Source of the DNA: a phage
Sequence record: PZ445439.1
DNA length: 64,000 nt
Reading direction: 5' to 3' (one strand)
Part shown: positions 1-64,000 of the stretch, one piece after another
Position numbering within the stretch: position 1 is the stretch's first letter
Layout of the letters: each line of letters begins with the position of its first letter
The notes under the pieces: generated by a model
What the model was told of the DNA's origin: nothing
Seen by the model: the letters and a program-made list of their open reading frames with translations, nothing else
Database searches by the model: none
Made by a program: the position numbers and the translations under genes

Positions 1-80
1 TGTTTCCAGAGGCAAATAGTATCAATAGAACCTGCAATACCATTAGAAACATATTTACGTTCAAAGTTGATGTAGTTCAT
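1..80 (-). CDS. hypothetical protein, N-terminal fragment (gene continues past left edge of window)
   Basis: ATG near 78-80 with GGAGA Shine-Dalgarno upstream; frame open to position 1. Confidence 0.3.
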   Translation of the reverse strand, partial: MNYINFERKYVSNGIAGSIDTICLWK

Positions 81-147
81 TTTATTCTCCAAGATGTTTA
101 ATTGCGGTACAGGTATATAATATCATATCCTGTACCAAAGTAAACAA

Positions 148-480
148 TTATTTTACTACTTTCCAATGCTGCATGTCAAGTTTACCAACTTTTTTCATCT
201 TCTCAATTAAGCGTTCTGCACGTTGGCGAGCTGTAACATAATGCCATTCGCCTAATTCATTTTGTTCAATTTTTCCAACGATTACTGTATTCAATTCATA
301 AATCCAACCAGTAAAGAAATTATGAACTTGAATTGTAAAGGTGAAATCTGTTCCCATACCTTCTGTTGTTTCTACTTCAATAATATCACCTTCAACTGCC
401 ATTAAGAACCACATAGTTTCATTATATTTACCATTGAAGCATTTAGTTTTAACTGCAGCGTTCAGATTAATCGTTTTCAT
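148..480 (-). CDS. hypothetical protein, 110 aa
   Basis: track ORF with ATG start and GGAGAATAAA-ATG ribosome-binding site. Confidence 0.6.
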   Translation of the reverse strand: MKTINLNAAVKTKCFNGKYNETMWFLMAVEGDIIEVETTEGMGTDFTFTIQVHNFFTGWIYELNTVIVGKIEQNELGEWHYVTARQRAERLIEKMKKVGKLDMQHWKVVK

Positions 481-504
481 TTTATTCTCCTTTGTTTGTG
501 TAAG

Positions 505-537
505 ATAATACTATCACAAAGGAACCATACTGTAAAC
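505..537 (-). promoter_or_regulatory. T4 early-type promoter candidate (GTTTAC -35, TAGTAT -10)
   Basis: GTTTAC, 18 nt spacer, TAGTAT upstream of ORF 148..480. Confidence 0.3.
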
Positions 538-561
538 AACTTTGTGCAATCTTTGGAAAAT

Positions 562-585
562 AAAAAAGGACTCCCGAAGGAGTCC
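562..585 (-). terminator. intrinsic terminator (GGACUCC-UUCG-GGAGUCC then U tract)
   Basis: 7 bp stem with UUCG tetraloop followed by U run on minus-strand RNA, directly after ORF 591..767. Confidence 0.5.
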
Positions 586-590
586 TCAAC

Positions 591-767
591 TTATGCTTTC
601 TGCTTACCAAAACGAGAAGCATCATCTCGAAGAACCGCACGTGCTCGGCGCATGATCTTCTCAACAGTTTGATTGATACGAGAGTTCGACCCACGCTTGT
701 AGCCAGCGCGTTTAGAATCACCAACTTTCTTTTCAACTGCTTTCTTTGCTTTAGCTTGTTTTGCCAT
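591..767 (-). CDS. small highly basic protein, about 58 aa (start taken at internal Met of track ORF 591..809)
   Basis: Lys/Arg-rich ORF followed immediately by a terminator; overlapping track ORF 482..736 runs through the hairpin. Confidence 0.4.
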   Translation of the reverse strand: MAKQAKAKKAVEKKVGDSKRAGYKRGSNSRINQTVEKIMRRARAVLRDDASRFGKQKA

Positions 768-1055
768 TATAAATTCTCTTTTAAATGAAAATGCAGGACT
801 TATTGGCATTGCCTGCGAAAGCCCTCAAAGGGGTACTTAGGTTTTGAATATTTACCGACAGGATAACCATAAACCCGTCATCATACCACCAAGACTTACA
901 CAGATAACACTTTTCTGACGCATGATAGTAACATTCAAGAGGTACACCATAAAACTGCCGGGGTCTTAAAACTATAATGATTCGCAAATCATTAATCAGA
1001 CAGTTCGACGGCTCCTCGTTTTAACTTCACACTAAGGCAGTGACTCTCCAATAAA

Positions 1056-1304
1056 TTACTTCAGTGTTACCACAAAGTGACGAACTGCTTTTCGTGCGGC
1101 AGAAGCCAGAGGCTTAGCATATTTAAGTTCATCTTTTTCCTGAAGCTCAGCAGCTAATGCAGTTTGAGCAGGATTCAGATGTTTGAAATAACGCAGGATT
1201 TCAAGAGCTTCGGCTTCAACATCAATAGATGCGCCATAGTTTTCGTGACCATTATTCCATGCGTTTCGTTGCAGTTCAAGAGCGTGTTGTAATTGTTTAA
1301 TCAT
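1056..1304 (-). CDS. rIII: RIII lysis-inhibition accessory protein
   Basis: 82 aa, matches recalled T4 RIII sequence and position next to gene 31. Confidence 0.8.
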   Translation of the reverse strand: MIKQLQHALELQRNAWNNGHENYGASIDVEAEALEILRYFKHLNPAQTALAAELQEKDELKYAKPLASAARKAVRHFVVTLK

Positions 1305-1451
1305 TTAAAAATTCTCGTTAGAGATTAAAACTCGGTAGTCACGTTCTTCTGAATTTCATCTTCTTTCGACAGATCTCTCAGTTGTAGACTACCACATAGA
1401 ATTGTTCGGTTAACTTATTATTCCGACACCCAATTCATATTATTATTTATA

Positions 1452-1787
1452 TCACTTATAAAGACACGGAATAGCTTTATAATGACAGGTAACGAATTTT
1501 TGTTTAATTTCTTTTGGCTGCTTAAGACCCAGAGCTACAAAAGGATGCGGAACATTTCGAATTTGACCAACTGGAAGAGAAGTCAAATCACCAACTTCAC
1601 AAAAACCTTCAGGAACATCAGGACCGACAGAGTGAATTACGCACAGTTCAGGAACTTCACCTTGAACACGTTTACCGATAATAAGCCCTGATTCTGTAAC
1701 TTCTTCATCACCGGCTTGTGCAGGTTCAGAAACTAAAATAACATATTCACCGACAGCACGAATTGGTAGCTGTTGTACTTCAGACAT
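1452..1787 (-). CDS. 31: gp31 co-chaperonin (GroES analogue) for capsid folding
   Basis: 111 aa, matches recalled T4 gp31. Confidence 0.9.
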
Positions 1788-1817
1788 CGTTTTTCCTTTT
1801 TGTTAACAGATGAGTTA

Positions 1818-1845
1818 ATAATAACAAATAATTCTTAAAGCATTT
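1818..1845 (-). promoter_or_regulatory. MotA-dependent middle promoter candidate (AAATGCTTTA box, 12 nt, TATTAT)
   Basis: MotA-box-like TGCTTTA about 12 nt upstream of a -10 hexamer, about 30 nt before gene 31 ATG. Confidence 0.35.
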
Positions 1846-2152
1846 ATTTACCAATAAATTGGAGCAAATGCTCAACTTTCATACCATTAACTGAAATCAA
1901 TTTGTCAATAGAAAAACCTCGCCATGCACCGAGTTCAACATCAAATACTGGAATCATATCAGTAGATTCTTTCCGAGTAGATTCAGTCAATTTACCGGTT
2001 TGCATGGTTGGCATAAAGTCAGCATCACGAGTACCTTTCATAGTACGAATAGTACCATCAGACTTTTCAAAAACTACGTTTGAAATACCCATGGACAATT
2101 TAGTTTTCAAAATTTCGCGAATTGCTACTTTCTGGTCAGTCGTCAGTTTCAT
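1844..2152 (-). CDS. hypothetical protein, 102 aa (31.1 position)
   Basis: track ORF, ATG start, tightly packed with neighbours. Confidence 0.55.
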   Translation of the reverse strand: MKLTTDQKVAIREILKTKLSMGISNVVFEKSDGTIRTMKGTRDADFMPTMQTGKLTESTRKESTDMIPVFDVELGAWRGFSIDKLISVNGMKVEHLLQFIGK

Positions 2153-2389
2153 TTATTTACCTATTACAGTTTTAATATGAGTTGTTCCACGTTCTTTAAG
2201 AGTGGAAAGTAATTTTTGGCATTTTTCTAAATCAGATTTCCAACTGTGTGGTCTATCAATACAAACCCAGCTTGTCTTATAATACTGCTTCCATTTAGAG
2301 AAAAAATATTTCTTATACTCTACAGCAAATGCAATGTTCTCATTAGAATAAGAACTGATTGCTGTGAGCTGTACCAAACGAAATTTCAT
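2153..2389 (-). CDS. hypothetical protein, 78 aa (31.2 position)
   Basis: track ORF, ATG start. Confidence 0.5.
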   Translation of the reverse strand: MKFRLVQLTAISSYSNENIAFAVEYKKYFFSKWKQYYKTSWVCIDRPHSWKSDLEKCQKLLSTLKERGTTHIKTVIGK

Positions 2390-2970
2390 TATTCACCACA
2401 GAATTCGTTGATATTTTCCCAGTTTAACTTATTCAAGTTTTTCTTAGGAACATTAAACACTTCAATACCTGCATTTCGCAGAATATCATCCCAGCCGGGT
2501 TTATTTTTATCGTATGTTTCACAATAAACCAGCTTTTTAATACCGGATTGAGCTATCGCTTTTGCGCAATCTGGACAAGGAGAAAGTGTTACATACATAG
2601 TAGCACCTTCAATTGAAGAACCATTTCGTGCAGCAAACAAAATTGCATTTAGTTCAGCATGAATTTCATTTTTAGACGACCATTCAGAGTGAGCACTGCG
2701 ATGTTCTTTCGCCAAGACAAAGCGATCAGTTGAACCAAACGATACACATTCAGGCTTATGACCTTGAATGATAGTATGTTTAGGCTTATTCAGCAACCAA
2801 CCTTGCTCAGCAGCATAATCGCAGCAATTCACACCGCCTGCAGGCGAACCGTTATATCCAGTAGAAATAATACGTCCATTCTTTTCAATTACTGCTCCTA
2901 CCTTCCAAGAGCAACATTTTGATTCTTGTGATACTAAATATGCAATTTGAAGTACTGTACTCGCTTTCAT
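2389..2970 (-). CDS. cd: dCMP deaminase
   Basis: 193 aa with HAELNAI and PCxxC zinc-deaminase motifs; ATGA overlap with upstream ORF. Confidence 0.9.
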   Translation of the reverse strand: MKASTVLQIAYLVSQESKCCSWKVGAVIEKNGRIISTGYNGSPAGGVNCCDYAAEQGWLLNKPKHTIIQGHKPECVSFGSTDRFVLAKEHRSAHSEWSSKNEIHAELNAILFAARNGSSIEGATMYVTLSPCPDCAKAIAQSGIKKLVYCETYDKNKPGWDDILRNAGIEVFNVPKKNLNKLNWENINEFCGE

Positions 2971-3305
2971 TTCATAATCACCAGATAAGCAGATTTAGCA
3001 GTTTCAACACGATAAATTTCGTGACGAAGTTTAGTTATACTTTTAATAACAGAACTAATTATATTCTGCCCATCTTTAAAGCGGTTTTTCTTATCAATAA
3101 AAATTGCACCAGCCATCTTTTTGTGAAGCTCAACTGGATACTTCGTCACAATAATAGCATCATACACAGAAGGATGAATACTATTCACTAGAGTATCATT
3201 CATTAAAGTTATTCTAATGAACTGTGCTGTTTCAGAATCAAGCGCTCTATGATCGCCAGTATCATTTTCAAGACAATTATCAATTATATCAGTTAAATTC
3301 ATCAT
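2967..3305 (-). CDS. hypothetical protein, 112 aa (cd.1 region)
   Basis: track ORF, ATG start. Confidence 0.5.
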   Translation of the reverse strand: MMNLTDIIDNCLENDTGDHRALDSETAQFIRITLMNDTLVNSIHPSVYDAIIVTKYPVELHKKMAGAIFIDKKNRFKDGQNIISSVIKSITKLRHEIYRVETAKSAYLVIMK

Positions 3306-3538
3306 AGTACGCCATACACCCTTTGTGCTTCAACTAATCCATCAAAATCCAGTTTAAGATGTGTTATTTGGTCACCATCGCCTGGATTCACAATTACTAA
3401 TACTGAACGAGGAGTTTCGGTAATAACACGAACCGATGTTTCAGGAAATCGTTCAGAAACCTTATTTACCAATTCCTGAGCAAATAGTTTAACTTTTTCT
3501 TGGAATTCTTTAGTAGTAATTGGTTTTTCACTTAGCAT
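3302..3538 (-). CDS. hypothetical protein, 78 aa
   Basis: track ORF, ATG start, 4 nt overlap with neighbour. Confidence 0.5.
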   Translation of the reverse strand: MLSEKPITTKEFQEKVKLFAQELVNKVSERFPETSVRVITETPRSVLVIVNPGDGDQITHLKLDFDGLVEAQRVYGVL

Positions 3539-3789
3539 GTTGATCCCAGCTCCTTACTTTCAACGTTTTTAACTAATTTGACAGAAACTAATTCGGCATC
3601 TTGGGTAATCATTACCGGGCCTTCTTCATATTTTTCAAGATATTCTAGAGCTTTCTTTTTAGCTTCTTCCTTCGTATCAGTTTGAGCATAGATATAAAAC
3701 ATGCAACCAGTAATACCTACTACTTTCCACTTAATTTCTTTATCAGTTTTAAAGCGATAAACCTTATCTTCTTCAAACCATTCGCTCAT
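3532..3789 (-). CDS. hypothetical protein, 85 aa
   Basis: track ORF, ATG start. Confidence 0.5.
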   Translation of the reverse strand: MSEWFEEDKVYRFKTDKEIKWKVVGITGCMFYIYAQTDTKEEAKKKALEYLEKYEEGPVMITQDAELVSVKLVKNVESKELGSTC

Positions 3790-3819
3790 TTCAATTTCCT
3801 CATTTGTTTTGGTAGAGCT

Positions 3820-3849
3820 ATAATATCACAACTCTACCGTAAAGTAAAC
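3820..3849 (-). promoter_or_regulatory. early-type promoter candidate, -10 inside a 7 bp inverted repeat
   Basis: GTTTAC, 18 nt, TATTAT; flanking inverted repeat GGTAGAG/CTCTACC. Confidence 0.3.
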
Positions 3850-3851
3850 TA

Positions 3852-4127
3852 TTAAATCGCTTTGAATTCTGACGTCTGTGATTCAAAGCGAATGTCGCCT
3901 TTGATAACTAACTCAGCATCAAGACCAAATACAACAATGATATGCGCGGAACCTGGATACAGCGTAATGGCAACAGAATCCACCTGGTCTGGAAGCAAAG
4001 TGTTTAATACATGAGTCACTTGAGCATGGATTCGAAGTTCGGCTGCGTTATCAAGCTTTTCAAACATATTATTAGCGATAATTTGACTAAACACTACTTC
4101 TACGATTTTAGAATAAGTCGGAAACAT
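3852..4127 (-). CDS. hypothetical protein, 91 aa
   Basis: track ORF, ATG start. Confidence 0.5.
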   Translation of the reverse strand: MFPTYSKIVEVVFSQIIANNMFEKLDNAAELRIHAQVTHVLNTLLPDQVDSVAITLYPGSAHIIVVFGLDAELVIKGDIRFESQTSEFKAI

Positions 4128-4129
4128 AT

Positions 4130-4322
4130 TTACCTCACATAATTTTCTTCAAGCCAATCAATAACATCCAAAGCGTTATCAAAAGTTGAACCATCTACTT
4201 TGTCTTCTGTTTCATAATCAAGAACATCTAAGCCTACTCTTCCGTCAACAATAGGCCATAAACAAAATAGATATTTCTTTTCTTTTTCAATTTTATCACA
4301 AAGACGATAAATCTTTTCTATG

Positions 4323-4330
<8 letters not shown>
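4130..4330 (-). CDS. hypothetical protein, 66 aa
   Basis: track ORF, ATG start. Confidence 0.45.
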
Positions 4331-5723
<1,393 letters not shown>

Positions 5724-5727
<4 letters not shown>

Positions 5728-5954
5728 TTATTTTTCTCAACCAATGATTGAATATAATCATGCAGGTCTTTAGATGCTTTACCCCACTTATTTTGGTATT
5801 CATTTTTAAGATTAGCACGTGATTGAGCTAATAAAACATCATTAGTTGGAGGTAAAGATTCTAATCGTTGAATCTGACGTCCATAAATCATTGCTGCCAT
5901 CTCTGATTCATAAATCAATCCTTTGAGATGTTCAAATTGATGCCATGAAATCAT
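5724..5954 (-). CDS. hypothetical protein, 76 aa
   Basis: track ORF, ATG start. Confidence 0.45.
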
Positions 5955-6250
5955 TTACATTTATCCTCTTTTAACTCTTGACGATAATAACATATCATAG
6001 TTTTCTGGTCATGTACATATCGTTTTACATCATTAAGCCAAATACGAAATTCCTGAGAATCTTCAAATGGCATACCGACCCAAGCTTTACCATCGATAAC
6101 TTTAACTTGCCAAGATAGTTTAGCTTCGTCATATGACTTTATTTGCACAGGCCAATTAGGATGAACTGTTTCTTTCTTTACTTCTAGAGGCTTTGTCGAA
6201 CAACCAACTAGAAGACCAATAGATAATATTACTGCTGATAGTTTAATCAT
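5951..6250 (-). CDS. pseT.2: o-spanin-like outer-membrane lipoprotein (Rz1 equivalent)
   Basis: signal peptide with LVGC lipobox; immediately downstream of i-spanin-like gene. Confidence 0.6.
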   Translation of the reverse strand: MIKLSAVILSIGLLVGCSTKPLEVKKETVHPNWPVQIKSYDEAKLSWQVKVIDGKAWVGMPFEDSQEFRIWLNDVKRYVHDQKTMICYYRQELKEDKCK

Positions 6251-6600
6251 TTAGAAAGGTCCTGGATGTCTTCTGCGAACTTGTTGAAGGAGTTGTTGAT
6301 TTGTTTTTCAACCAATCCTGGCTTATGAGCCACCACATCCGCCTTCTTTGCGTCTTTGCGCAGCTTTTCATTTTCACGCTCAATTGCAGCAATTGATTCA
6401 CGATTTTTATTATTCATTGCATCAATATAATTATATTGATTTTTTAAATCATTTAATGCTAAGGCGTTTTCATTGGCCGTTTTTGTAATTTCTACAACAG
6501 ACGTTTCTAATCTTTCAATTTTATTTTTTAAAATTAAAGAAGTTCCGCCCAATGCAATTACAATTAATAACAAGCCTGCTGTCGTATTACTTAATTGCAT
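6247..6600 (-). CDS. pseT.3: i-spanin-like protein (Rz equivalent): N-terminal TM helix plus coiled coil
   Basis: hydrophobic N-terminus then charged helical region; 4 nt overlap with o-spanin gene. Confidence 0.6.
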   Translation of the reverse strand: MQLSNTTAGLLLIVIALGGTSLILKNKIERLETSVVEITKTANENALALNDLKNQYNYIDAMNNKNRESIAAIERENEKLRKDAKKADVVAHKPGLVEKQINNSFNKFAEDIQDLSK

Positions 6601-7097
6601 AAAGTTTTAATAACCTCTATAATATCGTCTTGAGAAAGACCGTTAATTAAAATATGATGTTCCGCCGGAGATTTAGAAATTTTAAAGCATGCCGCAACAT
6701 CTTCTGCCATATCTGATGCGCTACGATTTGGATTACTAATTCCAAGACGATGTTTTCCCGTTAAAGGATTAACGATAATATAGCATTTACAGCTATTGAT
6801 ATGAACATTAGGTTGAGTCTGATTAATGAACACTTCACAATCATACTTAGCGAGTTGATTTTCTAAAAAGACTTTCATCTCCTCAACCGCATCAGGAAGC
6901 ATATCACGGGCTTGCTCAAGACGACGATTTCGATATTCTTTAATGGTCGTTTTCCGCTTGACTTGCTTAGCTAAATCTTTCTTAAGATCGGTGATATATC
7001 CAACTCGACGATTTCCTTTGAATACAGAAATCCCATCTGTAGTATCACCGTATGCTTCAACGACCATTTCAGTAGTAATAAGCTGTAAATCCATCAT
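6591..7097 (-). CDS. alc: Alc (blocks host transcription on cytosine DNA)
   Basis: about 167 aa, position between pseT region and rnlA; matches recollection of T4 Alc. Confidence 0.75.
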   Translation of the reverse strand: MMDLQLITTEMVVEAYGDTTDGISVFKGNRRVGYITDLKKDLAKQVKRKTTIKEYRNRRLEQARDMLPDAVEEMKVFLENQLAKYDCEVFINQTQPNVHINSCKCYIIVNPLTGKHRLGISNPNRSASDMAEDVAACFKISKSPAEHHILINGLSQDDIIEVIKTLCN

Positions 7098-7158
7098 AAA
7101 GTCCTCATGTTATGTCAGTAAGACTACTGTAACACAACATGAGGGACTTGTAAACAGC

Positions 7159-8746
<1,588 letters not shown>

Positions 8747-8773
8747 AATAAAATGGGCCTTGCGGCCCACTCC

Positions 8774-9276
8774 TTAAAAATATTTTTTAAAACTCATCAT
8801 AACTTTATCATCAACATCATTATCAATCTGTGCAACAAGATAAGATGACAGTTCTACTTCTTGTGGCGCGGATTGAACATTATCAGAATTAAGATATTCA
8901 CGAATCCAAGGATATGGGTGTTTAACCGGAGCATCGGTAATTGGGCATGGAAGACCACACTGTTTCATACGAGATACAGTTAAGTAATCAATAAAGCTCC
9001 ACATGTTATTTGTATTTAATCCAGGAACATCGCCATCTTTAAATAAATGAACTGCCCAATCTTTTTCTTGGCGGTTAACTTCCATGAAAATATCAACTGC
9101 TTCTTGTTCACACTCTTGAGCAATTTTAACCCATTCATCGCCATCAGTGCCAAGTTGAAGTTGACGAATAATATATTGAGTGCCTTTAAGGTGAAGCTGT
9201 TCATCACGTGCAATGAACTTCATAATCTTGGCATTGCCTTCCATGATTTCCATATTCTTGTGGAAGTTAAAGGTAC
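8774..9276 (-). CDS. nrdB: ribonucleotide reductase small subunit, exon 2 (join with 10368..11043)
   Basis: encodes ..TFNFHKNMEIMEGNAKI.. R2 region; exon boundary inferred from codon arithmetic and terminal G of intron. Confidence 0.85.
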
Positions 9277-9412
9277 CGTTATGTTCGATTGAGCTCGCTA
9301 ATTCTCAACCCGTTCTCTTATGAACTGCTACATATTACTATGCAGACCAGACTATATCACAATCCCAGAGGGATTCTCCCCATTTCGAGTCGCTTGACCC
9401 TACGTCCGAAGA

Positions 9413-10222
9413 CTAGTCGTTGAACCTTGCTTTGCAATTGTCGCCGTGCCATCGTTTATATGTTGATGGTGATAAATCTTTCTTATCACAATATGGACAA
9501 TTCAATTGAATTCTATTTGGATTTAATTTACATCTGTCATTATGTTTTAGATAAAATCCAGGACCTTTACCAATGTGACCACAAAAATCACATGTGATTT
9601 CTTTTTGTGCAGGATGGGTCCCGTTCTTAACCATTTCTAATGTTTTTGCTGATGTTCTTTTCTTATGGTCTTCTGATAAGAAATGATGTGAACCGTCATT
9701 TACCCGTTTTGATTGAGTTTCTGACTGCATTTTACCACCGCAAAATACATGAGTACCTTCTTTTATAGCTGCAATATTGCGTTCTTTAACTTTTGCAATA
9801 TGCTCAGCTTGTTGAAAATTATGTATACCTAATGCAACTCTATTTAAATTAGATTTACGCTGTATTTCACCGTCTAAAAGATGAAATGTACCATTTTCTA
9901 TCTTAGATTTAATAGAGGCAATATTTTTAGCTCGTACTTCAGGGATATTAAAAATCTGGATTTCTCTAGATTTTGCGGCTTTAGAAGCTAATTCAGAAAT
10001 TTCTTCAGGAGAATATTTCATTCTAAGCTTTATAGCATGACAAGCCTGGTAATCTTTTTGAGCTAAATGTATATCATAATGTTCCTGTATAGAAAGGCAC
10101 ATCAAATTATCTAAATCATTATTTTCACGGTTACCGTCTTTATGATGGATTTCGTATGTTCTTCCATCAGAATCTTTAGGTATAGGTCCGTTAGCATCTA
10201 TCCAAATTTTTCTATAGTTCAA
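9413..10222 (-). CDS. HNH homing endonuclease, I-TevIII-like, full length 269 aa
   Basis: N-terminal HNH motif (EIHHKDGNRENNDLDNL), C-terminal Cys clusters; located inside the nrdB intron. Confidence 0.8.
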   Translation of the reverse strand: MNYRKIWIDANGPIPKDSDGRTYEIHHKDGNRENNDLDNLMCLSIQEHYDIHLAQKDYQACHAIKLRMKYSPEEISELASKAAKSREIQIFNIPEVRAKNIASIKSKIENGTFHLLDGEIQRKSNLNRVALGIHNFQQAEHIAKVKERNIAAIKEGTHVFCGGKMQSETQSKRVNDGSHHFLSEDHKKRTSAKTLEMVKNGTHPAQKEITCDFCGHIGKGPGFYLKHNDRCKLNPNRIQLNCPYCDKKDLSPSTYKRWHGDNCKARFND

Positions 10223-10249
10223 TTGTGCATCCTCTTAAAAGTATAATCA

Positions 10250-10257
10250 TATTTATA
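10250..10257 (-). promoter_or_regulatory. late promoter TATAAATA inside intron, upstream of endonuclease ORF
   Basis: exact TATAAATA about 28 nt upstream of the ORF start with AAGAGG Shine-Dalgarno between. Confidence 0.35.
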
Positions 10258-10367
10258 TTATACTAATTAAAGGTGCAAGCAAAACCTTGGCTGCTAGTTT
10301 TCCTATAAAGGACTTTCCAGCAATTAAAGGAGTTTTCGATAAACGTTACCGTTTAAAGGCGCATTTT

Positions 10368-11043
10368 ACGCAAAAGATACATAAAAACGAATTGCTTCTA
10401 AGGCATTAATAACGTGCAAACAGAGGTAAAGAGATTTCATTAGCTCACGCTTCCAATATGTCTCATGCTCAATAGCATCTTCAATAACGTCTTCGTCTGC
10501 ATTAATTTCTTTTTGGTATTCGATATCAGCTTTAGCGTTTTCCCAATAACGAGCTTTAACCAGAACATCATCATAATATCGTCCGATAGATTCGGCACGC
10601 TTCATAATAGCTTCATCTAATACAATCTCATCAAACACCTTCGATGGATCGGTATAAAGATTTCGCATAATATGAGTGTACGAACGAGAGTGAATAGTTT
10701 CACTGAATGTCCATGTTGCAACCCACGTATCTAATGAAGGGTCGGAAATCAGTGCCATAAGTACCGCAGATGGGGCCCTGCCTTGGATAGAATCTAATAA
10801 TGATTGATACTTAAGATTGTTTGTAAAGATGTCCTGTTGGAACTGAGGAAGCTTATTGAACTGCGCAGAGTCCAACATCAAGTTTACCTCTTCTGGGCGC
10901 CAGAAAAATGACAATTGCTTTTCAATAAGTTCTTCAAAAACTTTATGTCGCTGAATATCATAACGTGCGAGGCCAAGACCAGAACCAAAGAACATTGGTT
11001 CATTCAAAACATCGACTTGTTGTGTGTTAAAAACTGTACTCAT
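10368..11043 (-). CDS. nrdB: ribonucleotide reductase small subunit, exon 1
   Basis: R2 motifs up to ..NALEAIRFYVSFA then intron. Confidence 0.85.
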
Positions 11044-11098
11044 TATATTTTCTCACTTAGTTATTAACTCATCCATGAGTAAATTATAATCAAAAGTC

Positions 11099-13354
11099 TT
11101 AAAGCTTACAAGCAGAACAATCTTCAGCTTTAGGTGTTTCTAATTCATAGTCATCTGTACCTGACCCATCACGAGTGTTATGATAGTAGAGGTTTTTTCC
11201 GCCAAAGTACCAGAAGTAAAGCAGATCGTCAAGCATTACTGACATTGGCACTTTACCTTTCTCAAATACTGCAGGGTCATAGTAAGTATTAGCAGAAGCA
11301 GATTGGCACACCCATTTCAACATGATAGCAACTTGGGTTAAATAAGGTTTATTACCTTTCTTAGCAAGTTTCCACGCGTAGTCGTAAAGACCTATGTTAT
11401 GTTCTATATTAGGAACAACCTGACGGAAGTTGCCTTCTTTAGATTCTTTAATACTCACTGGACCCCGCGGCGGTTCAATCCCGTTTGTAGAGTTTGATAC
11501 TTGACTGCTTGACTCACAAGGCATGAGTGCAGACAACGTTGAGTTACGAATTCCATGTTCTTTGAGTTCAGCTCGAAGTTCTTCCCAATCACATACGTAG
11601 TTCGGGGCTGCGATTTGGTCAATCTTTTTATTGTACCAGTCGATAGGTAATTCGCCTCTAGACCATTTAGTGTCTGAATAATACTCGCAACATCCTTTTT
11701 CTTTGGCGAGTTTGATTGATGCTTTGATAAGGCCATATTGCAATCTCTCAAACAATTCATGAGTCAAATCGTTAGCGTCTTCATATGAAGCGAAGTTAGA
11801 AGCTAACCATGCAGCATAGTTCGTAACACCAACACCAAGATTACGACGCTTTTTGGCTTTTAAAGCTTCTGGAACCGGATAATCTTGATAGTCTAACAGG
11901 TTATCAAGTGCACGTACTTGTACTTCAGCAAGTTCATTAATTTTATCTTGGTCTTGCCAATCAAATTTATCTAACACGAATGCAGATAACGTGCATAAAC
12001 CAATTTCAGCATCAGGACCATTCACATCATTAGTTGGAATAGCGATTTCACAACATAAGTTACTCTGACGAATTGGAGCTTTTTCACGAATAAACGGAGT
12101 GTAGTTATTCGTGTTATCAACGAATTGCGGATAAATTCGAGCGGTGCCAGAACGTTCAGTCATGAACAATTCAAAGAGTTCTAGTGCTTTGATTCTTTTC
12201 TTTCTGATTGTTGGGTCTTTTTCAGCTTTCTCATAAAGCTCACGGAATTTATCTTGATCTTCAAAGAACGAGTAGTATAGTTCGCCTGACATTTCGTGAG
12301 GGCTAAATAAAGTAATATAATCATTTTTACCAAGGCGTTCCATCATAAGGTCATTAATCTGAATTCCGTAGTCCATATGTCGAATACGGTTTTCATCCAC
12401 GCCTTTGTTATTTTTCAGAACTAATAGGTTCTCTACTTCTAAGTGCCACATCGGATAATACGCTGTAGCAGCACCACCACGAATACCACCTTGAGAACAA
12501 GATTTTACTGCAGTTTGGAAATGTTTCCAGAATGGAATAACACCCGTATGTCGAACTTCACCCATACCGATCTTAGAACCTTCTGCACGAAGCATACCAA
12601 CGTTGATACCAATACCAGCTCGTTTAGAAATATATTCAATAATTGATGCTGAAGTTTTGTTAATAGATTTTAACGAATCACCGGCTTCAATAACTACACA
12701 ACTAGAGAACTGGCGAGTTGGAGTACGAGCACCTGCCATAATTGGAGTAGGCAATGAAACTTGATGAGTAGAAACGGCATCATAAAAACGAATAATATGT
12801 TTCAAACGGTCGTGAGTTTCGTCTTGATGTAAGGCCATGCCAATAGCCATGATAGCAAACTGGGGAGTTTCATAAATCTTCCCAGTTGTTTTATCTTTAA
12901 CTAGATATTTTTCTTTAAGCTGCATAGCACCAGCATAAGTCAGGTCAAAGTCTCGTTCATGTTTAATCTGTGAATCGAGATAAATGATTTCTTCTGCTGA
13001 ATATTGAGACAACAGCTCAGGGTCATATTTGCCTTCATTAACACAATAAGAAATATGGTCGATAAAAGCAGGCGGTTCAAACTGCCCATATACATCTTTA
13101 CGAAGTGCAAACATTAGCCCTTTGGCGGCGACATACTGATAATCAGGTTCTTCGACAGAAATCGAGTTAGCTGCAACTTTAATACAAATCTTCTGGATAT
13201 CTTTGGTGCTCATCCCGTCGACAAGATGGGTCTTAATTTCTTCGTACAATTCATATGGGTCAATTTGTGTTCCTTCACATTGCCAAGTTAAGACTTGAAT
13301 AATTTTCTGTGCATCAAAATTTTGGGATACACCACTGCTCTTAGTTACTTGCAT
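11099..13354 (-). CDS. nrdA: ribonucleotide reductase large subunit
   Basis: 751 aa with class I RNR active-site region (..NLCCEI..) and C-terminal CxxC. Confidence 0.95.
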   Translation of the reverse strand: MQVTKSSGVSQNFDAQKIIQVLTWQCEGTQIDPYELYEEIKTHLVDGMSTKDIQKICIKVAANSISVEEPDYQYVAAKGLMFALRKDVYGQFEPPAFIDHISYCVNEGKYDPELLSQYSAEEIIYLDSQIKHERDFDLTYAGAMQLKEKYLVKDKTTGKIYETPQFAIMAIGMALHQDETHDRLKHIIRFYDAVSTHQVSLPTPIMAGARTPTRQFSSCVVIEAGDSLKSINKTSASIIEYISKRAGIGINVGMLRAEGSKIGMGEVRHTGVIPFWKHFQTAVKSCSQGGIRGGAATAYYPMWHLEVENLLVLKNNKGVDENRIRHMDYGIQINDLMMERLGKNDYITLFSPHEMSGELYYSFFEDQDKFRELYEKAEKDPTIRKKRIKALELFELFMTERSGTARIYPQFVDNTNNYTPFIREKAPIRQSNLCCEIAIPTNDVNGPDAEIGLCTLSAFVLDKFDWQDQDKINELAEVQVRALDNLLDYQDYPVPEALKAKKRRNLGVGVTNYAAWLASNFASYEDANDLTHELFERLQYGLIKASIKLAKEKGCCEYYSDTKWSRGELPIDWYNKKIDQIAAPNYVCDWEELRAELKEHGIRNSTLSALMPCESSSQVSNSTNGIEPPRGPVSIKESKEGNFRQVVPNIEHNIGLYDYAWKLAKKGNKPYLTQVAIMLKWVCQSASANTYYDPAVFEKGKVPMSVMLDDLLYFWYFGGKNLYYHNTRDGSGTDDYELETPKAEDCSACKL

Positions 13355-13441
13355 ATATTCCTCAGTATAGGTTGATAGACATTACTCCAAACGGGATAGT
13401 ATTTATCCCGTTAATTTATTATACACTTTTAAACTGAAGCG

Positions 13442-13696
13442 TTAATTATCCTCGGCAATAATTTCTTCGTATTCTTTAGGTGTCAAGACTGTGATATTGA
13501 AATAAACCAACGGTTCTTTTTCTATACCGAATCCACCACAAAATTCACGATATTCATAAATTCGTTCATGTGAATAACAAATGAATCGTTCACCTTTAAC
13601 TGTGATTTCACTATTTGGTGAAGGGATATCCAGTTCACTTGGATTTTTCATTTCAAAAATTGTGGTGCCATATGAATTAATAAAACGTAAAATCAT
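13442..13696 (-). CDS. hypothetical protein, 84 aa
   Basis: track ORF, ATG start, between td and nrdA. Confidence 0.5.
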   Translation of the reverse strand: MILRFINSYGTTIFEMKNPSELDIPSPNSEITVKGERFICYSHERIYEYREFCGGFGIEKEPLVYFNITVLTPKEYEEIIAEDN

Positions 13697-13697
13697 T

Positions 13698-14558
13698 TTA
13701 TACCGCCATTTTAGCTTTGATAGCTGGATGAGATTCGTAATTTTTAAGAACGAAATCAGAATGTGTCATCGTTCCAGTAACCCAGTCCATTTGGATTTTT
13801 GTAGGCCAATTCTCAAAATTACTAGGCCAATTAATTTCAAGAGAACATAACTCTTTAGGTTCACGACGAAGAACTTCTTTGCATTGTTCTACATGATTGC
13901 TGTAGATATGCGTGTTGCCGCCTGAGAACACTAAATCACCTGGGATAAGGTTACACATCTTCGCTACAATATGCGTCAAGGCAGCGTACGAGGCAATGTT
14001 GAATGGCAGGCCCAAGAAAACATCTACACTGCGTTGATACCATTGTAAATCAAGATGCCCATTACGCACATTAAATTGATAGAACATATGACAAGGAGGA
14101 AGAGCCATTTGGTCAATTTCTGCAGGGTTCCATGCAGAAACTATTTGACGACGATCATTAGGAAGAGCTTTAATACGGTCGATAGTTTTGACCAATTGGT
14201 CTACACCACCAAAATCACGCCATTGCTTACCATAAATAGGACCAAGTTCGCCGCTATGATATCCAAGGTCTTTTGCCTGATTTTCATAGTTGTCGTCCCA
14301 AATAGTTTTACCTTGAATAAGACTACCATGAGTACGAATACGCAAATCATTAACATTGGTAGAACCAGACATGAACCACAGTAACTCGGCAATACAAGCT
14401 TTCCATGCTAATTTCTTAGTTGTTACTGCAGGGAATCCTTTAGTCAGATCCCAACGTAATTTAGTTCCGAACAGGGCAATAGTGCCGGTGCCTGTACGGT
14501 CGTCTGTTTCGTAGCCATTTTCTAGGATATCATTAATCAGGTATTGGTATTGTTTCAT
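13698..14558 (-). CDS. td: thymidylate synthase, uninterrupted (no intron)
   Basis: 286 aa continuous ORF with TS motifs (PPCH.., DLGPIYG). Confidence 0.95.
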   Translation of the reverse strand: MKQYQYLINDILENGYETDDRTGTGTIALFGTKLRWDLTKGFPAVTTKKLAWKACIAELLWFMSGSTNVNDLRIRTHGSLIQGKTIWDDNYENQAKDLGYHSGELGPIYGKQWRDFGGVDQLVKTIDRIKALPNDRRQIVSAWNPAEIDQMALPPCHMFYQFNVRNGHLDLQWYQRSVDVFLGLPFNIASYAALTHIVAKMCNLIPGDLVFSGGNTHIYSNHVEQCKEVLRREPKELCSLEINWPSNFENWPTKIQMDWVTGTMTHSDFVLKNYESHPAIKAKMAV

Positions 14559-15142
14559 TTATAAACGCTCTCAGTAATTTCGGTGAGTTCATCGATTCTG
14601 TAGTAATGAGATTCTACCATAGAACGTTGAAGCATAATATCTTGGACGAAATCTTTATCAAGTTGAACATCGGAATTAACACGACATTTCTTAATGATTT
14701 TAGTCATCACGATTTCATCGGCATAAGGCAGTGCTTGTTTAAGTAGAGCAGGACCGCCGATAACAGATACATTAACATGTTCAGTAGAAAGTTTAAACGG
14801 TACATCAGTTGCAGGGCTAAACAGGTTAATTTCACCACCTGTTACCAAGGTAATAAATTCAGATTGGGTGATATAGAACCGTGCAAGTTCATCAGTTTTA
14901 GTCCTAGGCAGTTTTCTGGCCATATCAGTGACAACCACATGAGTACGATCTGGGAGTAGACGAGGTAATGATGCAAAAGTCTTAGCACCCATAACCATTA
15001 CAGTGTTTTTAGTGCGAGCAACAAAGTTACTCATATCTTGTTTGATATGCTTCCATGGAAGTCCATCACCTAATCCAAAAGCATATTCCAGTTTATCATC
15101 AACTGTTTTAGATGGTGCGCATGCGAATACTAATTTAAGCAT
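14555..15142 (-). CDS. frd: dihydrofolate reductase
   Basis: 195 aa, DHFR-like; 4 nt overlap with td. Confidence 0.9.
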   Translation of the reverse strand: MLKLVFACAPSKTVDDKLEYAFGLGDGLPWKHIKQDMSNFVARTKNTVMVMGAKTFASLPRLLPDRTHVVVTDMARKLPRTKTDELARFYITQSEFITLVTGGEINLFSPATDVPFKLSTEHVNVSVIGGPALLKQALPYADEIVMTKIIKKCRVNSDVQLDKDFVQDIMLQRSMVESHYYRIDELTEITESVYK

Positions 15143-15383
15143 TTTTAAGTCCTTTAATAACTTTTTGGATTTGTGATTTAGACGAAACTAGTTCTGTCTG
15201 AATTTCCAAACCATCGGTTTGGTCAAATGTTGTAACACAAACGCGAGGTTTTGTTGTGTATCGCCCAGACAAATCAAATGCGTCGCCAATGAATTCGGCC
15301 AAATCCGAATGGTCTAAATTAACTGAAGTATAAACTTCATATCCGACATCAGCGCCTTGAGAGTATTCAACAACAACATTCAT
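15135..15383 (-). CDS. hypothetical protein, 82 aa (frd.1 position)
   Basis: track ORF, ATG start. Confidence 0.5.
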   Translation of the reverse strand: MNVVVEYSQGADVGYEVYTSVNLDHSDLAEFIGDAFDLSGRYTTKPRVCVTTFDQTDGLEIQTELVSSKSQIQKVIKGLKNA

Positions 15384-15385
15384 AA

Positions 15386-15634
15386 TTATTTCCTCAGATT
15401 TTTCTTAACAACTTTCCAATCAACTTTAAACGATTCAACATCAGAGTGGTGAATCCAGAATCCTGCACTTTCACCATCTTCGTAGAGTGGACATCCATCA
15501 CATTCTTCGTTCCAACCCATTTCACGTAAAGCTTCTTCAGCTTGTTCAAGGAGTTCAGCGTCTTTACCGACGATGTTGAAGTACCATTTACCTCTAACTT
15601 CAGAATCTTTGATGCTCTGACGTTGCAATCTCAT
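15386..15634 (-). CDS. hypothetical protein, about 82 aa (frd.2 position; internal Met start)
   Basis: AAGGAGAATAAA-ATG site at internal Met; upstream track extension crosses a hairpin. Confidence 0.5.
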   Translation of the reverse strand: MRLQRQSIKDSEVRGKWYFNIVGKDAELLEQAEEALREMGWNEECDGCPLYEDGESAGFWIHHSDVESFKVDWKVVKKNLRK

Positions 15635-15696
15635 TTTATTCTCCTTCACTTTTGATTTGATAGGGCTACTATAACATAACCCTATCTGATTGTACA

Positions 15697-16089
15697 CTAC
15701 TTTTTAAAAGTTTTTTGCAAAAGTTCGATGATTTCGTCGACGTTGGTTTCATCTACGATACAATGGATTTTTGTTACACCTAAAGCTATACCTTCGTTAG
15801 TAGGTTGAGGCTTTACTATATCTACCTCAGTAAAGTATTTGAACTCGTCAGGATAAATCTCAAAATAAGTTTCAATTTCACCACCGGCAGAACATACAGT
15901 ACCATCTTCCATAGTTACACTTACTACGTTTGACGTATCGCTATCATAATCAGGTTCCATTCCGTTTACAACAAAACTAGGCCCGTGGAGTTCAATCAAT
16001 TTTAACATCTTAGCGTTATTGTGTGGTGCTTCTTGAACAAAGTCATCTTTAAATAAAGGGTTAATGATATAAGATTTTCCGATTTCCAT
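15697..16089 (-). CDS. hypothetical protein, 130 aa (frd.3 position)
   Basis: track ORF, ATG start. Confidence 0.55.
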   Translation of the reverse strand: MEIGKSYIINPLFKDDFVQEAPHNNAKMLKLIELHGPSFVVNGMEPDYDSDTSNVVSVTMEDGTVCSAGGEIETYFEIYPDEFKYFTEVDIVKPQPTNEGIALGVTKIHCIVDETNVDEIIELLQKTFKK

Positions 16090-16118
16090 TTTGATTTCCT
16101 CATGTTGTTGATAGGTCT

Positions 16119-16147
16119 ATACTAACACATCCAGGGAAGAAGTAAAC
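16119..16147 (-). promoter_or_regulatory. early-type promoter candidate (GTTTAC, 17 nt, TAGTAT)
   Basis: located just downstream of gene 32 terminator, upstream of frd.3-like ORF. Confidence 0.35.
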
Positions 16148-16172
16148 AACTTTTTCGGCAATTTACAGATAC

Positions 16173-16196
16173 TCAAAAGGGAGACCGAAGTCTCCC
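16173..16196 (-). terminator. intrinsic terminator after gene 32 (GGGAGAC-UUCG-GUCUCCC then U tract)
   Basis: stem-loop with UUCG tetraloop followed by UUUUG, 7 nt after gene 32 stop. Confidence 0.55.
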
Positions 16197-16202
16197 AATT
16201 TA

Positions 16203-17105
16203 TTATAAACCAGCTAACAGGTCATCGAGGTCGCCATCATCAGAGGATGAGGTAGAGCTCATGAAGTCATCTTCAGTTTTTGCAGAACTAAAGGCTTCCA
16301 TGTCTTTATCAAAATCGTCAAGGTCAGAAGCAACTTTATCTGCAACAGAAGCTGCTGCGGCTGCTGCACCACCAAGAGCGGCAGTACCAAGAACCTTAGC
16401 GAAAGATTCATTTAATTTTTCAAAGGATTTGAACTGGTCTTTAGCCGTCAAAGTAGTAAGGTCTACCATCTGGTCATATAGTTCTTTCTGGAATGCTTCA
16501 TCATTAATACGAGGAATTTCAGATTGACCCAAGAATTTAGATTCGTCATAGTTGCTAAAACCGGAAACCTGCTTAGCTTTCAGAACGAAGTTGGCACCTT
16601 CAAACGGACAAGTAACATCAACTGGAGTTTCACCCATTTCGGTATCAACAGCAATCATTGCATTGATTTTGTCCCAAATCTTTTTACCGAAACGATATTT
16701 AAATACTTTACCTTCGTTATCTGGAGCTTGAGGGTCTTTAACAACCAGAATATTAGCCCAATAAGAAGTTTTACGTTTCAGTTGAGAATATTCATTTTTG
16801 TTGGTATTGTACAGGTCATTTTTACTAATGTACTGACATACAGGACAAGAGTCATAATCACCATGTGTAGAAGAGCAATTTTCAATATACCATTTACCAT
16901 TTTTCTTGAAACCATGGTTAACAAGAATTGCAAATGGTAGTGCATCATCAGTTTTTGCTGGCAAGAAACGAATTACCGCTTGACCATTACCGGATGCATC
17001 TAGCTTCAGCTTCCATTCGCCTTTATCTTCTGAAGAGAAACCTTTGTTACCATTCAGTTTAGCCATTTGAGCAGCGAGGTCAGCAGTAGATTTACGTTTA
17101 AACAT
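16203..17105 (-). CDS. 32: gp32 single-stranded DNA-binding protein
   Basis: 300 aa, matches recalled T4 gp32 including acidic C-terminus. Confidence 0.95.
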
Positions 17106-17160
17106 GGATTATTACCTTTTATTTAGATTATTTAATTTATTTACAGTTGGTTGCTACGAC
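17106..17160 (-). promoter_or_regulatory. gene 32 mRNA translational operator region (A/U-rich UUAAA-type repeats)
   Basis: mRNA leader ..UAAAUAAAUUAAAUAAUCUAAAUAAAAGGUAAUAAUCC-AUG preceded by a 7 bp hairpin. Confidence 0.45.
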
Positions 17161-17186
17161 ACTTATACCTCGTAGCTGGTATGATT

Positions 17187-17194
17187 TATTTATA
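17187..17194 (-). promoter_or_regulatory. late promoter TATAAATA upstream of gene 32
   Basis: exact TATAAATA on minus strand about 80 nt before gene 32 ATG. Confidence 0.35.
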
Positions 17195-17223
17195 AAGTAA
17201 TTTTAACACACAAGAAATAAAGC

Positions 17224-17877
17224 TTAATACTTACATGATTTGATTGTTTCTATGAACAATTTCTTAGCAACATTTCCATCGATTTGAAGTATTTTTCGAT
17301 ATGCCTTTAATTTGGTAGAATAATTTTGCCAGACTAAGTTATCGGTGAGTTCGTCGTGCTTATCTATAATATTCAAAAACGAGTCCAACAATAAGAAAGT
17401 CTCAAATGAAATTATATTGCTTTGTAACAATTTAAATATGTAGCTCGACTGAACTTTATTATTATAATCAAATATCTCTTGAAGCGCACTAACTTCCACT
17501 TTCTTACTGAAATAGTAGATGTTACGTACGTCTTCAGCAAACGTCTCTTTAGCTTGTTTGAGACGTCCAATATATTCCCTATAGAAAACTAATGCATCAG
17601 CGTCTGATATCTCACCAATCCATGCGTCTTGGTTAGCAACTAAGTTGCTTATGAATATCAAGGTGAGTTCCTTCAATTTATATTTCTCTGCTAGTTTTTC
17701 AAAGAAATATTTATCTCGGCGTTTTTGATACGCATTATCCGAAACACGCATGCGCCAGTTATATTTGATTACGTCATACCGACCACCAAAGTGGTTTTTG
17801 CACATCAAGTATAGTTTATATACTGATTTACCGTTAATATAACGTTCTCCGTCAGGAGGCATGCGTATTTTAATCAT
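17224..17877 (-). CDS. 59: gp59 helicase loader
   Basis: 217 aa, matches recalled T4 gp59. Confidence 0.9.
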   Translation of the reverse strand: MIKIRMPPDGERYINGKSVYKLYLMCKNHFGGRYDVIKYNWRMRVSDNAYQKRRDKYFFEKLAEKYKLKELTLIFISNLVANQDAWIGEISDADALVFYREYIGRLKQAKETFAEDVRNIYYFSKKVEVSALQEIFDYNNKVQSSYIFKLLQSNIISFETFLLLDSFLNIIDKHDELTDNLVWQNYSTKLKAYRKILQIDGNVAKKLFIETIKSCKY

Positions 17878-18553
17878 AGTTCCATCCAGGCCATTTTGAA
17901 GATTTAAGTCTATACGTAACTAGAGATGCAGAAATATTAAAAACATCCGAAACTTCTGTGCATGATGAGTATTTTATACCATCAATAATTATAGGTTTTT
18001 GTTTTTTAATAGTTCTTTCTTTAGAATGCGGCTTTGAATTTGCTATTCTAAGAGCTTCTTTGGTTGAATCAGGCATCGGCTTATTCGTTTTTCGCCCTTT
18101 TCGGACTTTACTCAAAGCTAATTTATGAGCTTCAGATAGTTTCTTACCCTTATTAGGGGATGGTATTTTTCTTTCTAATCTGGTTTTAGATACTTTAGCC
18201 TTAGTCTCTTCAGATCTAGGTTTCCCTATTTTAGAAAGTGAAATAGCCCTTTTAGCTTCATCACTTTGTTTTTTACCAGGGCCACCTTTACCACCTGGAA
18301 CCAGGTTATAAGTATCAGTTCGCAAAACAAAATCTTCATTAACCAATTCTGCTTCTTTTTTATAGGCGTCCTTGTCATTATCATATTCATAAAGAACTTC
18401 AGTATAAAAATTTTTTAGCCCGTATTTAGCTTTGGCCGCTAATATAGCGCGACCAGACCCAATATACCAATCTTTCTCTTTATGTTTTTTGTGTACGCCT
18501 ATATAAATTTTACCATTTATTTTATTGGTAGTTTTATACACAACGTATTTCAT
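17870..18553 (-). CDS. free-standing GIY-YIG homing endonuclease-like protein (Seg-like), 227 aa
   Basis: N-terminal GIY-YIG-type motif (VVYKTT..GKIYIGV); Lys-rich NUMOD-like repeats; overlaps gene 59 by 8 nt and gene 33 by 4 nt. Confidence 0.8.
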   Translation of the reverse strand: MKYVVYKTTNKINGKIYIGVHKKHKEKDWYIGSGRAILAAKAKYGLKNFYTEVLYEYDNDKDAYKKEAELVNEDFVLRTDTYNLVPGGKGGPGKKQSDEAKRAISLSKIGKPRSEETKAKVSKTRLERKIPSPNKGKKLSEAHKLALSKVRKGRKTNKPMPDSTKEALRIANSKPHSKERTIKKQKPIIIDGIKYSSCTEVSDVFNISASLVTYRLKSSKWPGWNYD

Positions 18554-18888
18554 AATAAGAAATCTAACGTATTAGTTTTTTCACCACGAGCAACTGATGG
18601 GCGAAGCATGTTTTCGTCAATTGCTTCGCTTGTAATTTTTTCAATAATTCCTGTAGGAATAAATTTAGCAAATTGTGTTTCTGGAATAGAATTTTCTTCC
18701 AAGAAAGCAGTTGTTGCTTCTAAATAAGACATACCGAATTGTTCAACCATGGATTCGATAATGAATCCGTTTTCTTGTCTGTCAAGCAATTTAGCGATAT
18801 CATCTTTATCGTGTTTTACTGCTAATTCTTGTTCAGATAAACCGGCCTCATCAACCGGTTTAATATCACTTAGTGAAAACTGTGTCAT
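18550..18888 (-). CDS. 33: gp33 late transcription co-activator
   Basis: 112 aa, matches recalled T4 gp33. Confidence 0.85.
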   Translation of the reverse strand: MTQFSLSDIKPVDEAGLSEQELAVKHDKDDIAKLLDRQENGFIIESMVEQFGMSYLEATTAFLEENSIPETQFAKFIPTGIIEKITSEAIDENMLRPSVARGEKTNTLDFLL

Positions 18889-19135
18889 AAAGCTCGACTA
18901 CCTCTTCGTTTTCAGCTTCAAATTGGTCACGAGCGTCTTTATGATAAAGAGCTAACAAACGATTAAACATTTTTCCATCGACACCAAGCTCTTCTTTAGC
19001 ACGAGTACGAATGTCTTTAATCAGTTCATTATAACCAGAAATTTTAAGTTTGTTATCGGAAGCTTCCTTGACTAGTTTAGCCAGTTCTTCACCATGCACA
19101 TCTTGATTAAATTCAACTGCTTCTTTCTTAGCCAT
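18866..19135 (-). CDS. dsbA: double-stranded DNA-binding protein DsbA
   Basis: 89 aa from internal Met (MAKKEAVEF..), matches recalled T4 DsbA. Confidence 0.8.
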   Translation of the reverse strand: MAKKEAVEFNQDVHGEELAKLVKEASDNKLKISGYNELIKDIRTRAKEELGVDGKMFNRLLALYHKDARDQFEAENEEVVELYDTVFTK

Positions 19136-19142
19136 GTTTACC

Positions 19143-20060
19143 TCAGAATTCATTAATTACACTTGTTAATTTAGAAAGACCAGATTTTACAAAGTATGAA
19201 TAAATCTTGCCTTTAGGTTGTTGTTTATATGAGTTATAATACTCTATAATGGTTGAAGCAATATTATCAGGGATATAATCAAAATCAATGAGAACCAAAT
19301 TTTCTTGATACCGTTTATATTCTTCTGCACTTAATAATACTTCAGCTTGAGAACGGTCATTGGCAATTGCTTCAATAATCGTTGTTTTCATGCTCGGAGT
19401 TCGTTCACCATCAACTCTGGTAAACCAGAAGTCGCCACGAACTCGAACAGATGCAACACCATCCTTACGGTCACCTTTAAGAATTTTAGTCATGCAATCA
19501 ATTTCAGCAGAACCATTCTTAATTTTAACCCATTTTTTCTGTGGTGGCGACCACTGTTTAACGTTAGGATATTTGTGTAATTGTGTAAAGTCACCATCTG
19601 ATGCAACAATACATACTTTATGTCCAGCTAATGACAAATATTTAGTTAATACACCGATATGGTCATCCGCTTCATACTTGTCAATATCCATTACAACGTA
19701 TGGCATGTATTTCTTAATCTCATCAACAACTTGATGGAGTGCAGTAAAATATCCTTCCCAATCCCACTTTGAAGCTTCACGATCGGTTTTACGATTTTTC
19801 TTGTAATAGTAAGCAAAGTCACGACGCCAATAACCCGAAGTAGCATTATCCATACATAATACAAATTTTGTATAGCCTTGCTTACGGAACATCACTACGT
19901 TTTTACGAATTGAATTCAAGATTACATGGCGAACCATCGGAACGGTAATTTTATCGCCGTCTTCAAAGTTGTTTAATGCGGCTGCCAATGCAATGTTACT
20001 AAAGTCAGCAAGTGCAATACCTTCTTTGTAATCTTCATCTAACATCATTTCTAAATCCAT
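19143..20060 (-). CDS. rnh: RNase H (5'-3' exonuclease, FEN family)
   Basis: 305 aa, size and position as T4 rnh. Confidence 0.9.
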   Translation of the reverse strand: MDLEMMLDEDYKEGIALADFSNIALAAALNNFEDGDKITVPMVRHVILNSIRKNVVMFRKQGYTKFVLCMDNATSGYWRRDFAYYYKKNRKTDREASKWDWEGYFTALHQVVDEIKKYMPYVVMDIDKYEADDHIGVLTKYLSLAGHKVCIVASDGDFTQLHKYPNVKQWSPPQKKWVKIKNGSAEIDCMTKILKGDRKDGVASVRVRGDFWFTRVDGERTPSMKTTIIEAIANDRSQAEVLLSAEEYKRYQENLVLIDFDYIPDNIASTIIEYYNSYKQQPKGKIYSYFVKSGLSKLTSVINEF

Positions 20061-20092
20061 ATGAACCTCTTGTTCAGTTAGTCAACTTGTCT

Positions 20093-20122
20093 ATAGTAAC
20101 ACACTCATTTGAAAGCGTAAAC
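20093..20122 (-). promoter_or_regulatory. early-type promoter candidate for rnh (GTTTAC, 18 nt, TACTAT)
   Basis: motif pair about 30 nt upstream of rnh ATG. Confidence 0.35.
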
Positions 20123-20125
20123 TGG

Positions 20126-20133
20126 TATAAATA
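20126..20133 (+). promoter_or_regulatory. late promoter TATAAATA for gene 34
   Basis: exact TATAAATA about 30 nt upstream of gene 34 ATG. Confidence 0.55.
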
Positions 20134-20163
20134 AGTATTATTGAAACAATAAAGGAAAAACGA

Positions 20164-23100
20164 ATGGCCGACATCAAACGTAAGTTCAGAGCCGAAGACG
20201 GTCTGGACGCCGGTGGCGACAAGATTGTTAACGTAGCATTAGCCGACCGTACAGTAGGTACTGATGGCGTAAACGTTGACTTCCTGGTACAAGAAAACAC
20301 CGTTCAAGTATATGATTCTACGCGTGGATATAACAAAGGATTTGTTGTTCTTTATGACAACCGTTTATATCAAGCAATAAATGATATCGTGTCTCCTTCC
20401 GGGGCATTTAACCTTTTACAATGGCGTGCAGTTCGTACCGATGCACAATGGATAACTGTCGCTTCTGGGACTTATCAACTTTCTTCAGGTGAATCGATTT
20501 CGGTTAACACTGGTGCCGGCAATGATATGGTTTTCACGTTGCCAAATACGCCGGTTGATGGTGATACTGTTGTTTTGGCTGATATTGGTGGAAGAACCGG
20601 GACAGTTAAAGTACAGATTAACGCGTCTGTGCAGAGTATTTTAAACTTTAGAGGTGAACAAGTTCGTACAGTTTTAATGACGCGCCCACGTTCACAACTA
20701 TTGTTTGTGTTTAGTAATCGTTTGTGGCAGATGTATATTACCGATTATGGTAAAGAATCAATCACTGTTACACCTGCGACACCATATCAAGCACAAGCAA
20801 ATGATTTTATCGTTCGTCGTTTTACTAGTGCAGCACCAATCAACATTACACTTCCACGTAATGCTAACAATGGTGATATAATCAGCCTAGTCGATTTAGA
20901 TAGATTAAACCCACTATATCATACAATTGTTAAAACATTTGATGATACAACGTCTATTGGTGAAGTCGGGACTCATATTGCCGAAGGCAGAAATGACTCT
21001 GACGCGTTTTTTGTTTTTGATGCTGCAAATAGTTTATGGCGTATATGGGAAGGCGACCAGAAATCGCGTCTTCGTATTATCCGTGCGGATTCAAATATTC
21101 GTCCAAATGAAGAAGTTCTTATTTTTGGCACAAATAACGCTACAGCCGGAACTATTAATCTTACGCTGCCTTCCGGAATTTTGAGTGGTGACACTGTTAA
21201 AATTTCAATGAACTACATGCGTAAAGGCCAAACAGTAAAAATTAAAGCTGCCGAAGGTGATACAATTGCTTCTTCTGTTGCATTGCTTCAGTTCCCTAAA
21301 CGTTCTGAATATCCACCTGATGCTCAATGGGTCTCTGTTACTGAACTAGAATTCAATGGCACTACTTCATATGTTCCTGTATTAAAATTAGCATATATCG
21401 AAGACACCGTTGCTGGTACACGTTATTGGGTTGTTCAACAAAACGTCCCAACTGTAGAACGTGTTGATGCTGGAACTGATGCTACACGAGCTCGTTTAGG
21501 TGTTATTGCTCTTGCTACTCAAGCGCAAGCAAATGTTGATTTAGAGAATACTCCAGCTAAAGAAGTTGCTATTACTCCGGAAACATTGGCAAATCGTACA
21601 GCAACTGAAGCTCGACGTGGTATCGCTAAAATTGCCACAACAGCACAAGTTAACCAGAATTCCACAGCATCATTTGTGGACGATACTATTGTTACGCCTA
21701 AAAAACTAAATGAGCGTACAGCAACTGAAACTCGTCGCGGTCTTGCTGAAATTGCTACTCAGGCCGAAACCGATGCCGGTCTTGATGACACAACGATTAT
21801 TACACCTAAGAAATTGCAGGCACGTCAGGGCTCTGAAACACTATCTGGTATAGTTAAATATGTATCAACTACTTCTGCTACTCCTGCTGAAACTCGTGGA
21901 ACCGCAGGCACTAACGTTTATAATAAAACCGTAAATAATTTAACTATTTCTCCTAAAGCCCTTGACCAATATAAAGCAACTTATGCTCAACAAGGTGCGG
22001 TAATTTTAGCTGTTGATAGTGAAGTAATTGCTGGTCAATCACAAGCAGGTTATTCTCATGCTGTAGTAACTCCTGAAACACTACATAAGAAAACTTCTAC
22101 TGATGGACGTATTGGTTTAATTGAAATTGCTACGCAAGCAGAAACTAATGCTGGGACTGATTATACACGCGCAGTAACACCTAAGACGTTAAATGATAGG
22201 AAAGCTACGGAAGGATTATCCGGCATAGCCGAACTTGCTACGCAAGTTGAATTTGATACTGGAACTGATGATACTCGTATCTCGACTCCACTGAAAATTA
22301 AAACTCATTTTGATTCTTCTGACCGTACCAGTGTTAATTCTGATTCCGGACTTATTGAAGAAGGAACCTTGTGGAACCATTATACTCTTGATATTTCTAA
22401 AGCAAATGAAACACAACGCGGTACACTTCGCGTAGCGACACAGGCAGAATCTAATGCAGGAACTTTAGATGATGTTCTTATTACTCCTAAAAAGCTTTTA
22501 GGGACTAAGTCCACTGAAACGTCTGAAGGCGTAATTAAGGTTGCTACTCAGGCTGAAACTGTAACAGGAACTTCTGCTAATACTGCTGTATCTCCTAAGA
22601 ATTTAAAATGGATTGTCCAGAAAGAACCAACATGGGCTGCTACTACAGCAATTCGCGGATTCGTTAAAACTTCATCCGGTTCTATTACATTCGTTGGTAA
22701 TGATACAGTCGGTTCTACACAACCTTTAGAATCATATGAGAAAAATAGCTATGCAGTATCACCATATGAATTAAACCGTGTACTTGCTAACTATTTGCCA
22801 TTGAAAGCTAAAGCCGTAGATAGTAATTTATTAGATGGCCTAGATTCATCTCAGTTCATTCGTAGGGACATTGCACAGACGGTTAATGGTTCACTATCCT
22901 TAACCCAACAAACGAATCTGAGTGCCCCTCTTGTATCAACTAGTACTGCTACGTTTGGTGGTTCAGTTTCGGCAAATAGTACATTAACTATTTCTAACTC
23001 TGGAACAGCTACTCGTCTGATTTTTGAAAAAGGACCTCAAACTGGAACTAACCCAGCACAGACGATGACTATCAGAGTTTGGGGAAATGAATTTGGCGGT

Positions 23101-24039
23101 GGTTCAGATACAACACGTTCTACTGTATTTGAAGTTGGCGATGAAACATCTAATCACTTTTATTCTCAACGTAATAAAGCCGGGAATATAACGTTTAGTA
23201 TCAATGGTACTGTGATGCCAATAAATGTTAACGCTTCAGGCACGTTAAATGCGAATGGCGTTGCAACATTTGGTCGTTCAGTTACAGCCAATGGCGAATT
23301 CATTAGCAAGTCTGCAAATGCTTTCAGAGCAATTAGTGGTGATTACGGATTCTTTATTCGCAATGATGCTACTAACACCTATTTTATGCTTACTGCATCA
23401 GGTGACCAGACTGGCGGATTTAATGGATTACGTCCTTTAGCTATTAACAATGCATCTGGTCAAGTAACGATTGGTGAAAGCTTAATCATTGCTAAAGGTG
23501 CTACTATAAATTCAGGTGGTTTAACAGTTAACTCAAGAATTCGTTCTCAGGGTTCTAAAACTGCTGATTTATACACTCGTGCTCCTACTGCTGATACAGT
23601 CGGATTCTGGTCAATTGACGTCAATGATTCAGCTACATATAACCAATTCCCGGGTTATTTTAAAATGGTTGAAAAAACTAATGAAGTGACTGGACTTCCA
23701 TACTTAGAGCGCGGTGAAGAAGTTAAATCTCCTGGTACGCTGACTCAGTTTGGTAACACACTTGATTCGCTTTACCAAGATTGGATTACTTATCCAACGA
23801 CGCCAGAAGCGCGTACCACTCGCTGGACACGTACATGGCAGAAAACCAAAAACTCTTGGTCAAGTTTTGTTCAGGTATTTGATGGAGGTAACCCTCCTCA
23901 GCCGTCTGATATCGGTGCTTTACCATCTGATAATGCTACAATGGGGAATCTTACTATTCGTGATTTCTTACGAATTGGTAATGTTCGCATTGTTCCTGAC
24001 CCAGTGAATAAAACTGTTAAATTTGAATGGGTTGAATAA
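20164..24039 (+). CDS. 34: gp34 long tail fibre proximal subunit
   Basis: 1291 aa, repetitive fibre sequence, first gene of 34-35-36-37-38 operon. Confidence 0.95.
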   Translation: MADIKRKFRAEDGLDAGGDKIVNVALADRTVGTDGVNVDFLVQENTVQVYDSTRGYNKGFVVLYDNRLYQAINDIVSPSGAFNLLQWRAVRTDAQWITVASGTYQLSSGESISVNTGAGNDMVFTLPNTPVDGDTVVLADIGGRTGTVKVQINASVQSILNFRGEQVRTVLMTRPRSQLLFVFSNRLWQMYITDYGKESITVTPATPYQAQANDFIVRRFTSAAPINITLPRNANNGDIISLVDLDRLNPLYHTIVKTFDDTTSIGEVGTHIAEGRNDSDAFFVFDAANSLWRIWEGDQKSRLRIIRADSNIRPNEEVLIFGTNNATAGTINLTLPSGILSGDTVKISMNYMRKGQTVKIKAAEGDTIASSVALLQFPKRSEYPPDAQWVSVTELEFNGTTSYVPVLKLAYIEDTVAGTRYWVVQQNVPTVERVDAGTDATRARLGVIALATQAQANVDLENTPAKEVAITPETLANRTATEARRGIAKIATTAQVNQNSTASFVDDTIVTPKKLNERTATETRRGLAEIATQAETDAGLDDTTIITPKKLQARQGSETLSGIVKYVSTTSATPAETRGTAGTNVYNKTVNNLTISPKALDQYKATYAQQGAVILAVDSEVIAGQSQAGYSHAVVTPETLHKKTSTDGRIGLIEIATQAETNAGTDYTRAVTPKTLNDRKATEGLSGIAELATQVEFDTGTDDTRISTPLKIKTHFDSSDRTSVNSDSGLIEEGTLWNHYTLDISKANETQRGTLRVATQAESNAGTLDDVLITPKKLLGTKSTETSEGVIKVATQAETVTGTSANTAVSPKNLKWIVQKEPTWAATTAIRGFVKTSSGSITFVGNDTVGSTQPLESYEKNSYAVSPYELNRVLANYLPLKAKAVDSNLLDGLDSSQFIRRDIAQTVNGSLSLTQQTNLSAPLVSTSTATFGGSVSANSTLTISNSGTATRLIFEKGPQTGTNPAQTMTIRVWGNEFGGGSDTTRSTVFEVGDETSNHFYSQRNKAGNITFSINGTVMPINVNASGTLNANGVATFGRSVTANGEFISKSANAFRAISGDYGFFIRNDATNTYFMLTASGDQTGGFNGLRPLAINNASGQVTIGESLIIAKGATINSGGLTVNSRIRSQGSKTADLYTRAPTADTVGFWSIDVNDSATYNQFPGYFKMVEKTNEVTGLPYLERGEEVKSPGTLTQFGNTLDSLYQDWITYPTTPEARTTRWTRTWQKTKNSWSSFVQVFDGGNPPQPSDIGALPSDNATMGNLTIRDFLRIGNVRIVPDPVNKTVKFEWVE

Positions 24040-24047
24040 GAGGTATT

Positions 24048-25163
24048 ATGGAAAAATTTATGGCAGAGTTTGGACAAGGATATGTCCAAACGCCATTTTT
24101 ATCGGAAAGTAATTCAGTAAGATATAAAATAAGTATAGCGGGTTCTTGCCCGCTTTCTACCTCAGGACCATATGTTAAATTTCAGGATAATCCTGTAGGA
24201 AGTCAAACATTTAGCGCAGGTCTTCATTTAAGAGTTTTTGACCCTTCAACAGGAGCATTGGTTGATAGTAAGTCATATGCTTTTTCGACTTCAAATGATA
24301 CTACATCAGCGGCTTTTGTTAGTTTCATGAATTCTTTTTCAAGCAATAGACTTGTTGCTATATTAACTAGCGGAAAGGTTAATTTTCCTCCTGAAGTAGT
24401 ATCTTGGCTAAGAGCTGCAGGAACGTCTGCTTTTCCATCTGATTCTATATTGTCAAGATTCGACGTATCATATGCTGCTTTTTATACTTCTTCTAAAAGA
24501 GCTATCGCACTAGAACATGTTAAACTGAGTAATAGAAAAAGCACAGATGATTATCAAACTATTTTAGATGTTGTATTTGACAGTTTAGAAGATGTTGGAG
24601 CTACCGGGTTTCCAAGAAGAACGTATGAAAGCGTTGAGCAATTTATGTCAGCGGTTGGTGGAACTAATAACGAAATTGCGAGATTACCAACTTCATCCGC
24701 GATAAGTAAACTATCTGACTACAATTTAATTCCTGGCGATGTTCTTTATCTTAAAGCACAACTATACGCTGATGCTGATTTACTTGCTCTTGGAACTACG
24801 AATATATCCATTCGTTTTTATAATGCATCTAATGGATATATTTCCTCGACACAAGCTGAGTTTACCGGAAAAGCTGGGTCTTGGGAATTAAAAGAAGATT
24901 ATGTAGTTGTTCCAGAAAACGCCGTGGGATTTACGATATATGCGCAAAGAACTGCAAAAGCAGGTCAAGGTGGTATGAGAAATTTAAGCTTTTCTGAAGT
25001 GTCAAGAAATGGAGGTATTTCGAAACCTGCTGAGTTTGGCGTCAACGGCATTCGAGTTAATTATGTCTGTGAATCCGCTTCACCTCCGGATATAATGGTA
25101 CTTCCTACGCAATCATCGTCTAAAACTGGTAAAGTATTTGGGCAAGAATTTAGAGAAGTTTAA
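24048..25163 (+). CDS. 35: gp35 long tail fibre hinge protein
   Basis: 371 aa, position after gene 34. Confidence 0.9.
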   Translation: MEKFMAEFGQGYVQTPFLSESNSVRYKISIAGSCPLSTSGPYVKFQDNPVGSQTFSAGLHLRVFDPSTGALVDSKSYAFSTSNDTTSAAFVSFMNSFSSNRLVAILTSGKVNFPPEVVSWLRAAGTSAFPSDSILSRFDVSYAAFYTSSKRAIALEHVKLSNRKSTDDYQTILDVVFDSLEDVGATGFPRRTYESVEQFMSAVGGTNNEIARLPTSSAISKLSDYNLIPGDVLYLKAQLYADADLLALGTTNISIRFYNASNGYISSTQAEFTGKAGSWELKEDYVVVPENAVGFTIYAQRTAKAGQGGMRNLSFSEVSRNGGISKPAEFGVNGIRVNYVCESASPPDIMVLPTQSSSKTGKVFGQEFREV

Positions 25164-25168
25164 ATTGA

Positions 25169-25192
25169 GGGAGCCTTCGGGTTCCCTTTTTC
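25169..25192 (+). terminator. intrinsic terminator after gene 35 (GGGAGCC-UUCG-GGUUCCC then U tract)
   Basis: stem-loop with UUCG loop followed by TTTTTCTTT. Confidence 0.55.
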
Positions 25193-25194
25193 TT

Positions 25195-25202
25195 TATAAA
25201 TA
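25195..25202 (+). promoter_or_regulatory. late promoter TATAAATA for gene 36
   Basis: exact TATAAATA about 24 nt upstream of gene 36 ATG. Confidence 0.55.
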
Positions 25203-25225
25203 CTATTAAAATAAAGGGGCATACA

Positions 25226-25888
25226 ATGGCTGATTTAAAAGTAGGTTCAACAACTGGAGGCTCTGTCATTTGGCATCAAGGAAATTTTCCATTGAATCCA
25301 GCCGGTGACGATGTACTCTATAAATCATTTAAAATATATTCAGAATACAATAAACCACAAGCAGCTGATAACGATTTCGTTTCTAAAGCTAATGGTGGTA
25401 CTTACGCCGCGACTGTTCGATTTAATGGAGGCGTACATGTTCCTACTATAGGTAGTAGTCAACAGTGCGGCGTTTATCCAGGCAACGGTGATGCAGCTAC
25501 TTTTGCTATGGCAAATATTGACATCGTTTCGTGGAATGGTATTGGTTTTAAATCATCACAAGGTTCAGCAGACCGAACTGTTGTAATTAATGCACGTAAT
25601 GGTGATATTAGTACAAAAGGCGTCGTGACAGCAGTAGGTCAAATAAGAAGTAATGCAGTTTCTCCTGTAGCAGCGAATGACCTAACTCGCAAAGATTATG
25701 TTGATGGAGCAATAAATACTGTTACAGCAAATGCGAACTCTAGAGTGTTACGATCTGGCGACACTATGACGGGTAACTTAACCGCACCAAACTTTTTTTC
25801 GCAGAATCCTGCATCTCAACCTTCACACGTTCCACGATTTGACCAAATCGTAATTAAGGATTCTGTTCAAGATTTCGGCTATTATTAA
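25226..25888 (+). CDS. 36: gp36 long tail fibre distal connector
   Basis: 220 aa, position and size as T4 gp36. Confidence 0.9.
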
Positions 25889-25896
25889 GAGGACTT

Positions 25897-28800
25897 ATGG
25901 CTACTTTAAAACAAATACAATTTAAAAGAAGCAAAACCGCAGGTGCACGTCCTGCTGCTTCAGTATTAGCCGAAGGTGAATTGGCTATAAACTTAAAAGA
26001 TAGAACACTTTTTACTAAAGATGATTCAGGAAATATCATCGACTTAAGCATTTCTGCTGGCGGTAGTATCAGTGGAAATATCACTCAAACTGGTGATTAT
26101 TTACAAAATGGAACATATAATCTTAATGGAAACCAGTTTGTTTATGCAGGAAAATATATTGAATTTTTACCTAAAACTGCTGGTAATGGTGCTTGGGCAA
26201 ATCAACACCTAAATAAAGCTCCTATTTTTACGGATTTAAGTTCAACTACTTCCGTTTCAGAATACCATCCGCTAATTAAGCAGCGTTATAAAGATGGGAC
26301 TTTTTCAGCGGGTACATTGGTTGCTGAAGGAAGTTTTAAGATTCATTACATCAATGAATCTGGGGATTCGAAATATTGGACTTTTAATCGTAATGGTAAT
26401 TTCCAAGTTGACACAGGCGATTTATTTGTCAGCAAAGGTAATATTTCCGCTTCAGGCAATATTAATTCAGCTACTGGAATAGTTTCTGCTCCACAGATTA
26501 ATACAAAAACCATAGTTTTTGATACAAAGGCATTCGGACAATACGATTCGCAGTCATTAGTTCAATATGTTTATCCTGGAACAGGTGAAGAAAATGGTAT
26601 AAACTATCTTCGTAAAGTTCGAGCTAAATCAGGCGGAACTATTTACCATGAAATCGCTTCAGCTCAAACCGGTAAGAATGATGAAATTTCTTGGTGGACT
26701 GGAAATTCGCTTACTACTAAATTAATGGGTCTTCGTAATGATGGCGCAATGGTATTACGTCGTTCACTTGCTATTGGCACAATTACCGCTGATGAAAATA
26801 CTAACAACTATGGTTCTCCTACTCCAATGGGAGAAAGATATATTGCTTTGGGTGATGCTGCAACCGGTTTAAAATATATTAAGCAAGGTGTTTATGATTT
26901 AGTAGGTAATTGGAATTCTGTTGCTTCTATTACTCCTGACAGTTTCCGCAGTACTCGCAAAGGTTTATTTGGACGTTCAGAAGACCAAGGCGGAACCTGG
27001 ACAATGCCTGGAACGAACGCTGCTCTCTTGTCTGTTCAAACCCAGGCAGATGTGAATAACGCAGGCGATGGTCAAACCCACATTGGATATAATTCTGGCG
27101 GTAAATTTTCCCATTATTTCCGCGGTAAAGGCCAAACCAACATTAATACGCAGGAAGGTATGGAAATTAACCCTGGTATTTTGAAATTGGTAACTGGCTC
27201 TAATAACGTACAGTTTTATGCTAATGGAACAGTATCTTCAATACAAAGAATTAAATTTGATAACGGATTAGTTCTTACTGGTGCTAGACCTGATGGTATT
27301 CAACTTGATGCGCCTACATCAGTAGATGGCACTAAAACTATACTGTGGGCTGGTGGTACTCGCGCAGGTCAGAATAAAAGTTATGTATCTATTAAAGCGT
27401 GGGGTAATTCATTTAACGCATCTGGCGATCGCACTCGTGAATCAGTTTTTGAAGTAGCTGATGGACAAGGTTATTATTTTTATGCGCAACGTATAGCTCC
27501 TGCACCAGGTTCAACAACTGGAGTAATTCAATTTAGAGTTGCTGGAGCATTATTAACCGGTGGTGGTATTACATCATCTGGTTCTATTGTTACTGAATCA
27601 AGTTTAGTTGCAAATAATGGATTATCTGTAAATGGTCAGGCTAAATTTGGTGGAACGGCAGATGCATTAAGAATTTGGAACGCTGAATATGGTGCTATTT
27701 TCCGTCGTTCAGAAGCATCATTACATATTATCCCGACTCCTAAAGATGCTGGTGAAAGTGGTGGAATAAGTAATCTCCGCCCGCTTAGTATTAGCCTTAA
27801 TAATGGTATGGTGCAAATGCGTCATTCTGTTACGTTAGGCGATGATGGTGCAGGCGGTAATATGGTGACGGTTGATAATGATTCTAAAGTTATGGTAATG
27901 ACGACTAATAGCCGTATTAGTCCTAACTTCCGTATGCAAATTGGACAGTCGTCTTATATTGATGCTGAATGTACTAATGCTGTTAGACCGGCTGGCGCAG
28001 GTTCTTTTGCTTCGCAAAATAATGAAAATGTTCGTGCTCCGTTCTATATGAATATTGATAGAACTGATACTAGTACATATGTTCCAATTGTTAAACAGAG
28101 ATATGTGCAAAATAATAGTTGCTATTCTATCGGTACTTTAATTAATGGTGGTAATTTTAGAGTTCATTATCATGAAGGTGGTGATGGCGGTTCTACTGGC
28201 GCGATTATAAAGGATTTAGGTTGGGAATTTAATAAAAACGGTGATTTTTACTCTCCTGGTAAATTAGGTGCTGGTAATGTTCGTATTGGTACTGATGGTA
28301 ATATCACGGGGGGTTCATTACCTAACTTTGCTAACTTGAACTTGACATTAGATCGTAAAGTCAATACCCGAATGGTTTCTTATTCAGGTACTGGCGGTTG
28401 GTACAAATTAGCCACTGTAACAATGCCACAATCCACTTCAACCGTCACATTCGAAATTGCTGGTGGTAATGGCTATAATGTTAACACCCCACACCAATGC
28501 GTTACTTCGAAAATTGTTTTAAGAACTTCGAACAATAACCCGAAAGGTATTAATGCTGTTGTTTGGTCGATGGATACCGATCAGGGTATTAAGAATGTTG
28601 CAACGGTTAATACATCAGGCGATGTTTATGACATCTATGTAAACGTTGGTACTTATGCTCAGGCGTTAGCAGTTTCTTATTATGCTACTCCTAATGCTAC
28701 CATTAACCAGGTATTTGCAACGGACCAACCGGGTGCAACAGAAACTGCGGTTGAACTTCCTGAGACGGCTATTCAAGGACAGGTTGCTAGTGTTCTGAAT

Positions 28801-29805
28801 AACTTGGCTCTTACCCCGAACGGTGTAAAACGTTATGAAGCCGATTCTGAAATAGCTATTAATAGCCAAACTGGCATTCGTATTAGAAGCAACAGCGATA
28901 AAACTGGTTCTGTTGCTACAATGCTACGAAATGATGGTGGTAGTTTTTATATTCTGTTTACAGATAAAAATGCCACCGATGGCGCAGCAACTGTTAATGG
29001 TGATTGGAATAGTAAACGTCCTTTCGCAATTAACTTAACAACCGGCGAAGTGCTAATGAATAACGGCATAGCTGTTCGCAGCGCTGCTTTATTCTATAAT
29101 AGCATAAACGTCAAAGATAATGGTTCTATTAACTTTGATAAGTCCGGAGCTAACCCAAGAAATATGAGAATATTTCATGCTGGCGATGGCACTCGTGGTA
29201 ATCGCATTGAAATTGCCGATGAAACTAACTATATTGCTTACTTCCAAAAATTACCTGGTGGTCAAAACCAAGTTTCATTCAATAGCGCTACACTTTCTGG
29301 ATTAACACAGTGTAATCAATTTGGTGTTAACACAACAAACGCACTTGGTGGAAACAGTATAACATTTGGTGATACCGATACTGGTATTAAGCAAAATGGC
29401 GATGGATTATTAGACATATATGCGAACAACGTACAAGTGTTCCGTTTCCAAAACGGTGATTTGTACTCATACAAAAATATAAATGCTCCAAACGTTTATA
29501 TTCGTTCTGATATTCGTTTAAAATCCAACTTTAAGCCTATCGAAAATGCACTTGATAAAGTTGAAAAACTTAACGGTGTCATTTACGATAAGGCTGAATA
29601 CATCGGTGGAGATGCAATTGAAACTGAAGCGGGTATTGTGGCTCAAACGTTACAAGACGTTTTACCAGAAGCTGTCCGTGAAACAGAAGACAGTAAGGGT
29701 AATAAAATACTCACTGTTTCTTCTCAAGCCCAGATTGCTCTTCTAGTTGAAGCTGTGAAAACACTTTCTGCTCGTGTAAAAGAACTCGAATCTAAACTTA
29801 TGTAA
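25897..29805 (+). CDS. 37: gp37 long tail fibre distal subunit, T2-type with C-terminal intramolecular chaperone domain
   Basis: 1302 aa; conserved N-terminus; C-terminal ..[17 protein letters not shown].. chaperone-like domain. Confidence 0.95.
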
Positions 29806-29835
29806 AAGAGGGCTTCGTCCCTCTAAGGATTTTTA

Positions 29836-30618
29836 ATGGCAATTGTAGGTGTTCCTGGCTGGATTGGTGAATCTGCCGTGAATGAAACTGGACAACGTTG
29901 GATGGATGCTGCAATGAGAGCAGTCCGTGTTTCAGTTCCTGGTTGGATGAGCTCAATGGCTGGGCAATCTAAAGAGATTCATTATAGCATTGGTGCTAGT
30001 AATTCTTATAATAAAGACACATTAATAAACTGGATAAAAGCCCAAGGAAGTACTCCTGTTGTTATTACTATTACAGGAAATATTGTTTCTCAATCTACTG
30101 GTGTTCCGTGTCTGGATTTCCCTAGTTCGTTGACCAATGCATATGTTACGTTGATCATTAACTCTGGCGTGACTGTCTATGGACGTGGGGGTAATGGTGG
30201 TAGTAACGCTGCCGGTGCTGCTGGTGGTAACGCAATTAATAATGGCATCGGTACACGCTTGCGTATTACGAATAATGGTGCAATCGCTGGCGGCGGCGGC
30301 GGCGGTGGCGGCGGTAACAGGGGTAAACTAATATTTGGTGGTGGCGGTGGTCGCCCATTCGGTGCTGGTGGGTCTTCCTCTCATATGAGTTCCGGTGCAA
30401 CTGCTGGTACTATTTCCGCTCCTGGTAAAGGATCTGTTGGTGAGGGGTCTCTTAGCGCATATACAGGCGGTGCGGGCGGTAACGTTGGTGCTGCTGGAGG
30501 AAGATGTAATACCCAAGGTAACGGTACAGAATATAACGGCGGCGCAGCTGGTAAAGCTGTTACCGGTAATGCTCCAACTTGGACTAAAGTTGGTACAATA
30601 TATGGTTCAAGAGTATAA
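29836..30618 (+). CDS. 38: gp38 tail-fibre tip adhesin, T2-type, with glycine-rich motifs
   Basis: 260 aa with conserved N-terminus and poly-Gly blocks (GGGGGGGGGN.., FGGGGGRPFGAGG). Confidence 0.85.
   Translation: MAIVGVPGWIGESAVNETGQRWMDAAMRAVRVSVPGWMSSMAGQSKEIHYSIGASNSYNKDTLINWIKAQGSTPVVITITGNIVSQSTGVPCLDFPSSLTNAYVTLIINSGVTVYGRGGNGGSNAAGAAGGNAINNGIGTRLRITNNGAIAGGGGGGGGGNRGKLIFGGGGGRPFGAGGSSSHMSSGATAGTISAPGKGSVGEGSLSAYTGGAGGNVGAAGGRCNTQGNGTEYNGGAAGKAVTGNAPTWTKVGTIYGSRV
30289..30316 (+). repeat. (GGC)n-type trinucleotide run encoding poly-Gly in gp38
   Basis: near-perfect GGC/GGT repeats seen directly. Confidence 0.6.
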
Positions 30619-30649
30619 TTTTGAATAAATATCCTTAAAAGGAGGGTCT

Positions 30650-31306
30650 ATGGCAGCACCTAGAATATCATTTTCGCCCTCTGATATTCTGTTTGGTGTT
30701 CTAGATCGCTTGTTCAAAGATAACGCTACCGGGAAAGTTCTTGCTTCCCGGGTAGCTGTCGTAATTCTTTTGTTTATAATGGCGATTGTTTGGTATAGGG
30801 GAGATAGTTTCTTTGAGTACTATAAGCAATCAAAGTATGAAACATACAGTGAAATTATTGAAAAGGAAAGAAATGCACGCTTTGAATCTGTCGCCCTGGA
30901 ACAACTCCAGATAGTTCATATATCATCTGAGGCAGACTTTAGTGCGGTGTATTCTTTCCGCCCTAAAAACTTAAACTATTTTGTCGATATTATAGCATAT
31001 GAAGGAAAATTACCTTCAACAATAAGTGAAAAATCACTTGGAGGATATCCTGTTGATAAAACTATGGATGAATATACAGTTCATTTAAATGGACGTCATT
31101 ATTATTCTGACTCAAAATTTGCTTTTTTACCAACTAAAAAGCCTACTCCCGAAATAAACTACATGTACAGTTGTCCATATTTTAATTTGGATAATATCTA
31201 TGCTGGAACGATAACCATGTACTGGTATAGAAATGATCATATAAGTAATGACCGCCTTGAATCAATATGTTCACAGGCGGCCAGAATATTAGGAAGGGCT
31301 AAATAA
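30650..31306 (+). CDS. t: holin T
   Basis: 218 aa, N-terminal TM segment, matches recalled T4 holin. Confidence 0.9.
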   Translation: MAAPRISFSPSDILFGVLDRLFKDNATGKVLASRVAVVILLFIMAIVWYRGDSFFEYYKQSKYETYSEIIEKERNARFESVALEQLQIVHISSEADFSAVYSFRPKNLNYFVDIIAYEGKLPSTISEKSLGGYPVDKTMDEYTVHLNGRHYYSDSKFAFLPTKKPTPEINYMYSCPYFNLDNIYAGTITMYWYRNDHISNDRLESICSQAARILGRAK

Positions 31307-31579
31307 TTATTTGTTCGTATACATCTCTAGATATCGATATACACCCTCAAAACCCTCGTTGAATTCGTCGATGAGGGTTTTCTTATCTTCTTTGGTTAAT
31401 TCAGAAACAATTTTACGGAATGAATTCTGATTTAATTTTCTACCTTCATGCGTTACTCCAATCTCATTCAGAAATGCAATAAAATTAGCACGATTCTCAA
31501 CAATATCTTCTCTGGAAAATTTAATCAAAATAGACGCAACAGTAATAATTTCACGAACTGTATCAATATTTTTATTCAT
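31307..31579 (-). CDS. asiA: anti-sigma-70 factor AsiA
   Basis: 90 aa, matches recalled T4 AsiA. Confidence 0.9.
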   Translation of the reverse strand: MNKNIDTVREIITVASILIKFSREDIVENRANFIAFLNEIGVTHEGRKLNQNSFRKIVSELTKEDKKTLIDEFNEGFEGVYRYLEMYTNK

Positions 31580-31591
31580 TAACTATACCAC

Positions 31592-31744
31592 TCAATTAGT
31601 TGACTTTGTTATAATATCATCAGACGCTTGATTTGTAAACTGGTCTGTGGTATTTTCTTCAAAAATTTTTTCTACGAATTCCTTGAACGACTCACGTTCC
31701 TGAGCTACATTATGCTCGATTACTTTTTCAAGATTATGACTCAT
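31592..31744 (-). CDS. small acidic hypothetical protein, about 50 aa (below ORF-track cutoff)
   Basis: ATG overlapping arn stop (ATGA); open frame read by eye. Confidence 0.35.
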   Translation of the reverse strand: MSHNLEKVIEHNVAQERESFKEFVEKIFEENTTDQFTNQASDDIITKSTN

Positions 31745-32019
31745 TCGAAATAATCCTCAATTTCATAATCATGGACATAAATCATTATAGTTTTTAATAC
31801 ATCATCAATACTTTTTCCTGGAACTGGAATTACGTAGAAATATCCTGCTTTTGAGAGGTCTTTATAAGTTCCAATCAAGAAATCATTATTCTCAAGATGT
31901 AATTCTTCAACTAATTCATTAACAATTGAATGGTATAGGTTTGGTAGAAACTTATATAGCTTTTCTAGAATATCAATTTTGATTGTGTATTGAACCACAG
32001 ATTGAGAATCAATAATCAT
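31741..32019 (-). CDS. arn: Arn anti-restriction protein (McrBC inhibitor)
   Basis: 92 aa, matches recalled T4 Arn. Confidence 0.85.
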   Translation of the reverse strand: MIIDSQSVVQYTIKIDILEKLYKFLPNLYHSIVNELVEELHLENNDFLIGTYKDLSKAGYFYVIPVPGKSIDDVLKTIMIYVHDYEIEDYFE

Positions 32020-32102
32020 AGACCTTCCCCTTATGTTTCTGTTTGCGATTAGATTCTTTAAACGCTTTCTTCTTATCCTTATGAACAGAAGCTTTATTAA
32101 AA

Positions 32103-32321
32103 TTATGTTTTGCGACTAAATTGTTCATAGTGCTGAATTACCTCTCTTAAACATTTGCATGTGAATGAAAACTTTTTAGCTACACCACATTCAAATATAT
32201 GTTCTCTTAAATCACGTGTATCAGTATATCCCATCTCGACGATAAAGTGCCGTATTAGATTTTTATCTTTATCATTTAGAGAATTAAAATAATCAGATTT
32301 TGAATTAATTTCCCTGGCCAA
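32103..32321 (-). CDS. hypothetical protein, 72 aa (track start looks like TTG; true start uncertain)
   Basis: track ORF; no upstream in-frame ATG seen. Confidence 0.35.
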   Translation of the reverse strand: MAREINSKSDYFNSLNDKDKNLIRHFIVEMGYTDTRDLREHIFECGVAKKFSFTCKCLREVIQHYEQFSRKT

Positions 32322-32601
32322 GTTGAATCACCTTCAGTTGACGTTTTAGTTCTTTTATCATTTCTTCGTTCATCGCAATATAAAGATCGCGTAAAGCAGG
32401 TTTTAGCATTCCATTTACTGGAGAACTAAATGGGCACACATAATCTTTTCCTACGAGCTTTTTAGTGAATTCCATGTTACAGAACTGAAATGCCGGTTCA
32501 TTGGTATAAATTCCCCAATTAGTTGACATCATTTTATTAGCATATTCCAGAGCATTGATTTGATTCATAATTCCATCAATTTGAAACTTTTTAATATTCA
32601 T
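32305..32601 (-). CDS. hypothetical protein, 98 aa
   Basis: track ORF, ATG start. Confidence 0.45.
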   Translation of the reverse strand: MNIKKFQIDGIMNQINALEYANKMMSTNWGIYTNEPAFQFCNMEFTKKLVGKDYVCPFSSPVNGMLKPALRDLYIAMNEEMIKELKRQLKVIQLGQGN

Positions 32602-33062
32602 TAGTAAAGGTCCTCAGAGTAAAGTTCTTTTTCACTACCACCACGTTCAATACGTACTTGTCCAGCGTAAGTTGCAATAATCATTGCTTCTTCACGTGTC
32701 CAATAATTACTATATTGGTCAATAAACCCTTGGTCATCATCGCAAACTTGTTGAGTAACTAATTGAGGTTTAACTACATCTAAAACTTCTGCCATATCTT
32801 TAGAATAATGACGAGCACCTGGAATAATAAGAGTTCGTCCATCTTTTAATTTAAAACGATTAGCTGCACAGACAATTCGTCGTTGATACTTTTGGTTTTC
32901 ATCCCAGTACGCAGTCTGCCAACAGATTTCAGGAACTTCTTTCAGAATATCTTCTTCTGTGCATTTATAACCATGCGCTTTAAATTTTTGAACAAGGCTT
33001 TCCGGAGTCTCACGAGATAAAGGAACATTTAGCATTTTTAAACGATTGATAAATGGGTTCAT
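32601..33062 (-). CDS. hypothetical protein, 153 aa
   Basis: track ORF, ATG start. Confidence 0.5.
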
Positions 33063-33388
33063 TTAAACCATCCTTTAATACGTTGCCACAAAGTTTTCTG
33101 TTGAGCTTTGTTGACACCAATTGATCGAATAACTGGTTGAGATTCCTGGAATTCTTTATAATCAGCAAGGTAAATTTCATAAGCTGCATCTGTAAAGGTA
33201 CTAATCGCTGCCATAAAGTTCTTGCGAATTCCCATAGAGGCTTCAGAACCACCACGGATGATTAAATATTTACCAGTCTTAATCTTTACGATACTTCCAA
33301 GATAAGCTCCATGATACCAGATATCCCAACCTTCTTGAGTAGGTTCTGCACAACGACGAAGTTCATTGATAATTTCTAACTTGTTCAT
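33059..33388 (-). CDS. hypothetical protein, 109 aa
   Basis: track ORF, ATG start. Confidence 0.5.
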
Positions 33389-33398
33389 TATTTATTCC

Positions 33399-34034
33399 TC
33401 ACAGTTCAGATGCTACAGTGACTACTGCTTCAATGTTTTCTTCCGAGCGTTTAATGTCAAGATACACATTACCGTTTTTAGCGATTTTACATGACATTCC
33501 GATGTCAGTAAATTTCTGAATATGATGTTCCATCATTTTGTATCCAAAAATTCGCATATTTCCATTGTTGTTAATTTCAAAATTACGAATTCCGTGAGTG
33601 CGTTTTTCTAAAATAGCGAGATAGTTACTGCGATAAGTTTCAACCTTTTTAAGAACAAATCCATTTTCATCTAAAAGTTTTAACATGAAGTCTTTATCTT
33701 CTTCCATATCAGAAGTAATCTCACGAGCTTTACGAGTTGCTCGTTTTTTCAGCAGTTCCGGAGCATTTTCTTGTGCGTATAAAGTTGCTGCATTTGAAAT
33801 AATATCCTGAGCTTCACCAGTAATGATTAATCCATCACCAGATTTCTCCACTAGGCCTTTTTTAATCAATACCCCAATATTACTATTAACTACTGCATTA
33901 CCTAAATCTGGATGCACCTCACGAACTTCTGCAGCTGTAATAAAATCTTTCTTAGCAATAGTAATTAAAATTGCAGCAGTTTTTTCATTCAGAACATCGT
34001 TAGAAGCTTTGATGATGTAAGTTACTTTAGACAT
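33399..34034 (-). CDS. motA: MotA middle-transcription activator
   Basis: 211 aa, matches recalled T4 MotA. Confidence 0.9.
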   Translation of the reverse strand: MSKVTYIIKASNDVLNEKTAAILITIAKKDFITAAEVREVHPDLGNAVVNSNIGVLIKKGLVEKSGDGLIITGEAQDIISNAATLYAQENAPELLKKRATRKAREITSDMEEDKDFMLKLLDENGFVLKKVETYRSNYLAILEKRTHGIRNFEINNNGNMRIFGYKMMEHHIQKFTDIGMSCKIAKNGNVYLDIKRSEENIEAVVTVASEL

Positions 34035-34083
34035 TTTCTAATCTCCGTAATTCTGTATCAGTAGTTGATAGTTGTATAGTACC

Positions 34084-34105
34084 ATAGTATGCTTTGGTTG
34101 TAAAC
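34084..34105 (-). promoter_or_regulatory. early-type promoter candidate upstream of motA
   Basis: GTTTAC then about 18 nt then TACTAT. Confidence 0.35.
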
Positions 34106-34130
34106 CGTTTTGTGAAAAAATTTTTGAAAT

Positions 34131-34156
34131 AAAAAAGGGAGAGCCTCGGCTCTCCC
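34131..34156 (-). terminator. intrinsic terminator (9 bp inverted repeat GGGAGAGCC/GGCUCUCCC then U tract)
   Basis: perfect palindrome followed by U run on minus-strand RNA, just after small ORF 34162..34311. Confidence 0.5.
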
Positions 34157-34161
34157 TAAAA

Positions 34162-34311
34162 TTACTGCATGACTGTGATAACTGTCATGATAACACGTTG
34201 AATTCCGAATGCAAGAAGACCTCCTGCTACGGCTGGAACAACACCTAAACCCGCCAGTAAAATGCTACCAGATACTAATGCAGCGCTTGTGATACCAATG
34301 AATGGACTCAT
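34162..34311 (-). CDS. small hydrophobic membrane peptide, about 49 aa (below ORF-track cutoff)
   Basis: ATG overlapping gene 52 stop (ATGA); Gly/Ala/Val-rich TM-like sequence; followed by terminator. Confidence 0.4.
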   Translation of the reverse strand: MSPFIGITSAALVSGSILLAGLGVVPAVAGGLLAFGIQRVIMTVITVMQ

Positions 34312-35636
34312 TTGATTTCCTCTAAATCTTTAGTGTATTCTGTAACTACATCAGTAGTTTTCCAATATTCGTTTTCTTCTTTTTTAGCTTTAGCTTCTTC
34401 AGCAAGTTTCTTTGCTTCGTCGGAAGTCATATGAAAAATGTTCATTCCAACTAGTTTATCAACATAAGAAGAATACATATCAATTTTAGAAAGTTCTTCG
34501 GTCAGTTCTTTACGAGTTTTACCTTGTACAACAATTTCACCTGAAATTACTTTCTTAATGAAATGTGCCTTGGCAAAGGCTAAACGAAATGCCGATTCAG
34601 TTTCTTTGATTTTGTTATCAATTCGTTTTTGGACATAAGTTTTACGAACTTCAACGAAGTCTTTGATTAAATCAACTACGTTATCGTAAACTTGTAGTTT
34701 TCCTTTCTCATTAATAACCGTAATATTCTGAGAACGACGCTCAATCAACCCGAAGTCTTTCATAATTTTTGCATGGCGTTCTTCTTCATTATCGCTCAAA
34801 GAATATTCTTTGCGGAATTTAACTTTGAATCCAAAACCGTGCTCACCGCAAGCATCATCCCATGTAATGAAGCCTTTATCTTCAAGTGGGTCTAAGATTT
34901 TACTCACATAAGTTTCACGATCATACTTATATGGAATCTCAGTGATATGCATTTGAGTTCGTGAAGTAAACTTATATGTTCCACGAATTTCATACTGCCC
35001 ATCAATTTCAACAACTTCACCACGAAATTCTGGGAATTCTACCTTCGGTTTAGTTACTCTCTTTCCTTGAAGAGCTTGCAGTACAGCTTTCTTAACAGAA
35101 GAAACGCTATGAGGAAGAATGTAAGTTGCATAACCAGTTGCAATACCGGAAACGCCATTAAGAAGAACAGTAGGAATAATAGGCAAATAGAAAGCAGGCG
35201 GAATGTGTTCTTTATCTTGATGTACCGGAGCATATTCAGTATCTTTATATACGTTATAGAAATTTTTACTTACACGAGCAAAAATATAACGACTTGCTGC
35301 TGCTTTTTGGACGGTACGAGAACCAAAGTTTCCTTGACCATCTAACAGAGGAAAGTTATTATTCCAAGTGTTAGCCATCAAAGCACCTGCGTCTTGCGCA
35401 GAGTTTTCACCATGATGATATCCAAGGTCCGCTACACCACCTGCAATAGAAGCGAGTTTGTGAAACTTATCTTTATTTCCTCGTGCCAAATCAAGAGCTC
35501 GAGCAATAACAAATCGTTGAACTGGCTTAAATCCGTCAATCATATTTGGGATAGCACGATTTTCAACCGTGTACATAGCATAAGCCAATGCTTCATTATC
35601 AATGATACTTTTTAAATCGCGATTATTCAGTTGCAT
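34308..35636 (-). CDS. 52: gp52 DNA topoisomerase II medium subunit
   Basis: 442 aa, GyrA-like N-terminal region, size as T4 gp52. Confidence 0.9.
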   Translation of the reverse strand: MQLNNRDLKSIIDNEALAYAMYTVENRAIPNMIDGFKPVQRFVIARALDLARGNKDKFHKLASIAGGVADLGYHHGENSAQDAGALMANTWNNNFPLLDGQGNFGSRTVQKAAASRYIFARVSKNFYNVYKDTEYAPVHQDKEHIPPAFYLPIIPTVLLNGVSGIATGYATYILPHSVSSVKKAVLQALQGKRVTKPKVEFPEFRGEVVEIDGQYEIRGTYKFTSRTQMHITEIPYKYDRETYVSKILDPLEDKGFITWDDACGEHGFGFKVKFRKEYSLSDNEEERHAKIMKDFGLIERRSQNITVINEKGKLQVYDNVVDLIKDFVEVRKTYVQKRIDNKIKETESAFRLAFAKAHFIKKVISGEIVVQGKTRKELTEELSKIDMYSSYVDKLVGMNIFHMTSDEAKKLAEEAKAKKEENEYWKTTDVVTEYTKDLEEIK

Positions 35637-35640
35637 AAAT

Positions 35641-35781
35641 TTACCATACTAGTGAATGTAGTGCCATAATAACATCAGAAATGAAAAGCACGACTTGAAT
35701 TAATCCGAACATTACTCCATAATATAGTGCTACCAATAAAGCAGCAAGGGCTAATGAATAGCCCAAGATTTTCTTAATCAT
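35641..35781 (-). CDS. small hydrophobic peptide, about 46 aa (below ORF-track cutoff)
   Basis: open frame with ATG read by eye; TM-like. Confidence 0.35.
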   Translation of the reverse strand: MIKKILGYSLALAALLVALYYGVMFGLIQVVLFISDVIMALHSLVW

Positions 35782-35932
35782 TAGTAGATAACAACACAAA
35801 TGTTAAATATGCACACATACCCTGAGCTAAAGCTTGCGAAAACACACTGCTGGCATCAATACAGATAGTTAAAACACATGCTACTATCCAACAAATAAAT
35901 GAAATAACTCCTAATAATTTTGCGATATTCAT
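35774..35932 (-). CDS. ac: small membrane peptide, about 52 aa, at the ac (acriflavine-resistance) position
   Basis: size and position match my recollection of T4 ac; hydrophobic. Confidence 0.45.
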   Translation of the reverse strand: MNIAKLLGVISFICWIVACVLTICIDASSVFSQALAQGMCAYLTFVLLSTND

Positions 35933-35939
35933 ATTTTCC

Positions 35940-36020
35940 TCACTGGCGTCCGAAGACGCCTTTAGTTTTAAGATTATTACGATAGAACTGCATCACGTGT
36001 TCGTTGTGGAAATTACTCAT
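35940..36020 (-). CDS. stp: Stp peptide (26 aa)
   Basis: translation [26 protein letters not shown] matches recalled T4 Stp; ATG shares one base with ndd stop. Confidence 0.7.
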
Positions 36021-36478
36021 TAATATGCCTGCAAAACAAATTTAAAGTTATCAGCCAACATACGGTTAATTTCTTCAAGTGTTTGATACTCAGAATGATG
36101 ATTACGAGTAAACGCTAAAGCTAACTGTCCTTTTCCAAATCCCGTCGTCAGAGGTTTCATCTTAGAAGCAGGCAGATAAAATACTGTGTATGGAACATTG
36201 TTATTTGCAATAGTACGTGCAAGCTGAGACCGACGTTGACGAATATGACTTAGAACTGCGCTGAATCCTTGCTTAGAACGTTGATTACCTACATAAAATC
36301 GTGCAGACACACATGGATTACTAAATGGACGACCATCTAATTTACTTACTAAAAAGTAAAATCCAGGTTTAGATAAAATATCTTTATGTGGAACTCCCAA
36401 AAACCATTCACCACCCTTGATTGTACCAATAACAGTTGCGCCTGCATTGTTCAGATCAGTAACAGTCATATATTTCAT
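36020..36478 (-). CDS. ndd: Ndd nucleoid disruption protein
   Basis: about 152 aa from internal Met (MKYMTVTDL..), matches recalled T4 Ndd. Confidence 0.85.
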
Positions 36479-36538
36479 ATTAATTTCCTCTAAATTATTT
36501 TCTACTCCAAGGCCGCATGAATACACACGGCCATTAAA

Positions 36539-36754
36539 TTAATCGTCGCAGTCGACGCTCAATTCCCAAAACTCTTCTACGGTATAAGTTTCAGTATCAT
36601 TTTCAATACAGAAACGTTCATTACTGTTATTTGCTAAAGTAGCGTTAACTGTCATTTTTTCGATAGTGCTCTTAAGAGGTGAAATACGAATTAACTGATC
36701 ACCGTTATCTAAACAAAAAATTTCACCAACTTTTACATCTTTAAAACTTTTCAT
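36539..36754 (-). CDS. hypothetical protein, 71 aa
   Basis: track ORF, ATG start. Confidence 0.45.
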   Translation of the reverse strand: MKSFKDVKVGEIFCLDNGDQLIRISPLKSTIEKMTVNATLANNSNERFCIENDTETYTVEEFWELSVDCDD

Positions 36755-36869
36755 AATTCACCTCAAGGAGTATAAAATCCGAATGCAGTTGTTGACCATC
36801 CCATCCAATGCGGAAAATTTGCGCCAATGTAAAACATAAGAATATAAAACCAACCGCTCAGCAAATTCA

Positions 36870-37067
36870 TTATTTTACACCATTCCAAATTGTTTCAACC
36901 ACGGATTTTAAACCATTCTGGTGAATATCAATTCCGACTACTGTCATCAAATAGATTCCAACTACAACTGAACCTAATGCAAAAATCAGCATGAAAATGA
37001 ATAAAGCCGGAAAAATATTATCGAAAAACCATTCAATAAATGTAAAAGCACTGCGTTTACGCTTCAT
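36870..37067 (-). CDS. small membrane protein, about 65 aa (internal Met start)
   Basis: GAGGAAAAT-ATG site at internal Met; hydrophobic core. Confidence 0.4.
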   Translation of the reverse strand: MKRKRSAFTFIEWFFDNIFPALFIFMLIFALGSVVVGIYLMTVVGIDIHQNGLKSVVETIWNGVK

Positions 37068-37074
37068 ATTTTCC

Positions 37075-37188
37075 TCACATAAATCCAAAGTAAGCGTTTA
37101 ATACATCAATCATTAAAACGATTGGGAATATACTCAAAACTACTAGTATTATAACTACATTCCATATAGCTTTAACAATCTTTTTCAT
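37075..37188 (-). CDS. small membrane peptide, about 37 aa (internal Met of track ORF 37075..37323)
   Basis: GGAGGAACAGAAA-ATG site; single TM helix; an early-type promoter lies within the upstream track extension. Confidence 0.35.
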   Translation of the reverse strand: MKKIVKAIWNVVIILVVLSIFPIVLMIDVLNAYFGFM

Positions 37189-37216
37189 TTTCTGTTCCTC
37201 CGTAGTTGATAGGGTA

Positions 37217-37246
37217 ATAGTACCACAGAGGAACAGTCTTGTAAAC
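37217..37246 (-). promoter_or_regulatory. early-type promoter candidate (GTTTAC, 18 nt, TACTAT)
   Basis: motif pair plus conserved downstream CCTATCAACT element. Confidence 0.35.
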
Positions 37247-37431
37247 AACTTTTTTAAAAATATTCGTAATAAATGTGAATACCAATCACTACTGCCGAAA
37301 CTTGCGCAACCCACCATGCACAAGCAATAAGTACAGAATTCAAAATTTTCATAATAACCTCATCACAAAAGTAAATGTTAAACAAATTAATGGAATACTA
37401 ATTAACCAAACAAAACACCACCATAATGAAC

Positions 37432-37695
37432 TCATAATTCAATCTCAGCGATTTTCATTTCATTACTATTAATAGCCTCTTTAAGACTATCTAAAAGAAT
37501 TACATTCCAGTGGTCATTCATATGACCATTAACTAAGCGTGTAATTTCTTCAGGAGTTGAAAAATAAGGCTGATCAGACTCCCAGTGCGATAATCCTAAG
37601 CGGGTATAAATCATACCTTCATCATCACTAGAATATTCAACTGACACAAACTCATCAGTTGTTTTATGTTTAGCGTAATAAAATTTAAATTTCAT
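37432..37695 (-). CDS. hypothetical protein, about 87 aa (internal Met start)
   Basis: track ORF begins at upstream non-ATG codon; ATG at Met-4. Confidence 0.45.
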   Translation of the reverse strand: MKFKFYYAKHKTTDEFVSVEYSSDDEGMIYTRLGLSHWESDQPYFSTPEEITRLVNGHMNDHWNVILLDSLKEAINSNEMKIAEIEL

Positions 37696-37700
37696 TTTAT

Positions 37701-37907
37701 TCAATAATCCGCTAAAAGATCGACGATTGCATCACGAAGACATTTATTCGCAATACGTTTAAGAGCAATTTCAGTTTCAGGCGCATTTCGAATAATCATT
37801 GAATTCAATTCAGCTTCGGCAAACTGAAGTTCTTTGACTAATTCAGCTTTATATTTTCCTTGACCTTTCTTAGCTTTTGCTCGTTTTAATTCAGCTGTAG
37901 TAAACAT
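37701..37907 (-). CDS. hypothetical basic protein, about 68 aa (internal Met start)
   Basis: ATG downstream of promoter candidate 37942..37971. Confidence 0.4.
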   Translation of the reverse strand: MFTTAELKRAKAKKGQGKYKAELVKELQFAEAELNSMIIRNAPETEIALKRIANKCLRDAIVDLLADY

Positions 37908-37941
37908 TTTGTTCTCCAAATCCGTATCAGTTGATAGGGTA

Positions 37942-37971
37942 ATAGTACCACAGTCCTTGTGGTATGTAAAC
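37942..37971 (-). promoter_or_regulatory. early-type promoter candidate (GTTTAC, 18 nt, TACTAT)
   Basis: near-duplicate of the 37217..37246 element, including the 25 bp AGTTGATAGGGTAATAGTACCACAG repeat. Confidence 0.35.
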
Positions 37972-37987
37972 CATTTTGTGAAAATTT

Positions 37988-38545
37988 TTAAATGGAAAGA
38001 TACCATCCGTTGTAGTTACTTTTTCTTACAACCTTACGAAGGTCTTCTCTATCACCAATGAACTTCGGAGTGTACTGGATGACACCTGGATGAATTTCTT
38101 TAGTGTTGAATATAATTATACAGTCTGCGACCTGATGATTCAGAATGGGCCCTAGATTTATTCCAGAACCGTATGGATACTCTCCACTGCATCCTGTTGT
38201 TACCGAAATCCAACGAGAGTCAGTTTGATGTGTTTTGACTTCTACTCGAAGCCCGCAGTATTTTGGATGTGCCAAAACATCCCATGCATATGTATACGGG
38301 TCATCGACATCTTCTTGACCTTTGTTAACATATCCACTTAACCAATCTGCTACAACATACTCGGCATACACTGCGATACGGCATCTTTCGATAACTTCTG
38401 CCTTATCCTGATTTGGATTTTGCTTTAAAGAATATCTCGCAGTATCAGCAATTTTGACCTTCATTTCACTAGTCAAGTCACCGTTCGATAGGGTAAATGT
38501 CGGAATCTGAAATAGTCTCTGTAACCCCGGATTCGTTTTCTGCAT
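37988..38545 (-). CDS. denB: endonuclease IV-like protein (denB position)
   Basis: 185 aa, size and position between ndd and rIIB as T4 denB; sequence not verified from memory. Confidence 0.6.
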   Translation of the reverse strand: MQKTNPGLQRLFQIPTFTLSNGDLTSEMKVKIADTARYSLKQNPNQDKAEVIERCRIAVYAEYVVADWLSGYVNKGQEDVDDPYTYAWDVLAHPKYCGLRVEVKTHQTDSRWISVTTGCSGEYPYGSGINLGPILNHQVADCIIIFNTKEIHPGVIQYTPKFIGDREDLRKVVRKSNYNGWYLSI

Positions 38546-38807
38546 TTAGACTTTCCTTTTTACCACTAAGATAAGCGTTATACACTTTAAGAGTACCATA
38601 GTAAATTCGATCATTTTCATCTAAAGAATTATGATCAAGTTCATCGAGTTCCTTTTTATCCATGACTATAACATCATTACAGTAAAGAAACCCAAGTTTT
38701 TCGTGACCAAACTCAAATTTATTGCAGTACACAATGTTAGCGTGATGATTTCCGTGTAGTTTAATCTCTTTTATGTCGGAATCACCGATATTCATACAAT
38801 AAATCAT
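38478..38807 (-). CDS. hypothetical protein, 109 aa (3' end overlaps denB-like ORF by about 68 nt)
   Basis: track ORF, ATG start; unusually long overlap lowers confidence. Confidence 0.35.
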   Translation of the reverse strand: MIYCMNIGDSDIKEIKLHGNHHANIVYCNKFEFGHEKLGFLYCNDVIVMDKKELDELDHNSLDENDRIYYGTLKVYNAYLSGKKESLNAENESGVTETISDSDIYPIER

Positions 38808-38820
38808 AATTCACCTTAAA

Positions 38821-38840
38821 ACAAAAGGGCCGAAGCCCTT
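38821..38840 (-). terminator. intrinsic terminator (AAGGGC-UUCG-GCCCUU then UUUUGUUUU)
   Basis: hairpin and U tract immediately after stop of ORF 38839..39033. Confidence 0.5.
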
Positions 38841-38854
38841 ATTTAAATTGTTCA
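38825..38854. repeat. direct repeat copy A (about 30 bp: hairpin plus ..EQFK-encoding 3' end)
   Basis: AAGGGCCGAAGCCCTTATTTAAATTGTTCA, same sequence as 39051..39080. Confidence 0.6.
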
Positions 38855-39033
38855 ATTCTTTTCTCTAGACATTCAGCATAAGATTTCATTGAGATAAACT
38901 GTGAAAGCAGTAATTCTTGTTCAACTTCATTAACCGTTAGAAACTTCGTGCTTTCTAAAAATTTGCCCAGTGCATTAATTTTGAGCATTAATTGTTCGTA
39001 TTCTTCTTTTACTCGTGCTTGATAACCTAGCAT
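38839..39033 (-). CDS. hypothetical protein, 64 aa, between denB-like gene and rIIB
   Basis: track ORF, ATG start with AAGGA site; C-terminus ..EQFK shared with rIIB through the direct repeat. Confidence 0.45.
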   Translation of the reverse strand: MLGYQARVKEEYEQLMLKINALGKFLESTKFLTVNEVEQELLLSQFISMKSYAECLEKRIEQFK

Positions 39034-39050
39034 AATTTTCCTTAGTATGA

Positions 39051-39080
39051 TAAGGGCCGAAGCCCTTATTTAAATTGTTC
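39051..39080. repeat. direct repeat copy B (3' end of rIIB plus hairpin)
   Basis: same about 30 bp as 38825..38854. Confidence 0.6.
39052..39067 (-). terminator. hairpin after rIIB (AAGGGC-UUCG-GCCCUU) without a clear U tract
   Basis: same hairpin as copy A but followed by AUCAUAC, so termination is probably weak. Confidence 0.4.
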
Positions 39081-40004
39081 AGTAACGTCTTCAACTACTT
39101 CGTATTGGCAGGTACGCATTTTAGCATCGTTGTAATCAATCGGAATTGATACTACATCACGAGGATGTACTTTAACTTTTACAACTCGACTGGTTGAACT
39201 ACCGAAGTGACGAATATAAGATTTAGAACACACATGCAGACCGCGAGAACAAGTTTGTGTATCATCATCATTCACACGAGTACGTGGCATTTTAACTACT
39301 TTACCCGGACTGTTATCAAAGGTATTTGAGTGACAGTCAAAGTAATTGCTGCGAACTACTTTCCAAGCATAGAAGTAACCATCTTCTGTAATTTCAATAT
39401 CGTTTGCTACCAAGAAATCAAAGAGTCGAGATACCGCTTTTTGGCTCGGGTTTTCTAACAGATTTTCCAAGAACGGAAAATAGAATTCAAAGTTTTCGCC
39501 TTTTTCCATCGAATCAAGAATACGATCAACCAAACCAGACCGCAATTCAATATTTTGATAGAACAAGCTTCCACCTTCAATTCGAACATCACCGGAAATA
39601 TATTTTTCAACGGCGCGACGAACATTAATTTTTTGTGCTGCTTCTTCCAACTTATCAGCTACGAGCAGATTAAGAATTTCCTGGAAGTTTGAATGAGTGT
39701 TAGGAGTTGCGTTATAAGTTACACCATCAACAGTAATTGAAATGAATTTTTTAGAAGCATTCCAAATGATGTCAGATTTAGCAACTGGAGCAATAGCTAC
39801 ATCGCTATTAACTTTAACTGTAATGTCACCGCTAATAGTAACTTTAGAGCGTTCAGCTTCTTCAGCATTTTTTAAAACACGACGGATTGTGTCAACCGAT
39901 ACACCCTTCCAATCAGCCAGTTCCTGCTGAGTATAATTACCACTTGAATACAGTTTAACGATTTCAGCTTGTTCGTTTTTGGTCAGGCATTTAATATTGT
40001 ACAT
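39066..40004 (-). CDS. rIIB: RIIB
   Basis: 312 aa, size and position as T4 rIIB, directly downstream of rIIA. Confidence 0.85.
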   Translation of the reverse strand: MYNIKCLTKNEQAEIVKLYSSGNYTQQELADWKGVSVDTIRRVLKNAEEAERSKVTISGDITVKVNSDVAIAPVAKSDIIWNASKKFISITVDGVTYNATPNTHSNFQEILNLLVADKLEEAAQKINVRRAVEKYISGDVRIEGGSLFYQNIELRSGLVDRILDSMEKGENFEFYFPFLENLLENPSQKAVSRLFDFLVANDIEITEDGYFYAWKVVRSNYFDCHSNTFDNSPGKVVKMPRTRVNDDDTQTCSRGLHVCSKSYIRHFGSSTSRVVKVKVHPRDVVSIPIDYNDAKMRTCQYEVVEDVTEQFK

Positions 40005-40015
40005 AATTTTCCTTA

Positions 40016-42193
40016 TTAGGCCGCAAGGGCCTTCATAGTTTTAGCGATTTGGGAAACTTCATCATCACTTAAAGAGTTGCGATATCCGATGAAGTCGGAA
40101 ACAATACGGAATTTCTTGGTAAACTCAGCAACCATTTTATCACTGTTTTTTGAAGCATTATATGATAATTTATCAAAAAGATTAGTTACTGTCCAGATGT
40201 CATGACCGATGGTATCTTTTCCACCGTTGAAATATACACCCTGTAATGAACTAACCATATTAGCGAGTCGTGTATATTTTTCAGAAACTTCATCTGTACT
40301 GAAGTACTTCATCATAAAATCTAACTCAGGATACTTGATGATTTTATCAATATATCGTTTAGCTGAACTTGAATAACCTACGTACTCATCATAATCTACA
40401 TCATCAAAAGCATCTACATATAAATCACGCACAGTTTCAAAAATACATTGGCACTGACCAAGTTCTTTTACCTTTTTCTGTAAAAGCGGACGAATAACAT
40501 AAAATTCATTAATGCCAATAAGATTAGCCATACGAATCAAAATATTCATAGATGGATTACAAAGAGATGTAGTACCATCCATAGAGAAAATATCAGAACG
40601 ATGCATATACGCTACATAACCAGTAATTTCATCTGCTTCTGACGTAAGCGTAAATAGTTCTTCTTTTTCCCAACGCCCATCTTTAATTTCAAACTTAAAT
40701 GCTGTAGCAGCTTTAGGACGAGGAGCTTTACTTTTAACTGCCTTCGGAATATAGCTTTTAACTAAAGCTTCAATTTCTGACAAATAATGAATGTTAACTT
40801 CATCACTTTCAAACATCGCCATAATATCAGGAAGTAAATCAATTTGTGATTCTACTTCCGGGTTAATAAACAGAAGACGCTCATTATGATGAATATTTAA
40901 AGTGTTATTAAATTCACTATCATCTAACGCATGTGCTAATCCACGGACAATATTAACACGATTTTTAATATCATCAATAACGATATTAATTTTTGTTGTA
41001 TTAATACCGAACAGACGATAGCTTGATGCAACTGCTGAAGTTTCATGGCTTTGCTTAATGCGTTTCAGTCGAGGGTCAAGATTTACTTCATACACAACCC
41101 CTGCATTACATAACTTACTATCAGGTTCAAACATGCTCTGCATCTTCTTATATGACAGATTTTTAGTCGTGAATTTGACTGAATTACTAATCATATAATC
41201 TCGAGCAGAATACCCCATCTTCATCAATTCACGATATGTGTGACGAGGAGATGTAGATTCTTTAAATCGTTTTACATCTTCATTAAATGCTTGCTCACTG
41301 AGTTCTTTAACTCGTTCAATAATATTTTTACGGGTACGATCATCAAGTGAAAGAGCTTCGCGAGATGGAGCAATATCAAGTGAACCCATTGGAAACTTAA
41401 TGTAATTCACTTCATTACGAATGCTTAGCCAGTTACGCTCTCTAATAACACCATCAATAGGATAAACAATACCGCCATAGATGGCATACAATCCGCCACG
41501 ATCAGGCCAGTATCTTTCTGGATTTACGCCGTAATAATCATCAAAATCCGGAAAATAATCAATTTCACGGTCAAGACCATTGATGATAGCCAAATCTTTG
41601 AACGGCCGCATGATATAAGAAACTTCATAAGCAAAGTTTCTAAAGTCTTTTTCTTCAACTGGAACTACGATTTCAATACCAGTTTTATCATCTGGACCCA
41701 TTTCTTTTACGAATGTAGGTTTAATTTGTGGACCATCACCATCCATATAAGCTACATAACCACGAATTTCGCCTTTATGATACGAAGTAATACTAAACGT
41801 ATCAGTATAACTAAATGGAGATTTAGAACCTAAACCAAATCCGCCAATGAAATCGTTGGATTCGGCTTTAGATGAACTGAAGTATGAATTATACAGACCA
41901 GGAGAATTATCATCACCCTGAATATCAAAATCGCTCATGCCCGGACCAAAGTCTCGGCAAACAAATCGCGGATCTAATCGTCCAGGAACTTGTATGATAA
42001 ATTTTTCAGGATTTCCATTGAGTGCATGAGCATCAATCATGTTAGTAATTAATTCACGGACTACTGCGCGAATCTTGTTTGTATACAAATCAGACGACAG
42101 AATTTTAAATACTTTAGGAGATGCTGTGATGCTAAATGCTTTTGATTTAGAACCATTACCCAGAATTGTTTCTTTTTCAGTGGTGATAATCAT
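40016..42193 (-). CDS. rIIA: RIIA
   Basis: 725 aa, ATPase-like N-terminal region, size as T4 rIIA. Confidence 0.9.
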
Positions 42194-42203
42194 AATTTCC
42201 TCA

Positions 42204-42407
42204 TTAATTCATATTACGCTTAATAACTTCAGCAACTTCAAGTAATTCATCTTTAGTTGCAGTGTCGGATTGAATTTTATCTCTAATATCCTTAAAGCGG
42301 TTTTTAAATTCTTCGGCTTCTCCCATATCGAAAAAGCGTTGAATGATTCGATATTCTCGATGAACTGCTTTATCAAAAAGTTCTAAATTTACTCTGTATG
42401 ATTTCAT
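42204..42407 (-). CDS. hypothetical protein, 67 aa (rIIA.1 position)
   Basis: track ORF, ATG start, downstream of early-type promoter. Confidence 0.55.
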
Positions 42408-42432
42408 TCCAATATCCTCATTTGCCCAATTA

Positions 42433-42462
42433 ATTATACCACATCCTTGTGGTAAAGTAAAC
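42433..42462 (-). promoter_or_regulatory. early-type promoter candidate (GTTTAC, 18 nt, TATAAT) for rIIA.1/rIIA
   Basis: consensus TATAAT -10; spacer contains dyad CCACA..TGTGG; -35 overlaps gene 39 stop. Confidence 0.4.
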
Positions 42463-44282
42463 TACTGGCTCATCCATTCTTTGCGAAGGTCAGCATTATC
42501 TCCCATGAGCATTTCAAAAAGCTCTTTCCAATTCTCAGGAAGTTTAACAACATCATATACTGGATTTTGAATCATCTCACGATATTCAGATTTTTCCAAA
42601 GAGCCAAGTCCCTTAATATAACGGATGCTATGTTTAGGTAGAGCATCTTTGGCACTCTCATATTCAGCGACTGTATAAAACCATTCTTGTTTTTTACCGA
42701 CCTGAGCGATGATTACAGGAGTTTTGACAAAGCGAATTCGCCCCTGTTCAAACAGTTCTGGCCAATTACTAAAAAATCCGAGCAGAGAAGGATAAATGCT
42801 TCCTAGACCATCATGGTCAGCATCAGTCATAATAGCAATATTACGATAATTCAAGTTTTCAGCTTTTTCACCAAGAACTAGACCAGTGATTGCGCAAATA
42901 TCAAACAGTTCTTTGTTTTTAAGCATATCGGCATATGACATACCCCAGCTATTAAGAACTTTACCACGCAACGGATAACCACCATGAAGTTCTTTATCGC
43001 GAACATCAATAAGATATCCAATAGCTGAATCGCCTTCGGTTAAGAACAACGTAGTGTCAGCATCTTTACCACAAAGATTCGCTTTAATATGTTTATGAAC
43101 CTTAGCTTTAGAAGCCTTTTTAGCTGCTTTAGTTTCTGCTGCTTTTTCTGCCGCCAATTTACGAGCTAATGCTGCTTCAATAATTGGCATTAAAATTGCT
43201 TCATTATTTAGAATAGCGCGTGAAATCTTTTTAGCATCAAGTTGAATATGACTACGGATTTCACCAAATGGAGAAGTCAAACGCTCTTTAGTTTGAGAAT
43301 CAAATCGCATGTTTTTCATATCACGAACAAACATAACGATAGTCAAACATTCTTTAACACGTGCTTTAGTCACATCAATTTTGAACTTACGTTTGATTTG
43401 TGGAATAAGGTCTTCACAAATATCATCCATAACACAATCAATGTGATGGCCACCATTCTTAGTGTGAATGTTATTCACGTAAGTTAATTGACGAAAACCA
43501 TCCGGTGAACGACCAACCGCAATAGAACAATTTTCTTGCTCTTGAACAATAGCATGCTCATCATATTGGCGTGCATATTTCTTAAAATTACCCTGAACCT
43601 TTTTACCATTAAAGGTAAATTGAATATCAGGATAAACTACAGCAAGTGTCTGGAGACGATCTAGTGTAATGTCAAGATAAACTTGGGACAGCTCATTAGT
43701 TTCAAATGACATAAAATCAGGAATGAAAGTAACACGAGTTCCTTTCCATTTTCCAGGAATATCTTCCCATGATTTATTTTCCATGCCATTTGAACAACGA
43801 ACTACAATATTATTTTGACCATCACCAGTTTCACCGACAAACATCACAGAAAAAATGTTTGTCAAACTAGAACCAACACCGTTCATACCACCAGTGACGC
43901 GTTCTTTATCATCACCAAAGTTACCGCCTGCTTTTGGAATAGTCCATGCAGCAACAGGACCAGGAATTTCTTCACCGGTAGGTGTTTTAACCATCGCTTG
44001 TGGAATACCACGACCATTATCTTCAACTGTTACTTGATTGTTTTTAATAGTAACATTAATTTTATTCGCGAATTTAAACTTAGTACGAATACCTTCATCG
44101 ACTGAGTTATCAATAATTTCATCAATAAGCTTAACAAGACCAGGTACATACTGAACACTTTCCCATTTACCAAACAGAAAGCGCTCATGCATTTCATTAG
44201 CTGAAGAGCCAATGTACATGCCACTACGCTTTTTGATATGTTCAATATCACTCAGAATTTTAATTTCATTCTTAATCATCAC
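42462..44282 (-). CDS. 39: DNA topoisomerase II large subunit (GyrB-like), uninterrupted 606 aa
   Basis: GHKL ATPase and Toprim motifs in one continuous ORF. Confidence 0.9.
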   Translation of the reverse strand: MMIKNEIKILSDIEHIKKRSGMYIGSSANEMHERFLFGKWESVQYVPGLVKLIDEIIDNSVDEGIRTKFKFANKINVTIKNNQVTVEDNGRGIPQAMVKTPTGEEIPGPVAAWTIPKAGGNFGDDKERVTGGMNGVGSSLTNIFSVMFVGETGDGQNNIVVRCSNGMENKSWEDIPGKWKGTRVTFIPDFMSFETNELSQVYLDITLDRLQTLAVVYPDIQFTFNGKKVQGNFKKYARQYDEHAIVQEQENCSIAVGRSPDGFRQLTYVNNIHTKNGGHHIDCVMDDICEDLIPQIKRKFKIDVTKARVKECLTIVMFVRDMKNMRFDSQTKERLTSPFGEIRSHIQLDAKKISRAILNNEAILMPIIEAALARKLAAEKAAETKAAKKASKAKVHKHIKANLCGKDADTTLFLTEGDSAIGYLIDVRDKELHGGYPLRGKVLNSWGMSYADMLKNKELFDICAITGLVLGEKAENLNYRNIAIMTDADHDGLGSIYPSLLGFFSNWPELFEQGRIRFVKTPVIIAQVGKKQEWFYTVAEYESAKDALPKHSIRYIKGLGSLEKSEYREMIQNPVYDVVKLPENWKELFEMLMGDNADLRKEWMSQ

Positions 44283-44331
44283 TTATCCTCGTTTGGTTTC
44301 GGGAATATTATACTCCGGTAATCATAAAGCT

Positions 44332-44349
44332 AAAGGCCCGAAGGCCTTT
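44332..44349 (-). terminator. hairpin AAAGGCC-UUCG-GGCCUUU after lipoprotein ORF (terminator-like, weak U tract)
   Basis: 7 bp stem with UUCG loop adjoining ORF stop. Confidence 0.4.
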
Positions 44350-44609
44350 TATTTAAAACGGATAGTCGAATCCTTGAAGAATAGACCAGAACACACAGTT
44401 CCTTCTACTTTCTGCCCGGTAGGTCCAATAGCACGAAATCCAGTATGTTGGAAATCATTTTCAGAGCAACCGAACCAGTTATATCCAGTGATTTCAATAT
44501 TAGTAAAACCGCTTGAAGACAAAACTTTAGTTGCATTATCAGCATCAGTACATCCTACTAAAGATACTGCTAATACTAATGCTGCGATAGAACGATTAAT
44601 ATATTTCAT
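44349..44609 (-). CDS. putative lipoprotein, about 86 aa (internal Met start)
   Basis: signal peptide with LVGC lipobox from Met-5 of track ORF. Confidence 0.5.
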   Translation of the reverse strand: MKYINRSIAALVLAVSLVGCTDADNATKVLSSSGFTNIEITGYNWFGCSENDFQHTGFRAIGPTGQKVEGTVCSGLFFKDSTIRFK

Positions 44610-44613
44610 AATT

Positions 44614-44985
44614 TCACTCAAATTTAATGGCTTGAAGAAGACTAATAATTCTTAAACGGCTTCTTTCATCTTTAACTGTAAAAGAAAGAGGGTCGCCAGA
44701 TTTCATAGTAATAGTGCATTCAAAATCAAAATCTTCAGGAACTTCTTCGAAGAAGTCAAATTCTTCATCATAAATTAGAACATTACTCTGAAAACTGTGA
44801 AGAATTTTTCCATCATTTCCAGATGCTGTACTAATCATTGTAACATTATTACCTTTCATATCTTCAACGATAAATTCGCTTGTAGATATTACATTACTAA
44901 TAGAACCATTCCTATAAATAGCAGAAAATAGATATTTCTTTTCTTCGCCTTCGCGAATACGATACTTCTTACCGATTTTAAACAT
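44614..44985 (-). CDS. hypothetical protein, 123 aa
   Basis: track ORF, ATG start. Confidence 0.5.
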   Translation of the reverse strand: MFKIGKKYRIREGEEKKYLFSAIYRNGSISNVISTSEFIVEDMKGNNVTMISTASGNDGKILHSFQSNVLIYDEEFDFFEEVPEDFDFECTITMKSGDPLSFTVKDERSRLRIISLLQAIKFE

Positions 44986-44987
44986 AA

Positions 44988-45164
44988 TTACCCTTTAAGT
45001 AAGTCGTAAAAACCGCCATTCACATGCTTAGGAGCAGAAGGCCGACGAGTAGACAGACGATGACATTTAGGGCAAACATCATTTTCTCGTTCAGAAATCT
45101 TTTTAATTTTTTCATATTCATGCCCGCAATCTTCGGATTGGCATTTATAATCATACATTGGCAT
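44988..45164 (-). CDS. small zinc-ribbon protein, about 58 aa (below ORF-track cutoff)
   Basis: CxxC..(17 aa)..CxxC pattern (YKCQSEDCGH..VCPKCH) read by eye. Confidence 0.4.
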   Translation of the reverse strand: MPMYDYKCQSEDCGHEYEKIKKISERENDVCPKCHRLSTRRPSAPKHVNGGFYDLLKG

Positions 45165-45166
45165 AA

Positions 45167-45586
45167 TTATTCCTTAAAGTGTACTTTCAACATCTGATAC
45201 AAGGACCATGCCTGTTCATTATTTTCAATAGTAACTTTCATGACAGGAAATTCTGTGAAATCTTCTATTTGTTCTTGCTCTTCCTGCTTTTGCTCTTCGG
45301 ACGCTTGATATGGATTTCCAACTTCGTCAAAGAACTCTGCTTCATTCGTGGAGAGCCAGATAAAGTTTTCATCAAGGATATCACCGCCTGTTGCGTATCC
45401 AACCGTGCCAGTAGATGTCACAATTTTAGTAGGACGACTGAGATGGTCAACATCTAAAATTTTAAAAGGTTCCATACCTAAACGTCGTGCGTAGATTCCG
45501 TTATCAATATGGTCTTTAATAAAAGCTTCTTGAGCTTGTTTATTTTTAAATTGATACCATTTATTAACTTCAAATCTAATAGCCAT
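45167..45586 (-). CDS. hypothetical acidic protein, 139 aa
   Basis: track ORF, ATG start. Confidence 0.5.
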
Positions 45587-45801
45587 TAATAAATTTCCTT
45601 CCAGTAAGTTGTACCGTCTTCAGTGATTTCACGGAATACACCATAAATCGGTTGTTTATCACCAACCTTTTCATACACATAAACCGAAGTCAAGTGAGTA
45701 AACTTGATGGTGTGTTCCTTTTGAACTACTACCAAATCTGGATCGAATAATACATCTTCAAATTCGTCATTAGTGCAATTCTGAACAATTTTACGTTTCA
45801 T
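45586..45801 (-). CDS. hypothetical protein, 71 aa
   Basis: track ORF, ATG start. Confidence 0.5.
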
Positions 45802-45814
45802 TACAATTTCCTCA

Positions 45815-46084
45815 TTAATTGAACAGTGGAGCGATGCGTTTCAGAAGAGTAGCAGCACCTTTAGCGAATTTTACATCATGAAAAACAGTTTCTTCTTCCG
45901 TTACAACACGAGCTTTAATGTTTTCACAATCCCAATTTTTGCGAACAATCTTCAAAAGCTGCAGTAAATCTTTACATTCAGCAATATCGATAACACATCC
46001 ACGAGAATCTTCCATTATCGCACGATAACCGTAAGCCATACCATAATCATTGAAAGATTGCTCGATGATAATTAAATTTTCCAT
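45815..46084 (-). CDS. hypothetical protein, about 89 aa (internal Met start)
   Basis: GGAGAATAAA-ATG at Met-5 of track ORF. Confidence 0.45.
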   Translation of the reverse strand: MENLIIIEQSFNDYGMAYGYRAIMEDSRGCVIDIAECKDLLQLLKIVRKNWDCENIKARVVTEEETVFHDVKFAKGAATLLKRIAPLFN

Positions 46085-46181
46085 TTTATTCTCCAAGTTG
46101 TTTTCTGTATCAGTAGTTGATATTGATATAGTACCATAATCAACTACTGATGTATATAGTTTTATGAAAAAATTTTAAACT

Positions 46182-46673
46182 TTATGCATAGCGAGCTTTG
46201 CTATAGTGTTTAATCCAACTTTCAGGAATGACTTTGTATGTTCCTAAAAATACCGCGTTGTATAACTTAACGCCATCTTCTACCCATTGATCAGTAATGT
46301 ATGCACACATAGCGCGAGTACGGTTAACAACACCTTCCTCACCTTCAGTAAATTCAAACTCATAAGGAGCAACGAACTTAATAGCCTGACCGAGTTTCCA
46401 CTTAAAGTCTACACCTACATGCGAAGTATCAATCGTTTCAATTCCTTTAGCAGGAACAGCTTTCAAAAACGCAGATTCAAGAAATTTCGCACGAACATAG
46501 CCAAACTGAGGTTTAGACTTTCCATCTTTAGGAATGATACGCACTTTTACTTCAGAATCTTCATCTTTAACACCGTGTTTAAGCTGAATGCTTACAACTT
46601 CGACCAATTTTCCTGCCGCTTTAGAGCGGGATTTATCAGATACACGAGCTAATTCACCAATATTAATAATCAT
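46182..46673 (-). CDS. hypothetical protein, 163 aa (size and position suggest T4 motB); shares C-terminal domain with next ORF
   Basis: track ORF, ATG start; C-terminal ..ITDQWVEDGVKLYNAVFLGTYKVIPES.. Confidence 0.5.
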   Translation of the reverse strand: MIINIGELARVSDKSRSKAAGKLVEVVSIQLKHGVKDEDSEVKVRIIPKDGKSKPQFGYVRAKFLESAFLKAVPAKGIETIDTSHVGVDFKWKLGQAIKFVAPYEFEFTEGEEGVVNRTRAMCAYITDQWVEDGVKLYNAVFLGTYKVIPESWIKHYSKARYA

Positions 46674-46746
46674 AGTTATCTCTCACTTGTTAAAAAGATT
46701 TTATACTCCACGGGACCATTATACTCTGGTCCCAAGAGTTTGTAAA

Positions 46747-47184
46747 CTAGCTTACACGAACATTAATCACTGCGCTGCGAGGAACTACAGAGTACTCTCC
46801 AGCATGAACTACGTTCAGAAGTTCAACACCATCTTCAATCCACTGATCAGTCACCCATCCACCCACAGGATTCGCGAATGGACGACGAATATAAACTGCC
46901 TTACACAGTAGATCAGTTGGATCTTCAGGTTTTTCAATTTCTGTCAATAGACTAAAATCTTTTTCATAAATAATAAGCGGTGATACCATTCCATAATAGT
47001 TTCTAATTTCAATATACATCATACCGATAAGAATTCCGCTATTAACACTAATAACAGTAAAAGGATATCCGCCAGTTAAACCAAGAAGTTCACAAAACTT
47101 ATTATGAGCTGTATTAGACAGTACCGAAAAATTCTTAATTTCATCAAATTTTTTCAATTGATAAACAGCATTATTTTTAATCAT
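46747..47184 (-). CDS. hypothetical protein, 145 aa, paralogous C-terminal domain to 46182..46673
   Basis: C-terminal ..VTDQWIEDGVELLNVVHAGEYSVVPRS.. Confidence 0.5.
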   Translation of the reverse strand: MIKNNAVYQLKKFDEIKNFSVLSNTAHNKFCELLGLTGGYPFTVISVNSGILIGMMYIEIRNYYGMVSPLIIYEKDFSLLTEIEKPEDPTDLLCKAVYIRRPFANPVGGWVTDQWIEDGVELLNVVHAGEYSVVPRSAVINVRVS

Positions 47185-47194
47185 AATTTTCTCT

Positions 47195-47698
47195 TTAATC
47201 TAAGGTAATAAAGCCTTTTAATTCGGCATGTGACTTGCGGAACATTACTTGATGCCCACCAATGATAACTTTATCTTCAGGTACTTCGTATACAGCGAGA
47301 TAAAATCCTTTAGAAGCTAATTCTTCACGCTCTTCTCGTGTGAACCATCTCATCATATCATATTCACTAGCAAAAGCAAAATGATAAAGAGCTATAAACC
47401 ATCCTGGAATATAGTGATCTACGCCTACATATTCTTCTTTCTCAAAATTAGTATTAATTGCTATATTAGCATTTTTAACTAATAGTTTGTCTTCGTGCGG
47501 AAGAGGAATTCTTTTATTATCATTACTATGATGCATAAAATTAGGTCTGTCATAACCTACGTGTAATAACCACTCTTCGCTCCATGAATCCATTATACTC
47601 CTGTACGGCGTTATTTGAACACAAAGATCTCGACGTATTGTTATAGCATCTTCATAATTAAGAATACTAAATGATGATTCAACACGATAAATTTTCAT
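47195..47698 (-). CDS. hypothetical protein, about 167 aa (internal Met start)
   Basis: early-type promoter lies inside the track N-terminal extension; GAGGATAATAAA-ATG at internal Met. Confidence 0.5.
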   Translation of the reverse strand: MKIYRVESSFSILNYEDAITIRRDLCVQITPYRSIMDSWSEEWLLHVGYDRPNFMHHSNDNKRIPLPHEDKLLVKNANIAINTNFEKEEYVGVDHYIPGWFIALYHFAFASEYDMMRWFTREEREELASKGFYLAVYEVPEDKVIIGGHQVMFRKSHAELKGFITLD

Positions 47699-47723
47699 TT
47701 TATTATCCTCAGTAGCTATGGTG

Positions 47724-47755
47724 TTATAATACCACAACTAACCGAGGAAGTAAAC
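47724..47755 (-). promoter_or_regulatory. early-type promoter candidate (GTTTAC, about 18 nt, TATTAT)
   Basis: motif pair upstream of ORF 47195..47698. Confidence 0.35.
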
Positions 47756-47761
47756 AACTTT

Positions 47762-48445
47762 TTATCGTTTTGTTGGAAGAGATAGAGGATCGCACTCTTC
47801 CTCTGACGGAGCATCTTCAAGACCCATAGCATATCGCAAAGCATACTTCATCATCAGGATGTCTTTCGCACAATCATGAATAGAATCATGCGCAACGAAT
47901 CCATCTAAAGTTCCCTTTGGAAGAGGACATGTAGTCATATCACGAACAAGCAGAAGTGCTTCAATTCTGGTACGAATATCACGCTGATTCCAGAATTTAC
48001 AAGGTTCTAACTTAAACGTATCAAGCTCATTCTCAGAAACGCCATTAAGACGTTGAATATCGCGAATGAGATCGACTAAAATTGGAAAATCAAACGACAT
48101 TCCACGGCACCAACCTTGAGATTTCCAAGGATCGATATTATGTGCATTGATGTAATCGTTGAATTTTGCAATACCATCAATGGTGCTTACATCTTCATCG
48201 GATGGTGCAATATTTTTTCGAGCTTCAGGAGACTGATTTTTCCACCATTCGATAGTGCTTTTAGTAAAAAGACGATGTCCTTTTTGGCTTTTTAAATCAA
48301 ATTTGATTTTAATGCCACGTGAAACTAATTCATCAAATGTTTCAACAACTTCTGGGTTAGGGTCAAAGGCAATAACAGCCAAATCAATAACCGCTGCTTT
48401 TTCACCGCTTCCCATTGTTTCAAAATCTATAATAAAATCAAACAT
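47762..48445 (-). CDS. dexA: exonuclease A (DEDDh 3'-5' exonuclease)
   Basis: 227 aa, N-terminal DFETMG exonuclease motif, size as T4 DexA. Confidence 0.75.
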   Translation of the reverse strand: MFDFIIDFETMGSGEKAAVIDLAVIAFDPNPEVVETFDELVSRGIKIKFDLKSQKGHRLFTKSTIEWWKNQSPEARKNIAPSDEDVSTIDGIAKFNDYINAHNIDPWKSQGWCRGMSFDFPILVDLIRDIQRLNGVSENELDTFKLEPCKFWNQRDIRTRIEALLLVRDMTTCPLPKGTLDGFVAHDSIHDCAKDILMMKYALRYAMGLEDAPSEEECDPLSLPTKR

Positions 48446-48687
48446 TAAATTTTCCTCGCTAAATCGCGAATTTGACCTACAGTATAATCTTGGATATAAA
48501 CTTTATTAATGGGCTCATCAATAAATTTTGCCATAGATTCAATATCTTTTTGTATCTCTTCAAGACTGTATACTATCTTTAAAGCTTTTTCGCGAATAGT
48601 AACATTATCAGGTCCTGGATTTTCCTCAATGACAGCTTTGACATTTGTCATAAGAGATTTAAACTGATGCAAACTTAATTCAATCAT
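48445..48687 (-). CDS. hypothetical protein, 80 aa (tandem paralogue A)
   Basis: track ORF, ATG start; pattern ..LEEIQKDI.. shared with next ORF. Confidence 0.45.
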   Translation of the reverse strand: MIELSLHQFKSLMTNVKAVIEENPGPDNVTIREKALKIVYSLEEIQKDIESMAKFIDEPINKVYIQDYTVGQIRDLARKI

Positions 48688-48940
48688 TAATAATCGCCTT
48701 ATAAAGATAGCTAATTTCGCCTAAAACATAATCATTAATTGTAACAGTTTTCACTTCACCGCAAAAGAATTCTAACGCAATTAAATCTCGTTCAATTTCT
48801 TCTAATTGAAGCATCAACTTACTAGATTCAATTTTTACAGTTTCACGATTTTTACCATGAGCAATTTCATAAATTTCGCTAACTTTATCCTGAAGAAGAT
48901 AAAACTGATCTTTAGTTATTTCCACGAATAGCTTCCTCAA
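48680..48940 (-). CDS. hypothetical protein, about 81-86 aa (tandem paralogue B; start codon uncertain, possibly GTG)
   Basis: track ORF begins at a non-ATG codon; ..LEEIERDL.. motif. Confidence 0.4.
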   Translation of the reverse strand: MRKLFVEITKDQFYLLQDKVSEIYEIAHGKNRETVKIESSKLMLQLEEIERDLIALEFFCGEVKTVTINDYVLGEISYLYKAIIND

Positions 48941-48946
48941 ATTTAA

Positions 48947-50266
48947 TCATACGTAAAACACATCATAACGACCACGAGTGACACCAACATAAAGAAGCTG
49001 CTGAGCTAATTCAGCATCTGCATAATGAATACAAGGCGTATAGATGAAAGCACGGTCTACAGACATACCCTGCGCTTTATGGAATGTTGATGCAGGAAGT
49101 GCTTTCACTTTACTAAACTGTGATTTAGCATCCCAAAAATCACTCCATGGAGCTTTTCCGCCTTTATTCCAATTTTTATAAGTTTCTGCGGTTTTACCTA
49201 AAAATAGGTTAAACTTATATAGCTCTTCATCGGATGAAATTATTTTAATCTTTTCACGATAATATTCATCATCGCCATAAGTTTCTACTGTTAAATCCCA
49301 ATGACGAATTAGATATTCTCCAGGAACACCACGAGCTTTAACAAAGGTTGATGTATACTCTGCTTCTATAATACGAACTAATTGTCCGTTATTAAAAATA
49401 ATTTCTGACACAGGCTTTCCATCAATTTTATATGTTTTAATTAATGGTTCCTGCATTACAATAATTTCACCGACAATAAAATCTTTATCAGTTTCAAAAA
49501 TCTTTTTACGAATAATGCTATTTAACTTGTCAACAGATTTATTCGTAAATGCCATTACGCGATTTTCAAACAAATCATCTAGTGATTTGACGATTGAAAA
49601 ATAATTTACCATAAAATCGCGTAAAGCGGTATCACCGGTAAATCCACGTACTCCATGACCGTCAACAACTTTATCATAAATCCACTTACCGTTACGAACG
49701 TCAGTAGCTACATCAATAATAGGAGCATTACTGCGTTTAACTTCAGTGAGTTCACACTGATAAAAATCTTTGTGTGTAAAGAATGGACTGATATAAGCAG
49801 TATTTTCTCCTGGGTCAACAGGTCTAATTTGCTTATTATCACCTATTCCAATTATAGTACACCAAGGTGGAATGGTTGAAAGCAGAATTTTAAATAGCTT
49901 TCTATCATACATTGACACTTCGTCGCAGATTAATACCCTGCATTTAGCTAAATCTGGTACTTCTTTTTGTTCAAAAAGAACGTTTTCTTCATATGTTACT
50001 GGGTTAATTTTGAGAATACTGTGAATAGTACTTGCTTCTTTCCCAGATAGTTTTGAAAGAATCTTTTTAGCTGCATGAGTAGGAGCTGCTAAAATAATAC
50101 CAGTTTCACCTGTAGATATTAGGGCTTCAATAATGAACTTAGTAAGAGTAGTCTTACCAGTACCAGCAGGTCCATTAATAGTTACATGGTGTTTCTTTTC
50201 TTTGATAGCCCTCATAACGATGTTAAAGGCATTTTTCTGGCCTTCGGTCAAATCATCAAATGTCAT
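48947..50266 (-). CDS. dda: Dda DNA helicase (SF1B)
   Basis: 439 aa, Walker A GPAGTGKT, size as T4 Dda. Confidence 0.9.
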   Translation of the reverse strand: MTFDDLTEGQKNAFNIVMRAIKEKKHHVTINGPAGTGKTTLTKFIIEALISTGETGIILAAPTHAAKKILSKLSGKEASTIHSILKINPVTYEENVLFEQKEVPDLAKCRVLICDEVSMYDRKLFKILLSTIPPWCTIIGIGDNKQIRPVDPGENTAYISPFFTHKDFYQCELTEVKRSNAPIIDVATDVRNGKWIYDKVVDGHGVRGFTGDTALRDFMVNYFSIVKSLDDLFENRVMAFTNKSVDKLNSIIRKKIFETDKDFIVGEIIVMQEPLIKTYKIDGKPVSEIIFNNGQLVRIIEAEYTSTFVKARGVPGEYLIRHWDLTVETYGDDEYYREKIKIISSDEELYKFNLFLGKTAETYKNWNKGGKAPWSDFWDAKSQFSKVKALPASTFHKAQGMSVDRAFIYTPCIHYADAELAQQLLYVGVTRGRYDVFYV

Positions 50267-50574
50267 CGTAAATTCCCTGCAATTGGTATACTAACAATAC
50301 GCCCAGTATCTAAAATTCGCTGATATAATCTTTGCGTGTCTACGTCAGGCTTAACATGTTTAACTTCTATTTTATTAAACCAAAACTTACGTGGAGTCTC
50401 AACTAATCTTGGAATTCCCTTACCTAAAGCTAGTCGATACTGCTCTTTAAGAGTAGTAAATACTTTATCAGCAATATTCCATTCAAAAAATACAGCAGGA
50501 CGATGTTCATCAAGTGGAACTGGCGCTGTAAATCCGTCTTTGTCTCGGTAAACTATCGCATATACATAAACCAT
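50263..50574 (-). CDS. hypothetical protein, 103 aa (dda.1 position)
   Basis: track ORF, ATG start. Confidence 0.5.
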   Translation of the reverse strand: MVYVYAIVYRDKDGFTAPVPLDEHRPAVFFEWNIADKVFTTLKEQYRLALGKGIPRLVETPRKFWFNKIEVKHVKPDVDTQRLYQRILDTGRIVSIPIAGNLR

Positions 50575-50575
50575 A

Positions 50576-51322
50576 TTATCCTCGGATAAGTTTAAAAATT
50601 GAACAATTTAGCGGGTATCCTCTTTTCAGTTTAAGTTTATCAATAAAAGACAAATTTTGATACCGCTCTACACCTTGAATAATTTTATCACACATATCAT
50701 ATTGCATTTCTGCTTCTGACAGCTTTTTCACAATTTTCCAATCCGAGCCTTTAAGAAGAACGTTCAGTTTAACAACTTCAGCGCCTTCTGCTATGCGAGA
50801 ACCATCAATACGAGCTTTAAGTGCTATAATCCTTAGCTTAATGTCAGAGGTCTGTTTTGATTTAGAAAGCTGAGAAATGTGTTCAATTCGATTTTCACGT
50901 TTTTTCTGTATAGCTTTAATTTGATTATAAGTCTTTTTGATTTTAGCCCATTTCTTTTCATCTAAATTTAGTTTATGAACTTTTTTCGCAGATGAACGAC
51001 CAATTCGCAAAGCAAATAAATCCCGTTTTTCAATCAACTCTTCTAAAGTATAATCAGAACGAAATGTATTATACTTTTTCTTTACTGCAATAACATTCCC
51101 TTTAATATATCCAATGTTATTATCAAAACGTTCTAATGATAATTTCTCTCCTTCAATACGATTATCAAAAGGTTCTCCCGAGTAAGCACAAACTTTTTGA
51201 TCTAAAATGTTCTTAATGTAATTGAAGTCTAAGTTAAAATCTTTAGAACGTCTTTTAGCAGATGCCTGAGTGTGCTCTAAACGACGTTTAATTTTACGAA
51301 TTTGATTATTAGACAGTTTCAT
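50576..51322 (-). CDS. hypothetical basic protein, 248 aa (position corresponds to T4 srd)
   Basis: track ORF, ATG start; assignment by position only. Confidence 0.5.
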   Translation of the reverse strand: MKLSNNQIRKIKRRLEHTQASAKRRSKDFNLDFNYIKNILDQKVCAYSGEPFDNRIEGEKLSLERFDNNIGYIKGNVIAVKKKYNTFRSDYTLEELIEKRDLFALRIGRSSAKKVHKLNLDEKKWAKIKKTYNQIKAIQKKRENRIEHISQLSKSKQTSDIKLRIIALKARIDGSRIAEGAEVVKLNVLLKGSDWKIVKKLSEAEMQYDMCDKIIQGVERYQNLSFIDKLKLKRGYPLNCSIFKLIRG

Positions 51323-51444
51323 ATTTTTCTCACATCTTACGGACGATTGACTACTATACTATAACATTTTTACTTCAGATTGTAAACAACTTTATGCAAA
51401 AATGCTTTAAAACTTTCGTGGTATAATGAATCTAAGTCCTTCCA

Positions 51445-52047
51445 TTATAGATTAAATCCTTCAAAATCAAGAGTATAGATAGTATATGTTGAATACTTTT
51501 TATACTCATATCTATCTGCAATTCTAAATACACTTCCAGCTGGTATCATTACTTCTTGTTCATCTGAAACTAATTCCATATTACGATAACGATGGCTATC
51601 CGGAAACTTAAAGTTTGGATTGTATTCTTTACAGCGTAGAGCTTTTATGGCATACTCCTGGAAATTGAATACCATAGGAGCTTTGAATTCAAAAATAACC
51701 TGTGTGTTATACTCTAAACCGGAAGCAAAATGTAGAGCTATATTTTTATCATATGAAGCTGATACGACTTTATCAAATGTAATAATATCAATTCCTTGAT
51801 TTAACACCTGCTTAGTCTCAGCTGGAACACCTCTCCAAAGAGGTTTATCGTTTGGAACCAAACGAGATTTGATTATTTCATTTAACCAAGTATGGTCATC
51901 TGGTTTGTTGGTAATACAATGAATTAAAAGTTCAATTTCAGATAAATTAAACCCTTCAGAAAGTAATTCTTCACGAATAGAAGCACGCACCGATGCATCC
52001 ATTGATTTTATTTTAAAATCTTTTAGTTGCATTACTGAGTATTTCAT
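51445..52047 (-). CDS. modA: ADP-ribosyltransferase ModA-like (200 aa)
   Basis: R-S-E type motifs (LWRG, SAS, EQEVMIPAG); paralogue of the adjacent gene; modA/modB split assigned by size. Confidence 0.6.
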   Translation of the reverse strand: MKYSVMQLKDFKIKSMDASVRASIREELLSEGFNLSEIELLIHCITNKPDDHTWLNEIIKSRLVPNDKPLWRGVPAETKQVLNQGIDIITFDKVVSASYDKNIALHFASGLEYNTQVIFEFKAPMVFNFQEYAIKALRCKEYNPNFKFPDSHRYRNMELVSDEQEVMIPAGSVFRIADRYEYKKYSTYTIYTLDFEGFNL

Positions 52048-52667
52048 TCAACTACCTCAATATCATAAACTTTAAATGTTCCAAATGAATCGTGTAATTT
52101 TTCTTTTGAAATAGAAGTTATTCTATACTTTCCAATTGGAATCATCCATTCCTGTTCACGCACAATCATCATTAAGTTATCAGTACGCTCTGAATCTAGC
52201 CCATCAGTATCTTCATACGTATACTTAAACTCAGTATTAGGAGAAGAAAGTATAATATCGCTGATATGGTCAGAATAATTAAAAGCTTTATCAGTTTTTA
52301 AGCGAAGTATTATTTTAGTAAAATATTCAGCATAAGAAAAAGAACATGCTGTGAGCAAACTAGTAGTAAATGAATCTACTCTATTCGTTGAAAACACTTC
52401 TCCAACTTGTAAATCTTTAATAAGTTCTTCTGTTGATTTTGATATACCACGATATAACTGATAAGGCGATTTAGTTAAATGCTTTTTAACGATTTTATTC
52501 AACTGCTGATGAAGAGCTTCATTCTTTTTAGCTTCCATACATTGCCAAAGAATTGACTGCTCAAAGTCAGTAAATTTTTCACAGACTTTTTTATACATAT
52601 CATATTGAAAATCAACGCTTTCAGCTTTTATAGATAACTGTTCAACATCTGCAAGATTAATAATCAT
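52044..52667 (-). CDS. modB: ADP-ribosyltransferase ModB-like (207 aa)
   Basis: R-S-E type motifs (LYRG, SFTTS, EQEWMIPIG). Confidence 0.6.
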   Translation of the reverse strand: MIINLADVEQLSIKAESVDFQYDMYKKVCEKFTDFEQSILWQCMEAKKNEALHQQLNKIVKKHLTKSPYQLYRGISKSTEELIKDLQVGEVFSTNRVDSFTTSLLTACSFSYAEYFTKIILRLKTDKAFNYSDHISDIILSSPNTEFKYTYEDTDGLDSERTDNLMMIVREQEWMIPIGKYRITSISKEKLHDSFGTFKVYDIEVVE

Positions 52668-52734
52668 GATAGCCTCCGTATACTTCAGAAGCTATCATAT
52701 CATTGTTAGGAAGGAAAGTAAACAACTTTTTGAA

Positions 52735-52917
52735 TTATTTTGCCCAGGGAGCCCAGGGCGGAGGGTCAAGATGGTATGAAGCTAGTTCTTCTAGAAGAGC
52801 ATCTGGGGCTTCAATTCCATAATTCTGTAATACTATACGGTACTCTTTCTTATAATCACTAGAATCATTCTGGATATTCGTAGAATGATTATCTTCTAAC
52901 ATCTCAAATAAATCCAT
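52735..52917 (-). CDS. hypothetical acidic protein, 60 aa
   Basis: track ORF, ATG start. Confidence 0.4.
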   Translation of the reverse strand: MDLFEMLEDNHSTNIQNDSSDYKKEYRIVLQNYGIEAPDALLEELASYHLDPPPWAPWAK

Positions 52918-52925
52918 ATTAATTC

Positions 52926-53396
52926 CTAGCGATAAAAACCAAAATGACGATTAGCTTCAGCAATCTTTCTTTCTTCTTCGGACATTCTCCATCGTAGTCC
53001 AACATCAAAATGAGCCCAGACCATCCTAACAAATGCATTTATATCTTTAATATCTTCAATAATGAATGTTTTACTTTTAGAAGGTTGACTCGCTAATTTA
53101 ACTTTATCGTCTTCAAACATGTCAAAAAGACCATATTCATGAGCTCTTTTATAGCCTTTAATAGTTAAAGCTTCAGAAGAAGAAAATGGTGAATCTGTAT
53201 TCTGCAAAATATCTTCAGTATGCTTTATAATTAGAATAATATTTTCTGGATATTTTCTTTCTTTTATATCTTTAATTAAAATATCCGGATTTTCTGCTAA
53301 AGGAATAATTAATGAGCATTTTTTATCAAGTGTATTTACTGATTTACCTTCTTTAGACATAAATTCTATTGAATAATGTTTTGCTACTTCAATCAT
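52926..53396 (-). CDS. hypothetical protein, 156 aa
   Basis: track ORF, ATG start. Confidence 0.5.
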
Positions 53397-53549
53397 GGGA
53401 TTTCCTTTTGCCTACTAATGGACCATCGGGAATTTTGTTTTCCTGGATATATTTCTCATTTTCTTCCATCATTTTACTGCCAATTTTAAGAAGCAAATCT
53501 AAGGCTTCATTTGCTTTAGCTTTAGCCTCTTCTAACGTCATGTTCTTGT

Positions 53550-53753
53550 TCATGATTTATCCCCATAGATGTCTCTCATCAATTTAAGTGCTGAGCGTTC
53601 TAATTTCTTTTCTTTCTCAGCACTAATCATTGATTTCATCCATTCTTCCGATTCGTTCTGCATTTCTTTATTTGCCTGTTCAACCCAACCATCGTCAATA
53701 TACATTGAGTTTGGTCTATTGAACCATTCAAGCATTTTCTTCAGAACTTTCAT
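53550..53753 (-). CDS. hypothetical protein, 67 aa
   Basis: track ORF, ATG start. Confidence 0.4.
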
Positions 53754-54213
53754 TTGTTTTACCTAAAACAATAGTAGGAGCATCGTCAAATTCATGAATT
53801 TTTAGCAATTTTGGATTTAAATTATTCCATACATAATAAATAAAGTATGATAAAGCATCTTCACTCGCAATTATAAATTTATTTCCTTCATTTATTTTCC
53901 AGTCATATACTGAATCGTACGAATAAAAAGATAAAGGATTACCATTATATTGTTCTGCGCTAACATTAATGTATTCGGATTTAGTAAATGCTTCAATTGC
54001 TCTAAACGGACTATTTGGCACAGTTTCAATAATTCCGATCTTTTTAAGTTTTATTTCAACATCTTCTGGAACTGGCATTGAAACGAAATTTTCTACGAGA
54101 TACATAGGGTTACAATAACCCTTATCAATCACTACGGCTACAGTAATTGGAACATCTTTAGCAAACGACATGCTATTACTGCTAATATACATTTCAAACA
54201 AAATTGCTTCCAT
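53728..54213 (-). CDS. hypothetical protein, about 161 aa (internal Met start; position consistent with T4 mrh)
   Basis: GAGGAAAATT-ATG at Met-5 of track ORF. Confidence 0.5.
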
Positions 54214-54221
54214 AATTTTCC

Positions 54222-54563
54222 TCAATCACAAGATGTAGATGAACAGCTAGAATCACAAGAACTTCCGCATGAATCACCTGCCCATACATGAACAGGGACA
54301 TTTGTATCATATGAATCAGAACTAGACTGTGTATTCTGTGCATTAGATGATGTAGTAGGTACTGACCAGCGCCAAGGATTTTTATAATATTCTTGGGCTT
54401 CTTCATAAGTCATAGTAACTGCTTCTACTGTTCCATCTCCCATATAAACATACTCAACTACAGTTAAAGGAAGGTAGTCATTTGAAATAGGAACTACACC
54501 TTCTCCCGGAGTTGTAGAGAAAAAATCTGTAAAGAAATTTTTAAACCAATTAAAGATAAACAT
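54222..54563 (-). CDS. hypothetical protein, 113 aa, hydrophobic N-terminus and Cys/Ser-rich C-terminal tail
   Basis: C-terminus ..[18 protein letters not shown]. Confidence 0.45.
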
Positions 54564-54775
54564 TACAAAAAGCCTCTTTGAAATTCGACTCTTTGAAATC
54601 CACCCCAGTCAGTATATCGCATTTCAGCATTGAACTCGACTGAACCATCTGCATGCATCATGAATGAATGCGTGACGACATCACAATCCCAGCTTTTCAT
54701 ACCCCATTTATCAGAGATAGCTTTATCAAGAACCTTCTGAAGGTCTTCATTTGGTTTAATCCAACGATTTAACAT
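54563..54775 (-). CDS. hypothetical protein, 70 aa
   Basis: track ORF, ATG start. Confidence 0.45.
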   Translation of the reverse strand: MLNRWIKPNEDLQKVLDKAISDKWGMKSWDCDVVTHSFMMHADGSVEFNAEMRYTDWGGFQRVEFQRGFL

Positions 54776-54840
54776 AGTGTTCTCCTCTATAAGATATTTT
54801 TATTATACCACACTCATTTTGACATGTAAACCATAAAATG

Positions 54841-54865
54841 AAAAAAGGAATCCCGAAGGATTCCT
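54841..54865 (-). terminator. intrinsic terminator after soc (AGGAAUCC-UUCG-GGAUUCCU then U tract)
   Basis: 8 bp stem with UUCG loop and U run about 8 nt after soc stop. Confidence 0.55.
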
Positions 54866-54873
54866 TAAATTAT

Positions 54874-55131
54874 TTAACCACCTACACCTGGTGTAGGTGT
54901 AACAGTCCAAAGACCTTCATTAGCAGTGATCCATTCAGTACGTTGATTTTCTTCATATACTGTAGAATATGCTGCTTTTTCAGAAGGGAATGTCTGATAA
55001 TGAGCACCAGAAATTTTGTGAACATCAGAATAAAGAGGGAAAGCTACAGAAATTTCTTTACCCTGAATTGTACCACCATCAACTGCTTGGTCAAATGTTT
55101 TAATATTAACATAACCGCGAGTACTAGCCAT
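54874..55131 (-). CDS. soc: Soc small outer capsid protein
   Basis: 85 aa, matches recalled T4 Soc over most of its length. Confidence 0.85.
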   Translation of the reverse strand: MASTRGYVNIKTFDQAVDGGTIQGKEISVAFPLYSDVHKISGAHYQTFPSEKAAYSTVYEENQRTEWITANEGLWTVTPTPGVGG

Positions 55132-55147
55132 GTAATTCTCCTTTTAT

Positions 55148-55357
55148 TTAAATTACATGATTATTTATAATAAATTCTCGCGGAACGTTAAAATACCCGA
55201 TTTTAGTTAATATAACAACATCGCCGTTAATAATTACCGGAGAATAATCTTCTGGAGCATTAAATTTCCAATGGGCTCTAATATTATATCCATCAGAACC
55301 AAATGCTCGAGTAGCCGGTCTCCCGGCTTTTTGCCACGCGTAGAAATCAAATTTCAT
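55148..55357 (-). CDS. hypothetical protein, 69 aa
   Basis: track ORF, ATG start; contains soc late promoter in its 3' end. Confidence 0.4.
   Translation of the reverse strand: MKFDFYAWQKAGRPATRAFGSDGYNIRAHWKFNAPEDYSPVIINGDVVILTKIGYFNVPREFIINNHVI
55162..55169 (-). promoter_or_regulatory. late promoter TATAAATA upstream of soc
   Basis: exact TATAAATA about 30 nt before soc ATG. Confidence 0.45.
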
Positions 55358-55548
55358 TTTGAATGCTCTATAATTAATTTTAAAGCTTCTTCACTGACAA
55401 AAATTTCGTCAGGACCTTCTATAACTTCAACCATACGAAGTTGATTAGTTAAGAGCTCACATACGAGCTCCTTGTTATAATCTTTAAATAGCTGGTCAAT
55501 ACGTTTCTTATGGGCTTTCTTAAGCTGACGCTTATTTAAACGAGCCAT
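55354..55548 (-). CDS. hypothetical basic protein, 64 aa
   Basis: track ORF, ATG start. Confidence 0.4.
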   Translation of the reverse strand: MARLNKRQLKKAHKKRIDQLFKDYNKELVCELLTNQLRMVEVIEGPDEIFVSEEALKLIIEHSK

Positions 55549-56066
55549 TAATAACCTCGGTCTTGACGAGCGAAGTTTTCAGCATTTTTCAGATAATAAA
55601 GTTTAAATATTTCTTCAGCTGACATTCCAAGAGCAATGAATTTATTCATGAAAAAGTGAAATTGATCAATCAGTTCAAATTTAATTTCAAGTTGATCTTC
55701 AGGAGATAAGTCTTGAATTTTCTTGGATTGCATTTCAGAATAACGTTTCTTCCAAGGTTTCCATACGGCAGAAGCTTCTTTTTCACCATTACTCATACCA
55801 CCAAGAGAAGTATATAGCTCGCGAGTTTCATCTGCGATATAATCGTCTTGGTTTCGCAACCAAGCAAGAACTTCTCCTGCAGTTTCAAGTGAATCGGGAT
55901 GACGATTTGTTTCTGGTTTATCATTAGCCAAACGAATCTGTAAATGCCGCTGCATATCAAGCATAACCTGCAATGGGTCAATACTGTGCATAATATACTC
56001 AGCATATGCACGATTTGCTTTATCAACACCTTCGATCAAATGAGCACATTCATTAAAGTGAGCCAT
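55548..56066 (-). CDS. 56: dCTP pyrophosphatase gp56 (MazG-like)
   Basis: about 172 aa from internal Met (MAHFNECAHL..); track N-terminal extension is hydrophobic and probably untranslated. Confidence 0.8.
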   Translation of the reverse strand: MAHFNECAHLIEGVDKANRAYAEYIMHSIDPLQVMLDMQRHLQIRLANDKPETNRHPDSLETAGEVLAWLRNQDDYIADETRELYTSLGGMSNGEKEASAVWKPWKKRYSEMQSKKIQDLSPEDQLEIKFELIDQFHFFMNKFIALGMSAEEIFKLYYLKNAENFARQDRGY

Positions 56067-56137
56067 TATTTTTCCTTTCAATTCATGGGTTAGTAGATTA
56101 ATTATACAATAAATATATAAAGCAATAAGGAGGACAT

Positions 56138-56338
56138 ATGGTACAAAAATTAATGGCACTTGTTAATGCCATAAAAGGTAATAAGAAACGTATAGCTTTT
56201 ACTATTTCTGCTATGGTAGGAATTTTACTCTGGAACTTTATTTTATCACCTGTTGCAATTGCACATGGTATTAATATTCCAGTAGTTACTCTTGATACAT
56301 TCGTAGATTTAGCATTTGCTTTAGTTGGGTTAATTTAA
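56138..56338 (+). CDS. small hydrophobic protein, 66 aa, on opposite strand between genes 56 and 61
   Basis: strong AAGGAGG Shine-Dalgarno 4-5 nt before ATG; two predicted TM segments; convergent with gene 61. Confidence 0.35.
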   Translation: MVQKLMALVNAIKGNKKRIAFTISAMVGILLWNFILSPVAIAHGINIPVVTLDTFVDLAFALVGLI

Positions 56339-57363
56339 ATCTTAGCATATTTAGATAGCCGCATTTTAGCCATCAACCCCTGGGCAATATTATTTTTCAT
56401 ATATTCCATAATTTGTTCAGGGGTTGCACCTTCCTTTCTAATCATATCATTAACATCTTTTGATTTCCAGGGAGATTTATCCCAAAACATAACCCTTTCT
56501 CCTGCATCAACTAATTTAGTCATTCGTTTGATAGTGTCAGGGTGACGAGGTTCATTATCTAAAACCCACACTCGTCTATCTTTAAATGGAACAACTTCTA
56601 GGTCTAATTGACCACCCGTAATAGCTATACCATTTTCAATAAAAAGTGAATCTATAGGTCCTTCTAGAACATATACATCACCATCTTTAACTCGTTCGAC
56701 TCCATATATTTTTGTTGCCTCAGGATAAGCTTTGATGGTGATATATTTTTGAGGAGCATCTTTCTTTAATGCACGTCCTTGAAAAGACTCAGCTTTTCCA
56801 TTAGCATTATAAATTGGAATAACAAGACGAGGCTCAGAAATTTCCTTTTTGTATGTTCCCGGTGCTATGCTATTAACTAATTTAGGCCATTCGGTTGTAA
56901 ACCAAAGATATTTCCATTTATCCTTTGGAATACAACGAGCTTTTACATATTTTATAATTGGATGGTCTTCCGCCAGTTTATCTAATCTAACGCATGACGG
57001 AAGAGATTTAATTATTTTCTTCTCAGGTTGTTTAGGAAGTTCTTTAGGTTTTTCTACTGGACGACTTTTACCTTTTTCTTTTCTTATTTCAAAGATATAC
57101 TCACGATATAAATCAGGTTCAAACTCCTTTAAATATATTCCGATTGGTGCATGATAGTTACAGTTATAACAATGAATATTTCCTTCATTATTATCACCAT
57201 AATACCATCCACGAGCTTTATTCTGGTCGGTTTTTGAATCTCCACAAACAGGGCATCTAAACCGTAATTTAAAAGTTGAACTATTATTTACTTGTGTGAA
57301 TTTAGGTAAATGAGCTAATGCACGGTATGCAAACTCATTATCAATCCAAGGTATTGATGACAT
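56335..57363 (-). CDS. 61: DNA primase gp61
   Basis: 342 aa, N-terminal zinc ribbon (CPVCGDS..CYNC) and Toprim region. Confidence 0.9.
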   Translation of the reverse strand: MSSIPWIDNEFAYRALAHLPKFTQVNNSSTFKLRFRCPVCGDSKTDQNKARGWYYGDNNEGNIHCYNCNYHAPIGIYLKEFEPDLYREYIFEIRKEKGKSRPVEKPKELPKQPEKKIIKSLPSCVRLDKLAEDHPIIKYVKARCIPKDKWKYLWFTTEWPKLVNSIAPGTYKKEISEPRLVIPIYNANGKAESFQGRALKKDAPQKYITIKAYPEATKIYGVERVKDGDVYVLEGPIDSLFIENGIAITGGQLDLEVVPFKDRRVWVLDNEPRHPDTIKRMTKLVDAGERVMFWDKSPWKSKDVNDMIRKEGATPEQIMEYMKNNIAQGLMAKMRLSKYAKI

Positions 57364-57365
57364 TT

Positions 57366-57530
57366 TTACTCTTCTTTTTCTTTAGATTCCTCTTTTTTCT
57401 TTTTAGGAATCTGTTCAGGACCTTTATTTACTACAGCGCCTGACGTTGTTCCAGTAGAGATATTTTCAGGATTACCACCTGAATCTCCAGCGACCATATC
57501 TTCTTTGATAAATTCTTTATATGTTTTCAT
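57366..57530 (-). CDS. small acidic/basic protein, about 54 aa (61.1 position; below ORF-track cutoff)
   Basis: ATG 2 nt after stop of ORF 57532..57888; Lys/Glu-rich tail. Confidence 0.4.
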   Translation of the reverse strand: MKTYKEFIKEDMVAGDSGGNPENISTGTTSGAVVNKGPEQIPKKKKEESKEKEE

Positions 57531-57574
57531 ATTAACCTCTATTCATAAAAGCATTAAAAATTTGGTCATCAATA
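57528..57574. repeat. direct repeat copy 1 (about 47 bp)
   Basis: CATATTAACCTCTATTCATAAAAGCATTAAAAATTTGGTCATCAATAG; 44/47 identical to 57886..57932. Confidence 0.6.
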
Positions 57575-57888
57575 GATGGTGCAGTAATATTTTCTGCATC
57601 ATTTAGCAAATCATTAATTTCATCAGATAGCATAACACATGTACCTTTATTTCCTGTAATTGTTACTGCACAATTACGAACGTTTTCTTTATCAAATTTT
57701 AGGTTAATATTTTCGTAGTGAAAATCCTTTAATGCCGAATATATCTTTAAAATAAAATTGTCTTTTACTACAATAAACCCAACCTCACTATTAAAACGTG
57801 GTTCATGGAAACTGTAATAAACCTTTTCATCTATAAAATCGTATGAAATTTTTTCCATTTTTAAATATGAAAATTCAGAACTATACAT
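57532..57888 (-). CDS. hypothetical protein, 118 aa; C-terminal 13 aa identical to the upstream gene
   Basis: track ORF, ATG start; ends ..SIDDQIFNAFMNRG as does ORF 57890..58528. Confidence 0.5.
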   Translation of the reverse strand: MYSSEFSYLKMEKISYDFIDEKVYYSFHEPRFNSEVGFIVVKDNFILKIYSALKDFHYENINLKFDKENVRNCAVTITGNKGTCVMLSDEINDLLNDAENITAPSIDDQIFNAFMNRG

Positions 57889-57932
57889 ATTAACCTTTAT
57901 TCATAAAAGCATTAAAAATTTGATCGTCAATA
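57886..57932. repeat. direct repeat copy 2 (about 47 bp)
   Basis: covers last codons and stop of ORF 57890..58528 plus start codon of ORF 57532..57888. Confidence 0.6.
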
Positions 57933-58528
57933 GAAACTTTTACTTTAGGCTGTTCTTCAAACGGTAATTCATATCCACATATTACAATTTTGTGATCGAT
58001 ACCAAAATACACAGAAGCAATATGATTAATATTATTTTCAGTGAAATCTAAATCAACATCAATATCTTTTTGACTAACGCTCAAAGGATAATTAATACGA
58101 ATAATTCGATTATCTTTAACAAAGATTCCACCGACATACTCTGTGTTGCGTTTAAAGTTTACACGTTTCCTAAATGAAAAATATTCAGGTTCTTTATGAG
58201 CCCGACTCATAGGACACAATGAGTAGCTAGAATAAGAGATGTCAAATCCTACACCTTCAATATGAATATGAGCCAACGTGTCATGATTAAACCAATTATA
58301 ATCATATGCCAAATCCATTATATTGTAATATGTGAAAGGCACCGGATTAACATCATATGTTGTACCTTTAAAATCTGCCCAGGCAACGATTTCGTTATCT
58401 TTAACAATTACAAAAATTGTGCCAATAAGATATCCACGGTTATTTTCATCAGGTGTTATATTATAACATTGTGCATCAGGAAATTTACCGTATTTAAACG
58501 GTGGATTTTTGTGCATATAATAAATCAT
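57890..58528 (-). CDS. hypothetical protein, about 212 aa (61.2 position; ATG at Met-4 of track ORF)
   Basis: track ORF starts at an upstream non-ATG codon; AGGTGA site before the internal ATG. Confidence 0.5.
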   Translation of the reverse strand: MIYYMHKNPPFKYGKFPDAQCYNITPDENNRGYLIGTIFVIVKDNEIVAWADFKGTTYDVNPVPFTYYNIMDLAYDYNWFNHDTLAHIHIEGVGFDISYSSYSLCPMSRAHKEPEYFSFRKRVNFKRNTEYVGGIFVKDNRIIRINYPLSVSQKDIDVDLDFTENNINHIASVYFGIDHKIVICGYELPFEEQPKVKVSIDDQIFNAFMNKG

Positions 58529-58529
58529 A

Positions 58530-58823
58530 TTATTCACCTGTGATTTCGGTTACGATATTTTTGTTATTAAAGTTTTTATCGCAATACAGAACATAATTAT
58601 ACTGCATTACACCACCAGACTTAAGTTGTTTTTGCACTTCAGCTTTCATTTCAGGACGATCGCGCTCAACGATATTCATAATATCTGCTTCAATTTGGGT
58701 TTCAACTTCAGTCTGATCCGCAGTCATAGACCATTCGCACAAATCTTTATCATAGCCTGCCATAGCAGGCTGAGCAGCACAAGAAGCCAAAGTAAAAATT
58801 GTAGCAAAAATAAATTTTTTCAT
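58530..58823 (-). CDS. sp: Spackle-like periplasmic protein (superinfection exclusion)
   Basis: 97 aa with signal peptide; size and position as T4 sp. Confidence 0.7.
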   Translation of the reverse strand: MKKFIFATIFTLASCAAQPAMAGYDKDLCEWSMTADQTEVETQIEADIMNIVERDRPEMKAEVQKQLKSGGVMQYNYVLYCDKNFNNKNIVTEITGE

Positions 58824-58883
58824 GATAATCTCCTCAGTAGTTTATGTTTATATAGTATCTCAATTTCCAACAAAAGTAAACAG

Positions 58884-59141
58884 CTATTTTAAAACTTCTG
58901 CATAATCACATGTTACAAACTGTTTCTCTAGCTTGACGATTTTACGAAAGTATCTTTTGCATTGGCGAATCTGTCGCTTCGTGGGGCGAACAGCAAACTT
59001 AATAAATTCCACTCGACCAAATGGAGGACTTTCTTCTGCTGGAATATCTAACACCAATTCCCACGTATCTGCAATAAGTGCTTTGAATTGAGTATTTTTC
59101 CTGACGTTATACGGAGTAGGTTTAAATAAAACAATATGCAT
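58884..59141 (-). CDS. hypothetical basic protein, about 85 aa (internal Met start)
   Basis: GAGGATAAT-ATG at Met-15; this start abuts the dmd stop without overlap. Confidence 0.45.
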   Translation of the reverse strand: MHIVLFKPTPYNVRKNTQFKALIADTWELVLDIPAEESPPFGRVEFIKFAVRPTKRQIRQCKRYFRKIVKLEKQFVTCDYAEVLK

Positions 59142-59142
59142 A

Positions 59143-59325
59143 TTATCCTCGGCAATCCACTTCGCACACTTTCTTGTCATCAATGAAAGCTTTAACTAAT
59201 GCTTTATTAACTTCAGCATATTGAGTAGTAGCCCATTGAACGTCATCTTTCATCATTGTGATTTCTTTAGTAAACATGCTTTCATTCTTAAACCACCCCA
59301 TAAAAACTACCTTTACCAATTCCAT
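59143..59325 (-). CDS. dmd: Dmd antitoxin (inhibitor of RnlA/LsoA toxins)
   Basis: 60 aa, matches recalled T4 Dmd. Confidence 0.8.
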   Translation of the reverse strand: MELVKVVFMGWFKNESMFTKEITMMKDDVQWATTQYAEVNKALVKAFIDDKKVCEVDCRG

Positions 59326-59364
59326 AACAATCTCCTCATTTAACCAACAAGACTACTATACCAT

Positions 59365-59394
59365 AGTCTTGTCAGCTTGTAAACTAAAATTTTA
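59365..59394 (-). promoter_or_regulatory. early-type promoter candidate for dmd (GTTTAC, 18 nt, TATAGT) inside an 8 bp inverted repeat
   Basis: motif pair; inverted repeat CAAGACTA/TAGTCTTG spans the -10. Confidence 0.35.
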
Positions 59395-60811
59395 ATTCAT
59401 TTGCCAAAGCATCTAACTGAGCTCGAGTGGATTCATTTCTTTGATAGCGATTCTGCTCAGCCTGAATCTGTTGTGAACCTGCTACTTCACTCACTTCAGT
59501 TGGAGTAGAATCTTGTTCAATTTCTACCCATTTTTGATTTCCTTTTTGAACACCCATCAAAAACTTATTCCACTTATTCTTATCACCATATCGTGATTTG
59601 ATTTGCTTAATGAGTTGTTGTTCAGCAGCTGCTAGCTCCTCGGTTTCAATGACCGCAAGCATAAAATCAGCTGTTGCTGGAAGACCAGCAGATTCTGCAA
59701 TATCGCTCATGTTAACATCGGAAGAGTCCCAAGCTTGTTTACCAACCTGTGCTGCAGTCCAAAGAACAGTTTCGGTTTCAACAGCCAGAGCACGCAATTC
59801 CTCTGCGATAGCTTTAACAGTTGTGTAACTATTTTCTGAATAAACTCTAATGCGGCAAGATTTACAAATACCTAGATAGTCGACAATAATGATTGTTGGA
59901 ACAAAATTCTTCTTGAGCTTTAATTCATTTAAAAGTGATCGAAATGTATTAGCGTCTGCTCCACCAGTAGGATATTGCTTAACGATTAAACGACCAAGGG
60001 TAGATTTCTCACGCCATTTTTCCATTTTTCCTTTATACTCAGCGTAAGAAATATGCCCATCATCAATGTCATCAAGAGAAACATCGAGCATGTTAGCATC
60101 AATACGTTTAGCACAGACTTCTTCTGCCATTTCCATGGAGATATAAAGAACGTTATGACCAAGCTGCAAATAATCTGCTGCCAATGAACACAGACCTAAT
60201 GACTTACCAACGTTAACGCCAGCCATTAAAACGTTCAGTGTTCCAGTCTCAGCTCCACCTTTCGTAATTTTGTTTAGAATTCTGAGTTTAAATGGAACCT
60301 TACGAGCTTTATTCATATAAGATAGCCAACGCGCTTCATAGTCATCCATCCAATCATGACCAACGTAGCTATCAAATGAAATTGATAATGCTTGGCGCAT
60401 GATGTCAGGAATAGCACCTACATCTGGCATTTTCTTATTTCGTTTTTCCGGAGGAAGCTCAGCATTAGTTTGAATTTCGATTATTTTAGACGTAGCATTA
60501 AACATCGCCCTTTGCTGAACATATTTTTCTGTTTCTTTTACTAACCAGCTGTGGTCTTCTGGAGAATCAGCCAGTTTTGAAATAAGTGTTTTTACACCAG
60601 AATATTCTGTTTCAGTAAATGAACTATTTTCTAATGCAACATTTAACGCATTAATAGATGGAACGCTATGATACTCATTAACATGAGATTTAATTAATTT
60701 GAATGTATTTTTAGCTGGACCACTTTCAAAATATTCTGAATCCATATATGGCCAAACTTTTGAAAAATAAGCTTGATCAAATATGAGATGAGAAAGAATA
60801 ATTTCTACCAC
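59384..60811 (-). CDS. 41: replicative DNA helicase gp41 (DnaB family)
   Basis: 475 aa, Walker A GVNVGKS. Confidence 0.95.
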   Translation of the reverse strand: MVEIILSHLIFDQAYFSKVWPYMDSEYFESGPAKNTFKLIKSHVNEYHSVPSINALNVALENSSFTETEYSGVKTLISKLADSPEDHSWLVKETEKYVQQRAMFNATSKIIEIQTNAELPPEKRNKKMPDVGAIPDIMRQALSISFDSYVGHDWMDDYEARWLSYMNKARKVPFKLRILNKITKGGAETGTLNVLMAGVNVGKSLGLCSLAADYLQLGHNVLYISMEMAEEVCAKRIDANMLDVSLDDIDDGHISYAEYKGKMEKWREKSTLGRLIVKQYPTGGADANTFRSLLNELKLKKNFVPTIIIVDYLGICKSCRIRVYSENSYTTVKAIAEELRALAVETETVLWTAAQVGKQAWDSSDVNMSDIAESAGLPATADFMLAVIETEELAAAEQQLIKQIKSRYGDKNKWNKFLMGVQKGNQKWVEIEQDSTPTEVSEVAGSQQIQAEQNRYQRNESTRAQLDALANELKF

Positions 60812-60820
60812 ACTTACTCC

Positions 60821-61177
60821 TTAAAAGAATTTAAATTTTTTCTTTGACCTTTTATTAAATGCATCTTGCAGTTGCATTGTAATACATTTTTCTACATGAG
60901 GAGCTAACTCAGCTTTTCTTTCTTGGTCAAGAACAGCAAAGTCCATTACGACTTTTCCATCAACCCAATCTAATTTTGTCACATACACAATGTGTGTAGA
61001 ACCATCTTCTAGTTTAATGACAATCTCCTGGATAACATTTTCCATGGCAGATTTAATTATCTTAAGAGATTCATTAAAAAGACGTTCTTTTCTTTCTTCT
61101 TCCCCCTCCGAAGAGGGGGATTCATCGATAATTTCTAAATCTAAATCATCTTTACTCATTAAATTCTTCCATATCAC
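60821..61177 (-). CDS. 40: gp40 head assembly protein (true start may be a few codons in; track ORF overlaps uvsX stop)
   Basis: size and position between uvsX and 41 as in T4. Confidence 0.6.
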   Translation of the reverse strand: MIWKNLMSKDDLDLEIIDESPSSEGEEERKERLFNESLKIIKSAMENVIQEIVIKLEDGSTHIVYVTKLDWVDGKVVMDFAVLDQERKAELAPHVEKCITMQLQDAFNKRSKKKFKFF

Positions 61178-62333
61178 TTAACTGCTCGAGGTCAGTTTCT
61201 AAATCAGCAGCTGATTTACTTTTACTTTCTGGAGATTTAAATTTTTCAACCTTTGAGTTAATCAATTCATCAACTTCAGCTTCAACAATTTCATTACTAT
61301 CAATAGCACCTAACTGATAAGCACGTTTAATAGCATCTCGGAATGGTTGATGCTTAAATAAAGGACCCCAGAATGTAGTGCAGTTGGTATCTTTTGCACG
61401 CCAAGATTTTTCTTCGCGAATCATCTCGCCGGTTTCTTCATCAAGAAATTCACGAGCATACCAGCCATTTTTAGGTTTTACCACGAATCCTAATTCTAAA
61501 GCCATATCTAACAATCCAGAATAAGGATCGATACCACCGTCAAATTTAACATCAATAAAGAATTTACTTTTTTCTTTAACGGTACGAGATTTTTCTACAT
61601 TTAGAACAAATTGATACCCCTGAAGATCAGAACCATCTTTAATCTGACGCTTACCGATAATGAATACAGTATCAGCCGAATACATTACGCCTGTACCACC
61701 TGTCATCACGGTTTTACTAAACATTTCAATTGTTTCAATTGTATGGTTAACCGCAACACATGGAATATTTTTAATGCTAAAGTAAGGAGTAACAATACGG
61801 AATAATGACTTCAGTGATTTAGCACGAGTCATATCTGCCACAGATTTTTCATTCAAGGCATCTTCAGTTTCTTTCTTAGAAGCCATATTACCGATTGAGT
61901 CGATGAATACAATAACTTTTTCACCACGCTCAATATCTTCAAGCTGATTCACCATATCAATTTTCAGCTGTTCAACTGACTGGATTGGCGTATGAATTAC
62001 TCGTTCCGGGTCAACTCCCATGGATCGCAAATAAGCTGGAGTAATACCAAATTCGCTATCATAGAATAGACAAACCGCGTCAGGATATTTGTTCAAATAC
62101 GCCGCAACCATAGTCAAAGACATATTTGATTTAAAGTGTTTAGAAGGCCCTGCGAAAATAGTTAAACCAGACTGCATACCACCATCAATCGCACCAGAAA
62201 TAGCAATATTAAGCATTGGGATTTTTGTACGGATTACATCCTTTTCATTAAAGAATTTAGATGTAGTCAGTTCAGCAGTCATTTTAGAAGTGGAAGCTTT
62301 AATCAAACGGGATTTTAAATCTGCAATAGACAT
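61152..62333 (-). CDS. uvsX: UvsX recombinase (RecA-like)
   Basis: 393 aa, RecA-fold Walker A region, acidic C-terminus. Confidence 0.95.
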   Translation of the reverse strand: MSIADLKSRLIKASTSKMTAELTTSKFFNEKDVIRTKIPMLNIAISGAIDGGMQSGLTIFAGPSKHFKSNMSLTMVAAYLNKYPDAVCLFYDSEFGITPAYLRSMGVDPERVIHTPIQSVEQLKIDMVNQLEDIERGEKVIVFIDSIGNMASKKETEDALNEKSVADMTRAKSLKSLFRIVTPYFSIKNIPCVAVNHTIETIEMFSKTVMTGGTGVMYSADTVFIIGKRQIKDGSDLQGYQFVLNVEKSRTVKEKSKFFIDVKFDGGIDPYSGLLDMALELGFVVKPKNGWYAREFLDEETGEMIREEKSWRAKDTNCTTFWGPLFKHQPFRDAIKRAYQLGAIDSNEIVEAEVDELINSKVEKFKSPESKSKSAADLETDLEQLSDMEEFNE

Positions 62334-62410
62334 TCATTTTTTCCATAGGCATCATTATATTTTCCTCACTGGTTAAAGATAGAGTAATTATAACACAATA
62401 AATTTAGGCA

Positions 62411-63259
62411 TTAATCAACTGCTATTGGATGAATAGCATTAAACTTATGAAATGCTTCTGATTTTTCTTTGCGCGAAACACACATGCGAAGAACCTTTAA
62501 TGGCTCGTCTTCTTCACCCAACGATTTTCGTTTTTCAATATTAGAAGTTTTCCAACGAGCTTGCTCTGGAAACTCTCTATTGATTTGCTCAAGCGCTCTA
62601 TTATGTTTAGAATTACTACGAATTGAACTGCACCCGCCAGGAGCTTGTGCTTTTCCAGATACAACCAGATATTTGAACAAGGCCAAATGCGGATAACCTT
62701 GATTAATTAAATTGAGAAATGCATACATATCTTCACATAAATCAATTTTTCCATACCCAATTTGTTCTGTCGTAAGTTTTCCGAGGTCATACCATGTATT
62801 CGTGAATCCATATGAATTTTCACGATAATTACCCCAAGATGAAGTAATTTTAAAAATAGGTAGACGAGCATGGCCATGATAATACCCGCAATCCATAGCA
62901 TCTTCAACGTATTGAATCAATTCGTAGAATTGTTCACGGGTTAATTGATTGACTTTATCTACACAGCGACGATCATCTCTTTTTCGCATTGAGCTCATAC
63001 GAATCGTAGTATCATCGTCAATCATCCAGATTCGTTGACCTGCATACATATCAGTAATTGCTTTACGAGTACCGGCAATTCCGTTTACATCATCAGGAAT
63101 AGTTACAATTTTAGCTCTAGACCCATAGGCGTCATAATAAGCTTTTTCTTCATGTTCACGTACTACAATATGAGGTTCATAATCAGTCGGAAACATATCA
63201 AGGGCAGAAACTGCCCCTACGCGTTGATAGCTCGGAATTACGAATTGAATCATTTCCAC
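62411..63259 (-). CDS. putative DNA glucosyltransferase at the beta-gt locus (beta-alpha-gt-like, GT-A DxD type)
   Basis: 282 aa with IWMIDDD motif; lies between uvsX and gene 42 where T4 encodes beta-gt. Confidence 0.55.
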   Translation of the reverse strand: MEMIQFVIPSYQRVGAVSALDMFPTDYEPHIVVREHEEKAYYDAYGSRAKIVTIPDDVNGIAGTRKAITDMYAGQRIWMIDDDTTIRMSSMRKRDDRRCVDKVNQLTREQFYELIQYVEDAMDCGYYHGHARLPIFKITSSWGNYRENSYGFTNTWYDLGKLTTEQIGYGKIDLCEDMYAFLNLINQGYPHLALFKYLVVSGKAQAPGGCSSIRSNSKHNRALEQINREFPEQARWKTSNIEKRKSLGEEDEPLKVLRMCVSRKEKSEAFHKFNAIHPIAVD

Positions 63260-63990
63260 TCACCGTTATAATCTTTTTTCACAATATGAGTTTCGCCAGT
63301 ATTCCACCAATGATCAACCAAGTAAAAATGACGAGAATATACATGAAGACTTCCAACATTCCATATAATAGAACCTGCTTTATACTGACGAGTTGAATCG
63401 CCTGCATTCAAATCAGATACTAATTTATCTAATACGTATTTTTGCCATGCATAATCATTACGGAATCCGAAGACCACGTCATTTGAGCGCATGCTTACTA
63501 CTGCATTGACTTTCTTATCACGAATCAGGTATTGTACTGTATTCGTACACATGAAATCTGACATGCCATCTTTATTGTAGTCAAACTGCATGGATGGACG
63601 AGTATAAATCATGATACCACGCCGAGAATCAGGATTTTGACCGAGTTCAGCTAAACACATATCATACTGGGCATAGTTATCTTCTGACCAAATAGCCCAA
63701 CCATAATTCGAGTTAATTTCGCCTTTAGAAGATGCTACCTGCTGCCAAATCTTTGGTGTTTCACCTGGAATATCTTTAACAAACAAGCTCTTAGATTTAT
63801 ACCATTCAAGTTCACGCTGAATGTATTCATCATTAAGAGCGCCAAAAATAAACGGTTCATCTGCTACAAATGATGCGCCAATAATTTCAATAGTTTTAAC
63901 GCCAGTTTTATCAACTACGAAATCTTTTTCCTTTAATGCAGTTCCCAAATAAAAACGGATTTCTTCAACTGTCATAGAGTCATTAATCAT
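63250..63990 (-). CDS. 42: dCMP hydroxymethylase
   Basis: 246 aa, thymidylate-synthase-like fold, matches recalled T4 gp42. Confidence 0.9.
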   Translation of the reverse strand: MINDSMTVEEIRFYLGTALKEKDFVVDKTGVKTIEIIGASFVADEPFIFGALNDEYIQRELEWYKSKSLFVKDIPGETPKIWQQVASSKGEINSNYGWAIWSEDNYAQYDMCLAELGQNPDSRRGIMIYTRPSMQFDYNKDGMSDFMCTNTVQYLIRDKKVNAVVSMRSNDVVFGFRNDYAWQKYVLDKLVSDLNAGDSTRQYKAGSIIWNVGSLHVYSRHFYLVDHWWNTGETHIVKKDYNGEWK

Positions 63991-64000
63991 TTAAACCTCA

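Follow-up and report, generated by a model that had tools for sequence, protein, structure and literature searches.

The region considered here lies within a 64,000-nucleotide stretch of phage DNA (PZ445439.1), hereafter referred to as the window, and almost certainly represents nrdB, the small-subunit gene of the aerobic ribonucleotide reductase of a T4-like phage, split by an RB3-type IA2 intron that carries an intact I-TevIII gene, which codes for an HNH homing endonuclease. According to the list of open reading frames and the sequence, all nrdB features are located on the minus strand, at exactly the positions given to them in the initial annotation. Exon 1 (10368..11043) comprises codons 1-225 and the opening base of codon 226 (Cys), the putative group I self-splicing intron occupies 9277..10367 (1091 nt, delimited by sequence and alignment) and exon 2 (8774..9276) contains the remaining two bases of Cys226 and the rest of the gene, stop codon included. 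The upstream ORF (11043..10366) ends with ...AIRFYVSFA followed by TAA and the downstream ORF (9253..8774) begins with MEIMEGNAK, in agreement with the earlier observation that the R2 frame stops after AIRFYVSFA and resumes about 1.1 kb downstream. The last base of exon 1 is T at 10368, the intron starts with A at 10367 and ends with G at 9277, and exon 2 opens with GT at 9276. Joining of the exons gives GCG T/GT ACC (mRNA codons GCG-UGU-ACC), and the ligated-exon junction predicted from the sequence reads GCGTGTACC.

The spliced coding sequence (1179 nt, 392 aa) is equal in length to the intronless alleles of the phages G53 and FriedrichMiescher, and its alignment with these shows zero gaps at the junction, a colinearity that fixes the position of the splice site. 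The spliced protein aligns end to end and unbroken with E. coli R2 (E 6e-126, residues 3-388), the junction ...AIRFYVSFACTFNF standing opposite ...AIRFYVSFACSFAF of the E. coli protein, and the rebuilt Cys corresponds to the E. coli Cys, as had been proposed. It belongs to Pfam PF00268 (E 4e-36; ferritin-like R2, class Ia RNR beta subunit) and contains the R2 motifs for the di-iron ligands and the radical tyrosine, SETIHSRSYTHI and NALEAIRFYVSFAC being encoded in exon 1 and ARDExLH in exon 2; since the di-iron ligands are divided between the two exons, splicing would be needed for NrdB function. In several related genomes automatic annotation gives a pair of separate 'beta subunit' CDSs plus a hypothetical protein, as might be expected if nrdB were a disrupted pseudogene into which an HNH gene had merely been inserted, with no RNA splicing. 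However, the exons are conserved, the boundaries restore exactly the reading frame and the conserved Cys, and the sequences flanking the inserted ORF together form an entire group I core, the same as in RB3 and T4, leaving a pseudogene with a negligible probability. The value of the split-gene reading for annotation is that one spliced nrdB plus I-TevIII takes the place of a pair of 'beta subunit' ORFs with an intervening 'hypothetical protein'; several related records still mis-annotate the split gene.

The non-coding parts of the intron are 100% identical to those of the RB3 nrdB intron. In a hand-drawn P1-P9.2 structure all 71 base pairs form in four natural nrdB-intron variants, to which the pair count was restricted, compared with 31-45% when the pairing partners were slid. 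The P3/P7 pseudoknot also forms in a helix-by-helix complementarity check, and the fold of 9277..10367 thus upholds the assignment to group I made in the initial annotation. The 5' half of the predicted ribozyme core (10270..10367, minus strand), delimited by complementarity per helix, includes the GCGC guide, P1, P2 with a GUAA loop, the 5' strand of P3, P4, P5, the 5' strand of P6, and P6a, whereas the 3' half (9277..9426, minus strand), delimited by the Rfam model RF00028 and complementarity, contains P6', J6/7, P7, P7.1, P7.2, P3', P8, P7', P9, P9.1, P9.2 and the terminal G. In P1 the exon sequence GCGU is paired to the internal guide sequence GCGC (intron nt 6-9), with a U(-1).G6 pair at the 5' splice site in all four variants, and the omega G is present at the 3' end of the intron (9277). 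P7, GACUA/UAGUC plus a bulged U, matches those of the T4 td, nrdD and nrdB introns exactly, and the extra helices of subgroup IA between P7 and P3' are present (P7.1, GUC-UUCG-GAC; P7.2, GGUC-AAGC-GACU).

Compensatory changes occur in P9 (A-U/G-C, compared with T4/F1) and in P2 (compared with the Salmonella phage UTK0003). Among the four near-identical variants 100% of the cells are paired, with two compensatory pairs (the shuffle control, at 22/500, being indecisive), a covariation signal that is thin because the known intron copies are nearly identical; a search of IMG/VR for I-TevIII relatives was of no use in this respect as it returned only one locus, carrying the T4-type deletion. In UTK0003 the ORF has diverged by about 13% and the core by only about 4%, which is expected if the ribozyme is under selection. 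No Rfam family matched the whole window at gathering thresholds, and RF00028 was found only in a permissive scan, on the 3' half of the intron (33.9 bits, E 1.4e-6, gathering score 50; J6/7-P7-P3'-P8-P7'-P9 aligned). A first reading of this low score as weak evidence was dropped, as the T4 nrdB intron, which is the reference copy of this element, also falls below the gathering score (35.7 bits); the value reflects a limit of the model, which cannot span an ORF in P6. Minimum free energy folding of an ORF-less mini-intron recovered P1, P4, P5, P7, P7.2, P8, P9 and P9.1, missed P3, and was discarded as a test because P3 and P7 make a pseudoknot. When the three T4 introns were aligned with MAFFT, P6-P7.1 came out misplaced, and the helix-by-helix checks were used instead.

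The T4 nrdB intron reportedly self-splices, an observation attributed to Gott et al. in 1986. On the basis of this copy and of the 100% identical RB3 core, GTP-dependent self-splicing may be inferred for the intron in the window. By its near-identity to the experimentally studied copies, the early/middle nrdA-nrdB transcript would fold into the P1-P9.2 ribozyme, guanosine would attack after the exon-terminal U paired to G in P1, and the exons would be ligated after the terminal G to produce GCG-UGU-ACC and the 392-aa NrdB.

The ORF within the intron (9413..10222, minus strand), identified from the ORF list, Pfam and comparison with RB3, encodes a 269-aa I-TevIII from a TTG start, followed by a stop codon; at the 3' end of the ORF, the five final codons and the stop share nucleotides with P6', J6/7 and the P7 5' strand. 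The protein has an N-terminal HNH domain (Pfam HNH_3, E 6e-13, residues 4-48) and a C-terminal pair of CX2CX12-13HX3C zinc fingers (at residues 211 and 242), and 268 of its 269 residues are identical to RB3 I-TevIII, the sole difference being D23Y, which bears out its earlier description as a full-length HNH ORF. The residues essential in I-TevIII (H26, H27, N39, H48, C211, C214, C242 and C245; Robbins et al. 2007, PMC1865063) are all retained, including those of the zinc fingers (C211/C214 and C242/C245) needed for DNA binding (PMC1865063). The protein is identical to that of phages F1 and WFL6982, and a sequence search of the PDB with it returned no relative. The TTG start is the one used in the RB3 annotation, and the ORF occupies the same intron loop as in RB3, in accordance with orthology of the two proteins; an ATG three codons 5' of it (ATG CAC AAT TGA) was rejected as the start, as it abuts the Shine-Dalgarno sequence and is immediately followed by a stop.

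Upstream of the ORF, fold prediction places a hairpin with a late promoter at 10226..10277 (minus strand), in which the Shine-Dalgarno sequence AAGAGG (10236..10231) is paired with CCUUU and the loop contains the T4 late-promoter motif TATAAATA (10257..10250). The predicted fold has a free energy of -17.9 kcal/mol (z -3.55), and none of 200 shuffled sequences was as stable. This layout has been described for I-TevIII (PMC2988022), and late promoters and translational control are also documented (PMC2988022, PMC2790892). Within long nrdA-nrdB transcripts the I-TevIII ribosome-binding site would be hidden in the hairpin, while late transcripts starting at TATAAATA in the loop would lack the 5' arm and allow translation of I-TevIII from TTG.

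As an element the intron is nothing new. The same intron occurs in 128 GenBank phage records, in 84 of them at full length, a commonness on which the initial annotation was silent, and by its sequence it is the already known RB3-type nrdB intron of T4-like phages, characterised genetically and biochemically together with I-TevIII (Eddy & Gold 1991; Robbins et al. 2007, PMC1865063; GenBank X59078, KM606994). Chance resemblance is not an issue, as the 1091 nt are 99.8, 99.6 and 99.5% identical to the annotated nrdB introns of WFL6982, RB3 and F1, respectively. The RB3 intron shares with the window the insertion site, the length (1091 nt in KM606994; the older X59078 aligns over 1090 nt), the identical non-coding core and the TTG-initiated 269-aa ORF, in which there are 4 nt differences, only that of D23Y being non-synonymous. 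RB3 differs in having mobE between nrdA and nrdB, where the window has none, and its exon 1 is only 80% identical because exon 1 of the window is of Mosigvirus type. The T4 nrdB intron (598 nt) has in common the insertion site, the intron itself and the ribozyme core, but a 491-nt deletion has reduced its ORF to a 97-aa C-terminal remnant, a defective I-TevIII; two 1-nt deletions are present as well, and two P9 pairs are G-C in place of A-U/G.U. Alignment with both copies thus confirmed what had been stated initially, that the T4 ORF is truncated and that of RB3 intact.

The closest intron copy is that of the Mosigvirus vB_EcoM_WFL6982 (MK373774), with 2 nt differences in 1091; its nrdA, exon 1 and I-TevIII protein are identical to those of the window. 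The other T4 introns of group IA2, td (I-TevI) and nrdD/sunY (I-TevII), show the same helix order (P1-P9.2), with P7, P7.2, J8/7 and P9 identical or nearly identical to those of the window and P3, P4, P7.1 and P8 different in sequence yet complementary. As in the window, their endonuclease ORF lies in a loop outside the core and has a late promoter and a ribosome-binding-site hairpin; however, they reside in other host genes, their endonucleases are of the GIY-YIG type instead of HNH, and the nrdD ORF is located in P9.1 rather than in P6. Among enzymes of solved structure, I-HmuI from phage SPO1 resembles I-TevIII in being an intron-encoded phage protein with an HNH module and an extended DNA-binding region (PMC1865063), although no sequence similarity between it and I-TevIII of the window was detectable in the PDB search, and I-HmuI nicks one strand whereas I-TevIII, as a dimer, makes a double-strand break (PMC1865063).

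I-TevIII acts as a dimer cleaving at -14/-16, and homing of the RB3 intron has been demonstrated experimentally (PMC1865063); for this reason the earlier designation of the element in the window as a potentially active mobile intron appears justified. Splicing and cleavage by this copy are suggested by its 99.6-100% identity to RB3, and recombination-dependent repair would then transfer the intron to the recipient together with neighbouring exon sequence. The intron might instead splice but no longer be self-mobile, its endonuclease being inactive or too weak and its persistence due to vertical inheritance or to neighbouring recombination. The T4 copy is precisely such a case, its spread depending on MobE (PMC2790892), and purified I-TevIII is labile and of low specific activity, the RB3 intron homing at only 4.3% per recipient (PMC1865063). 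In addition, D23Y is located three residues before the catalytic H26/H27 and the enzyme assayed was the Asp form. Against loss of mobility, the ORF is of full length with every essential residue kept, and the window has no mobE beside nrdB for mobilization in trans. Tyr23 is the commoner natural allele, 67 of 98 records that matched a 60-nt probe over codon 23 being 100% identical over the aligned part and the RB3 group 98.3%, and this form is found unchanged in both Tequatrovirus and Mosigvirus. Moreover, intron identity reaches 99.5-99.8% between genera with flanking genes 70-80% identical, a sign of recent horizontal spread. The co-conversion tracts on either side of the intron in a Mosigvirus background lend homing some indirect support. 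An immobile intron is therefore improbable, and a potentially mobile one is the preferred reading.

The sole unusual feature, of modest evolutionary interest, is that this intron copy sits precisely where DNA of Mosigvirus type meets DNA of Tequatrovirus type. The window consists of a Tequatrovirus backbone with a Mosigvirus-like block of about 14 kb (~9250..23500, from nrdB exon 1 to gene 34), one border of which falls inside a tract of shared identity of about 1.2 kb (10442..9246) formed by the intron and what appear to be co-converted exon margins. Exon 1 is of Mosigvirus type except for its last ~75 nt: over nt 1-390 it has 0-1 mismatches to G53 and WFL6982, compared with 75-80 to Tequatrovirus references. 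Exon 2 is of Tequatrovirus type, with 9-16 mismatches to Tequatrovirus references over nt 45-503 and 101-102 to G53 and WFL6982 (101 to WFL6982, in which exon 2 and the downstream sequence are of Mosigvirus type). Mismatch comparison delimits the margin of exon 1, Tequatrovirus-like within a Mosigvirus-like exon, to 10368..10442 (minus strand); over 10369..10426 G53 has 13 mismatches and RB3 and T4 none, whereas from 10443 upward RB3, T4 and FriedrichMiescher diverge strongly from the window. The upstream co-conversion boundary thus falls between 10426 and 10443 and is shared with WFL6982. At the downstream end of the tract, informative sites place the switch from WFL6982-like to exclusively Tequatrovirus sequence within 9209..9260 (minus strand), C at 9260 occurring only in the window and WFL6982, 9254 being Mosigvirus-like, and 9245 and 9230 onward T4-like; the fine position is uncertain, since over 9150..9300 the differences of some Tequatroviruses amount to only 2 nt. 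Placement of the exon 2 crossover to a few nucleotides was dropped as over-interpretation because the informative sites are polymorphic within Tequatrovirus too.

Such a junction could also be an artefact, two phages cultured or occurring together having been assembled into a chimera with the switch inside the common stretch of about 1.2 kb, which is the longest near-identical tract of the region and the kind of sequence where assemblers mis-join. In keeping with this explanation, the nrdB junction sequence of the window has no copy in GenBank phages or in IMG/VR and JGI metagenome contigs, the latter two queried with exact-match probes for the exon 2 junction. However, at the second border of the block, in gene 34 (about 23300..23700), there is no switch at a repeat and identity to both references shifts gradually through 85-90%; a small patch of a third type (10528..10651), together with private SNPs, points to a genuine lineage that evolves independently; and T-even phages recombine freely, the nrd region being a documented hotspot (PMC2790892). 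A chimera thus seems rather unlikely, and the mosaic border at the intron is compatible with recombination between genera associated with the intron, which forms, with its co-converted margins, the identity tract within which the Mosigvirus-like block meets the Tequatrovirus backbone.

It is conceivable, though on balance doubtful, that a break made by I-TevIII or the portable perfect homology provided by the intron served as the crossover point that moved the ~14-kb Mosigvirus module into a Tequatrovirus, displacing mobE and the td intron and creating a chimeric NrdB. If this were true, the C-terminal tail of NrdB would derive from another genus than its NrdA partner, and the locus would be a natural, sequence-resolved case of a homing element driving the transfer of a large module from one phage genus to another. 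Together with WFL6982, in which the intron has a pure Mosigvirus context, and the intronless G53, the window forms a three-genome series that illustrates an intron crossing genus boundaries and the reach of the flanking sequence. The module comprises nrdB exon 1, nrdA, an intronless td, frd, 32, 59, a seg-like endonuclease gene, 33, dsbA, rnh and most of gene 34.

The nrdB gene is split on the minus strand into an exon-1 ORF (11043..10366), which ends ...AIRFYVSFA followed by TAA, an intron ORF (10222..9413; 269 aa, TTG start) and an exon-2 ORF (9253..8774) beginning MEIMEGNAK, so that the R2 frame stops and resumes downstream as described in the initial annotation. Reading of the minus-strand sequence places the final T of exon 1 at 10368, an intron of 1091 nt that begins with A at 10367 and ends with G at 9277, and the opening GT of exon 2 at 9276. 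The ligated exons read GCG-TGT-ACC, restoring the Cys codon predicted from the exon T and the exon GT behind the intron-terminal G. The resulting CDS (1179 nt) encodes a 392-aa NrdB that matches Pfam Ribonuc_red_sm (E 4e-36) and, over residues 3-388, E. coli R2 (E 6e-126), gapless at the junction with AIRFYVSFACTFNF facing AIRFYVSFACSFAF. The intronless nrdB genes of the Mosigvirus G53 and of FriedrichMiescher (Tequatrovirus-type), 1179 nt each, are colinear across the junction and thereby locate the splice sites with single-nucleotide precision. Functional NrdB needs splicing, since the R2 motifs are divided between exon 1 (SETIHSRSYTHI and EAIRFY) and exon 2 (ARDEQLH).

The gene is interrupted by an element already known, the RB3-type nrdB intron with an intact I-TevIII, the HNH homing endonuclease of this intron, and the earlier observation and its interpretation were both right. 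A megablast search with the 2270-nt region matched 886 phage records, the top full-length matches being T4-like phages, RB3 among them, annotated with nrdB and 'I-TevIII homing endonuclease'. Compared by segments, the RB3 intron is identical at 145 of 145 positions of the 5' non-coding part, 806 of 810 nt of the ORF and 136 of 136 positions of the 3' non-coding part. In agreement with the initial annotation, the RB3 ORF is intact and that of T4 truncated: 491 nt of ORF sequence and two single bases are missing from the otherwise same intron in T4, leaving a 598-nt intron with a 97-aa remnant ORF termed defective in the T4 annotation. According to an intron-only search, 128 GenBank phage records carry the nrdB intron, 84 of them at full length (T4-type deletions were recognized by ~56% query coverage and ORF-less derivatives by ~29%). 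In phage CE1 the nrdB intron has become ORF-less through a clean deletion bounded by two ACAATTG repeats, of which one overlaps the TTG start and the other lies close to where the I-TevIII ORF ends; both repeats are kept in the window (10226..10220 and 9441..9435, minus strand), thus the same loss could occur here. In records MT682712, MK373774, OQ359887 and ON229909 the split nrdB is annotated as two 'beta subunit' CDSs and a hypothetical protein, and the CE1 record mislabels exon 2 as 'major capsid protein'.

When the window was scanned with Rfam at the gathering score, the group I model RF00028 remained below threshold, and a permissive scan aligned J6/7, P7, P3', P8, P7' and P9 (33.9 bits, E 1.4e-6). 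The reference copy of the element, in T4 nrdB, itself reaches only 35.7 bits, hence the shortfall is attributable to the ORF in P6 and not to an intron defect. A structure drawn manually after the T4 intron family and then checked computationally bears out the group I assignment: P1, P2, P3, P4, P5, P6 with P6a, P7, P7.1, P7.2, P8, P9, P9.1 and P9.2 are all fully complementary, P1 being formed by exon GCGU and GCGC with a U.G pair at the splice site. The T4 td and nrdD introns have the same helix order; their P7, P7.2 and P9 match the T4 nrdB copy exactly, whereas P3, P4, P7.1 and P8 differ in sequence yet stay complementary. Across four natural nrdB-intron variants (the window, F1, T4 and Salmonella phage UTK0003) 71 of 71 pairs are standard in each, while slid partners pair at only 31-45%. 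Compensatory A-U/G-C changes occur in P2 and P9; the close similarity of the copies leaves little covariation. Divergence in UTK0003 is ~13% for the ORF but only ~4% for the core. The ORF occupies a loop between P6a and P6', its last codons and stop being shared with P6', J6/7 and the 5' strand of P7.

The 269-aa product, the full-length HNH protein first noticed, matches Pfam HNH_3 at residues 4-48 (E 6e-13), is identical to the F1 and WFL6982 proteins and differs from RB3 I-TevIII by D23Y only. A 60-nt probe across this codon matched 98 records and indicates that Tyr23 is the commoner natural allele (67 of the 98 are 100% identical over the aligned part; the RB3 group, 98.3%). I-TevIII acts as a dimer, RB3 intron homing depends on it, and H26, H27, N39 and H48 are required for cleavage and C211, C214, C242 and C245, in two CX2CX12-13HX3C fingers, for DNA binding (Robbins et al. 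2007, PMC1865063). All eight residues are kept in the window. Upstream of the TTG start lie a Shine-Dalgarno sequence (AAGAGG, 10236..10231, minus strand) and a T4 late-promoter motif (TATAAATA, 10257..10250, minus strand). The RNA from 10290 to 10215 is predicted to fold as a long hairpin (-17.9 kcal/mol, z -3.55) that pairs the Shine-Dalgarno and leaves TATAAATA in the loop. This predicted layout matches the published I-TevIII scheme, in which early transcripts yield no endonuclease and translation is confined to late transcripts starting inside the hairpin (PMC2988022, PMC2790892). Judged from its sequence, the intron is very probably able to splice and to move.

Some interest attaches only to the position of the intron, at a junction between phage genera. 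Upstream of it (nrdA, exon 1 and on to ~23500) the window is 97-100% identical to the Mosigvirus references G53 and WFL6982 but only 70-80% to T4. Downstream (exon 2, denA, rnlA and on to position 1) and from ~23500 to 40000, its identity is 96-99% with T4-type phages and 60-80% with Mosigvirus. A Mosigvirus-like block of ~14 kb (~9250..23500) thus lies inside an otherwise Tequatrovirus-like window, its second border falling in the 3' part of gene 34 (~23300..23700). WFL6982 carries the same intron with 2 nt differences, flanked on both sides by short T4-like co-conversion tracts. Its upstream tract boundary lies between 10426 and 10443, as in the window, and a C at 9260 is private to the two; the window, unlike WFL6982, then turns T4-type 20-70 nt into exon 2, and the two halves are therefore joined within 10442..9246, a tract of ~1.2 kb common to intron-bearing members of both genera. 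Finer crossover mapping is unsafe, as Tequatrovirus itself is polymorphic at several of the informative sites. The junction sequence was not found elsewhere among GenBank phages, IMG/VR contigs and JGI metagenome contigs. An assembly chimera could have collapsed on just such a tract shared by both genera, but we consider this improbable, the border in gene 34 being gradual rather than repeat-bounded. As a genuine junction, it would be consistent with either an event initiated by an I-TevIII break or ordinary recombination inside the intron that the two genera share. In T-even phages, large genome segments are exchanged through the action of homing endonucleases, with the nrd region as a hotspot (PMC2790892).

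The encoded NrdB is chimeric (residues 1-225 Mosigvirus-type, 226-392 T4-type including the C-terminal tail) and its partner NrdA is Mosigvirus-type. The tail (within 8774..9276) reads ...DDKVMMSFKKYF as in T4-type phages versus ...DQNVINSYKKYF in Mosigvirus, the genus type of NrdA (11099..13354). The nrdA-nrdB spacer (11044..11098) is only 55 nt long without a mobE or hef gene and td (13698..14558, minus strand; 286 aa), within the Mosigvirus-like block, is intronless, which leaves I-TevIII as the sole homing endonuclease at the nrd locus. A seg-like GIY-YIG homing endonuclease gene (17870..18553, minus strand; 227 aa; Pfam I-TevI_DNA-bd, NUMOD3 and a weak SegE_GIY-YIG) lies between genes 59 and 33; it is absent in T4 and G53, 99.7% identical in Shigella phage SSE1 and found in 28 records. 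The region 28500..30500, without blastn similarity to T4 or G53, falls by position in the distal tail-fibre/adhesin region. In exon 1, the patch 10528..10651 (minus strand) has 17-18 mismatches to both Mosigvirus references, is also unlike the T4-type references and looks like a small segment from a third source. Position 10393 is T in all six comparator phages.

Follow-up and report, generated by a model that had tools for sequence, protein, structure and literature searches.

An intron-free td gene with a homologue of the I-TevI homing site in a Mosigvirus phage

The thymidylate synthase gene (td) in the window, the 64,000-nucleotide stretch of phage DNA analysed here (PZ445439.1), is uninterrupted and carries, in the segment that encodes part of the active site, an unoccupied homologue of the site at which the I-TevI-encoding intron lies in the td gene of phage T4. 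Across Tequatrovirus, Mosigvirus, Gelderlandvirus, and Karamvirus, a mobile intron is polymorphic for presence and absence, and this gene is most probably (about 0.8) the empty-site allele, an assignment that follows from the existence of occupied states within the same genus. The observation confirms already-known biology, namely the polymorphism for the td intron among T4-like phages; its variable occurrence in these phages and the targeting by I-TevI of a conserved sequence encoding the thymidylate synthase active site are textbook cases. The finding matters little in itself and its practical value is modest. The phage would be suited as a partner for homing and co-conversion crosses within Mosigvirus, because it combines a natural empty site with exons that are 95-98% identical to those of intron carriers. 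A review from 2010 described td-type introns as confined to the T-even cluster (PMC2993671), and the database survey reported here, according to which the td intron appears to have crossed from T4-like phages into Mosigvirus, updates that view.

The td gene and its surroundings

The td gene belongs to a minus-strand cluster of T4-type nucleotide-metabolism genes (11099..17105), which contains the following features.

11099..13354, minus strand: nrdA
13442..13696, minus strand: nrdA.2/DUF5496 ORF, 84 aa
13698..14558, minus strand: td (thymidylate synthase), a single uninterrupted ORF of 286 aa in the ORF list
14555..15142, minus strand: frd, the stop codon of which overlaps the td start codon
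16203..17105, minus strand: gene 32

The frd stop and td start codons share the sequence ATGA (14555..14558), as is expected for translationally coupled T4-type genes.

That td lacks an intron and forms one ORF of 286 aa had been proposed in a preliminary description of this DNA, and it is borne out by the ORF list, by a profile comparison and by a nucleotide search. Residues 2-286 match positions 1-266 of the 266 positions of the Pfam profile PF00303 (Thymidylat_synt; E 2.5e-97), and this end-to-end match places the product in the thymidylate synthase family (ThyA/Td). The translation holds the conserved active-site segments LPPCHMFYQF and WYQRSVDVFLGLPFN, with the cysteine of ..PPCH.. and the arginine of ..YQRS.., both of which are long-established active-site residues of the family. 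The role of these segments is also described in the literature (PMC5009752). A direct blastn search with the T4 td intron found no td-intron sequence in the 64-kb window, and the gene measures 861 nt, against 1877-1878 nt in intron-carrying alleles. Both a group I intron and an I-TevI ORF are absent from td, and the sole I-TevI-like match in the window is a free-standing ORF (17870..18553) that is 25% identical to I-TevI. An Rfam scan of the whole window at the gathering threshold returned no match; this is weak evidence, since the same scan also missed the group I intron in nrdB that protein and DNA comparisons reveal, and we rely on the blastn search instead. In all likelihood td is an ordinary and functional intron-free thymidylate synthase allele.

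The source phage is a Mosigvirus, i.e., an RB69-like relative of T4. Its td is 99.9% identical at the nucleotide level to that of Mosigvirus MM02, and over a 13-kb stretch none of the phage records exceeds ~95% identity at near-full coverage, which indicates a mosaic member of the genus and not a resequenced strain. The gene is present in one unbroken piece in 282 of the 366 phage records with a megablast match to it, which implies that the td intron has not swept through related phages.

Other elements related to homing endonucleases are present in the window, one inside a split nrdB gene and one free-standing.

8774..11043, minus strand: nrdB, split, with exon ORFs that match the N- and C-terminal halves of the profile for the small subunit of ribonucleotide reductase
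10366..11043, minus strand: nrdB exon-1 ORF, matching the N-terminal half of the profile
~9277..10369, minus strand: nrdB group I intron of ~1.09 kb, bracketed by the alignment with the intronless nrdB of RB69
9413..10222, minus strand: I-TevIII-like HNH ORF of 269 aa in the nrdB intron, 95.5% identical to the I-TevIII remnant of T4
8774..9253, minus strand: nrdB exon-2 ORF, matching the C-terminal half of the profile
17870..18553, minus strand: free-standing GIY-YIG homing-endonuclease-like ORF of 227 aa between genes 59 and 33

The intronless nrdB of RB69 aligns to 11043..10370 and 9276..8774. The HNH ORF is full-length and includes the part of I-TevIII that is deleted in T4. Identity to T4 reaches 96.9% from the 3' part of the intron through exon 2 (9673..8774), but identity to RB69 in exon 2 (9276..8774) is just 79.2%, a pattern which suggests that the nrdB intron came from a T4-like donor with co-conversion. 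The free-standing ORF encodes an I-TevI-type C-terminal DNA-binding domain (Pfam PF20987, E 5.7e-11) and a NUMOD3 motif; in RB69 no gene is annotated in the interval between genes 59 and 33.

The homing-site homologue and its predicted cleavage

The RefSeq record of T4 gives td as a two-piece gene with I-TevI encoded inside, and splicing tests placed the junction between ...CTTGGGT and CTACCG..., with an exon 1 of 549 nt, an intron of 1017 nt and an exon 2 of 312 nt. Spliced T4 td and the window td align without gaps over their first 731 nt (77.4% identity), which locates the following features, numbered from the intron insertion site.

13998..14036, minus strand: I-TevI homing-site homologue, -27..+12, with eight synonymous differences from T4 in an ungapped alignment
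14032..14036, minus strand: CAACG cleavage motif (5'-CNNNG-3'), -27..-23, from the alignment with T4 td
14000..14019, minus strand: counterpart of the 20-bp primary binding region of I-TevI, -10..+10, 16/20 identical to T4
between 14010 and 14009, minus strand: empty intron insertion site, from the T4 exon-junction alignment, between GGC (Gly) and CTG (Leu), with the peptide ..VDVFLG/LPFN.. across it

The sequence and its place in the gene are read directly from the window. The string CAACGCAGTGTAGATGTTTTCTTGGGCCTGCC, which the preliminary description had quoted as close to the T4 homing site, is found on the minus strand at 14036..14005, and the resemblance holds, with 31 of 39 bases identical over -27..+12 in the ungapped alignment and CAACG intact. 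The alignment with intronless T4 td which had been proposed as a check finds C1 and G5 of the motif, the positions that the literature calls critical, both conserved at the native distance. From T4 to the window, the differences are the exchange of one serine codon for another (TCA to AGT at -21, -20, and -19) and five single-base changes (-1 T to C, +3 A to G, +6 G to A, +9 T to C, and +12 T to C). All eight are synonymous, so that the encoded peptide LDLQWYQRSVDVFLGLPFNIASYA is the same in both phages. Five of the eight lie in or adjoin the 20-bp primary binding region, four of them (-1, +3, +6, and +9) inside it.

The site is about as similar to T4 as the rest of the gene. Its identity of 79.5% compares with a mean of 77.6% for 39-nt windows of td, 53% of which are at least as conserved, and 7 of its 13 codons are identical, compared with 56% of the same-amino-acid codons gene-wide. 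This agreement with the gene average points to coding constraint and not to special conservation of the site. Judged by this comparison, the resemblance is the homology of a constrained coding segment and does not stem from chance. Selection acting here in addition to coding constraint was considered and rejected, as the DNA of the site is neither unusually conserved nor unusually diverged. In the phage collection, 20 records are at least 99% identical over the 75 bp around the site, and 115 further records are 95-99% identical. Very likely, I-TevI recognises the DNA that encodes the active-site peptide QWYQRSVDVFLGLPFN, and this segment is retained here because the protein sequence is constrained.

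The I-TevI monomer recognises a 38-bp target and cuts it on the upstream side of the insertion site, at distances of 23 and 25 nt; its DNA-binding domain wraps around a 20-bp region that has this site at its centre, and the enzyme is said to tolerate nucleotide changes in general (PMC2988022). The motif that it cuts is 5'-CA^AC^G-3'. Both in vitro and in vivo, C1 and G5 of this motif are critical, and survival in a two-plasmid survival selection was 100% with the native CAACG, the centre of which is AAC (PMC5009752). In the window, the native CAACG with both critical bases is found at 14036..14032, and the ungapped T4 alignment puts it at exactly -27..-23, in agreement with the distance rule (PMC2988022). 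C1 is the first base of a glutamine codon and G5 the second base of an arginine codon, so by the genetic code neither could change without loss of the Gln-Arg dipeptide. By homology with T4, nicks are predicted between 14033 and 14032 on the coding (top) strand, i.e., the minus strand of the window, and between 14035 and 14034 on the bottom strand. The insertion site is unoccupied, as seen from the continuous ORF and from the blastn search with the T4 intron. Upon co-infection with an intron-carrying relative, I-TevI would be expected to bind around 14000..14019 and to cut CAACG (14032..14036), which lies upstream of the insertion site at the 23- and 25-nt cleavage distances; repair of the break from the donor would then copy in the ~1-kb intron and a short donor exon tract. 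Cleavage of this site, and the efficiency with which it would proceed, are thus predictions from its likeness to the T4 site.

Occupied alleles, donors and alternative explanations

The T4 td intron sequence is present in 260 phage records, and its carriers include Tequatrovirus (sutha), Gelderlandvirus (STP4-a), and Karamvirus (EcL8g). A chimeric query, in which frd and td exon 1 of the window were joined to the T4 intron, was covered from its first to its last base in 21 phage records, i.e., in records that have window-like frd and td exon 1 joined to the intron; all 12 of the 21 that were checked are Mosigvirus with the td intron at exactly the window's site. Sorting the chimeric alleles by coverage alone failed, since T4-type exons aligned further than expected, and coverage from query position 1, in Mosigvirus-type frd, served as the working discriminator. 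The intron-carrying Mosigvirus td genes hold a group I intron of 1016 nt that encodes a GIY-YIG endonuclease of 245 aa, and these introns form two lineages, 99.7% and 90% identical to the T4 intron. Sandegren and Sjoberg reportedly described the distribution and homing of introns among T-even-like phages in 2004. A 42-nt exact match to nt 43-84 of the T4 td intron is also found in KAW3E185 (MK373782.1, 48735..48776) and in two other Mosigvirus-like records, unannotated and far from td; the match possibly represents the conserved core of a different group I intron, and blastn with the T4 intron found no equivalent of it in the window.

The first lineage is represented by G2285 (MK327933), in which td lies at 4301..6177 of the stretch examined and the 1016-nt intron occupies the homologous junction. 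The intron is 99.7% identical to that of T4, and its I-TevI is identical at 245 of 245 aa. Away from the intron, long stretches of the exons match the window at 98-100% identity, whereas all informative sites from -49 to +36 are T4-like, and the sequence is window-like from -67 outward and from +48 onward. This T4-like tract spans both the cleavage and the insertion site. Double-strand-break repair with co-conversion of flanking exon sequence is the mechanism of intron homing (PMC2988022), and the tract has the form of the footprint expected from it, so that G2285 appears to record intron homing across genera. The donor tract is T4-like yet not that of T4 (CGA at -22, CTT at +1..+3, and GCA at +18). 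It overwrote the recipient site, the pre-homing sequence of which we infer. A second, patchy cluster of T4-like bases is present at -159..-133 of G2285.

The second lineage is found in a20 (OQ067374), with a 1016-nt intron that is 90% identical to that of T4 and 99.6% identical to that of Tequatrovirus sutha. The exons of a20 are 97-98% identical to the window, and over -45..+30 they differ from it at -4, -1, +3, and +6 only. A conversion tract could not be delimited in a20, because the exon of a sutha-type donor is already window-like at most positions. The I-TevI of the a20/sutha type is 88.6% identical to that of T4, and this intron lineage is nearly unchanged (99.6%) between this Mosigvirus and a Tequatrovirus. 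A further homing endonuclease gene, annotated between nrdA.2 and nrdA, is present in both a20 and sutha and missing from the window, where the interval 13355..13441 is just 87 nt long. The loci concerned in these comparisons are 1801..3677 and 4008..4643 in a20 and 3086..3817 in sutha. The Shigella phage ESh30 (Tequatrovirus, ON528740) has a td intron of only 320 nt (2046..2365), without an endonuclease ORF and with just the 3' end of the I-TevI ORF left; between -45 and -2, exon 1 of ESh30 shows no difference from the window. Occupancy of one and the same junction is thus directly observed, by the 1016-nt intron in G2285, with its co-conversion footprint, and in a20, and by the 320-nt ORF-less intron in ESh30.

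The preliminary description had concluded that the phage would be a recipient for td-intron homing in co-infection with T4. The recipient part of this proposal is plausible, with precedent in nature: the site is retained with CAACG intact, and at least 12 Mosigvirus genomes carry the intron there, among them G2285 with its conversion tract. The part of T4 as donor is doubtful. RB69 reportedly excludes T4 completely and yields no viable recombinants with it (PMC2993671), which makes intron-carrying Mosigviruses likelier donors than T4; these, with exons 95-98% identical to those of the window, are the realistic ones.

In its strict form, this doubt amounts to a different explanation, according to which the site may be cleavable but T4 is ineffective as a donor: in a T4 co-infection, phage-phage exclusion and the low homology of the exons would prevent homing, which could still proceed from Mosigvirus donors. 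We hold this to be a real possibility, if somewhat below even. The total exclusion of T4 is a property of RB69, to whose td the window td is 97.7% identical, with 75-bp site regions that differ at two positions, but it was shown for RB69 and not for the present mosaic strain. The low exon identity of ~77% to T4 and the departures of the G2285 tract from T4 sequence at -22, +1..+3, and +18 also speak for this explanation. Against it stand the G2285 intron itself, 99.7% identical to that of T4 and accompanied by a T4-like exon tract, and exon 2 of the window nrdB with its 96.9% identity to T4 (in an alignment that also spans the 3' part of the intron), from which it follows that T4-like donor DNA entered this lineage at least twice.

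It is unlikely that the site is a cleavage- or binding-resistant variant in which synonymous changes lower I-TevI activity and keep the allele intron-free despite circulating carriers. The window departs from T4 at eight of 39 positions, including four within the 20-bp primary binding region, and most Mosigvirus-like records are uninterrupted; yet CAACG keeps its critical C and G at the native distance, and most of the differences adjoin the intron elsewhere. AGT at -21..-19 is likewise present beside the intron of sutha, STP4-a, and EcL8g, and CCA at +4..+6 and TTC AAC at +7..+12 occur in the exon flanks of these carriers, so that AGT, +6 A, +9 C, and +12 C are each found beside an intron in other lineages. 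The AGT serine codon is, by these alleles, compatible with the presence of the intron. It falls in the I-TevI spacer, where the wild-type enzyme accepts substitutions according to one study (PMC4065259). The same study reports that naturally occurring td sequences of phages, with 53-87% identity to T4 in motif and spacer, were cut about as well as T4 in a Tev-mTALEN assay, the RB32 variant with its reduced activity being the exception that favours resistance (PMC4065259).

The remaining two bases, -1 C and +3 G, set the window apart from all examined alleles with an intron and were seen in none of the intron-flanking exons, and consequently no occupied allele demonstrates tolerance at them. 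The T and A in occupied alleles are, however, expected, because the exon bases arrive with the intron by co-conversion and are constrained by splice-site pairing. The tolerance of I-TevI at each position of its target was reportedly treated by Bryk et al. in 1993. An operator for I-TevI inside the intron is identical to the homing site at 15 of 20 positions and is bound with equal affinity (PMC2988022), and in the operator-like sequence at nt 84-106 of the T4 intron, the equivalents of -1 and +3 are C and G, as in the window. The published identity of 15/20 was not reproduced, the best ungapped match (intron nt 84-106) reaching 13/20, so that the operator argument is qualitative only; the candidate 20-bp binding region of the window is 16/20 identical to T4, next to the reported 15/20 for the operator and the homing site of T4. 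In synonymous changes, the site has diverged neither more nor less than the gene on average, which gives no sign of directional escape. That AGT, C at -1 and G at +3 together form a naturally selected haplotype with partial resistance to I-TevI is very improbable. If true, such a haplotype would explain why most Mosigviruses stay intron-free beside co-circulating carriers, and it would mean an arms race over synonymous sites between a phage gene and a homing endonuclease.

Precise loss of the td intron from an ancestor, e.g., by recombination with an intronless allele, has little probability; all stages of the intron life cycle are found among relatives (an unoccupied site, an intron that carries its endonuclease gene, and the ORF-less intron of ESh30) and such recombination would leave no trace, but the insertion site of the window is not surrounded by a T4-like or donor-like tract and is within 2 of 75 positions of that of RB69, 20 database records are at least 99% identical to the site over 75 bp, blastn with the T4 intron detected no intron remnants in the window, and a secondarily emptied allele would by sequence alone look the same as one that was never invaded.

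Comparison with known systems

The empty-site allele described here is best compared with T4 td and its I-TevI intron. The two share the gene, the position of the site in the segment coding for the active site, the peptide across it, CAACG at -27..-23 and 31 of 39 bases. They differ in that T4 has the intron, while the window has eight synonymous differences at the site, 77% identity over the whole gene, and a place in another genus, Mosigvirus. The last base of exon 1 is C in the window, whereas T precedes the intron in every occupied allele examined.

The closest well-known intronless relative is RB69 (NC_004928), the td of which is 97.7% identical to that of the window in nucleotides and 99.7% in amino acids, with the same gene order (nrdA, nrdA.2, td, and frd). 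The 75-bp site regions of the two phages (-45..+30) are the same except at +6 and +15, the latter outside -27..+12. RB69 is described as free of homing endonuclease genes (PMC2993671), unlike the window phage with its nrdB intron, full-length I-TevIII and free-standing GIY-YIG endonuclease gene.

I-BmoI, which targets thyA of Bacillus mojavensis, is a related GIY-YIG intron endonuclease that, according to the literature, recognises a homologous stretch of a thymidylate synthase gene and requires the G of the conserved arginine codon (PMC5009752). Its motif is GCCCG, in which only G5 is critical, and its host gene is bacterial, while I-TevI uses CAACG and depends on both C1 and G5 (PMC5009752). 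The intron-carrying Mosigvirus td genes (G2285, MK327933; a20, OQ067374; AV110; and others) have exons 95-98% identical to those of the window, the same flanking genes and an exactly homologous insertion point, and they differ from the window td in their 1016-nt intron and in the donor-type bases beside the junction.

Follow-up and report, generated by a model that had tools for sequence, protein, structure and literature searches.

The locus lies in a window of 64,000 nucleotides of phage DNA (sequence record PZ445439.1; the window is the whole stretch analysed, position 1 being its first letter). In this window, the open reading frame (ORF) list revealed a gene for a Seg-type GIY-YIG homing endonuclease (HEG) between genes 59 and 33, and the following features were assigned:

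16203-17105, minus strand: gene 32.
17224-17877, minus strand: gene 59, coding for the helicase loader (Pfam T4_Gp59_N/C); its first ~20 nt are the downstream half of the presumed target.
17870-18553, minus strand: Seg-type GIY-YIG HEG ORF with an ATG start, 227 aa plus TAA (ORF list).
17873-18013, minus strand: C-terminal I-TevI-type helix-turn-helix DNA-binding domain, aa 181-227 (PF20987 and 1i3j matches).
18014-18277, minus strand: basic linker, aa 93-180, with four NUMOD3-like helical repeats (Pfam NUMOD3 and AlphaFold2 helices).
18278-18553, minus strand: GIY-YIG catalytic domain, aa 1-92, with VVY (4-6)...YIG (17-19), H21, Y30/G32 (YxGSG), E67, N83 and GG87-88.
17874-18549, no strand: 676-nt insertion in comparison with HEG-less relatives (16-genome alignment).
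18550-18888, minus strand: gene 33, coding for the late-transcription coactivator (Pfam Trans_coact, 1.7e-26).
19153-18866, minus strand: dsbA.
20060-19143, minus strand: rnh.

Along the minus strand, the gene order was rnh, dsbA, 33, the HEG ORF, 59, 32, frd.2 and a DUF5417 gene, with the neighbours assigned via Pfam. In this T4-like (Mosigvirus) phage, the HEG occupies the exact border between two essential genes. It shares 8 nt with gene 59 (17870-17877) and 4 nt with gene 33 (18550-18553), where the HEG ATG lies on the gene 33 TGA in the overlap ATGA; both overlaps and the length of 227 aa had been stated in an earlier annotation of this DNA (the original prediction) and were borne out by the ORF listing. 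The gene 59 ATG is located 8 nt inside the HEG 3' end and, since the same 8 nt close the HEG and open gene 59, the HEG TAA stop codon is built from gene 59 codons 2-3 (ATGATTAA). The spacer between genes 32 and 59, given beforehand as about 118 bp, measured 118 nt and contained no segG. The T4 layout given in the original prediction agreed with the T4 annotation, where SegG is placed between 59 and 32, and 33 and 59 overlap by ATGA. As a side observation, the original prediction had given no strand for the ORF, which is minus, and had overlooked the C-terminal I-TevI-type helix-turn-helix (residues 183-226).

Profile searches with the ORF returned PHROG_314 'homing endonuclease' (E=4e-55), NCBIfam TIGR01453 with 74.1 bits against a cutoff of 56.05 (residues 4-224) and Pfam I-TevI_DNA-bd (PF20987) with 5.7e-11 (residues 183-226). 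Pfam NUMOD3 was matched with 20.7 bits, barely over the cutoff of 20.4, and the match to Pfam SegE_GIY-YIG stayed under its cutoff. Judged by these sequence matches, the ORF is a genuine gene and not a chance ORF.

Alignment of 58 homologues revealed the residues Y6, N10, N13, K15, Y17, G19, H21, Y30, G32, F49, E67, Y82, N83, G87 and G88 to be invariant, and all of them are present in the window protein, in line with the GIY-YIG-type N-terminus claimed for it, whose invariant catalytic residues were found in this alignment. Position 35 is R here and K in the family consensus, in a column that is not invariant; BLASTP set the region around the catalytic R27 of I-TevI against a gap in every Seg protein, and no clear aligned counterpart of this Arg emerged. 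In the linker (residues 93-180), Lys accounts for 22.7% and Lys+Arg for 31.8% of residues. Cores of the S-[DE]-E-x-K-x-x-[IV]-S type start at residues 97, 114, 140 and 161 and coincide with four helices predicted by AlphaFold2 (98-108, 115-128, 141-151 and 162-173); together with the NUMOD3 match, the Lys content, cores and helices confirmed the suggestion of Lys-rich NUMOD-like repeats.

The AlphaFold2 model of the protein had a mean pLDDT of 90. Its N-terminal domain found its best PDB fold match in the I-TevI catalytic domain 1mk0/1ln0 (prob 1.00, TM(target) 0.65), and PDB 1i3j, the I-TevI DNA-binding domain on substrate DNA, was matched both by sequence (5e-4) and by Foldseek (1i3j_A, prob 1.00). 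The only confident PDB fold matches were the I-TevI catalytic domain, the I-TevI DNA-binding domain and I-HmuI. With motifs containing two Tyr, Glu and Asn and a predicted I-TevI-like fold, the protein would belong to the GIY-YIG superfamily, and its nuclease, NUMOD-type linker and C-terminal helix-turn-helix place it with the bipartite I-TevI/Seg proteins (TIGR01453).

The closest genomes were Mosigvirus phages of the JS09/HX01/APCEc01 group. In the 16-genome alignment, the 676 columns of the insertion were present in 10/10 carriers and absent from 6/6 non-carriers; a 5-nt repeat, TCATA (TATGA on the gene strand), which occurs at 17874-17878 and again at 18550-18554, leaves 5 nt of ambiguity in the insertion ends. 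The junction of the empty allele reads ...TTATTATGATTAAAATACGC, and the HEG ATG takes the position of the gene 59 ATG of the empty genomes. The HEG was found in 28 of about 149 close Mosigvirus records (~19%), always at the same nucleotide. Carrier copies are 93-99.7% identical at the nucleotide level, and ~120 equally close records are without the HEG. The flanks of the non-carrier JK45 are 99.0% identical to the window, above those of every carrier. JK42 and JK45 are a carrier/non-carrier pair from one study. Precise presence/absence among near-identical genomes is the classic footprint of a mobile HEG. The HEG conforms with the free-standing Seg genes in this precise polymorphism and in lying on the same strand as the complete flanking genes 33 and 59. 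The claim of a site that is not occupied in T4 was also supported, considering that T4 33 and 59 abut by ATGA and that the junction could be aligned with that of the HEG-less relatives. The T4 junction showed 19 mismatches in 90 positions.

That the gene is free-standing and intron-less, as proposed, was evident from the ORF filling the insert and from the lack of an Rfam match. An endonuclease encoded in a group I intron could be suspected because the protein scores above the cutoff of TIGR01453, a 'group I intron endonuclease' model, and because the copies of 348Ecol098PP and WFbE185 are annotated 'intron endonuclease, group I'. However, the 684-nt ORF fills the 676-nt insertion and leaves no space for intron RNA, the gene lies between two separate complete genes, neither of which is interrupted, and the Rfam search for intron-like RNA returned no match at E<=1 over 17100-19000. 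By this anatomy, the intron-encoded endonuclease was refuted, and its probability is close to nil.

HEG identity and flank identity were discordant across genomes. Since these phages are generally mosaic around the locus, the discordance is not specific evidence of homing. Among the sampled genomes, no SNP in the flanks separated all carriers from all non-carriers, and no carrier-specific 'immunity' substitutions were present there, with the maximum allele-frequency difference being <0.8 everywhere and low near the junction. In gene 59, a variant haplotype at -88 to -50 was present in 3/6 non-carriers and 0/10 carriers, counts that are not phylogenetically independent. The JK45-type haplotype is defined by positions -88, -87, -80, -78, -56 and -50, and KAW3E185 and a20 have the other gene 59 haplotype. 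The signal of a co-conversion tract was weak, with gene 59 -88 to -50 being monomorphic in the 10 carriers of a small sample.

Regarding expression, the late-promoter motif TATAAATA was absent from the HEG and from the sequence just upstream of it, the nearest one on the minus strand being located at 17187-17194, before gene 32. Sigma-70-like matches were no commoner than in shuffles, and no minus-strand terminator was found inside the insert. A MotA-box-like TTGCTTGA within gene 33 (about 18790) was spotted by eye. Start-sequestering RNA hairpins occur in I-TevI, segB and mobE; at the HEG start codon, the RNA fold was no better than that of shuffles (z=0.19), and the gene 59 start in the filled allele (z=1.07 against shuffles) gave no evidence of a hairpin. 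Given that no late-promoter motif or terminator, no start-codon structure and no intron-like RNA were found in the insert, the HEG is most plausibly a promoterless cassette, a description that Edgell et al. gave to segC, segF, segG and several mob genes (PMC2988022).

Due to the ATGA overlap and the lack of a Shine-Dalgarno sequence, HEG translation is most simply explained by coupling to the termination of gene 33, as is also suggested by the HEG ATG replacing the gene 59 ATG. Because TATGA is restored at the 3' end of the element, gene 59 still has a start codon, which is now coupled to the HEG.

Pairwise dN/dS was 0.09 for the HEG (0.08-0.13 for its three domains), in comparison with 0.065 for gp59, 0.106 for gp32 and 0.02-0.03 for gp33 and rnh. 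Nine of the ten sampled copies are intact; in the AV116 copy, a 1-nt insertion causes a frameshift with a stop at codon 108. We conclude that the intact HEG copies are under purifying selection. A decaying relic without activity, retained because its removal would disturb the translational coupling of gene 59, could account for the frameshifted AV116 copy, and the HEG supplying the start context of gene 59 could hinder its deletion; T4 itself has defunct HEGs, namely mobA and I-TevIII. This explanation is contradicted by the large share of intact copies, by a dN/dS of about 0.09 that holds across all three domains and by the presence of every invariant catalytic residue, and the clean empty site in many relatives implies that precise absence is viable. 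We therefore regard a relic as very improbable.

The T4 paralogues were compared by BLASTP, and T4 SegD was the best T4 match, with 35% identity over the full length (E=4e-38). SegD has the same build of GIY-YIG domain, NUMOD3-like linker and C-terminal helix-turn-helix as the window protein, but its locus differs: it is located between genes 23 and 24, on the strand opposite to its neighbours (PMC2988022). True SegD orthologues, with ~37% identity to the window protein, adjoin the capsid genes (23|24 site). Assignment of the window gene as a SegD orthologue was rejected, since the 33|59 group (46-100% identity) is distinct from this capsid-side group. SegC, SegB, SegE and SegA followed SegD, with matches restricted to the N-terminal domain; the N-termini of SegB/C/D/E/A are 38-47% identical to that of the window protein.

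The T4 SegG gene resembles the window gene in that it, too, is free-standing, codes for a GIY-YIG homing endonuclease, belongs to the same operon at a distance of one gene and forms a promoterless cassette (PMC2988022). It differs in occupying another junction (59|32) and in showing no BLASTP similarity to the window protein; with no match at E<=10 and a different junction, an orthologue of SegG was rejected as well. The comparison with SegA-SegG suggested in the original prediction accordingly gave matches to SegD, SegC, SegB, SegE and SegA, along with I-TevI, but none to SegG. At the 59|32 site, true SegG-like genes occur in L012, L020, L032 and AnYang, the last of which has both the 33|59 HEG and a SegG-like gene at 59|32. 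I-TevI, the endonuclease of the T4 td intron, was matched with 27% identity (E=2e-9) and has the bipartite build and TIGR01453 in common with the window protein. It differs in being intron-encoded, with a Zn finger in the linker, whereas the window gene is free-standing and codes for a linker of four NUMOD3-like helices.

Outside Mosigvirus, orthologues with 46-57% protein identity were found at 33|59 in the same orientation, likewise overlapping gene 33 by ATGA. Carriers were the Dhakavirus phages AnYang, IME540 and LQ5, the Winklervirus phages CHI14, CBH8, Kc304 and LC53, Enterobacter phage KMB20 and the metagenomic P0003, P0008 and P0013. These orthologues share the domain order of the window protein, and their overlap with gene 59 is 8 or 26 nt. 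Their ORFs start with ATGATTAAR/CGT, a copy of the gene 59 start; unlike them, the window copy has no ATT codon there, and its 3' end is 3 nt shorter. The CHI14 orthologue bears the note 'segD', and one 39% homologue lies in a different gene arrangement. Among 42 diverse Tevenvirinae loci of IMG/VR, 33 and 59 abut in 40/42 and the junction is filled in 1/42. This panel is too diverged and too strongly dereplicated for population analysis, so that GenBank loci were used for that purpose.

Nucleotide conservation was strongest over the first ~20 nt of gene 59 (ATGATTAAAnTCCGCATGCC) and was also high over the final codons of gene 33 (...TNTLDFLL), which by position and conservation are the upstream half of the presumed target. 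They code for the C-terminal tail of gp33, which we take to be its clamp-binding tail. HEGs typically target such constrained sequence.

The annotated Mosigvirus copies, among them those of Shigella phage SSE1 (QBZ71074.1), vB_VIPECOMC06 and PHB12 (QBP05594.1), have 95.6-100% protein identity and the same insertion and overlaps. The proteins of SSE1 and vB_VIPECOMC06 are 100% identical and annotated 'homing endonuclease', and PHB12 QBP05594.1 is labelled 'putative Seg-like homing DNA endonuclease'. The LC53 paper reports a HEG adjoining gp33 in LC53 and Kc304 that is absent from Virsaitis27 (PMC10132071). The novelty implied by the original prediction did not hold, because 28 close relatives contain the same gene at the same nucleotide and under existing annotations, which is what that prediction had itself named as evidence against it; the gene is, therefore, not new. 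It is an already annotated, ordinary member of the well-known Seg class. In full-text literature searches, neither a specific name for the 33|59 HEG nor a report of cleavage, homing or exclusion by the window protein or any orthologue was found.

Taken as a whole, the locus is probably best explained by a functional, free-standing Seg-type HEG that is carried as a promoterless cassette in the Mosigvirus rnh-dsbA-33-59-32 transcription unit and homes into the 33|59 junction. Cleavage, homing and marker exclusion by the HEG are inferred by analogy, with I-TevI, SegF and SegG serving as the systems of comparison for the homing mechanism. In a mixed infection, the C-terminal domain of the HEG would bind the uninterrupted 33|59 junction of a HEG-less phage, where the putative target, as suggested by position and conservation, comprises the conserved C-terminal codons of gp33 and the first ~20 nt of gene 59. 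The tethered GIY-YIG nuclease would then make a double-strand break nearby, and T4-type recombination-dependent repair would copy the HEG together with adjacent markers from the carrier genome. The carrier itself is proposed to be immune, because the insertion separates the half-sites by 676 nt, and the lack of fixed flank SNPs speaks for such immunity by disruption.

SegG is described as causing marker exclusion of T2 gene 32 (Liu et al. 2003, as cited in PMC10448857), and the title of the SegG paper, as listed there, mentions a 'distant cleavage site'. Against the homing proposal, Seg cutting can take place hundreds of bp from the insertion site, as is established for SegG, and T4 SegD, the closest paralogue to have been characterised, reportedly fails to home its own gene, according to a 2018 title cited in PMC10448857.

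An active endonuclease which, like SegD, cuts elsewhere and does not or never did home its own gene would be kept for a benefit to the phage, such as competitor exclusion or recombination/amplification as for SegB, or because precise deletion is rare. The position of SegD as the closest T4 paralogue speaks for such an enzyme, as does a report, in the abstract of PMC13096335, that SegB amplifies anti-defence loci. Strong purifying selection fits a host-level benefit as well as selfish activity, and with only ~19% of close relatives carrying the HEG, it is not sweeping. On the other hand, target-specific homing is the simplest explanation for the strict site fidelity, which spans at least four genera and identities as low as 46%. 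The precise presence/absence among near-identical genomes points in the same direction, and the SegD orthologues form a separate group at 23|24. Considering both sides, we judge an enzyme that does not home its own gene to be rather unlikely, and homing into the 33|59 junction remains the preferred explanation.

Going beyond homing in Mosigvirus, we tentatively consider an old, site-faithful element that has tracked the target of gp33 tail and gene 59 start in at least four Tevenvirinae genera and that, together with SegG, brackets gene 59. As part of the same tentative reading, the start of the element appears, from its sequence, to have been acquired from the opening codons of gene 59; in one lineage, the ATGATTAAR repeat of 8-9 nt equals the host ATGATTCGT. 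If this were true, the HEG and SegG would flank gene 59 as a cassette, as in AnYang, and would drive the exchange of helicase-loader alleles. The gene 59 haplotype at -88 to -44 that is restricted to non-carriers would then represent cleavage-resistant alleles and pinpoint where the enzyme recognises or cuts its target.

That T4-like phages carry free-standing GIY-YIG homing endonucleases is textbook knowledge, and with the gene already annotated in public records, the significance of the finding beyond bookkeeping is small. The 33|59 HEG is, nevertheless, a convenient study system, because it offers a defined target junction, natural carrier/non-carrier pairs, a frameshifted allele and orthologues in multiple genera. 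It could be used for studying target recognition, co-conversion and HEG turnover, and it is a possible source of a new I-TevI-like module of DNA-binding domain and nuclease. For the biology of the genus, it implies that Mosigvirus phages are not uniformly HEG-free, despite RB69 having been described as being without HEGs (PMC2993671).

Comparison of the ends of the Seg-type GIY-YIG homing endonuclease gene (HEG) revealed ATGATTAAR at the 5' end of the orthologous genes, as evident from the HEG starts in five comparison loci (L008, L009, L103, L105 and L107). In the metagenomic T4-like phage P0008, the HEG starts with ATGATTCGT, which is the same as the gene 59 start of its own lineage. The HEG start thus copies that of gene 59, so that the start of gene 59 is found at both ends of the element as a direct repeat of 8-9 nt. 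In the Winklervirus CHI14, the 5' copy of the repeat is not equal to the start of the host gp59, and it therefore seems that this copy travels with the element. Relative to the ATGATTAAR orthologues, the HEG start of the window (18545-18553) was found to be missing the ATT codon, and the window's copy is also shorter by 3 nt at the 3' end.

Further arrangements in this region were found in a Dhakavirus and in a distant T4-like contig:

L009 (Escherichia phage AnYang), 986-1603 and 2264-2950: GIY-YIG HEGs on both sides of gene 59.
L108 (metagenome scaffold, 160,891 bp), 2501-3160, orientation opposite to its neighbours: HEG homologue, 39% identity.

In AnYang, the gene between 59 and 32 is SegG-like (58% identity to T4 SegG), and that between 33 and 59 is the orthologue of the window HEG (56% identity). 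The homologue in L108 is flanked on one side by a gp59-sized ORF adjoining gp32 and on the other by genes leading to gp33. A TnsA-like ORF was also observed near it. The element is in decay in Escherichia phage AV116 (L096, 1867-2551), where the HEG copy carries a 1-nt insertion leading to a stop at codon 108; the sole annotation of this allele in GenBank is a 138-aa C-terminal 'hypothetical protein'.

Another endonuclease ORF of the window lies at the following locus:

9413-10222, (-) strand: full-length HNH ORF, 269 aa, 95% identical to the truncated I-TevIII remnants of T4.
10366-11043 and 8774-9253: two ORFs resembling the two halves of nrdB, on either side of the HNH ORF.

No intron model was matched at this locus in Rfam at the gathering threshold. 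Given the position of the HNH ORF between the apparent nrdB halves, the region may represent a group I intron of nrdB carrying an intact I-TevIII, as in RB3.

Comparing gene 32 (window 16203-17105) with L091, L095, L096 and L097 revealed two haplotype classes, ~8-11% apart, in genomes otherwise ~98% identical across neighbouring genes. The mosaicism of this block is local and bears no relation to the presence or absence of the HEG. Escherichia phage AV110 (L092, 101-352) has an additional segment of ~260 bp between frd.2 and gene 32, containing a hypothetical ORF of 83 aa; this segment is missing from the window and the remaining panel genomes. The locus of Shigella phage JK45 (L002, MK962757) shows 99% identity to Mosigvirus genomes and to the window; its record label, 'Tequatrovirus jaykay', is probably a taxonomy error.

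Close to the junction of genes 33 and 59, gene 59 itself varies:

17786-17830 (gene 59 codons ~16-30): linked variant haplotype, positions -88, -87, -80, -78, -56 and -50 from the junction.

In a small, phylogenetically non-independent sample, the variant haplotype was present in three of the six HEG-less genomes (JK45, APCEc01 and MM02) and in none of the ten carriers. This haplotype could be a trace left by co-conversion or, alternatively, a form of the target that resists cleavage.

Follow-up and report, generated by a model that had tools for sequence, protein, structure and literature searches.

A T-even long tail fibre tip combining an S74-tailed gp37 with a K3-allele, OmpA-type gp38 adhesin

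Intramolecular chaperones of the endosialidase type (Pfam Peptidase_S74) form the very C-terminal end of trimeric fibre or spike proteins, and the catalytic role of the Ser/Lys dyad is established in endosialidase and in MYRF. C-terminal processing of gp37, the distal subunit of the long tail fibre, has been reported for T2 and S16. In S16, gp37 autocleaves its last 113 residues at DLNVS^SDRRIKK, exposing the docking surface for gp38 (PMC7917993). The S16 tip (6F45) is known to have a 3:1 gp37:gp38 geometry, and its structure shows three Trp of gp38 acting as prongs into gp37 pockets (PMC6851490). The glycine-rich half of gp38 has been described by a scheme of five glycine-rich motifs (GRMs) and four variable segments (HVSs; Trojet 2011, PMC3157838). 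The receptors are FadL/OmpF for T2, Tsx for T6, the OmpC of Salmonella for S16 and OmpA for K3, the classic phage of this last specificity.

The window analysed here is a stretch of 64,000 nucleotides of phage DNA (PZ445439.1), in which genes 34-35-36-37-38-t follow one another on the plus strand, with gene 38 lying between the S74-tailed gene 37 and the holin gene t. The same order is common to the window, T2, T6, JK38 and others. The open reading frames of gp37 and gp38 are located where a first-pass annotation had placed them, and both protein motifs that it quoted were found in the translations; the position from which it started, 29500, is gp37 aa 1202, two residues ahead of SDIRLK. Exact full-length look-up matches were obtained for both proteins, gp37 being QXV83448.1 and gp38 being QXV83449.1 of Escherichia phage PaulHMueller (Bas45), which thus shows no protein-level difference from the window in either. 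On these two exact protein matches, the window is most likely the PaulHMueller genome. With a probability of about 95%, the locus specifies the tip with which the long tail fibre of a T-even phage (Tequatrovirus) recognises its receptor, composed of an S74-tailed gp37 and an OmpA-binding gp38 of the K3 allele. The relevant features are as follows.

25897-29805, plus strand: gene 37, distal long tail fibre subunit (ORF, 1302 aa)
29302-29505, plus strand: gp37 aa 1136-1203, mature fibre distal tip before the predicted cleavage site (aligns to 6F45_A)
29506-29805, plus strand: gp37 aa 1204-1302 and stop codon, intramolecular chaperone (Peptidase_S74, Pfam PF13884)
29836-30618, plus strand: gene 38, gp38 adhesin (ORF, 260 aa)
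30650-31306, plus strand: T holin, downstream of gp38 (Pfam Phage_holin_T, E=6e-118)

The Peptidase_S74 family (PF13884) matches gp37 at aa 1204-1261 (E=2.4e-15, 57 bits vs. a cut-off of 22), and the match spans all 58 model positions (1-58). The domain starts 99 residues before the gp37 stop codon, at the extreme C-terminus, and opens at nt 29506 with the Ser/Lys motif S1204-D-I-R-L-K1209, in which Ser and Lys are five residues apart. Of the T-even gp37 tails compared, all 11 keep Ser-x4-Lys, as does S16 gp37. SDIRLK of the window aligns with SDRRIK of S16 (6F45_A) and with ADLRAK of human MYRF (7DC3), of which the crystallised chain retains the Lys and has Ala at the Ser position; the MYRF ICA domain is only distantly related to the gp37 tail (E=0.0016). 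Among PDB sequences matched by the 113-aa tail at E<=10, S16 gp37 and MYRF were the only meaningful ones, with no endosialidase or T5 fibre chains; the other matches, to BH32 designs and dynein, were dismissed as noise. The C-terminal chaperone domain assigned to gp37 in the first-pass annotation is thus borne out by a full-length Pfam match and a conserved Ser-x4-Lys, with both S1204 and K1209 present on alignment.

Autocleavage of the window gp37 is predicted between R1203 and S1204. By analogy with the S16 structure (PMC6851490), aa 1136-1203 would then form the docking surface for gp38. Compared with the window, the S16 gp37 tip is of a different subtype and has a longer insert ahead of the cleavage site. 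In the alignments, the subtype of the gp37 tip co-varies with that of the gp38 N-terminus, as also found by Trojet 2011 (PMC3157838). The window gp37 differs from the endosialidase-type and MYRF systems in that the surface freed by chaperone release would dock a separate adhesin. The identity of gp37 to T2 gp37 is 72% across aa 1-1065 and reaches 94.6% in aa 1136-1302, and a Pfam Gp34_trimer match lies at aa 509-632.

The gp38 sequence matches two Pfam families, Gp38_N (PF21721; E=8.1e-18, 64.6 bits vs. a cut-off of 25) at aa 1-42 and GP38 (PF05268; E=2.8e-71, 240.3 bits vs. a cut-off of 25) at aa 47-260, the latter covering model positions 1-218. It also matches S16 gp38 (PDB 6F45_D, E=4.6e-49, aa 8-258), with the GRMs in register, and a GFP-gp38 fusion (PDB 9V85, E=3.8e-35). 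Residues W9, W22 and W37 align with Trp of S16, T2 and T6, so that the N-terminus is conserved as the first-pass annotation had proposed, in the Gp38_N match as well as in the three shared Trp. The gp38 regions are listed below; the boundaries of GRMs and HVSs are a reading of the alignment and are approximate.

29836-29961, plus strand: gp38 aa 1-42, attachment domain at the N-terminus, carrying W9, W22 and W37 (Gp38_N match)
29974-30180, plus strand: gp38 aa 47-115, N-terminal part of the beta-helix domain (aligned to 6F45_D)
30181-30552, plus strand: gp38 aa 116-239, polyglycine domain (Gly blocks and 14-sequence alignment)
30316-30618, plus strand: gp38 aa 161-260 and stop codon, HVS2 to the C-terminus, OmpA-specificity cassette (identity to OmpA-type adhesins)
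gp38 aa (approximate): GRM1 116-122, HVS1 123-151, GRM2 152-160, HVS2 161-167, GRM3 168-179
gp38 aa (approximate): HVS3 180-210, GRM4 211-222, HVS4 223-234, GRM5 235-239

Glycine accounts for 34% of residues 118-260 vs. 10% of residues 1-117 and is concentrated in the blocks GRGGNGG (116-122), G9 (152-160), GGGGG..GAGG (168-179), GGAGG..GG (211-222) and GG (235-236). An alignment of 14 sequences with MAFFT, including T2, T6 and other gp38 adhesins, showed that these blocks match column by column in the 13 other adhesins, with variation in the intervening segments. The five blocks and four variable segments follow the published scheme and bear out the poly-Gly motifs and variable segments noted in the first-pass annotation. 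An earlier tblastn search with the C-terminal half of gp38 covered aa 192-260 only, since the low-complexity filter masks Gly runs; it already indicated FL18 and was superseded by the MAFFT alignment of the fetched genes. The Pfam and 6F45_D matches, together with the Gly blocks aligned in 13 other adhesins, indicate that the gp37/gp38 observation is not due to chance. With S16, the window shares the S74 tail, the three-Trp attachment domain, the beta-helix and the polyglycine region, and the GRMs of the two gp38s are aligned, including the G8-G9 run. However, the identity of S16 gp38 to the window protein is 46% overall and 14-32% in HVS2-4. The gp38s of T2 and T6 have the same GRM/HVS plan as the window, but at HVS2 the window protein shows 0% identity to T2 and 29% to T6. 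The alignment to 6F45_D indirectly supports a three-layer polyglycine-II sandwich, and the receptor-binding loops would be located in the polyglycine domain (aa 116-239).

Other roles for the two proteins have to be weighed against these comparisons. The S74-like domain might be kept in the mature fibre without autocleavage, with gp38 binding beside or to the domain; sequence motifs by themselves are no proof of catalysis, and the cleavage of this gp37 is a prediction only. However, both dyad residues are in the canonical S-D-x-R-x-K spacing, the last 99 residues of gp37 are identical to those of T2 gp37 at 98 of 99 positions and processing has been reported for the latter, and in S16 it is the cleavage itself that exposes the docking surface for gp38. 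A retained domain is thus very unlikely. Several database records label homologues of gp38 'distal long tail fiber assembly catalyst', as would suit a T4-type assembly chaperone that stays outside the virion and leaves receptor binding to gp37 itself. Yet similarity to T4 gp38 was not found in the window gp38 by BLASTP (E=40), and T4 gp38 (183 aa) is without any Pfam match, whereas the window gp38 matches adhesin families. The distal ends of the gp37s differ as well: T4 gp37 has both Collar and Phage_fiber matches, whereas the window gp37 lacks them and has S74 instead, and the homology between the two (58% identity) is confined to aa 1-829. In addition, RefSeq remarks under T4 gene 38 that the gp38 of the T2 subfamily is unrelated and is the adhesin. 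As far as PMC6851490 relates the work of Riede 1987, gp38 of T2-type phages has been detected in purified virions or, by immuno-EM, at fibre tips. The T4-type identity was rejected on the BLASTP, Pfam and gp37 distal-end differences and is almost certainly wrong, which leaves gp38, with its Gly motifs, as the T2/T6-type adhesin that the first-pass annotation had taken it for.

The specificity of this adhesin was examined segment by segment. Over its full length, gp38 is 86% identical (83% by tblastn) to that of JK38, a Tsx/Kdo phage (bioRxiv 10.64898/2026.04.02.716166), and residues 1-115 are 93-100% identical to JK38, in keeping with a T6-type adhesin that recognises Tsx. However, this likeness sits in the attachment domain (98-100% identity to T2/JK38, with T2 at 98%) and the beta-helix domain (93% to JK38/FriedrichMiescher at aa 47-115), which do not set specificity, whereas HVS2 and HVS3 are 43% and 58% identical to JK38. 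In T6 and JK38, the two Tsx-type adhesins compared, and also in FriedrichMiescher, HVS2 is longer by an insertion of 5 aa and HVS3 is shorter by a deletion of 4 aa; the window gp38 shows neither change, as it does not have the YYSPF insertion of Tsx-type adhesins and has the GEGS segment missing from them. From HVS2 to the C-terminus (aa 161-260), gp38 is identical at 99 of 100 positions to that of FL18, which depends on OmpA (Lutz 2025, PMC12032242), and 80-83% identical to those of the OmpA-type FL20, FL12 and EV240, compared with 74% for JK38, 64% for T6 (Tsx) and 51% for T2 (FadL). HVS2, HVS3, HVS4 and the C-terminus of FL18 gp38 are as in the window, with R173 of GRM3, replaced by C in FL18, as the sole difference. 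An exchange of gp38 from HVS2 onwards suffices to switch the receptor from Tsx to OmpA (bioRxiv 10.64898/2026.04.02.716166). Finally, PaulHMueller, with the identical gp38, targets OmpA, and its ompA dependency was fully complemented; the dependence was observed in plaque assays on the knockout, which show a requirement for OmpA rather than direct gp38-OmpA contact (PMC8594841). Tsx specificity, drawn from the overall identity to JK38, was dropped on the segment-wise identity and the published phenotype and is extremely improbable.

Consistent with the OmpA reading, K3 gp38 (P07876) is of equal length and has 259 of its 260 residues in common with the window gp38, including every GRM and HVS, and the two share one 90% cluster. 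The one substitution (A29 here vs. E29 in K3) falls within the attachment domain at the N-terminus and not near the receptor loops. Thus, the window gp38 is the K3 allele in specificity, directed at OmpA and not at FadL/OmpF or Tsx. That the variable segments determine receptor specificity, as the first-pass annotation had expected, agrees with the literature (PMC3157838; PMC12032242; bioRxiv 10.64898/2026.04.02.716166). Its label 'T2-type' holds for the architecture and for the subtype of the gp37 tip and intramolecular chaperone, but not for the specificity half, which is that of the K3/OmpA allele: T2/T6-type architecture goes together with K3/OmpA specificity here, since the HVS2-to-C-terminus part matches FL18 and the Tsx-type features are absent. 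The observation made in the first pass is confirmed overall and its interpretation supported, for a module that is already known and well studied; the adsorption experiment it proposed has in effect been published for PaulHMueller (PMC8594841).

In the proposed mechanism, gp37 would fold as a trimeric beta-helical fibre aided by its own C-terminal 99-residue chaperone. After trimerisation, the Ser1204/Lys1209 dyad would cut between R1203 and S1204, and the departure of the chaperone would expose the gp37 tip, on which a single gp38 copy would dock through W9, W22 and W37 of its attachment domain. The glycine-rich motifs in the C-terminal half of gp38 are expected to form a compact polyglycine-II core, from which the HVS loops would project to bind the surface loops of E. 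coli OmpA. Adsorption would then begin with reversible gp38-OmpA binding. In the phage of the window, cleavage, docking and the contacts between loops and OmpA presumably take place in this manner. As this module determines to which bacteria the phage can adsorb, it is a site for host-range prediction and for re-engineering in phage therapy. A reading of HVS2-HVS4 yields the right receptor, OmpA, whereas a receptor borrowed from the characterised relative that is nearest, among those compared, in overall gp38 identity (JK38, 86%, Tsx) would mislead.

Comparisons with FL18 also bear on the origin of gene 38. FL18 is a Mosigvirus with an S16-like gp37 tip, unlike the window. Its gp38 shares only the distal cassette with the window protein, since identity is 22-36% over aa 1-115 (22% in the attachment domain and 36% at aa 47-115) and 72% in HVS1. 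At the DNA level, nt 481-783 of gene 38 are 92-100% identical to FL18, and the HVS2-to-C-terminus cassette is ~90% identical in protein to that of TB34 (Krischvirus). We somewhat favour the view that gene 38 arose naturally as a chimera, with its junction in the Gly-motif region (~nt 300-480, GRM1 to GRM2). On this moderately probable reading, its front part (attachment domain, beta-helix and HVS1) is Tequatrovirus T2/JK38-like and is joined to a cassette running from HVS2 to the C-terminus. If the cassette moves as one unit between genera, by recombination at Gly-codon repeats, the gene would illustrate from nature an exchange between GRM1 and GRM5 that is absent among the 14 laboratory chimeras of Trojet et al. 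(PMC3157838). A true chimera would further point to HVS1 as not needed in the choice of OmpA. In the phage collection searched, the best DNA match for 29400-30700 is 236Ecol005PP (93.9%) and the best gp38 protein match is 310Ecol104PP (96.9%), with no record reaching 99% or more.

Neither Rfam at its gathering thresholds nor a tRNA scan gave any hit across the entire window. The candidate transcription and translation signals around genes 36 to 38 are as follows.

25195-25202, plus strand: TATAAATA, consensus of T4-type late promoters, upstream of gene 36
29807-29824, plus strand: GC-rich hairpin AGAGGG-CTTCGT-CCCTCT in the intercistronic gap of genes 37 and 38 (terminator-like scan)
29825-29829, plus strand: AAGGA, resembling a Shine-Dalgarno sequence, 6 nt before the ATG of gp38 (read from the sequence)

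The TATAAATA site at 25195-25202 is likely the start of a 36-37-38 late transcript. Its position alone supports this function, the count of the motif in the window being at chance level (8 vs. 8.8 expected). A second site lies at 20126, upstream of gene 34, and the motif scan found none directly upstream of gene 38. The hairpin between genes 37 and 38 has an RNA folding energy of -8.8 kcal/mol, and each of the 10 relatives examined also has a hairpin here, but of a different sequence; most of these relatives have a C(UUCG)G tetraloop and a folding energy of -13.4 kcal/mol.

The + strand at 20.1-31.3 kb carries a canonical T-even long-tail-fibre operon:

20164-24039, + strand, gene 34 (1291 aa)
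24048-25163, + strand, gene 35
25226-25888, + strand, gene 36 (Pfam Phage_T4_gp36)
25897-29805, + strand, gene 37 (1302 aa)
29807-29824, + strand, GC-rich hairpin after the stop codon of gene 37 and ahead of the gene 38 ribosome-binding site, followed by AAGGA and ATG
29836-30618, + strand, gene 38 (260 aa)
30650-31306, + strand, holin t (Pfam T holin, E=6e-118)

Around the operon, asiA-, arn- and motA-like ORFs on the minus strand match their T2, T4 and T6 counterparts in size and position, and DNA searches placed the window with E. coli and Shigella phages of the Tequatrovirus type. GC skew is negative in the minus-strand blocks flanking the operon and positive within it, matching the direction of transcription. 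Searches of the whole 64-kb window found no tRNA genes (ARAGORN) and no Rfam family at gathering score. In the hinge protein gp35 (24048-25163), aa 58-123 match Pfam ILEI (31.4 bits vs. a gathering score of 27, E=2.7e-7), an interleukin-like EMT inducer or FAM3-type domain and a surprising call for a phage fibre hinge.

The first-pass annotation had begun the module at window position 29500, which is residue 1202 of gp37, the distal fibre subunit, and its proposed C-terminal chaperone domain is borne out. The motif SDIRLK begins at residue 1204 (nt 29506), 99 residues ahead of the stop codon, and aa 1204-1261 match the full length of the Pfam model Peptidase_S74 ('chaperone of endosialidase', E=2.4e-15). 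This tail is identical to that of T2 at 98 of its 99 residues. Alignment of the tail to S16 gp37 (PDB 6F45) sets SDIRLK opposite SDRRIK, and a weaker alignment to human MYRF (chain 7DC3) sets it opposite ADLRAK. An alignment of 11 T-even gp37 tails, S16 and MYRF shows both the Ser and the Lys conserved throughout the phage sequences. The stretch NVYIR^SDIRLKS is aligned to the site DLNVS^SDRRIKK, at which the last 113 residues of S16 gp37 are autocleaved to expose the gp38 docking surface (PMC7917993); processing of T2 gp37 is credited by a citing paper to Drexler 1986.

Identity to T4 gp37 is 58% over aa 1-829, and the two proteins are unrelated beyond; the T4 protein ends in Collar and Phage_fiber domains without S74, whereas the window gp37 has S74 and neither of the others. 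Identity to T2 gp37 is only 72% over aa 1-1065 and 94.6% at the tip; BLAST aligned nothing in aa 1066-1135. Given the stop of T4 homology and the uneven T2 identity, the distal shaft (28384-29301, aa ~830-1135) is a variable module flanked by conserved ends. No other protein falls in the 90% cluster of gp37. A Gp34_trimer domain (PF21446) matches the mid-shaft at aa 509-632 (27421-27792, E=1.1e-10), and the equivalent position of T4 gp37 (aa 491-627) gives a weaker match, below the Pfam cut-off (25.5 bits vs. 27). These matches point to a module common to the two half-fibres, proximal (gp34) and distal (gp37).

Gp38 matches PF05268 GP38 (E=2.8e-71), PF21721 Gp38_N (E=8e-18), the GFP-gp38 fusion of PDB 9V85 and, over aa 8-258, the solved S16 gp38 (6F45_D, E=4.6e-49). 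The counterparts of W9, W22 and W37 in S16 gp38 are the three tryptophans by which that protein is held in pockets of the gp37 trimer. Glycine makes up 34% of aa 118-260 and 10% of aa 1-117. The alignment called for in the first-pass annotation, with T2, T6 and other adhesins (14 sequences), showed five conserved glycine blocks (116-122, 152-160, 168-179, 211-222 and 235-239) separated by variable segments, as that annotation had described. It had also preferred an adhesin to a T4-type assembly chaperone, rightly: BLASTP detected no similarity between the window gp38 and T4 gp38 (E=40), and together with the different end of T4 gp37 this rules out the chaperone identity. By each feature testable from sequence, the module belongs to the gp38 adhesin and S74 intramolecular-chaperone families, its fold and biochemistry being assigned by homology.

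The established account of T2-type fibres is the best supported for this module, with cleavage, stoichiometry and loop-receptor contact taken from homologues. Gp37 would trimerise with the aid of its own C-terminal chaperone, and the Ser1204/Lys1209 dyad would then cleave it between R1203 and S1204. A single gp38 would cap the trimer, held there by the attachment domain with its three Trp; the glycine motifs would form a polyglycine-II core, and the variable segments distal loops touching the receptor. Trojet 2011 (PMC3157838) described gp38 N-terminal subtypes and gp37 C-terminal subtypes as pairing like lock and key. In our alignments the gp37 tip and the gp38 N-terminus are both common to the window, T2, JK38 and the BASEL phages, and FL18 combines an S16-like tip with a different N-terminus, in agreement with such pairing.

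The receptor was read from gp38 genes of phages whose receptor is determined or reported (OmpA for FL18, FL20, FL12 and EV240; Tsx for JK38 and T6; FadL for T2; OmpC for S16), with the closest uncharacterised relatives added; the genes were fetched before the exact-sequence look-up. Over residues 1-115 identity reaches 93-100% with JK38 and FriedrichMiescher and only 22-36% with FL18. From the second hypervariable segment (HVS2) to the C-terminus the order is reversed.

Identity of gp38 aa 161-260 to adhesins of phages with the receptor shown
FL18, OmpA: 99/100
FL20, FL12 and EV240, OmpA: 80-83%
JK38, Tsx: 74%
T6, Tsx: 64%
T2, FadL: 51%

A five-residue insertion in HVS2 (YYSPF), present in T6 and JK38 (the only two Tsx phages compared) and in FriedrichMiescher, is absent from the window gp38, which does have the four HVS3 residues GEGS missing from the same three; at both places it follows the OmpA pattern. 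Lutz et al. (PMC12032242) reported that adhesins alike outside the N-terminus share a receptor and placed FL12, FL18 and FL20 in a 'type 2' OmpA group. The earlier proposal that the variable segments set the receptor gains backing from a 2026 preprint (bioRxiv 10.64898/2026.04.02.716166), in which replacing gp38 from HVS2 onwards sufficed for a switch from Tsx to OmpA. From segment-wise identity we infer OmpA as the receptor.

The look-up identified gp38 as QXV83449.1 and gp37 as QXV83448.1 of Escherichia phage PaulHMueller (170,053 bp). Because both proteins match exactly, the window was assigned to this phage, whose genome is outside the searched collection; the best gp38 match within it is 310Ecol104PP (96.9%). 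PaulHMueller, numbered Bas45 in the BASEL collection, targets OmpA, its ompA dependency being fully complemented (PMC8594841). The 90% cluster of gp38 also holds the adhesin of K3 (UniProt P07876), a classic OmpA phage (Trojet 2011), which differs only by A29E within the attachment domain. The OmpA pattern and the published swap and grouping therefore agree with the phenotype of a phage carrying the identical protein. Tsx would have been the choice from JK38, the nearest characterised relative compared (86% overall gp38 identity), and is wrong, given the OmpA pattern from HVS2 onwards and the ompA dependence of PaulHMueller; overall identity would mislead here, whereas the comparison from HVS2 to the C-terminus yields OmpA. 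The label 'T2-type' thus holds for the gp37 tip, its chaperone and the gp38 attachment domain, but the receptor-binding half is K3-type (OmpA, 'type 2' of Lutz et al.).

Genes 34 and 36 are each preceded on the + strand by the T4-type late-promoter consensus TATAAATA (at 20126 and 25195 respectively), positions that are only suggestive, the motif count in the window being at chance level. None lies directly before gene 38, which suggests co-transcription of 36-37-38. Each of the ten relatives examined has a hairpin at the g37/g38 junction, including FL18, EV240 and T6, whose sequence there is different. Stable UUCG hairpins are known in T4 intercistronic regions. Most relatives have a C(UUCG)G tetraloop (-13.4 kcal/mol); in the window a G-to-T change opens the loop-closing pair, leaving a weaker hairpin (-8.8 kcal/mol). 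It might adjust how much gp38 is made compared with gp37 (the gp37:gp38 ratio in the fibre is 3:1) or make the mRNA more stable.

Gene 38 is a mosaic: nucleotides 1-300 share 85-100% identity with JK38 and FriedrichMiescher (Tequatrovirus), and nucleotides 481-783 share 92-100% with FL18 (Mosigvirus). FL18 shares HVS2-4 with the window gp38 and differs in HVS1 (72%). Krischvirus TB34 has the middle and distal regions in common with it (97% identity in the beta-helix and HVS1), but not the first 46 residues (61%). Gene 38 is thus probably (at a rough probability of 0.6) a chimera with a junction inside the region of the glycine-rich motifs GRM1-GRM2, its distal cassette occurring in Tequatrovirus, Mosigvirus FL18 and Krischvirus TB34. 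The pattern fits the long-standing idea of modular shuffling; protein, phage and receptor are already published, and this descriptive observation is the only mildly new point. The deposited start of the FL18 'adhesin protein' CDS (PP400780.1, 997-1710, 237 aa) appears too late, and the in-frame upstream MAVEGPWVGWSARVQTGDPWMGGAAQRLRM restores the Trp-bearing attachment domain.

Follow-up and report, generated by a model that had tools for sequence, protein, structure and literature searches.

Two stable terminator-like hairpins flank the convergent junction of the holin gene t and the anti-sigma-70 gene asiA in the 64,000-nucleotide stretch of phage DNA analysed here (PZ445439.1, hereafter the window), and each of them lies inside the coding sequence of one gene, on the strand that is downstream of the stop codon of the other. 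Beyond the layout of the junction, which was already known, our analysis suggests that each gene has a terminator within the coding sequence of its convergent neighbour, and that equivalent elements recur across T4-like genera. These interdigitated, strand-specific 3'-end signals probably confine the two convergent transcripts to an overlap of about 150 nt.

Direct reading of the sequence bears out the statement of an earlier note on this DNA that the two stop codons abut. The TAA of t (31304-31306) adjoins the TTA at 31307-31309, which is the TAA stop of asiA on the minus strand; positions 31300-31309 read TAAATAATTA, and the two stops together form the palindrome TAATTA (31304..31309), with a gap of 0 nt. 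Gene t (30650..31306, plus strand, from the ORF list) encodes a T holin of 218 aa (Pfam PF11031, Phage_holin_T, E=6e-118), and both its length and its position match those of T4 t. The early gene asiA (31307..31579, minus strand, also from the ORF list) encodes the anti-sigma-70 factor of 90 aa (Pfam PF09010, AsiA, E=9e-42), with the length and gene order of T4 asiA. The T4 reference (NC_000866 / AF158101) has t at 160221..160877 and asiA at complement 160878..161150, an identical 0-nt layout, and the zero-gap arrangement is thus the annotated state of that genome. T4 has the same genes in the same orientation, with both of the hairpin regions described below essentially identical and no structural difference, and its reference records annotate no terminator at t/asiA. 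Across 30600-31800 the window shares 98.8% identity with Escherichia phage vB_EcoM-UFV13, and a match covering 80% or more of the t/asiA locus, at 95-99% identity, is present in 493 phage records. The window is a segment of a Tequatrovirus (T4/T2-like) genome, and the tight junction is conserved and not a product of chance.

Genes 34, 35, 36, 37, 38 and t form the sole plus-strand gene island of the window (20164..31306), with minus-strand genes on both sides. Since t is the last gene of this late island, the t/asiA junction is the end of the entire late tail-fibre/lysis transcription unit. The gp38 adhesin encoded upstream of t is of the T2 type. A pattern search combined with the ORF map placed exact copies of the T4 late-promoter box TATAAATA on the plus strand before gene 34 (20126..20133) and before gene 36 (25195..25202), the latter being the nearest upstream of t; directly upstream of t, the pattern search of the window gave no exact box. 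The probable start of late transcripts reaching t is the 25195 box, an assignment made from its position and from what is established about T4 late promoters, given that the number of boxes in the window (8 found vs 8.8 expected) is not above chance. For the early gene, a promoter scan gave a sigma-70 or T4-early-type promoter-like site upstream of asiA on the minus strand (31611..31639, TTTACA-17-TATTAT with an extended TG, 10/12 matches). This site sits within the small ORF asiA.1, and the depositors of vB_EcoM_SA20RB annotated its homologue as T4-early-promoter-like.

Downstream of t, a terminator consensus scan and folding gave a hairpin of 14 pairs with a 5-nt loop on the plus strand (31349..31381, −18.6 kcal/mol), followed by CTTATCTTCT. 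This t-sense hairpin spans 43-75 nt downstream of the t stop and lies within asiA, in codons 67-77 (KTLIDEFNEGF). Its sequence is AAAACCCTCGTTGA-ATTCG-TCGATGAGGGTTTT, with 14 bp including two G.U pairs and a 5-nt loop, and its GC core (31353..31377) contributes 10 bp and −13.6 kcal/mol. The U-rich tail (TTTTCTTATCTTCTT, 31378..31392, plus strand) has a score of −4.94, against a background mean of −2.29 and with 0.2% of positions as good, a value close to the −5.27 and −4.83 of clean intergenic terminators in the window. When folded on the opposite, asiA-sense strand, the hairpin reaches −11.6 kcal/mol, an asymmetry of 7 kcal/mol (p=0.0017 vs a resampled null). Hairpin and tail are invariant in T4 and in four other Tequatrovirus records, and automatic prediction by those who deposited vB_Eco_NR1 and vB_EcoM_SP1 had independently marked the element as a terminator. 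It has the sequence features of an intrinsic (Rho-independent) terminator, namely a GC stem-loop, a U-tract, strand specificity and a position 3' of a stop codon, and late plus-strand transcripts are predicted to end at about 31385-31392, approximately 80-86 nt past the t stop. Beyond 31381 the plus strand carries no terminator-like signal of comparable strength for more than 4 kb, which makes the t-sense hairpin the element that matters.

The counterpart for asiA was found by folding the minus strand at 31249..31283 (−18.0 kcal/mol), in codons 200-212 of t (NDRLESICSQAAR) and 24-58 nt past the asiA stop. This asiA-sense hairpin is formed by TGGCCGCCTG-TGAAC...TCAAGGCGGTCA, and on the minus strand TTACTTATAT comes after the fold from 31283 to 31249. 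The tail, which reads TTACTTATATGATCA on that strand (31234..31248), scores −3.51, which is in the top 6% of the background and corresponds to a moderate U-tract, weaker than that of the t-sense element. The strand asymmetry is also smaller, with −14.9 kcal/mol on the opposite strand and a difference of −3.1 kcal/mol (p=0.08). A stable GC-rich stem-loop is present 3' of the asiA stop on the transcribed strand, and the depositors of vB_EcoM_SA20RB annotated it as a rho-independent terminator. Early asiA transcripts are predicted to end at about 31240-31245, approximately 62-67 nt past the asiA stop.

To place these values in context, compact hairpins (≤36 nt) were counted on both strands of the window (128 strand-kb) with a cut-off of −18 kcal/mol. 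Nine were found, and two of these flank t/asiA, each on the strand downstream of a stop codon. This census was used instead of an earlier one with a 55-nt window, which was too permissive (231 hairpins at ≤−14 kcal/mol). Both hairpins also exceed what the protein sequences require. In the coding null, the protein was kept, synonymous codons were redrawn from the phage's own usage, and the best antisense hairpin of the last 40 codons was recorded: for the 3' end of asiA the value of −18.6 was attained in 0/2000 resamples (mean −5.0), and for the 3' end of t the value of −18.0 was attained in 1/2000 (mean −8.1). Permutation of synonymous codons within each gene gave 10/2000 for the asiA 3' end and 2/2000 for the t 3' end. 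We rejected the idea that the hairpins serve the mRNA of the gene that hosts them, as each is weaker on that strand and ribosomes would unwind it there. A palindrome acting at the DNA level was rejected as well, because the strand asymmetry arises from G.U pairs and is thus a property of the RNA and not of the DNA. An Rfam scan of 29500-33000 at E≤1 gave no hits.

Stop-to-stop distances were then compared in GenBank representatives and in 68 IMG/VR loci. Abutting stops (0 nt) occur in Tequatro-, Mosig- (RB69), Marfa- and Jiaodavirus and in Acinetobacter Lazarus-like phages, and stops that overlap as TTAA/TTAG (−4 nt) in phages of the Dhaka- and Gaprivervirus-like groups and in others. The remaining lineages have gaps of −8, +1, +3, +8, +11/12, +17 or +26 nt, and an extra ORF between t and asiA is restricted to distant Aeromonas and Serratia clades. 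The coding-null analysis was repeated on 23 lineage representatives, which are less than 88% identical across the junction and, being phylogenetically related, are not fully independent replicates. The asiA-sense hairpin at the 3' end of t was significant in 14 of the 23 lineages at p≤0.05 (11 at p≤0.01), and the t-sense hairpin at the 3' end of asiA in 11 of the 23 (8 at p≤0.01). As controls, the interior of t in the asiA sense gave 5 of 69 segments at p≤0.05, and the 5' part of asiA in the t sense gave 2 of 23, with none at p≤0.01 in either case. The 3' ends differ from these controls, whose rate is 7-9%, with Fisher values of 4e-7 (asiA-sense) and 0.007 (t-sense). Among the significant lineages, the strand downstream of the stop was the more stable one in 12/14 (asiA-sense) and 10/11 (t-sense). 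In three lineages, whose spacers measure 8, 17 and 26 nt, embedded hairpins are missing and the spacer itself carries a hairpin, e.g. GGGAGAC-TTCG-GTCTCCC. Embedded and spacer hairpins therefore show a complementary distribution.

The two embedded hairpins behave differently across the genera. The asiA-sense hairpin falls mostly, and in many genera, on the RL..IC.QA motif, which is conserved in T holins and has codons that are able to pair. Its tails are U-richer than the matched background across lineages (p=2e-4), and clear T-runs follow the homologous hairpins in several other genera (TTTTTTCTATC, TTTTGTTATA and TTCTTTTATA). The hairpin is missing in 9 of the 23 lineages, and a single homologous helix common to the whole family is not supported by the covariation counts: fixed-register pairing amounted to 58-60% in two neighbouring registers and to 30-40% at other offsets, and the covariation score was matched by 18/500 and 217/500 shuffles in the two registers. 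For a side hairpin in the 5' part of t, fixed-register covariation likewise gave no support for a family-wide helix. The t-sense hairpin changes place between genera: it lies at +43..+75 in Tequatrovirus, at +5..+42 in phages of the Dhaka/Gapriver type and at +92..+126 in Marfavirus. In genera other than Tequatrovirus it mostly has no U-rich tail, and may not be a canonical intrinsic terminator there.

In the mechanism that we propose, the late polymerase would read genes 36-37-38-t, pass the t stop and transcribe 43-75 nt of antisense asiA, whereupon the late RNA would fold into the stable hairpin, with the U-rich tract immediately 3' of it, and most of the polymerase would stop at about 31385-31392. 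The early polymerase would likewise pass the asiA stop, its RNA would fold into a hairpin over the part antisense to t codons 200-212, and transcription would end at about 31240-31245. With a start at least 24 nt past the preceding stop codon, each hairpin should clear the terminating ribosome, and the G.U pairs would make each one weaker on the opposite, translated strand. The two transcripts would then be complementary over a short stretch of about 150 nt at their 3' ends, and little late antisense transcription would reach the early region (asiA.1, arn, motA and beyond). Termination or 3'-end stabilisation in infected cells, and its efficiency, are what we infer from the sequence, and the efficiency of the terminators could be well under 100%, which would leave some read-through.

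The earlier note had described the junction as having no intergenic terminator, which is literally correct, as there is no intergenic DNA, but misleading, since terminator-like elements lie inside both coding regions. It had further proposed that late transcripts run antisense into asiA and the early genes beyond, and could in this way contribute to the shut-off of early functions. Late transcripts must indeed overlap part of asiA, since the stops abut and the genes converge, but a run through the whole of asiA and the early genes is not what the t-sense hairpin and U-tract predict, which is a stop once about 85 nt of asiA have been transcribed. Late antisense RNA may still contribute to early shut-off, limited to the 3' end of asiA or to the read-through fraction. 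A 3' end located exactly at the t stop is unrealistic, because a terminator hairpin needs tens of nucleotides past the stop codon.

Effectively complete read-through after t, with late antisense transcription of asiA and the early genes aiding early shut-off, either by interference or by formation of dsRNA and RNase III cleavage, is difficult to reconcile with a strong, selected, strand-specific hairpin and a good U-tract placed 43-75 nt into asiA. Untranslated antisense RNA is also a typical Rho substrate in E. coli, and other routes of early shut-off are documented in T4, e.g. the cleavage of early mRNAs by RegB. On the other hand, the lack of intergenic DNA obliges every late transcript to overlap asiA, and with no other strong plus-strand signal for more than 4 kb any read-through would travel far. 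Overlap of convergent transcripts in bacteria is moreover known to cause interference and RNase III-dependent decay, as reported in work on excludons (PMC12288877) and on dsRNA capture in E. coli. On balance, we consider that read-through of this extent is quite unlikely.

It is also unlikely, although slightly easier to accommodate, that the hairpins are selected but do not terminate, acting rather as protection from 3' exonucleases or as pause sites, with the real termination occurring further on, in a Rho-dependent or collision-driven manner, and followed by trimming. In favour of such a role, significant hairpins without U-rich tails are found in many lineages; in the t sense these are the majority of those outside Tequatrovirus, and in the asiA sense those of the RB69-like, L030 and L032 lineages. 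Convergent genes of E. coli also reportedly use a hairpin-dependent, collision-assisted bidirectional termination that is unlike intrinsic terminators (bioRxiv 10.1101/2022.10.23.513370). However, the t-sense element of the window has a canonical GC stem and a U-tract equal to those of intergenic terminators, and the position of the mature 3' end would be the same as if the hairpin were a terminator. In the T4 programme, early and late transcription are mostly apart in time, and few head-on collisions are expected. The hairpins could, lastly, be by-products of protein-coding constraint or DNA palindromes, with no function in the RNA, for instance if the codons of RL..IC.QA were reverse complements by chance. 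The asiA-sense hairpin does sit on a conserved motif with pairable codon families (CGN-YTN vs CAR-GCN), and the fixed-register covariation was reached by 18/500 and 217/500 shuffles, which is compatible with this origin. Yet protein-preserving resampling almost never yields such hairpins, the interior controls stay at the nominal rate, the G.U-based strand asymmetry is an RNA property, and spacer and embedded hairpins distribute in a complementary fashion, all of which makes this explanation highly improbable.

Considered as terminators, the two elements are similar to the intrinsic terminators of E. coli and its phages in having a GC stem-loop and a U-tract soon after the stop codon, and the t-sense stem is preceded by an A-tract. 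They differ from the usual examples in lying wholly in the coding sequence of the convergent gene, where they are doubly constrained, by the protein and by the RNA, and in that the U-tract of the asiA-sense element is only moderate. The overlapping bidirectional terminators of E. coli detected by SEnd-seq (bioRxiv 10.1101/2022.10.23.513370) share with t/asiA a convergent gene pair, overlapping 3' ends (predicted in our case) and boundaries defined by hairpins. In contrast to that arrangement, there is no single shared bidirectional hairpin at the junction in the window: the hairpins at 31249-31283 and 31349-31381 are distinct and strand-specific, about 65 nt apart, and each is weaker on the other strand. 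The t-sense element also resembles a canonical intrinsic terminator, and collisions are unlikely to be the main driver, given the temporal separation. The single spacer hairpin of the spacer-bearing relatives (e.g. Winklervirus LC53) does resemble the bidirectional type.

Nolan et al. 2006 (PMC1524935) described conserved predicted terminators at fixed positions of T4-like genomes. One of them lies between genes 35 and 36 and is matched by a hairpin at 24061..24095 of the window, and a bidirectional one occurs at another convergent junction, after uvsW.1. Their TransTerm survey gives no t/asiA terminator for RB69, 44RR, RB49 and RB43, and in Aeh1 gives only an intergenic bidirectional terminator beside asiA, so the embedded elements were apparently missed. 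The literature that we searched contained no transcript 3'-end mapping, strand-specific antisense analysis or dsRNA data at T4 t/asiA, although earlier descriptions may exist, and the T4 omics paper PMC9697503 mentions neither antisense transcription nor the holin.

The framework nearest to the proposal of late antisense shut-off is that of excludons, in which overlapping UTRs of neighbouring genes lead to mutually exclusive expression (PMC12288877). Like them, t and asiA converge, belong to opposite regulatory classes and are predicted to have complementary 3' ends, whereas the overlap predicted here is short (about 150 nt) and restricted to the 3' ends, and a long antisense RNA over the neighbour is not predicted. 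We also considered whether the zero-spacer junction, with its interdigitated terminators, is a conserved excludon-like timing module in which the overlap itself is selected, which we consider quite unlikely. In such a module, the 3' UTR of about 65 nt of the abundant early asiA mRNA would be complementary to roughly the final 20 codons of t; by pairing with premature holin mRNA it would lead to the decay of that mRNA, as a guard against early lysis. Conversely, the 3' UTR of about 85 nt of the late t mRNA, antisense to asiA codons 64-90, would speed the clearance of residual asiA mRNA. If true, this would explain why the junction is held at −8 to +26 nt across Straboviridae genera.

Returning to the embedded 3'-end signals, the ends of the late tail-fibre/lysis unit and of the asiA early unit appear to be set by hairpins in synonymous positions of the opposite gene, and predictors focused on the regions between genes appear to miss terminators of this kind. 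This bears on the annotation of transcription units in compact phage genomes, as well as on the reading of synonymous-site conservation in t and asiA. It also calls for caution in phage engineering, as changes to either 3' end, of asiA or of t, by recoding or deletion could remove the terminator of the other gene. If the hairpins terminate efficiently, the early region would be protected from late antisense transcription, contrary to the proposal of the earlier note.

The 5' part of the holin gene t holds a compact hairpin, GCTACCGGGAAAGTTCTTGCTTCCCGGGTAGC (30725..30756, both strands), which lies within the coding region at t codons ~26-36 (ATGKVLASRVA), with a hydrophobic protein stretch encoded downstream. 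Its stability is about -18 kcal/mol on either strand, making it a third rare compact hairpin beside the two terminator-like hairpins embedded in t and asiA. In trials of synonymous resampling this stability was reached in 0 of 1000 on the t-sense strand and in 1 of 1000 on the opposite strand. Many genera carry a hairpin at the same t codons, formed by stems of differing sequence, and across genera the t-sense strand is usually favoured by 3-5 kcal/mol. The element may be a conserved structure of the holin mRNA, or it may act as a back-up stop for early read-through.

Terminator-like hairpins were also identified between genes elsewhere in the window. On the minus strand, a perfect 9-bp GC-rich hairpin at 34136..34157, AGGGAGAGC-CGAG-GCTCTCCCT followed by TTTTTATTTC, has a tail score of -5.27 (U-richness 3' of the stem, more negative being better), and the motA start codon is located ~100 nt downstream. 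Judged by its sequence, this is a textbook intergenic terminator, predicted to end the upstream early unit, and it served as the positive reference for the terminator comparison. A second strong hairpin, at 24061..24095, is found between an ORF whose end is at 24039 and those whose starts lie from 24048 onwards, with stabilities of -16.7 and -17.6 kcal/mol on its two strands and a good plus-strand T-tail (TTTTTATCGG, score -4.83). Its position matches that of the conserved terminator reported between genes 35 and 36 of T4-like genomes (PMC1524935). The GGC-repeat "hairpins" at 30277..30495 coincide with a run of consecutive glycine codons in gene 38 (29836..30618). The product of this gene is a T2-type tail-fibre adhesin of 260 aa, matching Pfam GP38 and Gp38_N, whereas gp38 of T4 is a 183-aa assembly factor; the phage is therefore T2-like in its receptor-recognition module.

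Among related phages, t and asiA overlap by 4 nt in Dhaka- and Gaprivervirus-like loci (L008, L015, L048-L055 and others), where they share a common TTAA or TTAG tetranucleotide and their stop codons overlap by 2 nt, and by 8 nt in a single lineage, L039. The junction is therefore compressible beyond zero spacing. In the Winklervirus LC53-like loci L016 and L028, and in L027, t and asiA are separated by a spacer of 17-26 nt, and the hairpin GG(G)AGAC-TTCG-GTCTC(C)C, closed by a tetraloop, takes up this spacer. It is similarly stable on both strands and is a putative single element of bidirectional type, in place of the two embedded hairpins.

Upstream of asiA, the minus strand contains a small ORF of 50 aa, asiA.1 (31592..31744), which has no match in Pfam. 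An early-promoter-like site for asiA (31639..31611) sits within asiA.1, and is a further putative regulatory signal embedded in coding sequence of the t/asiA region.
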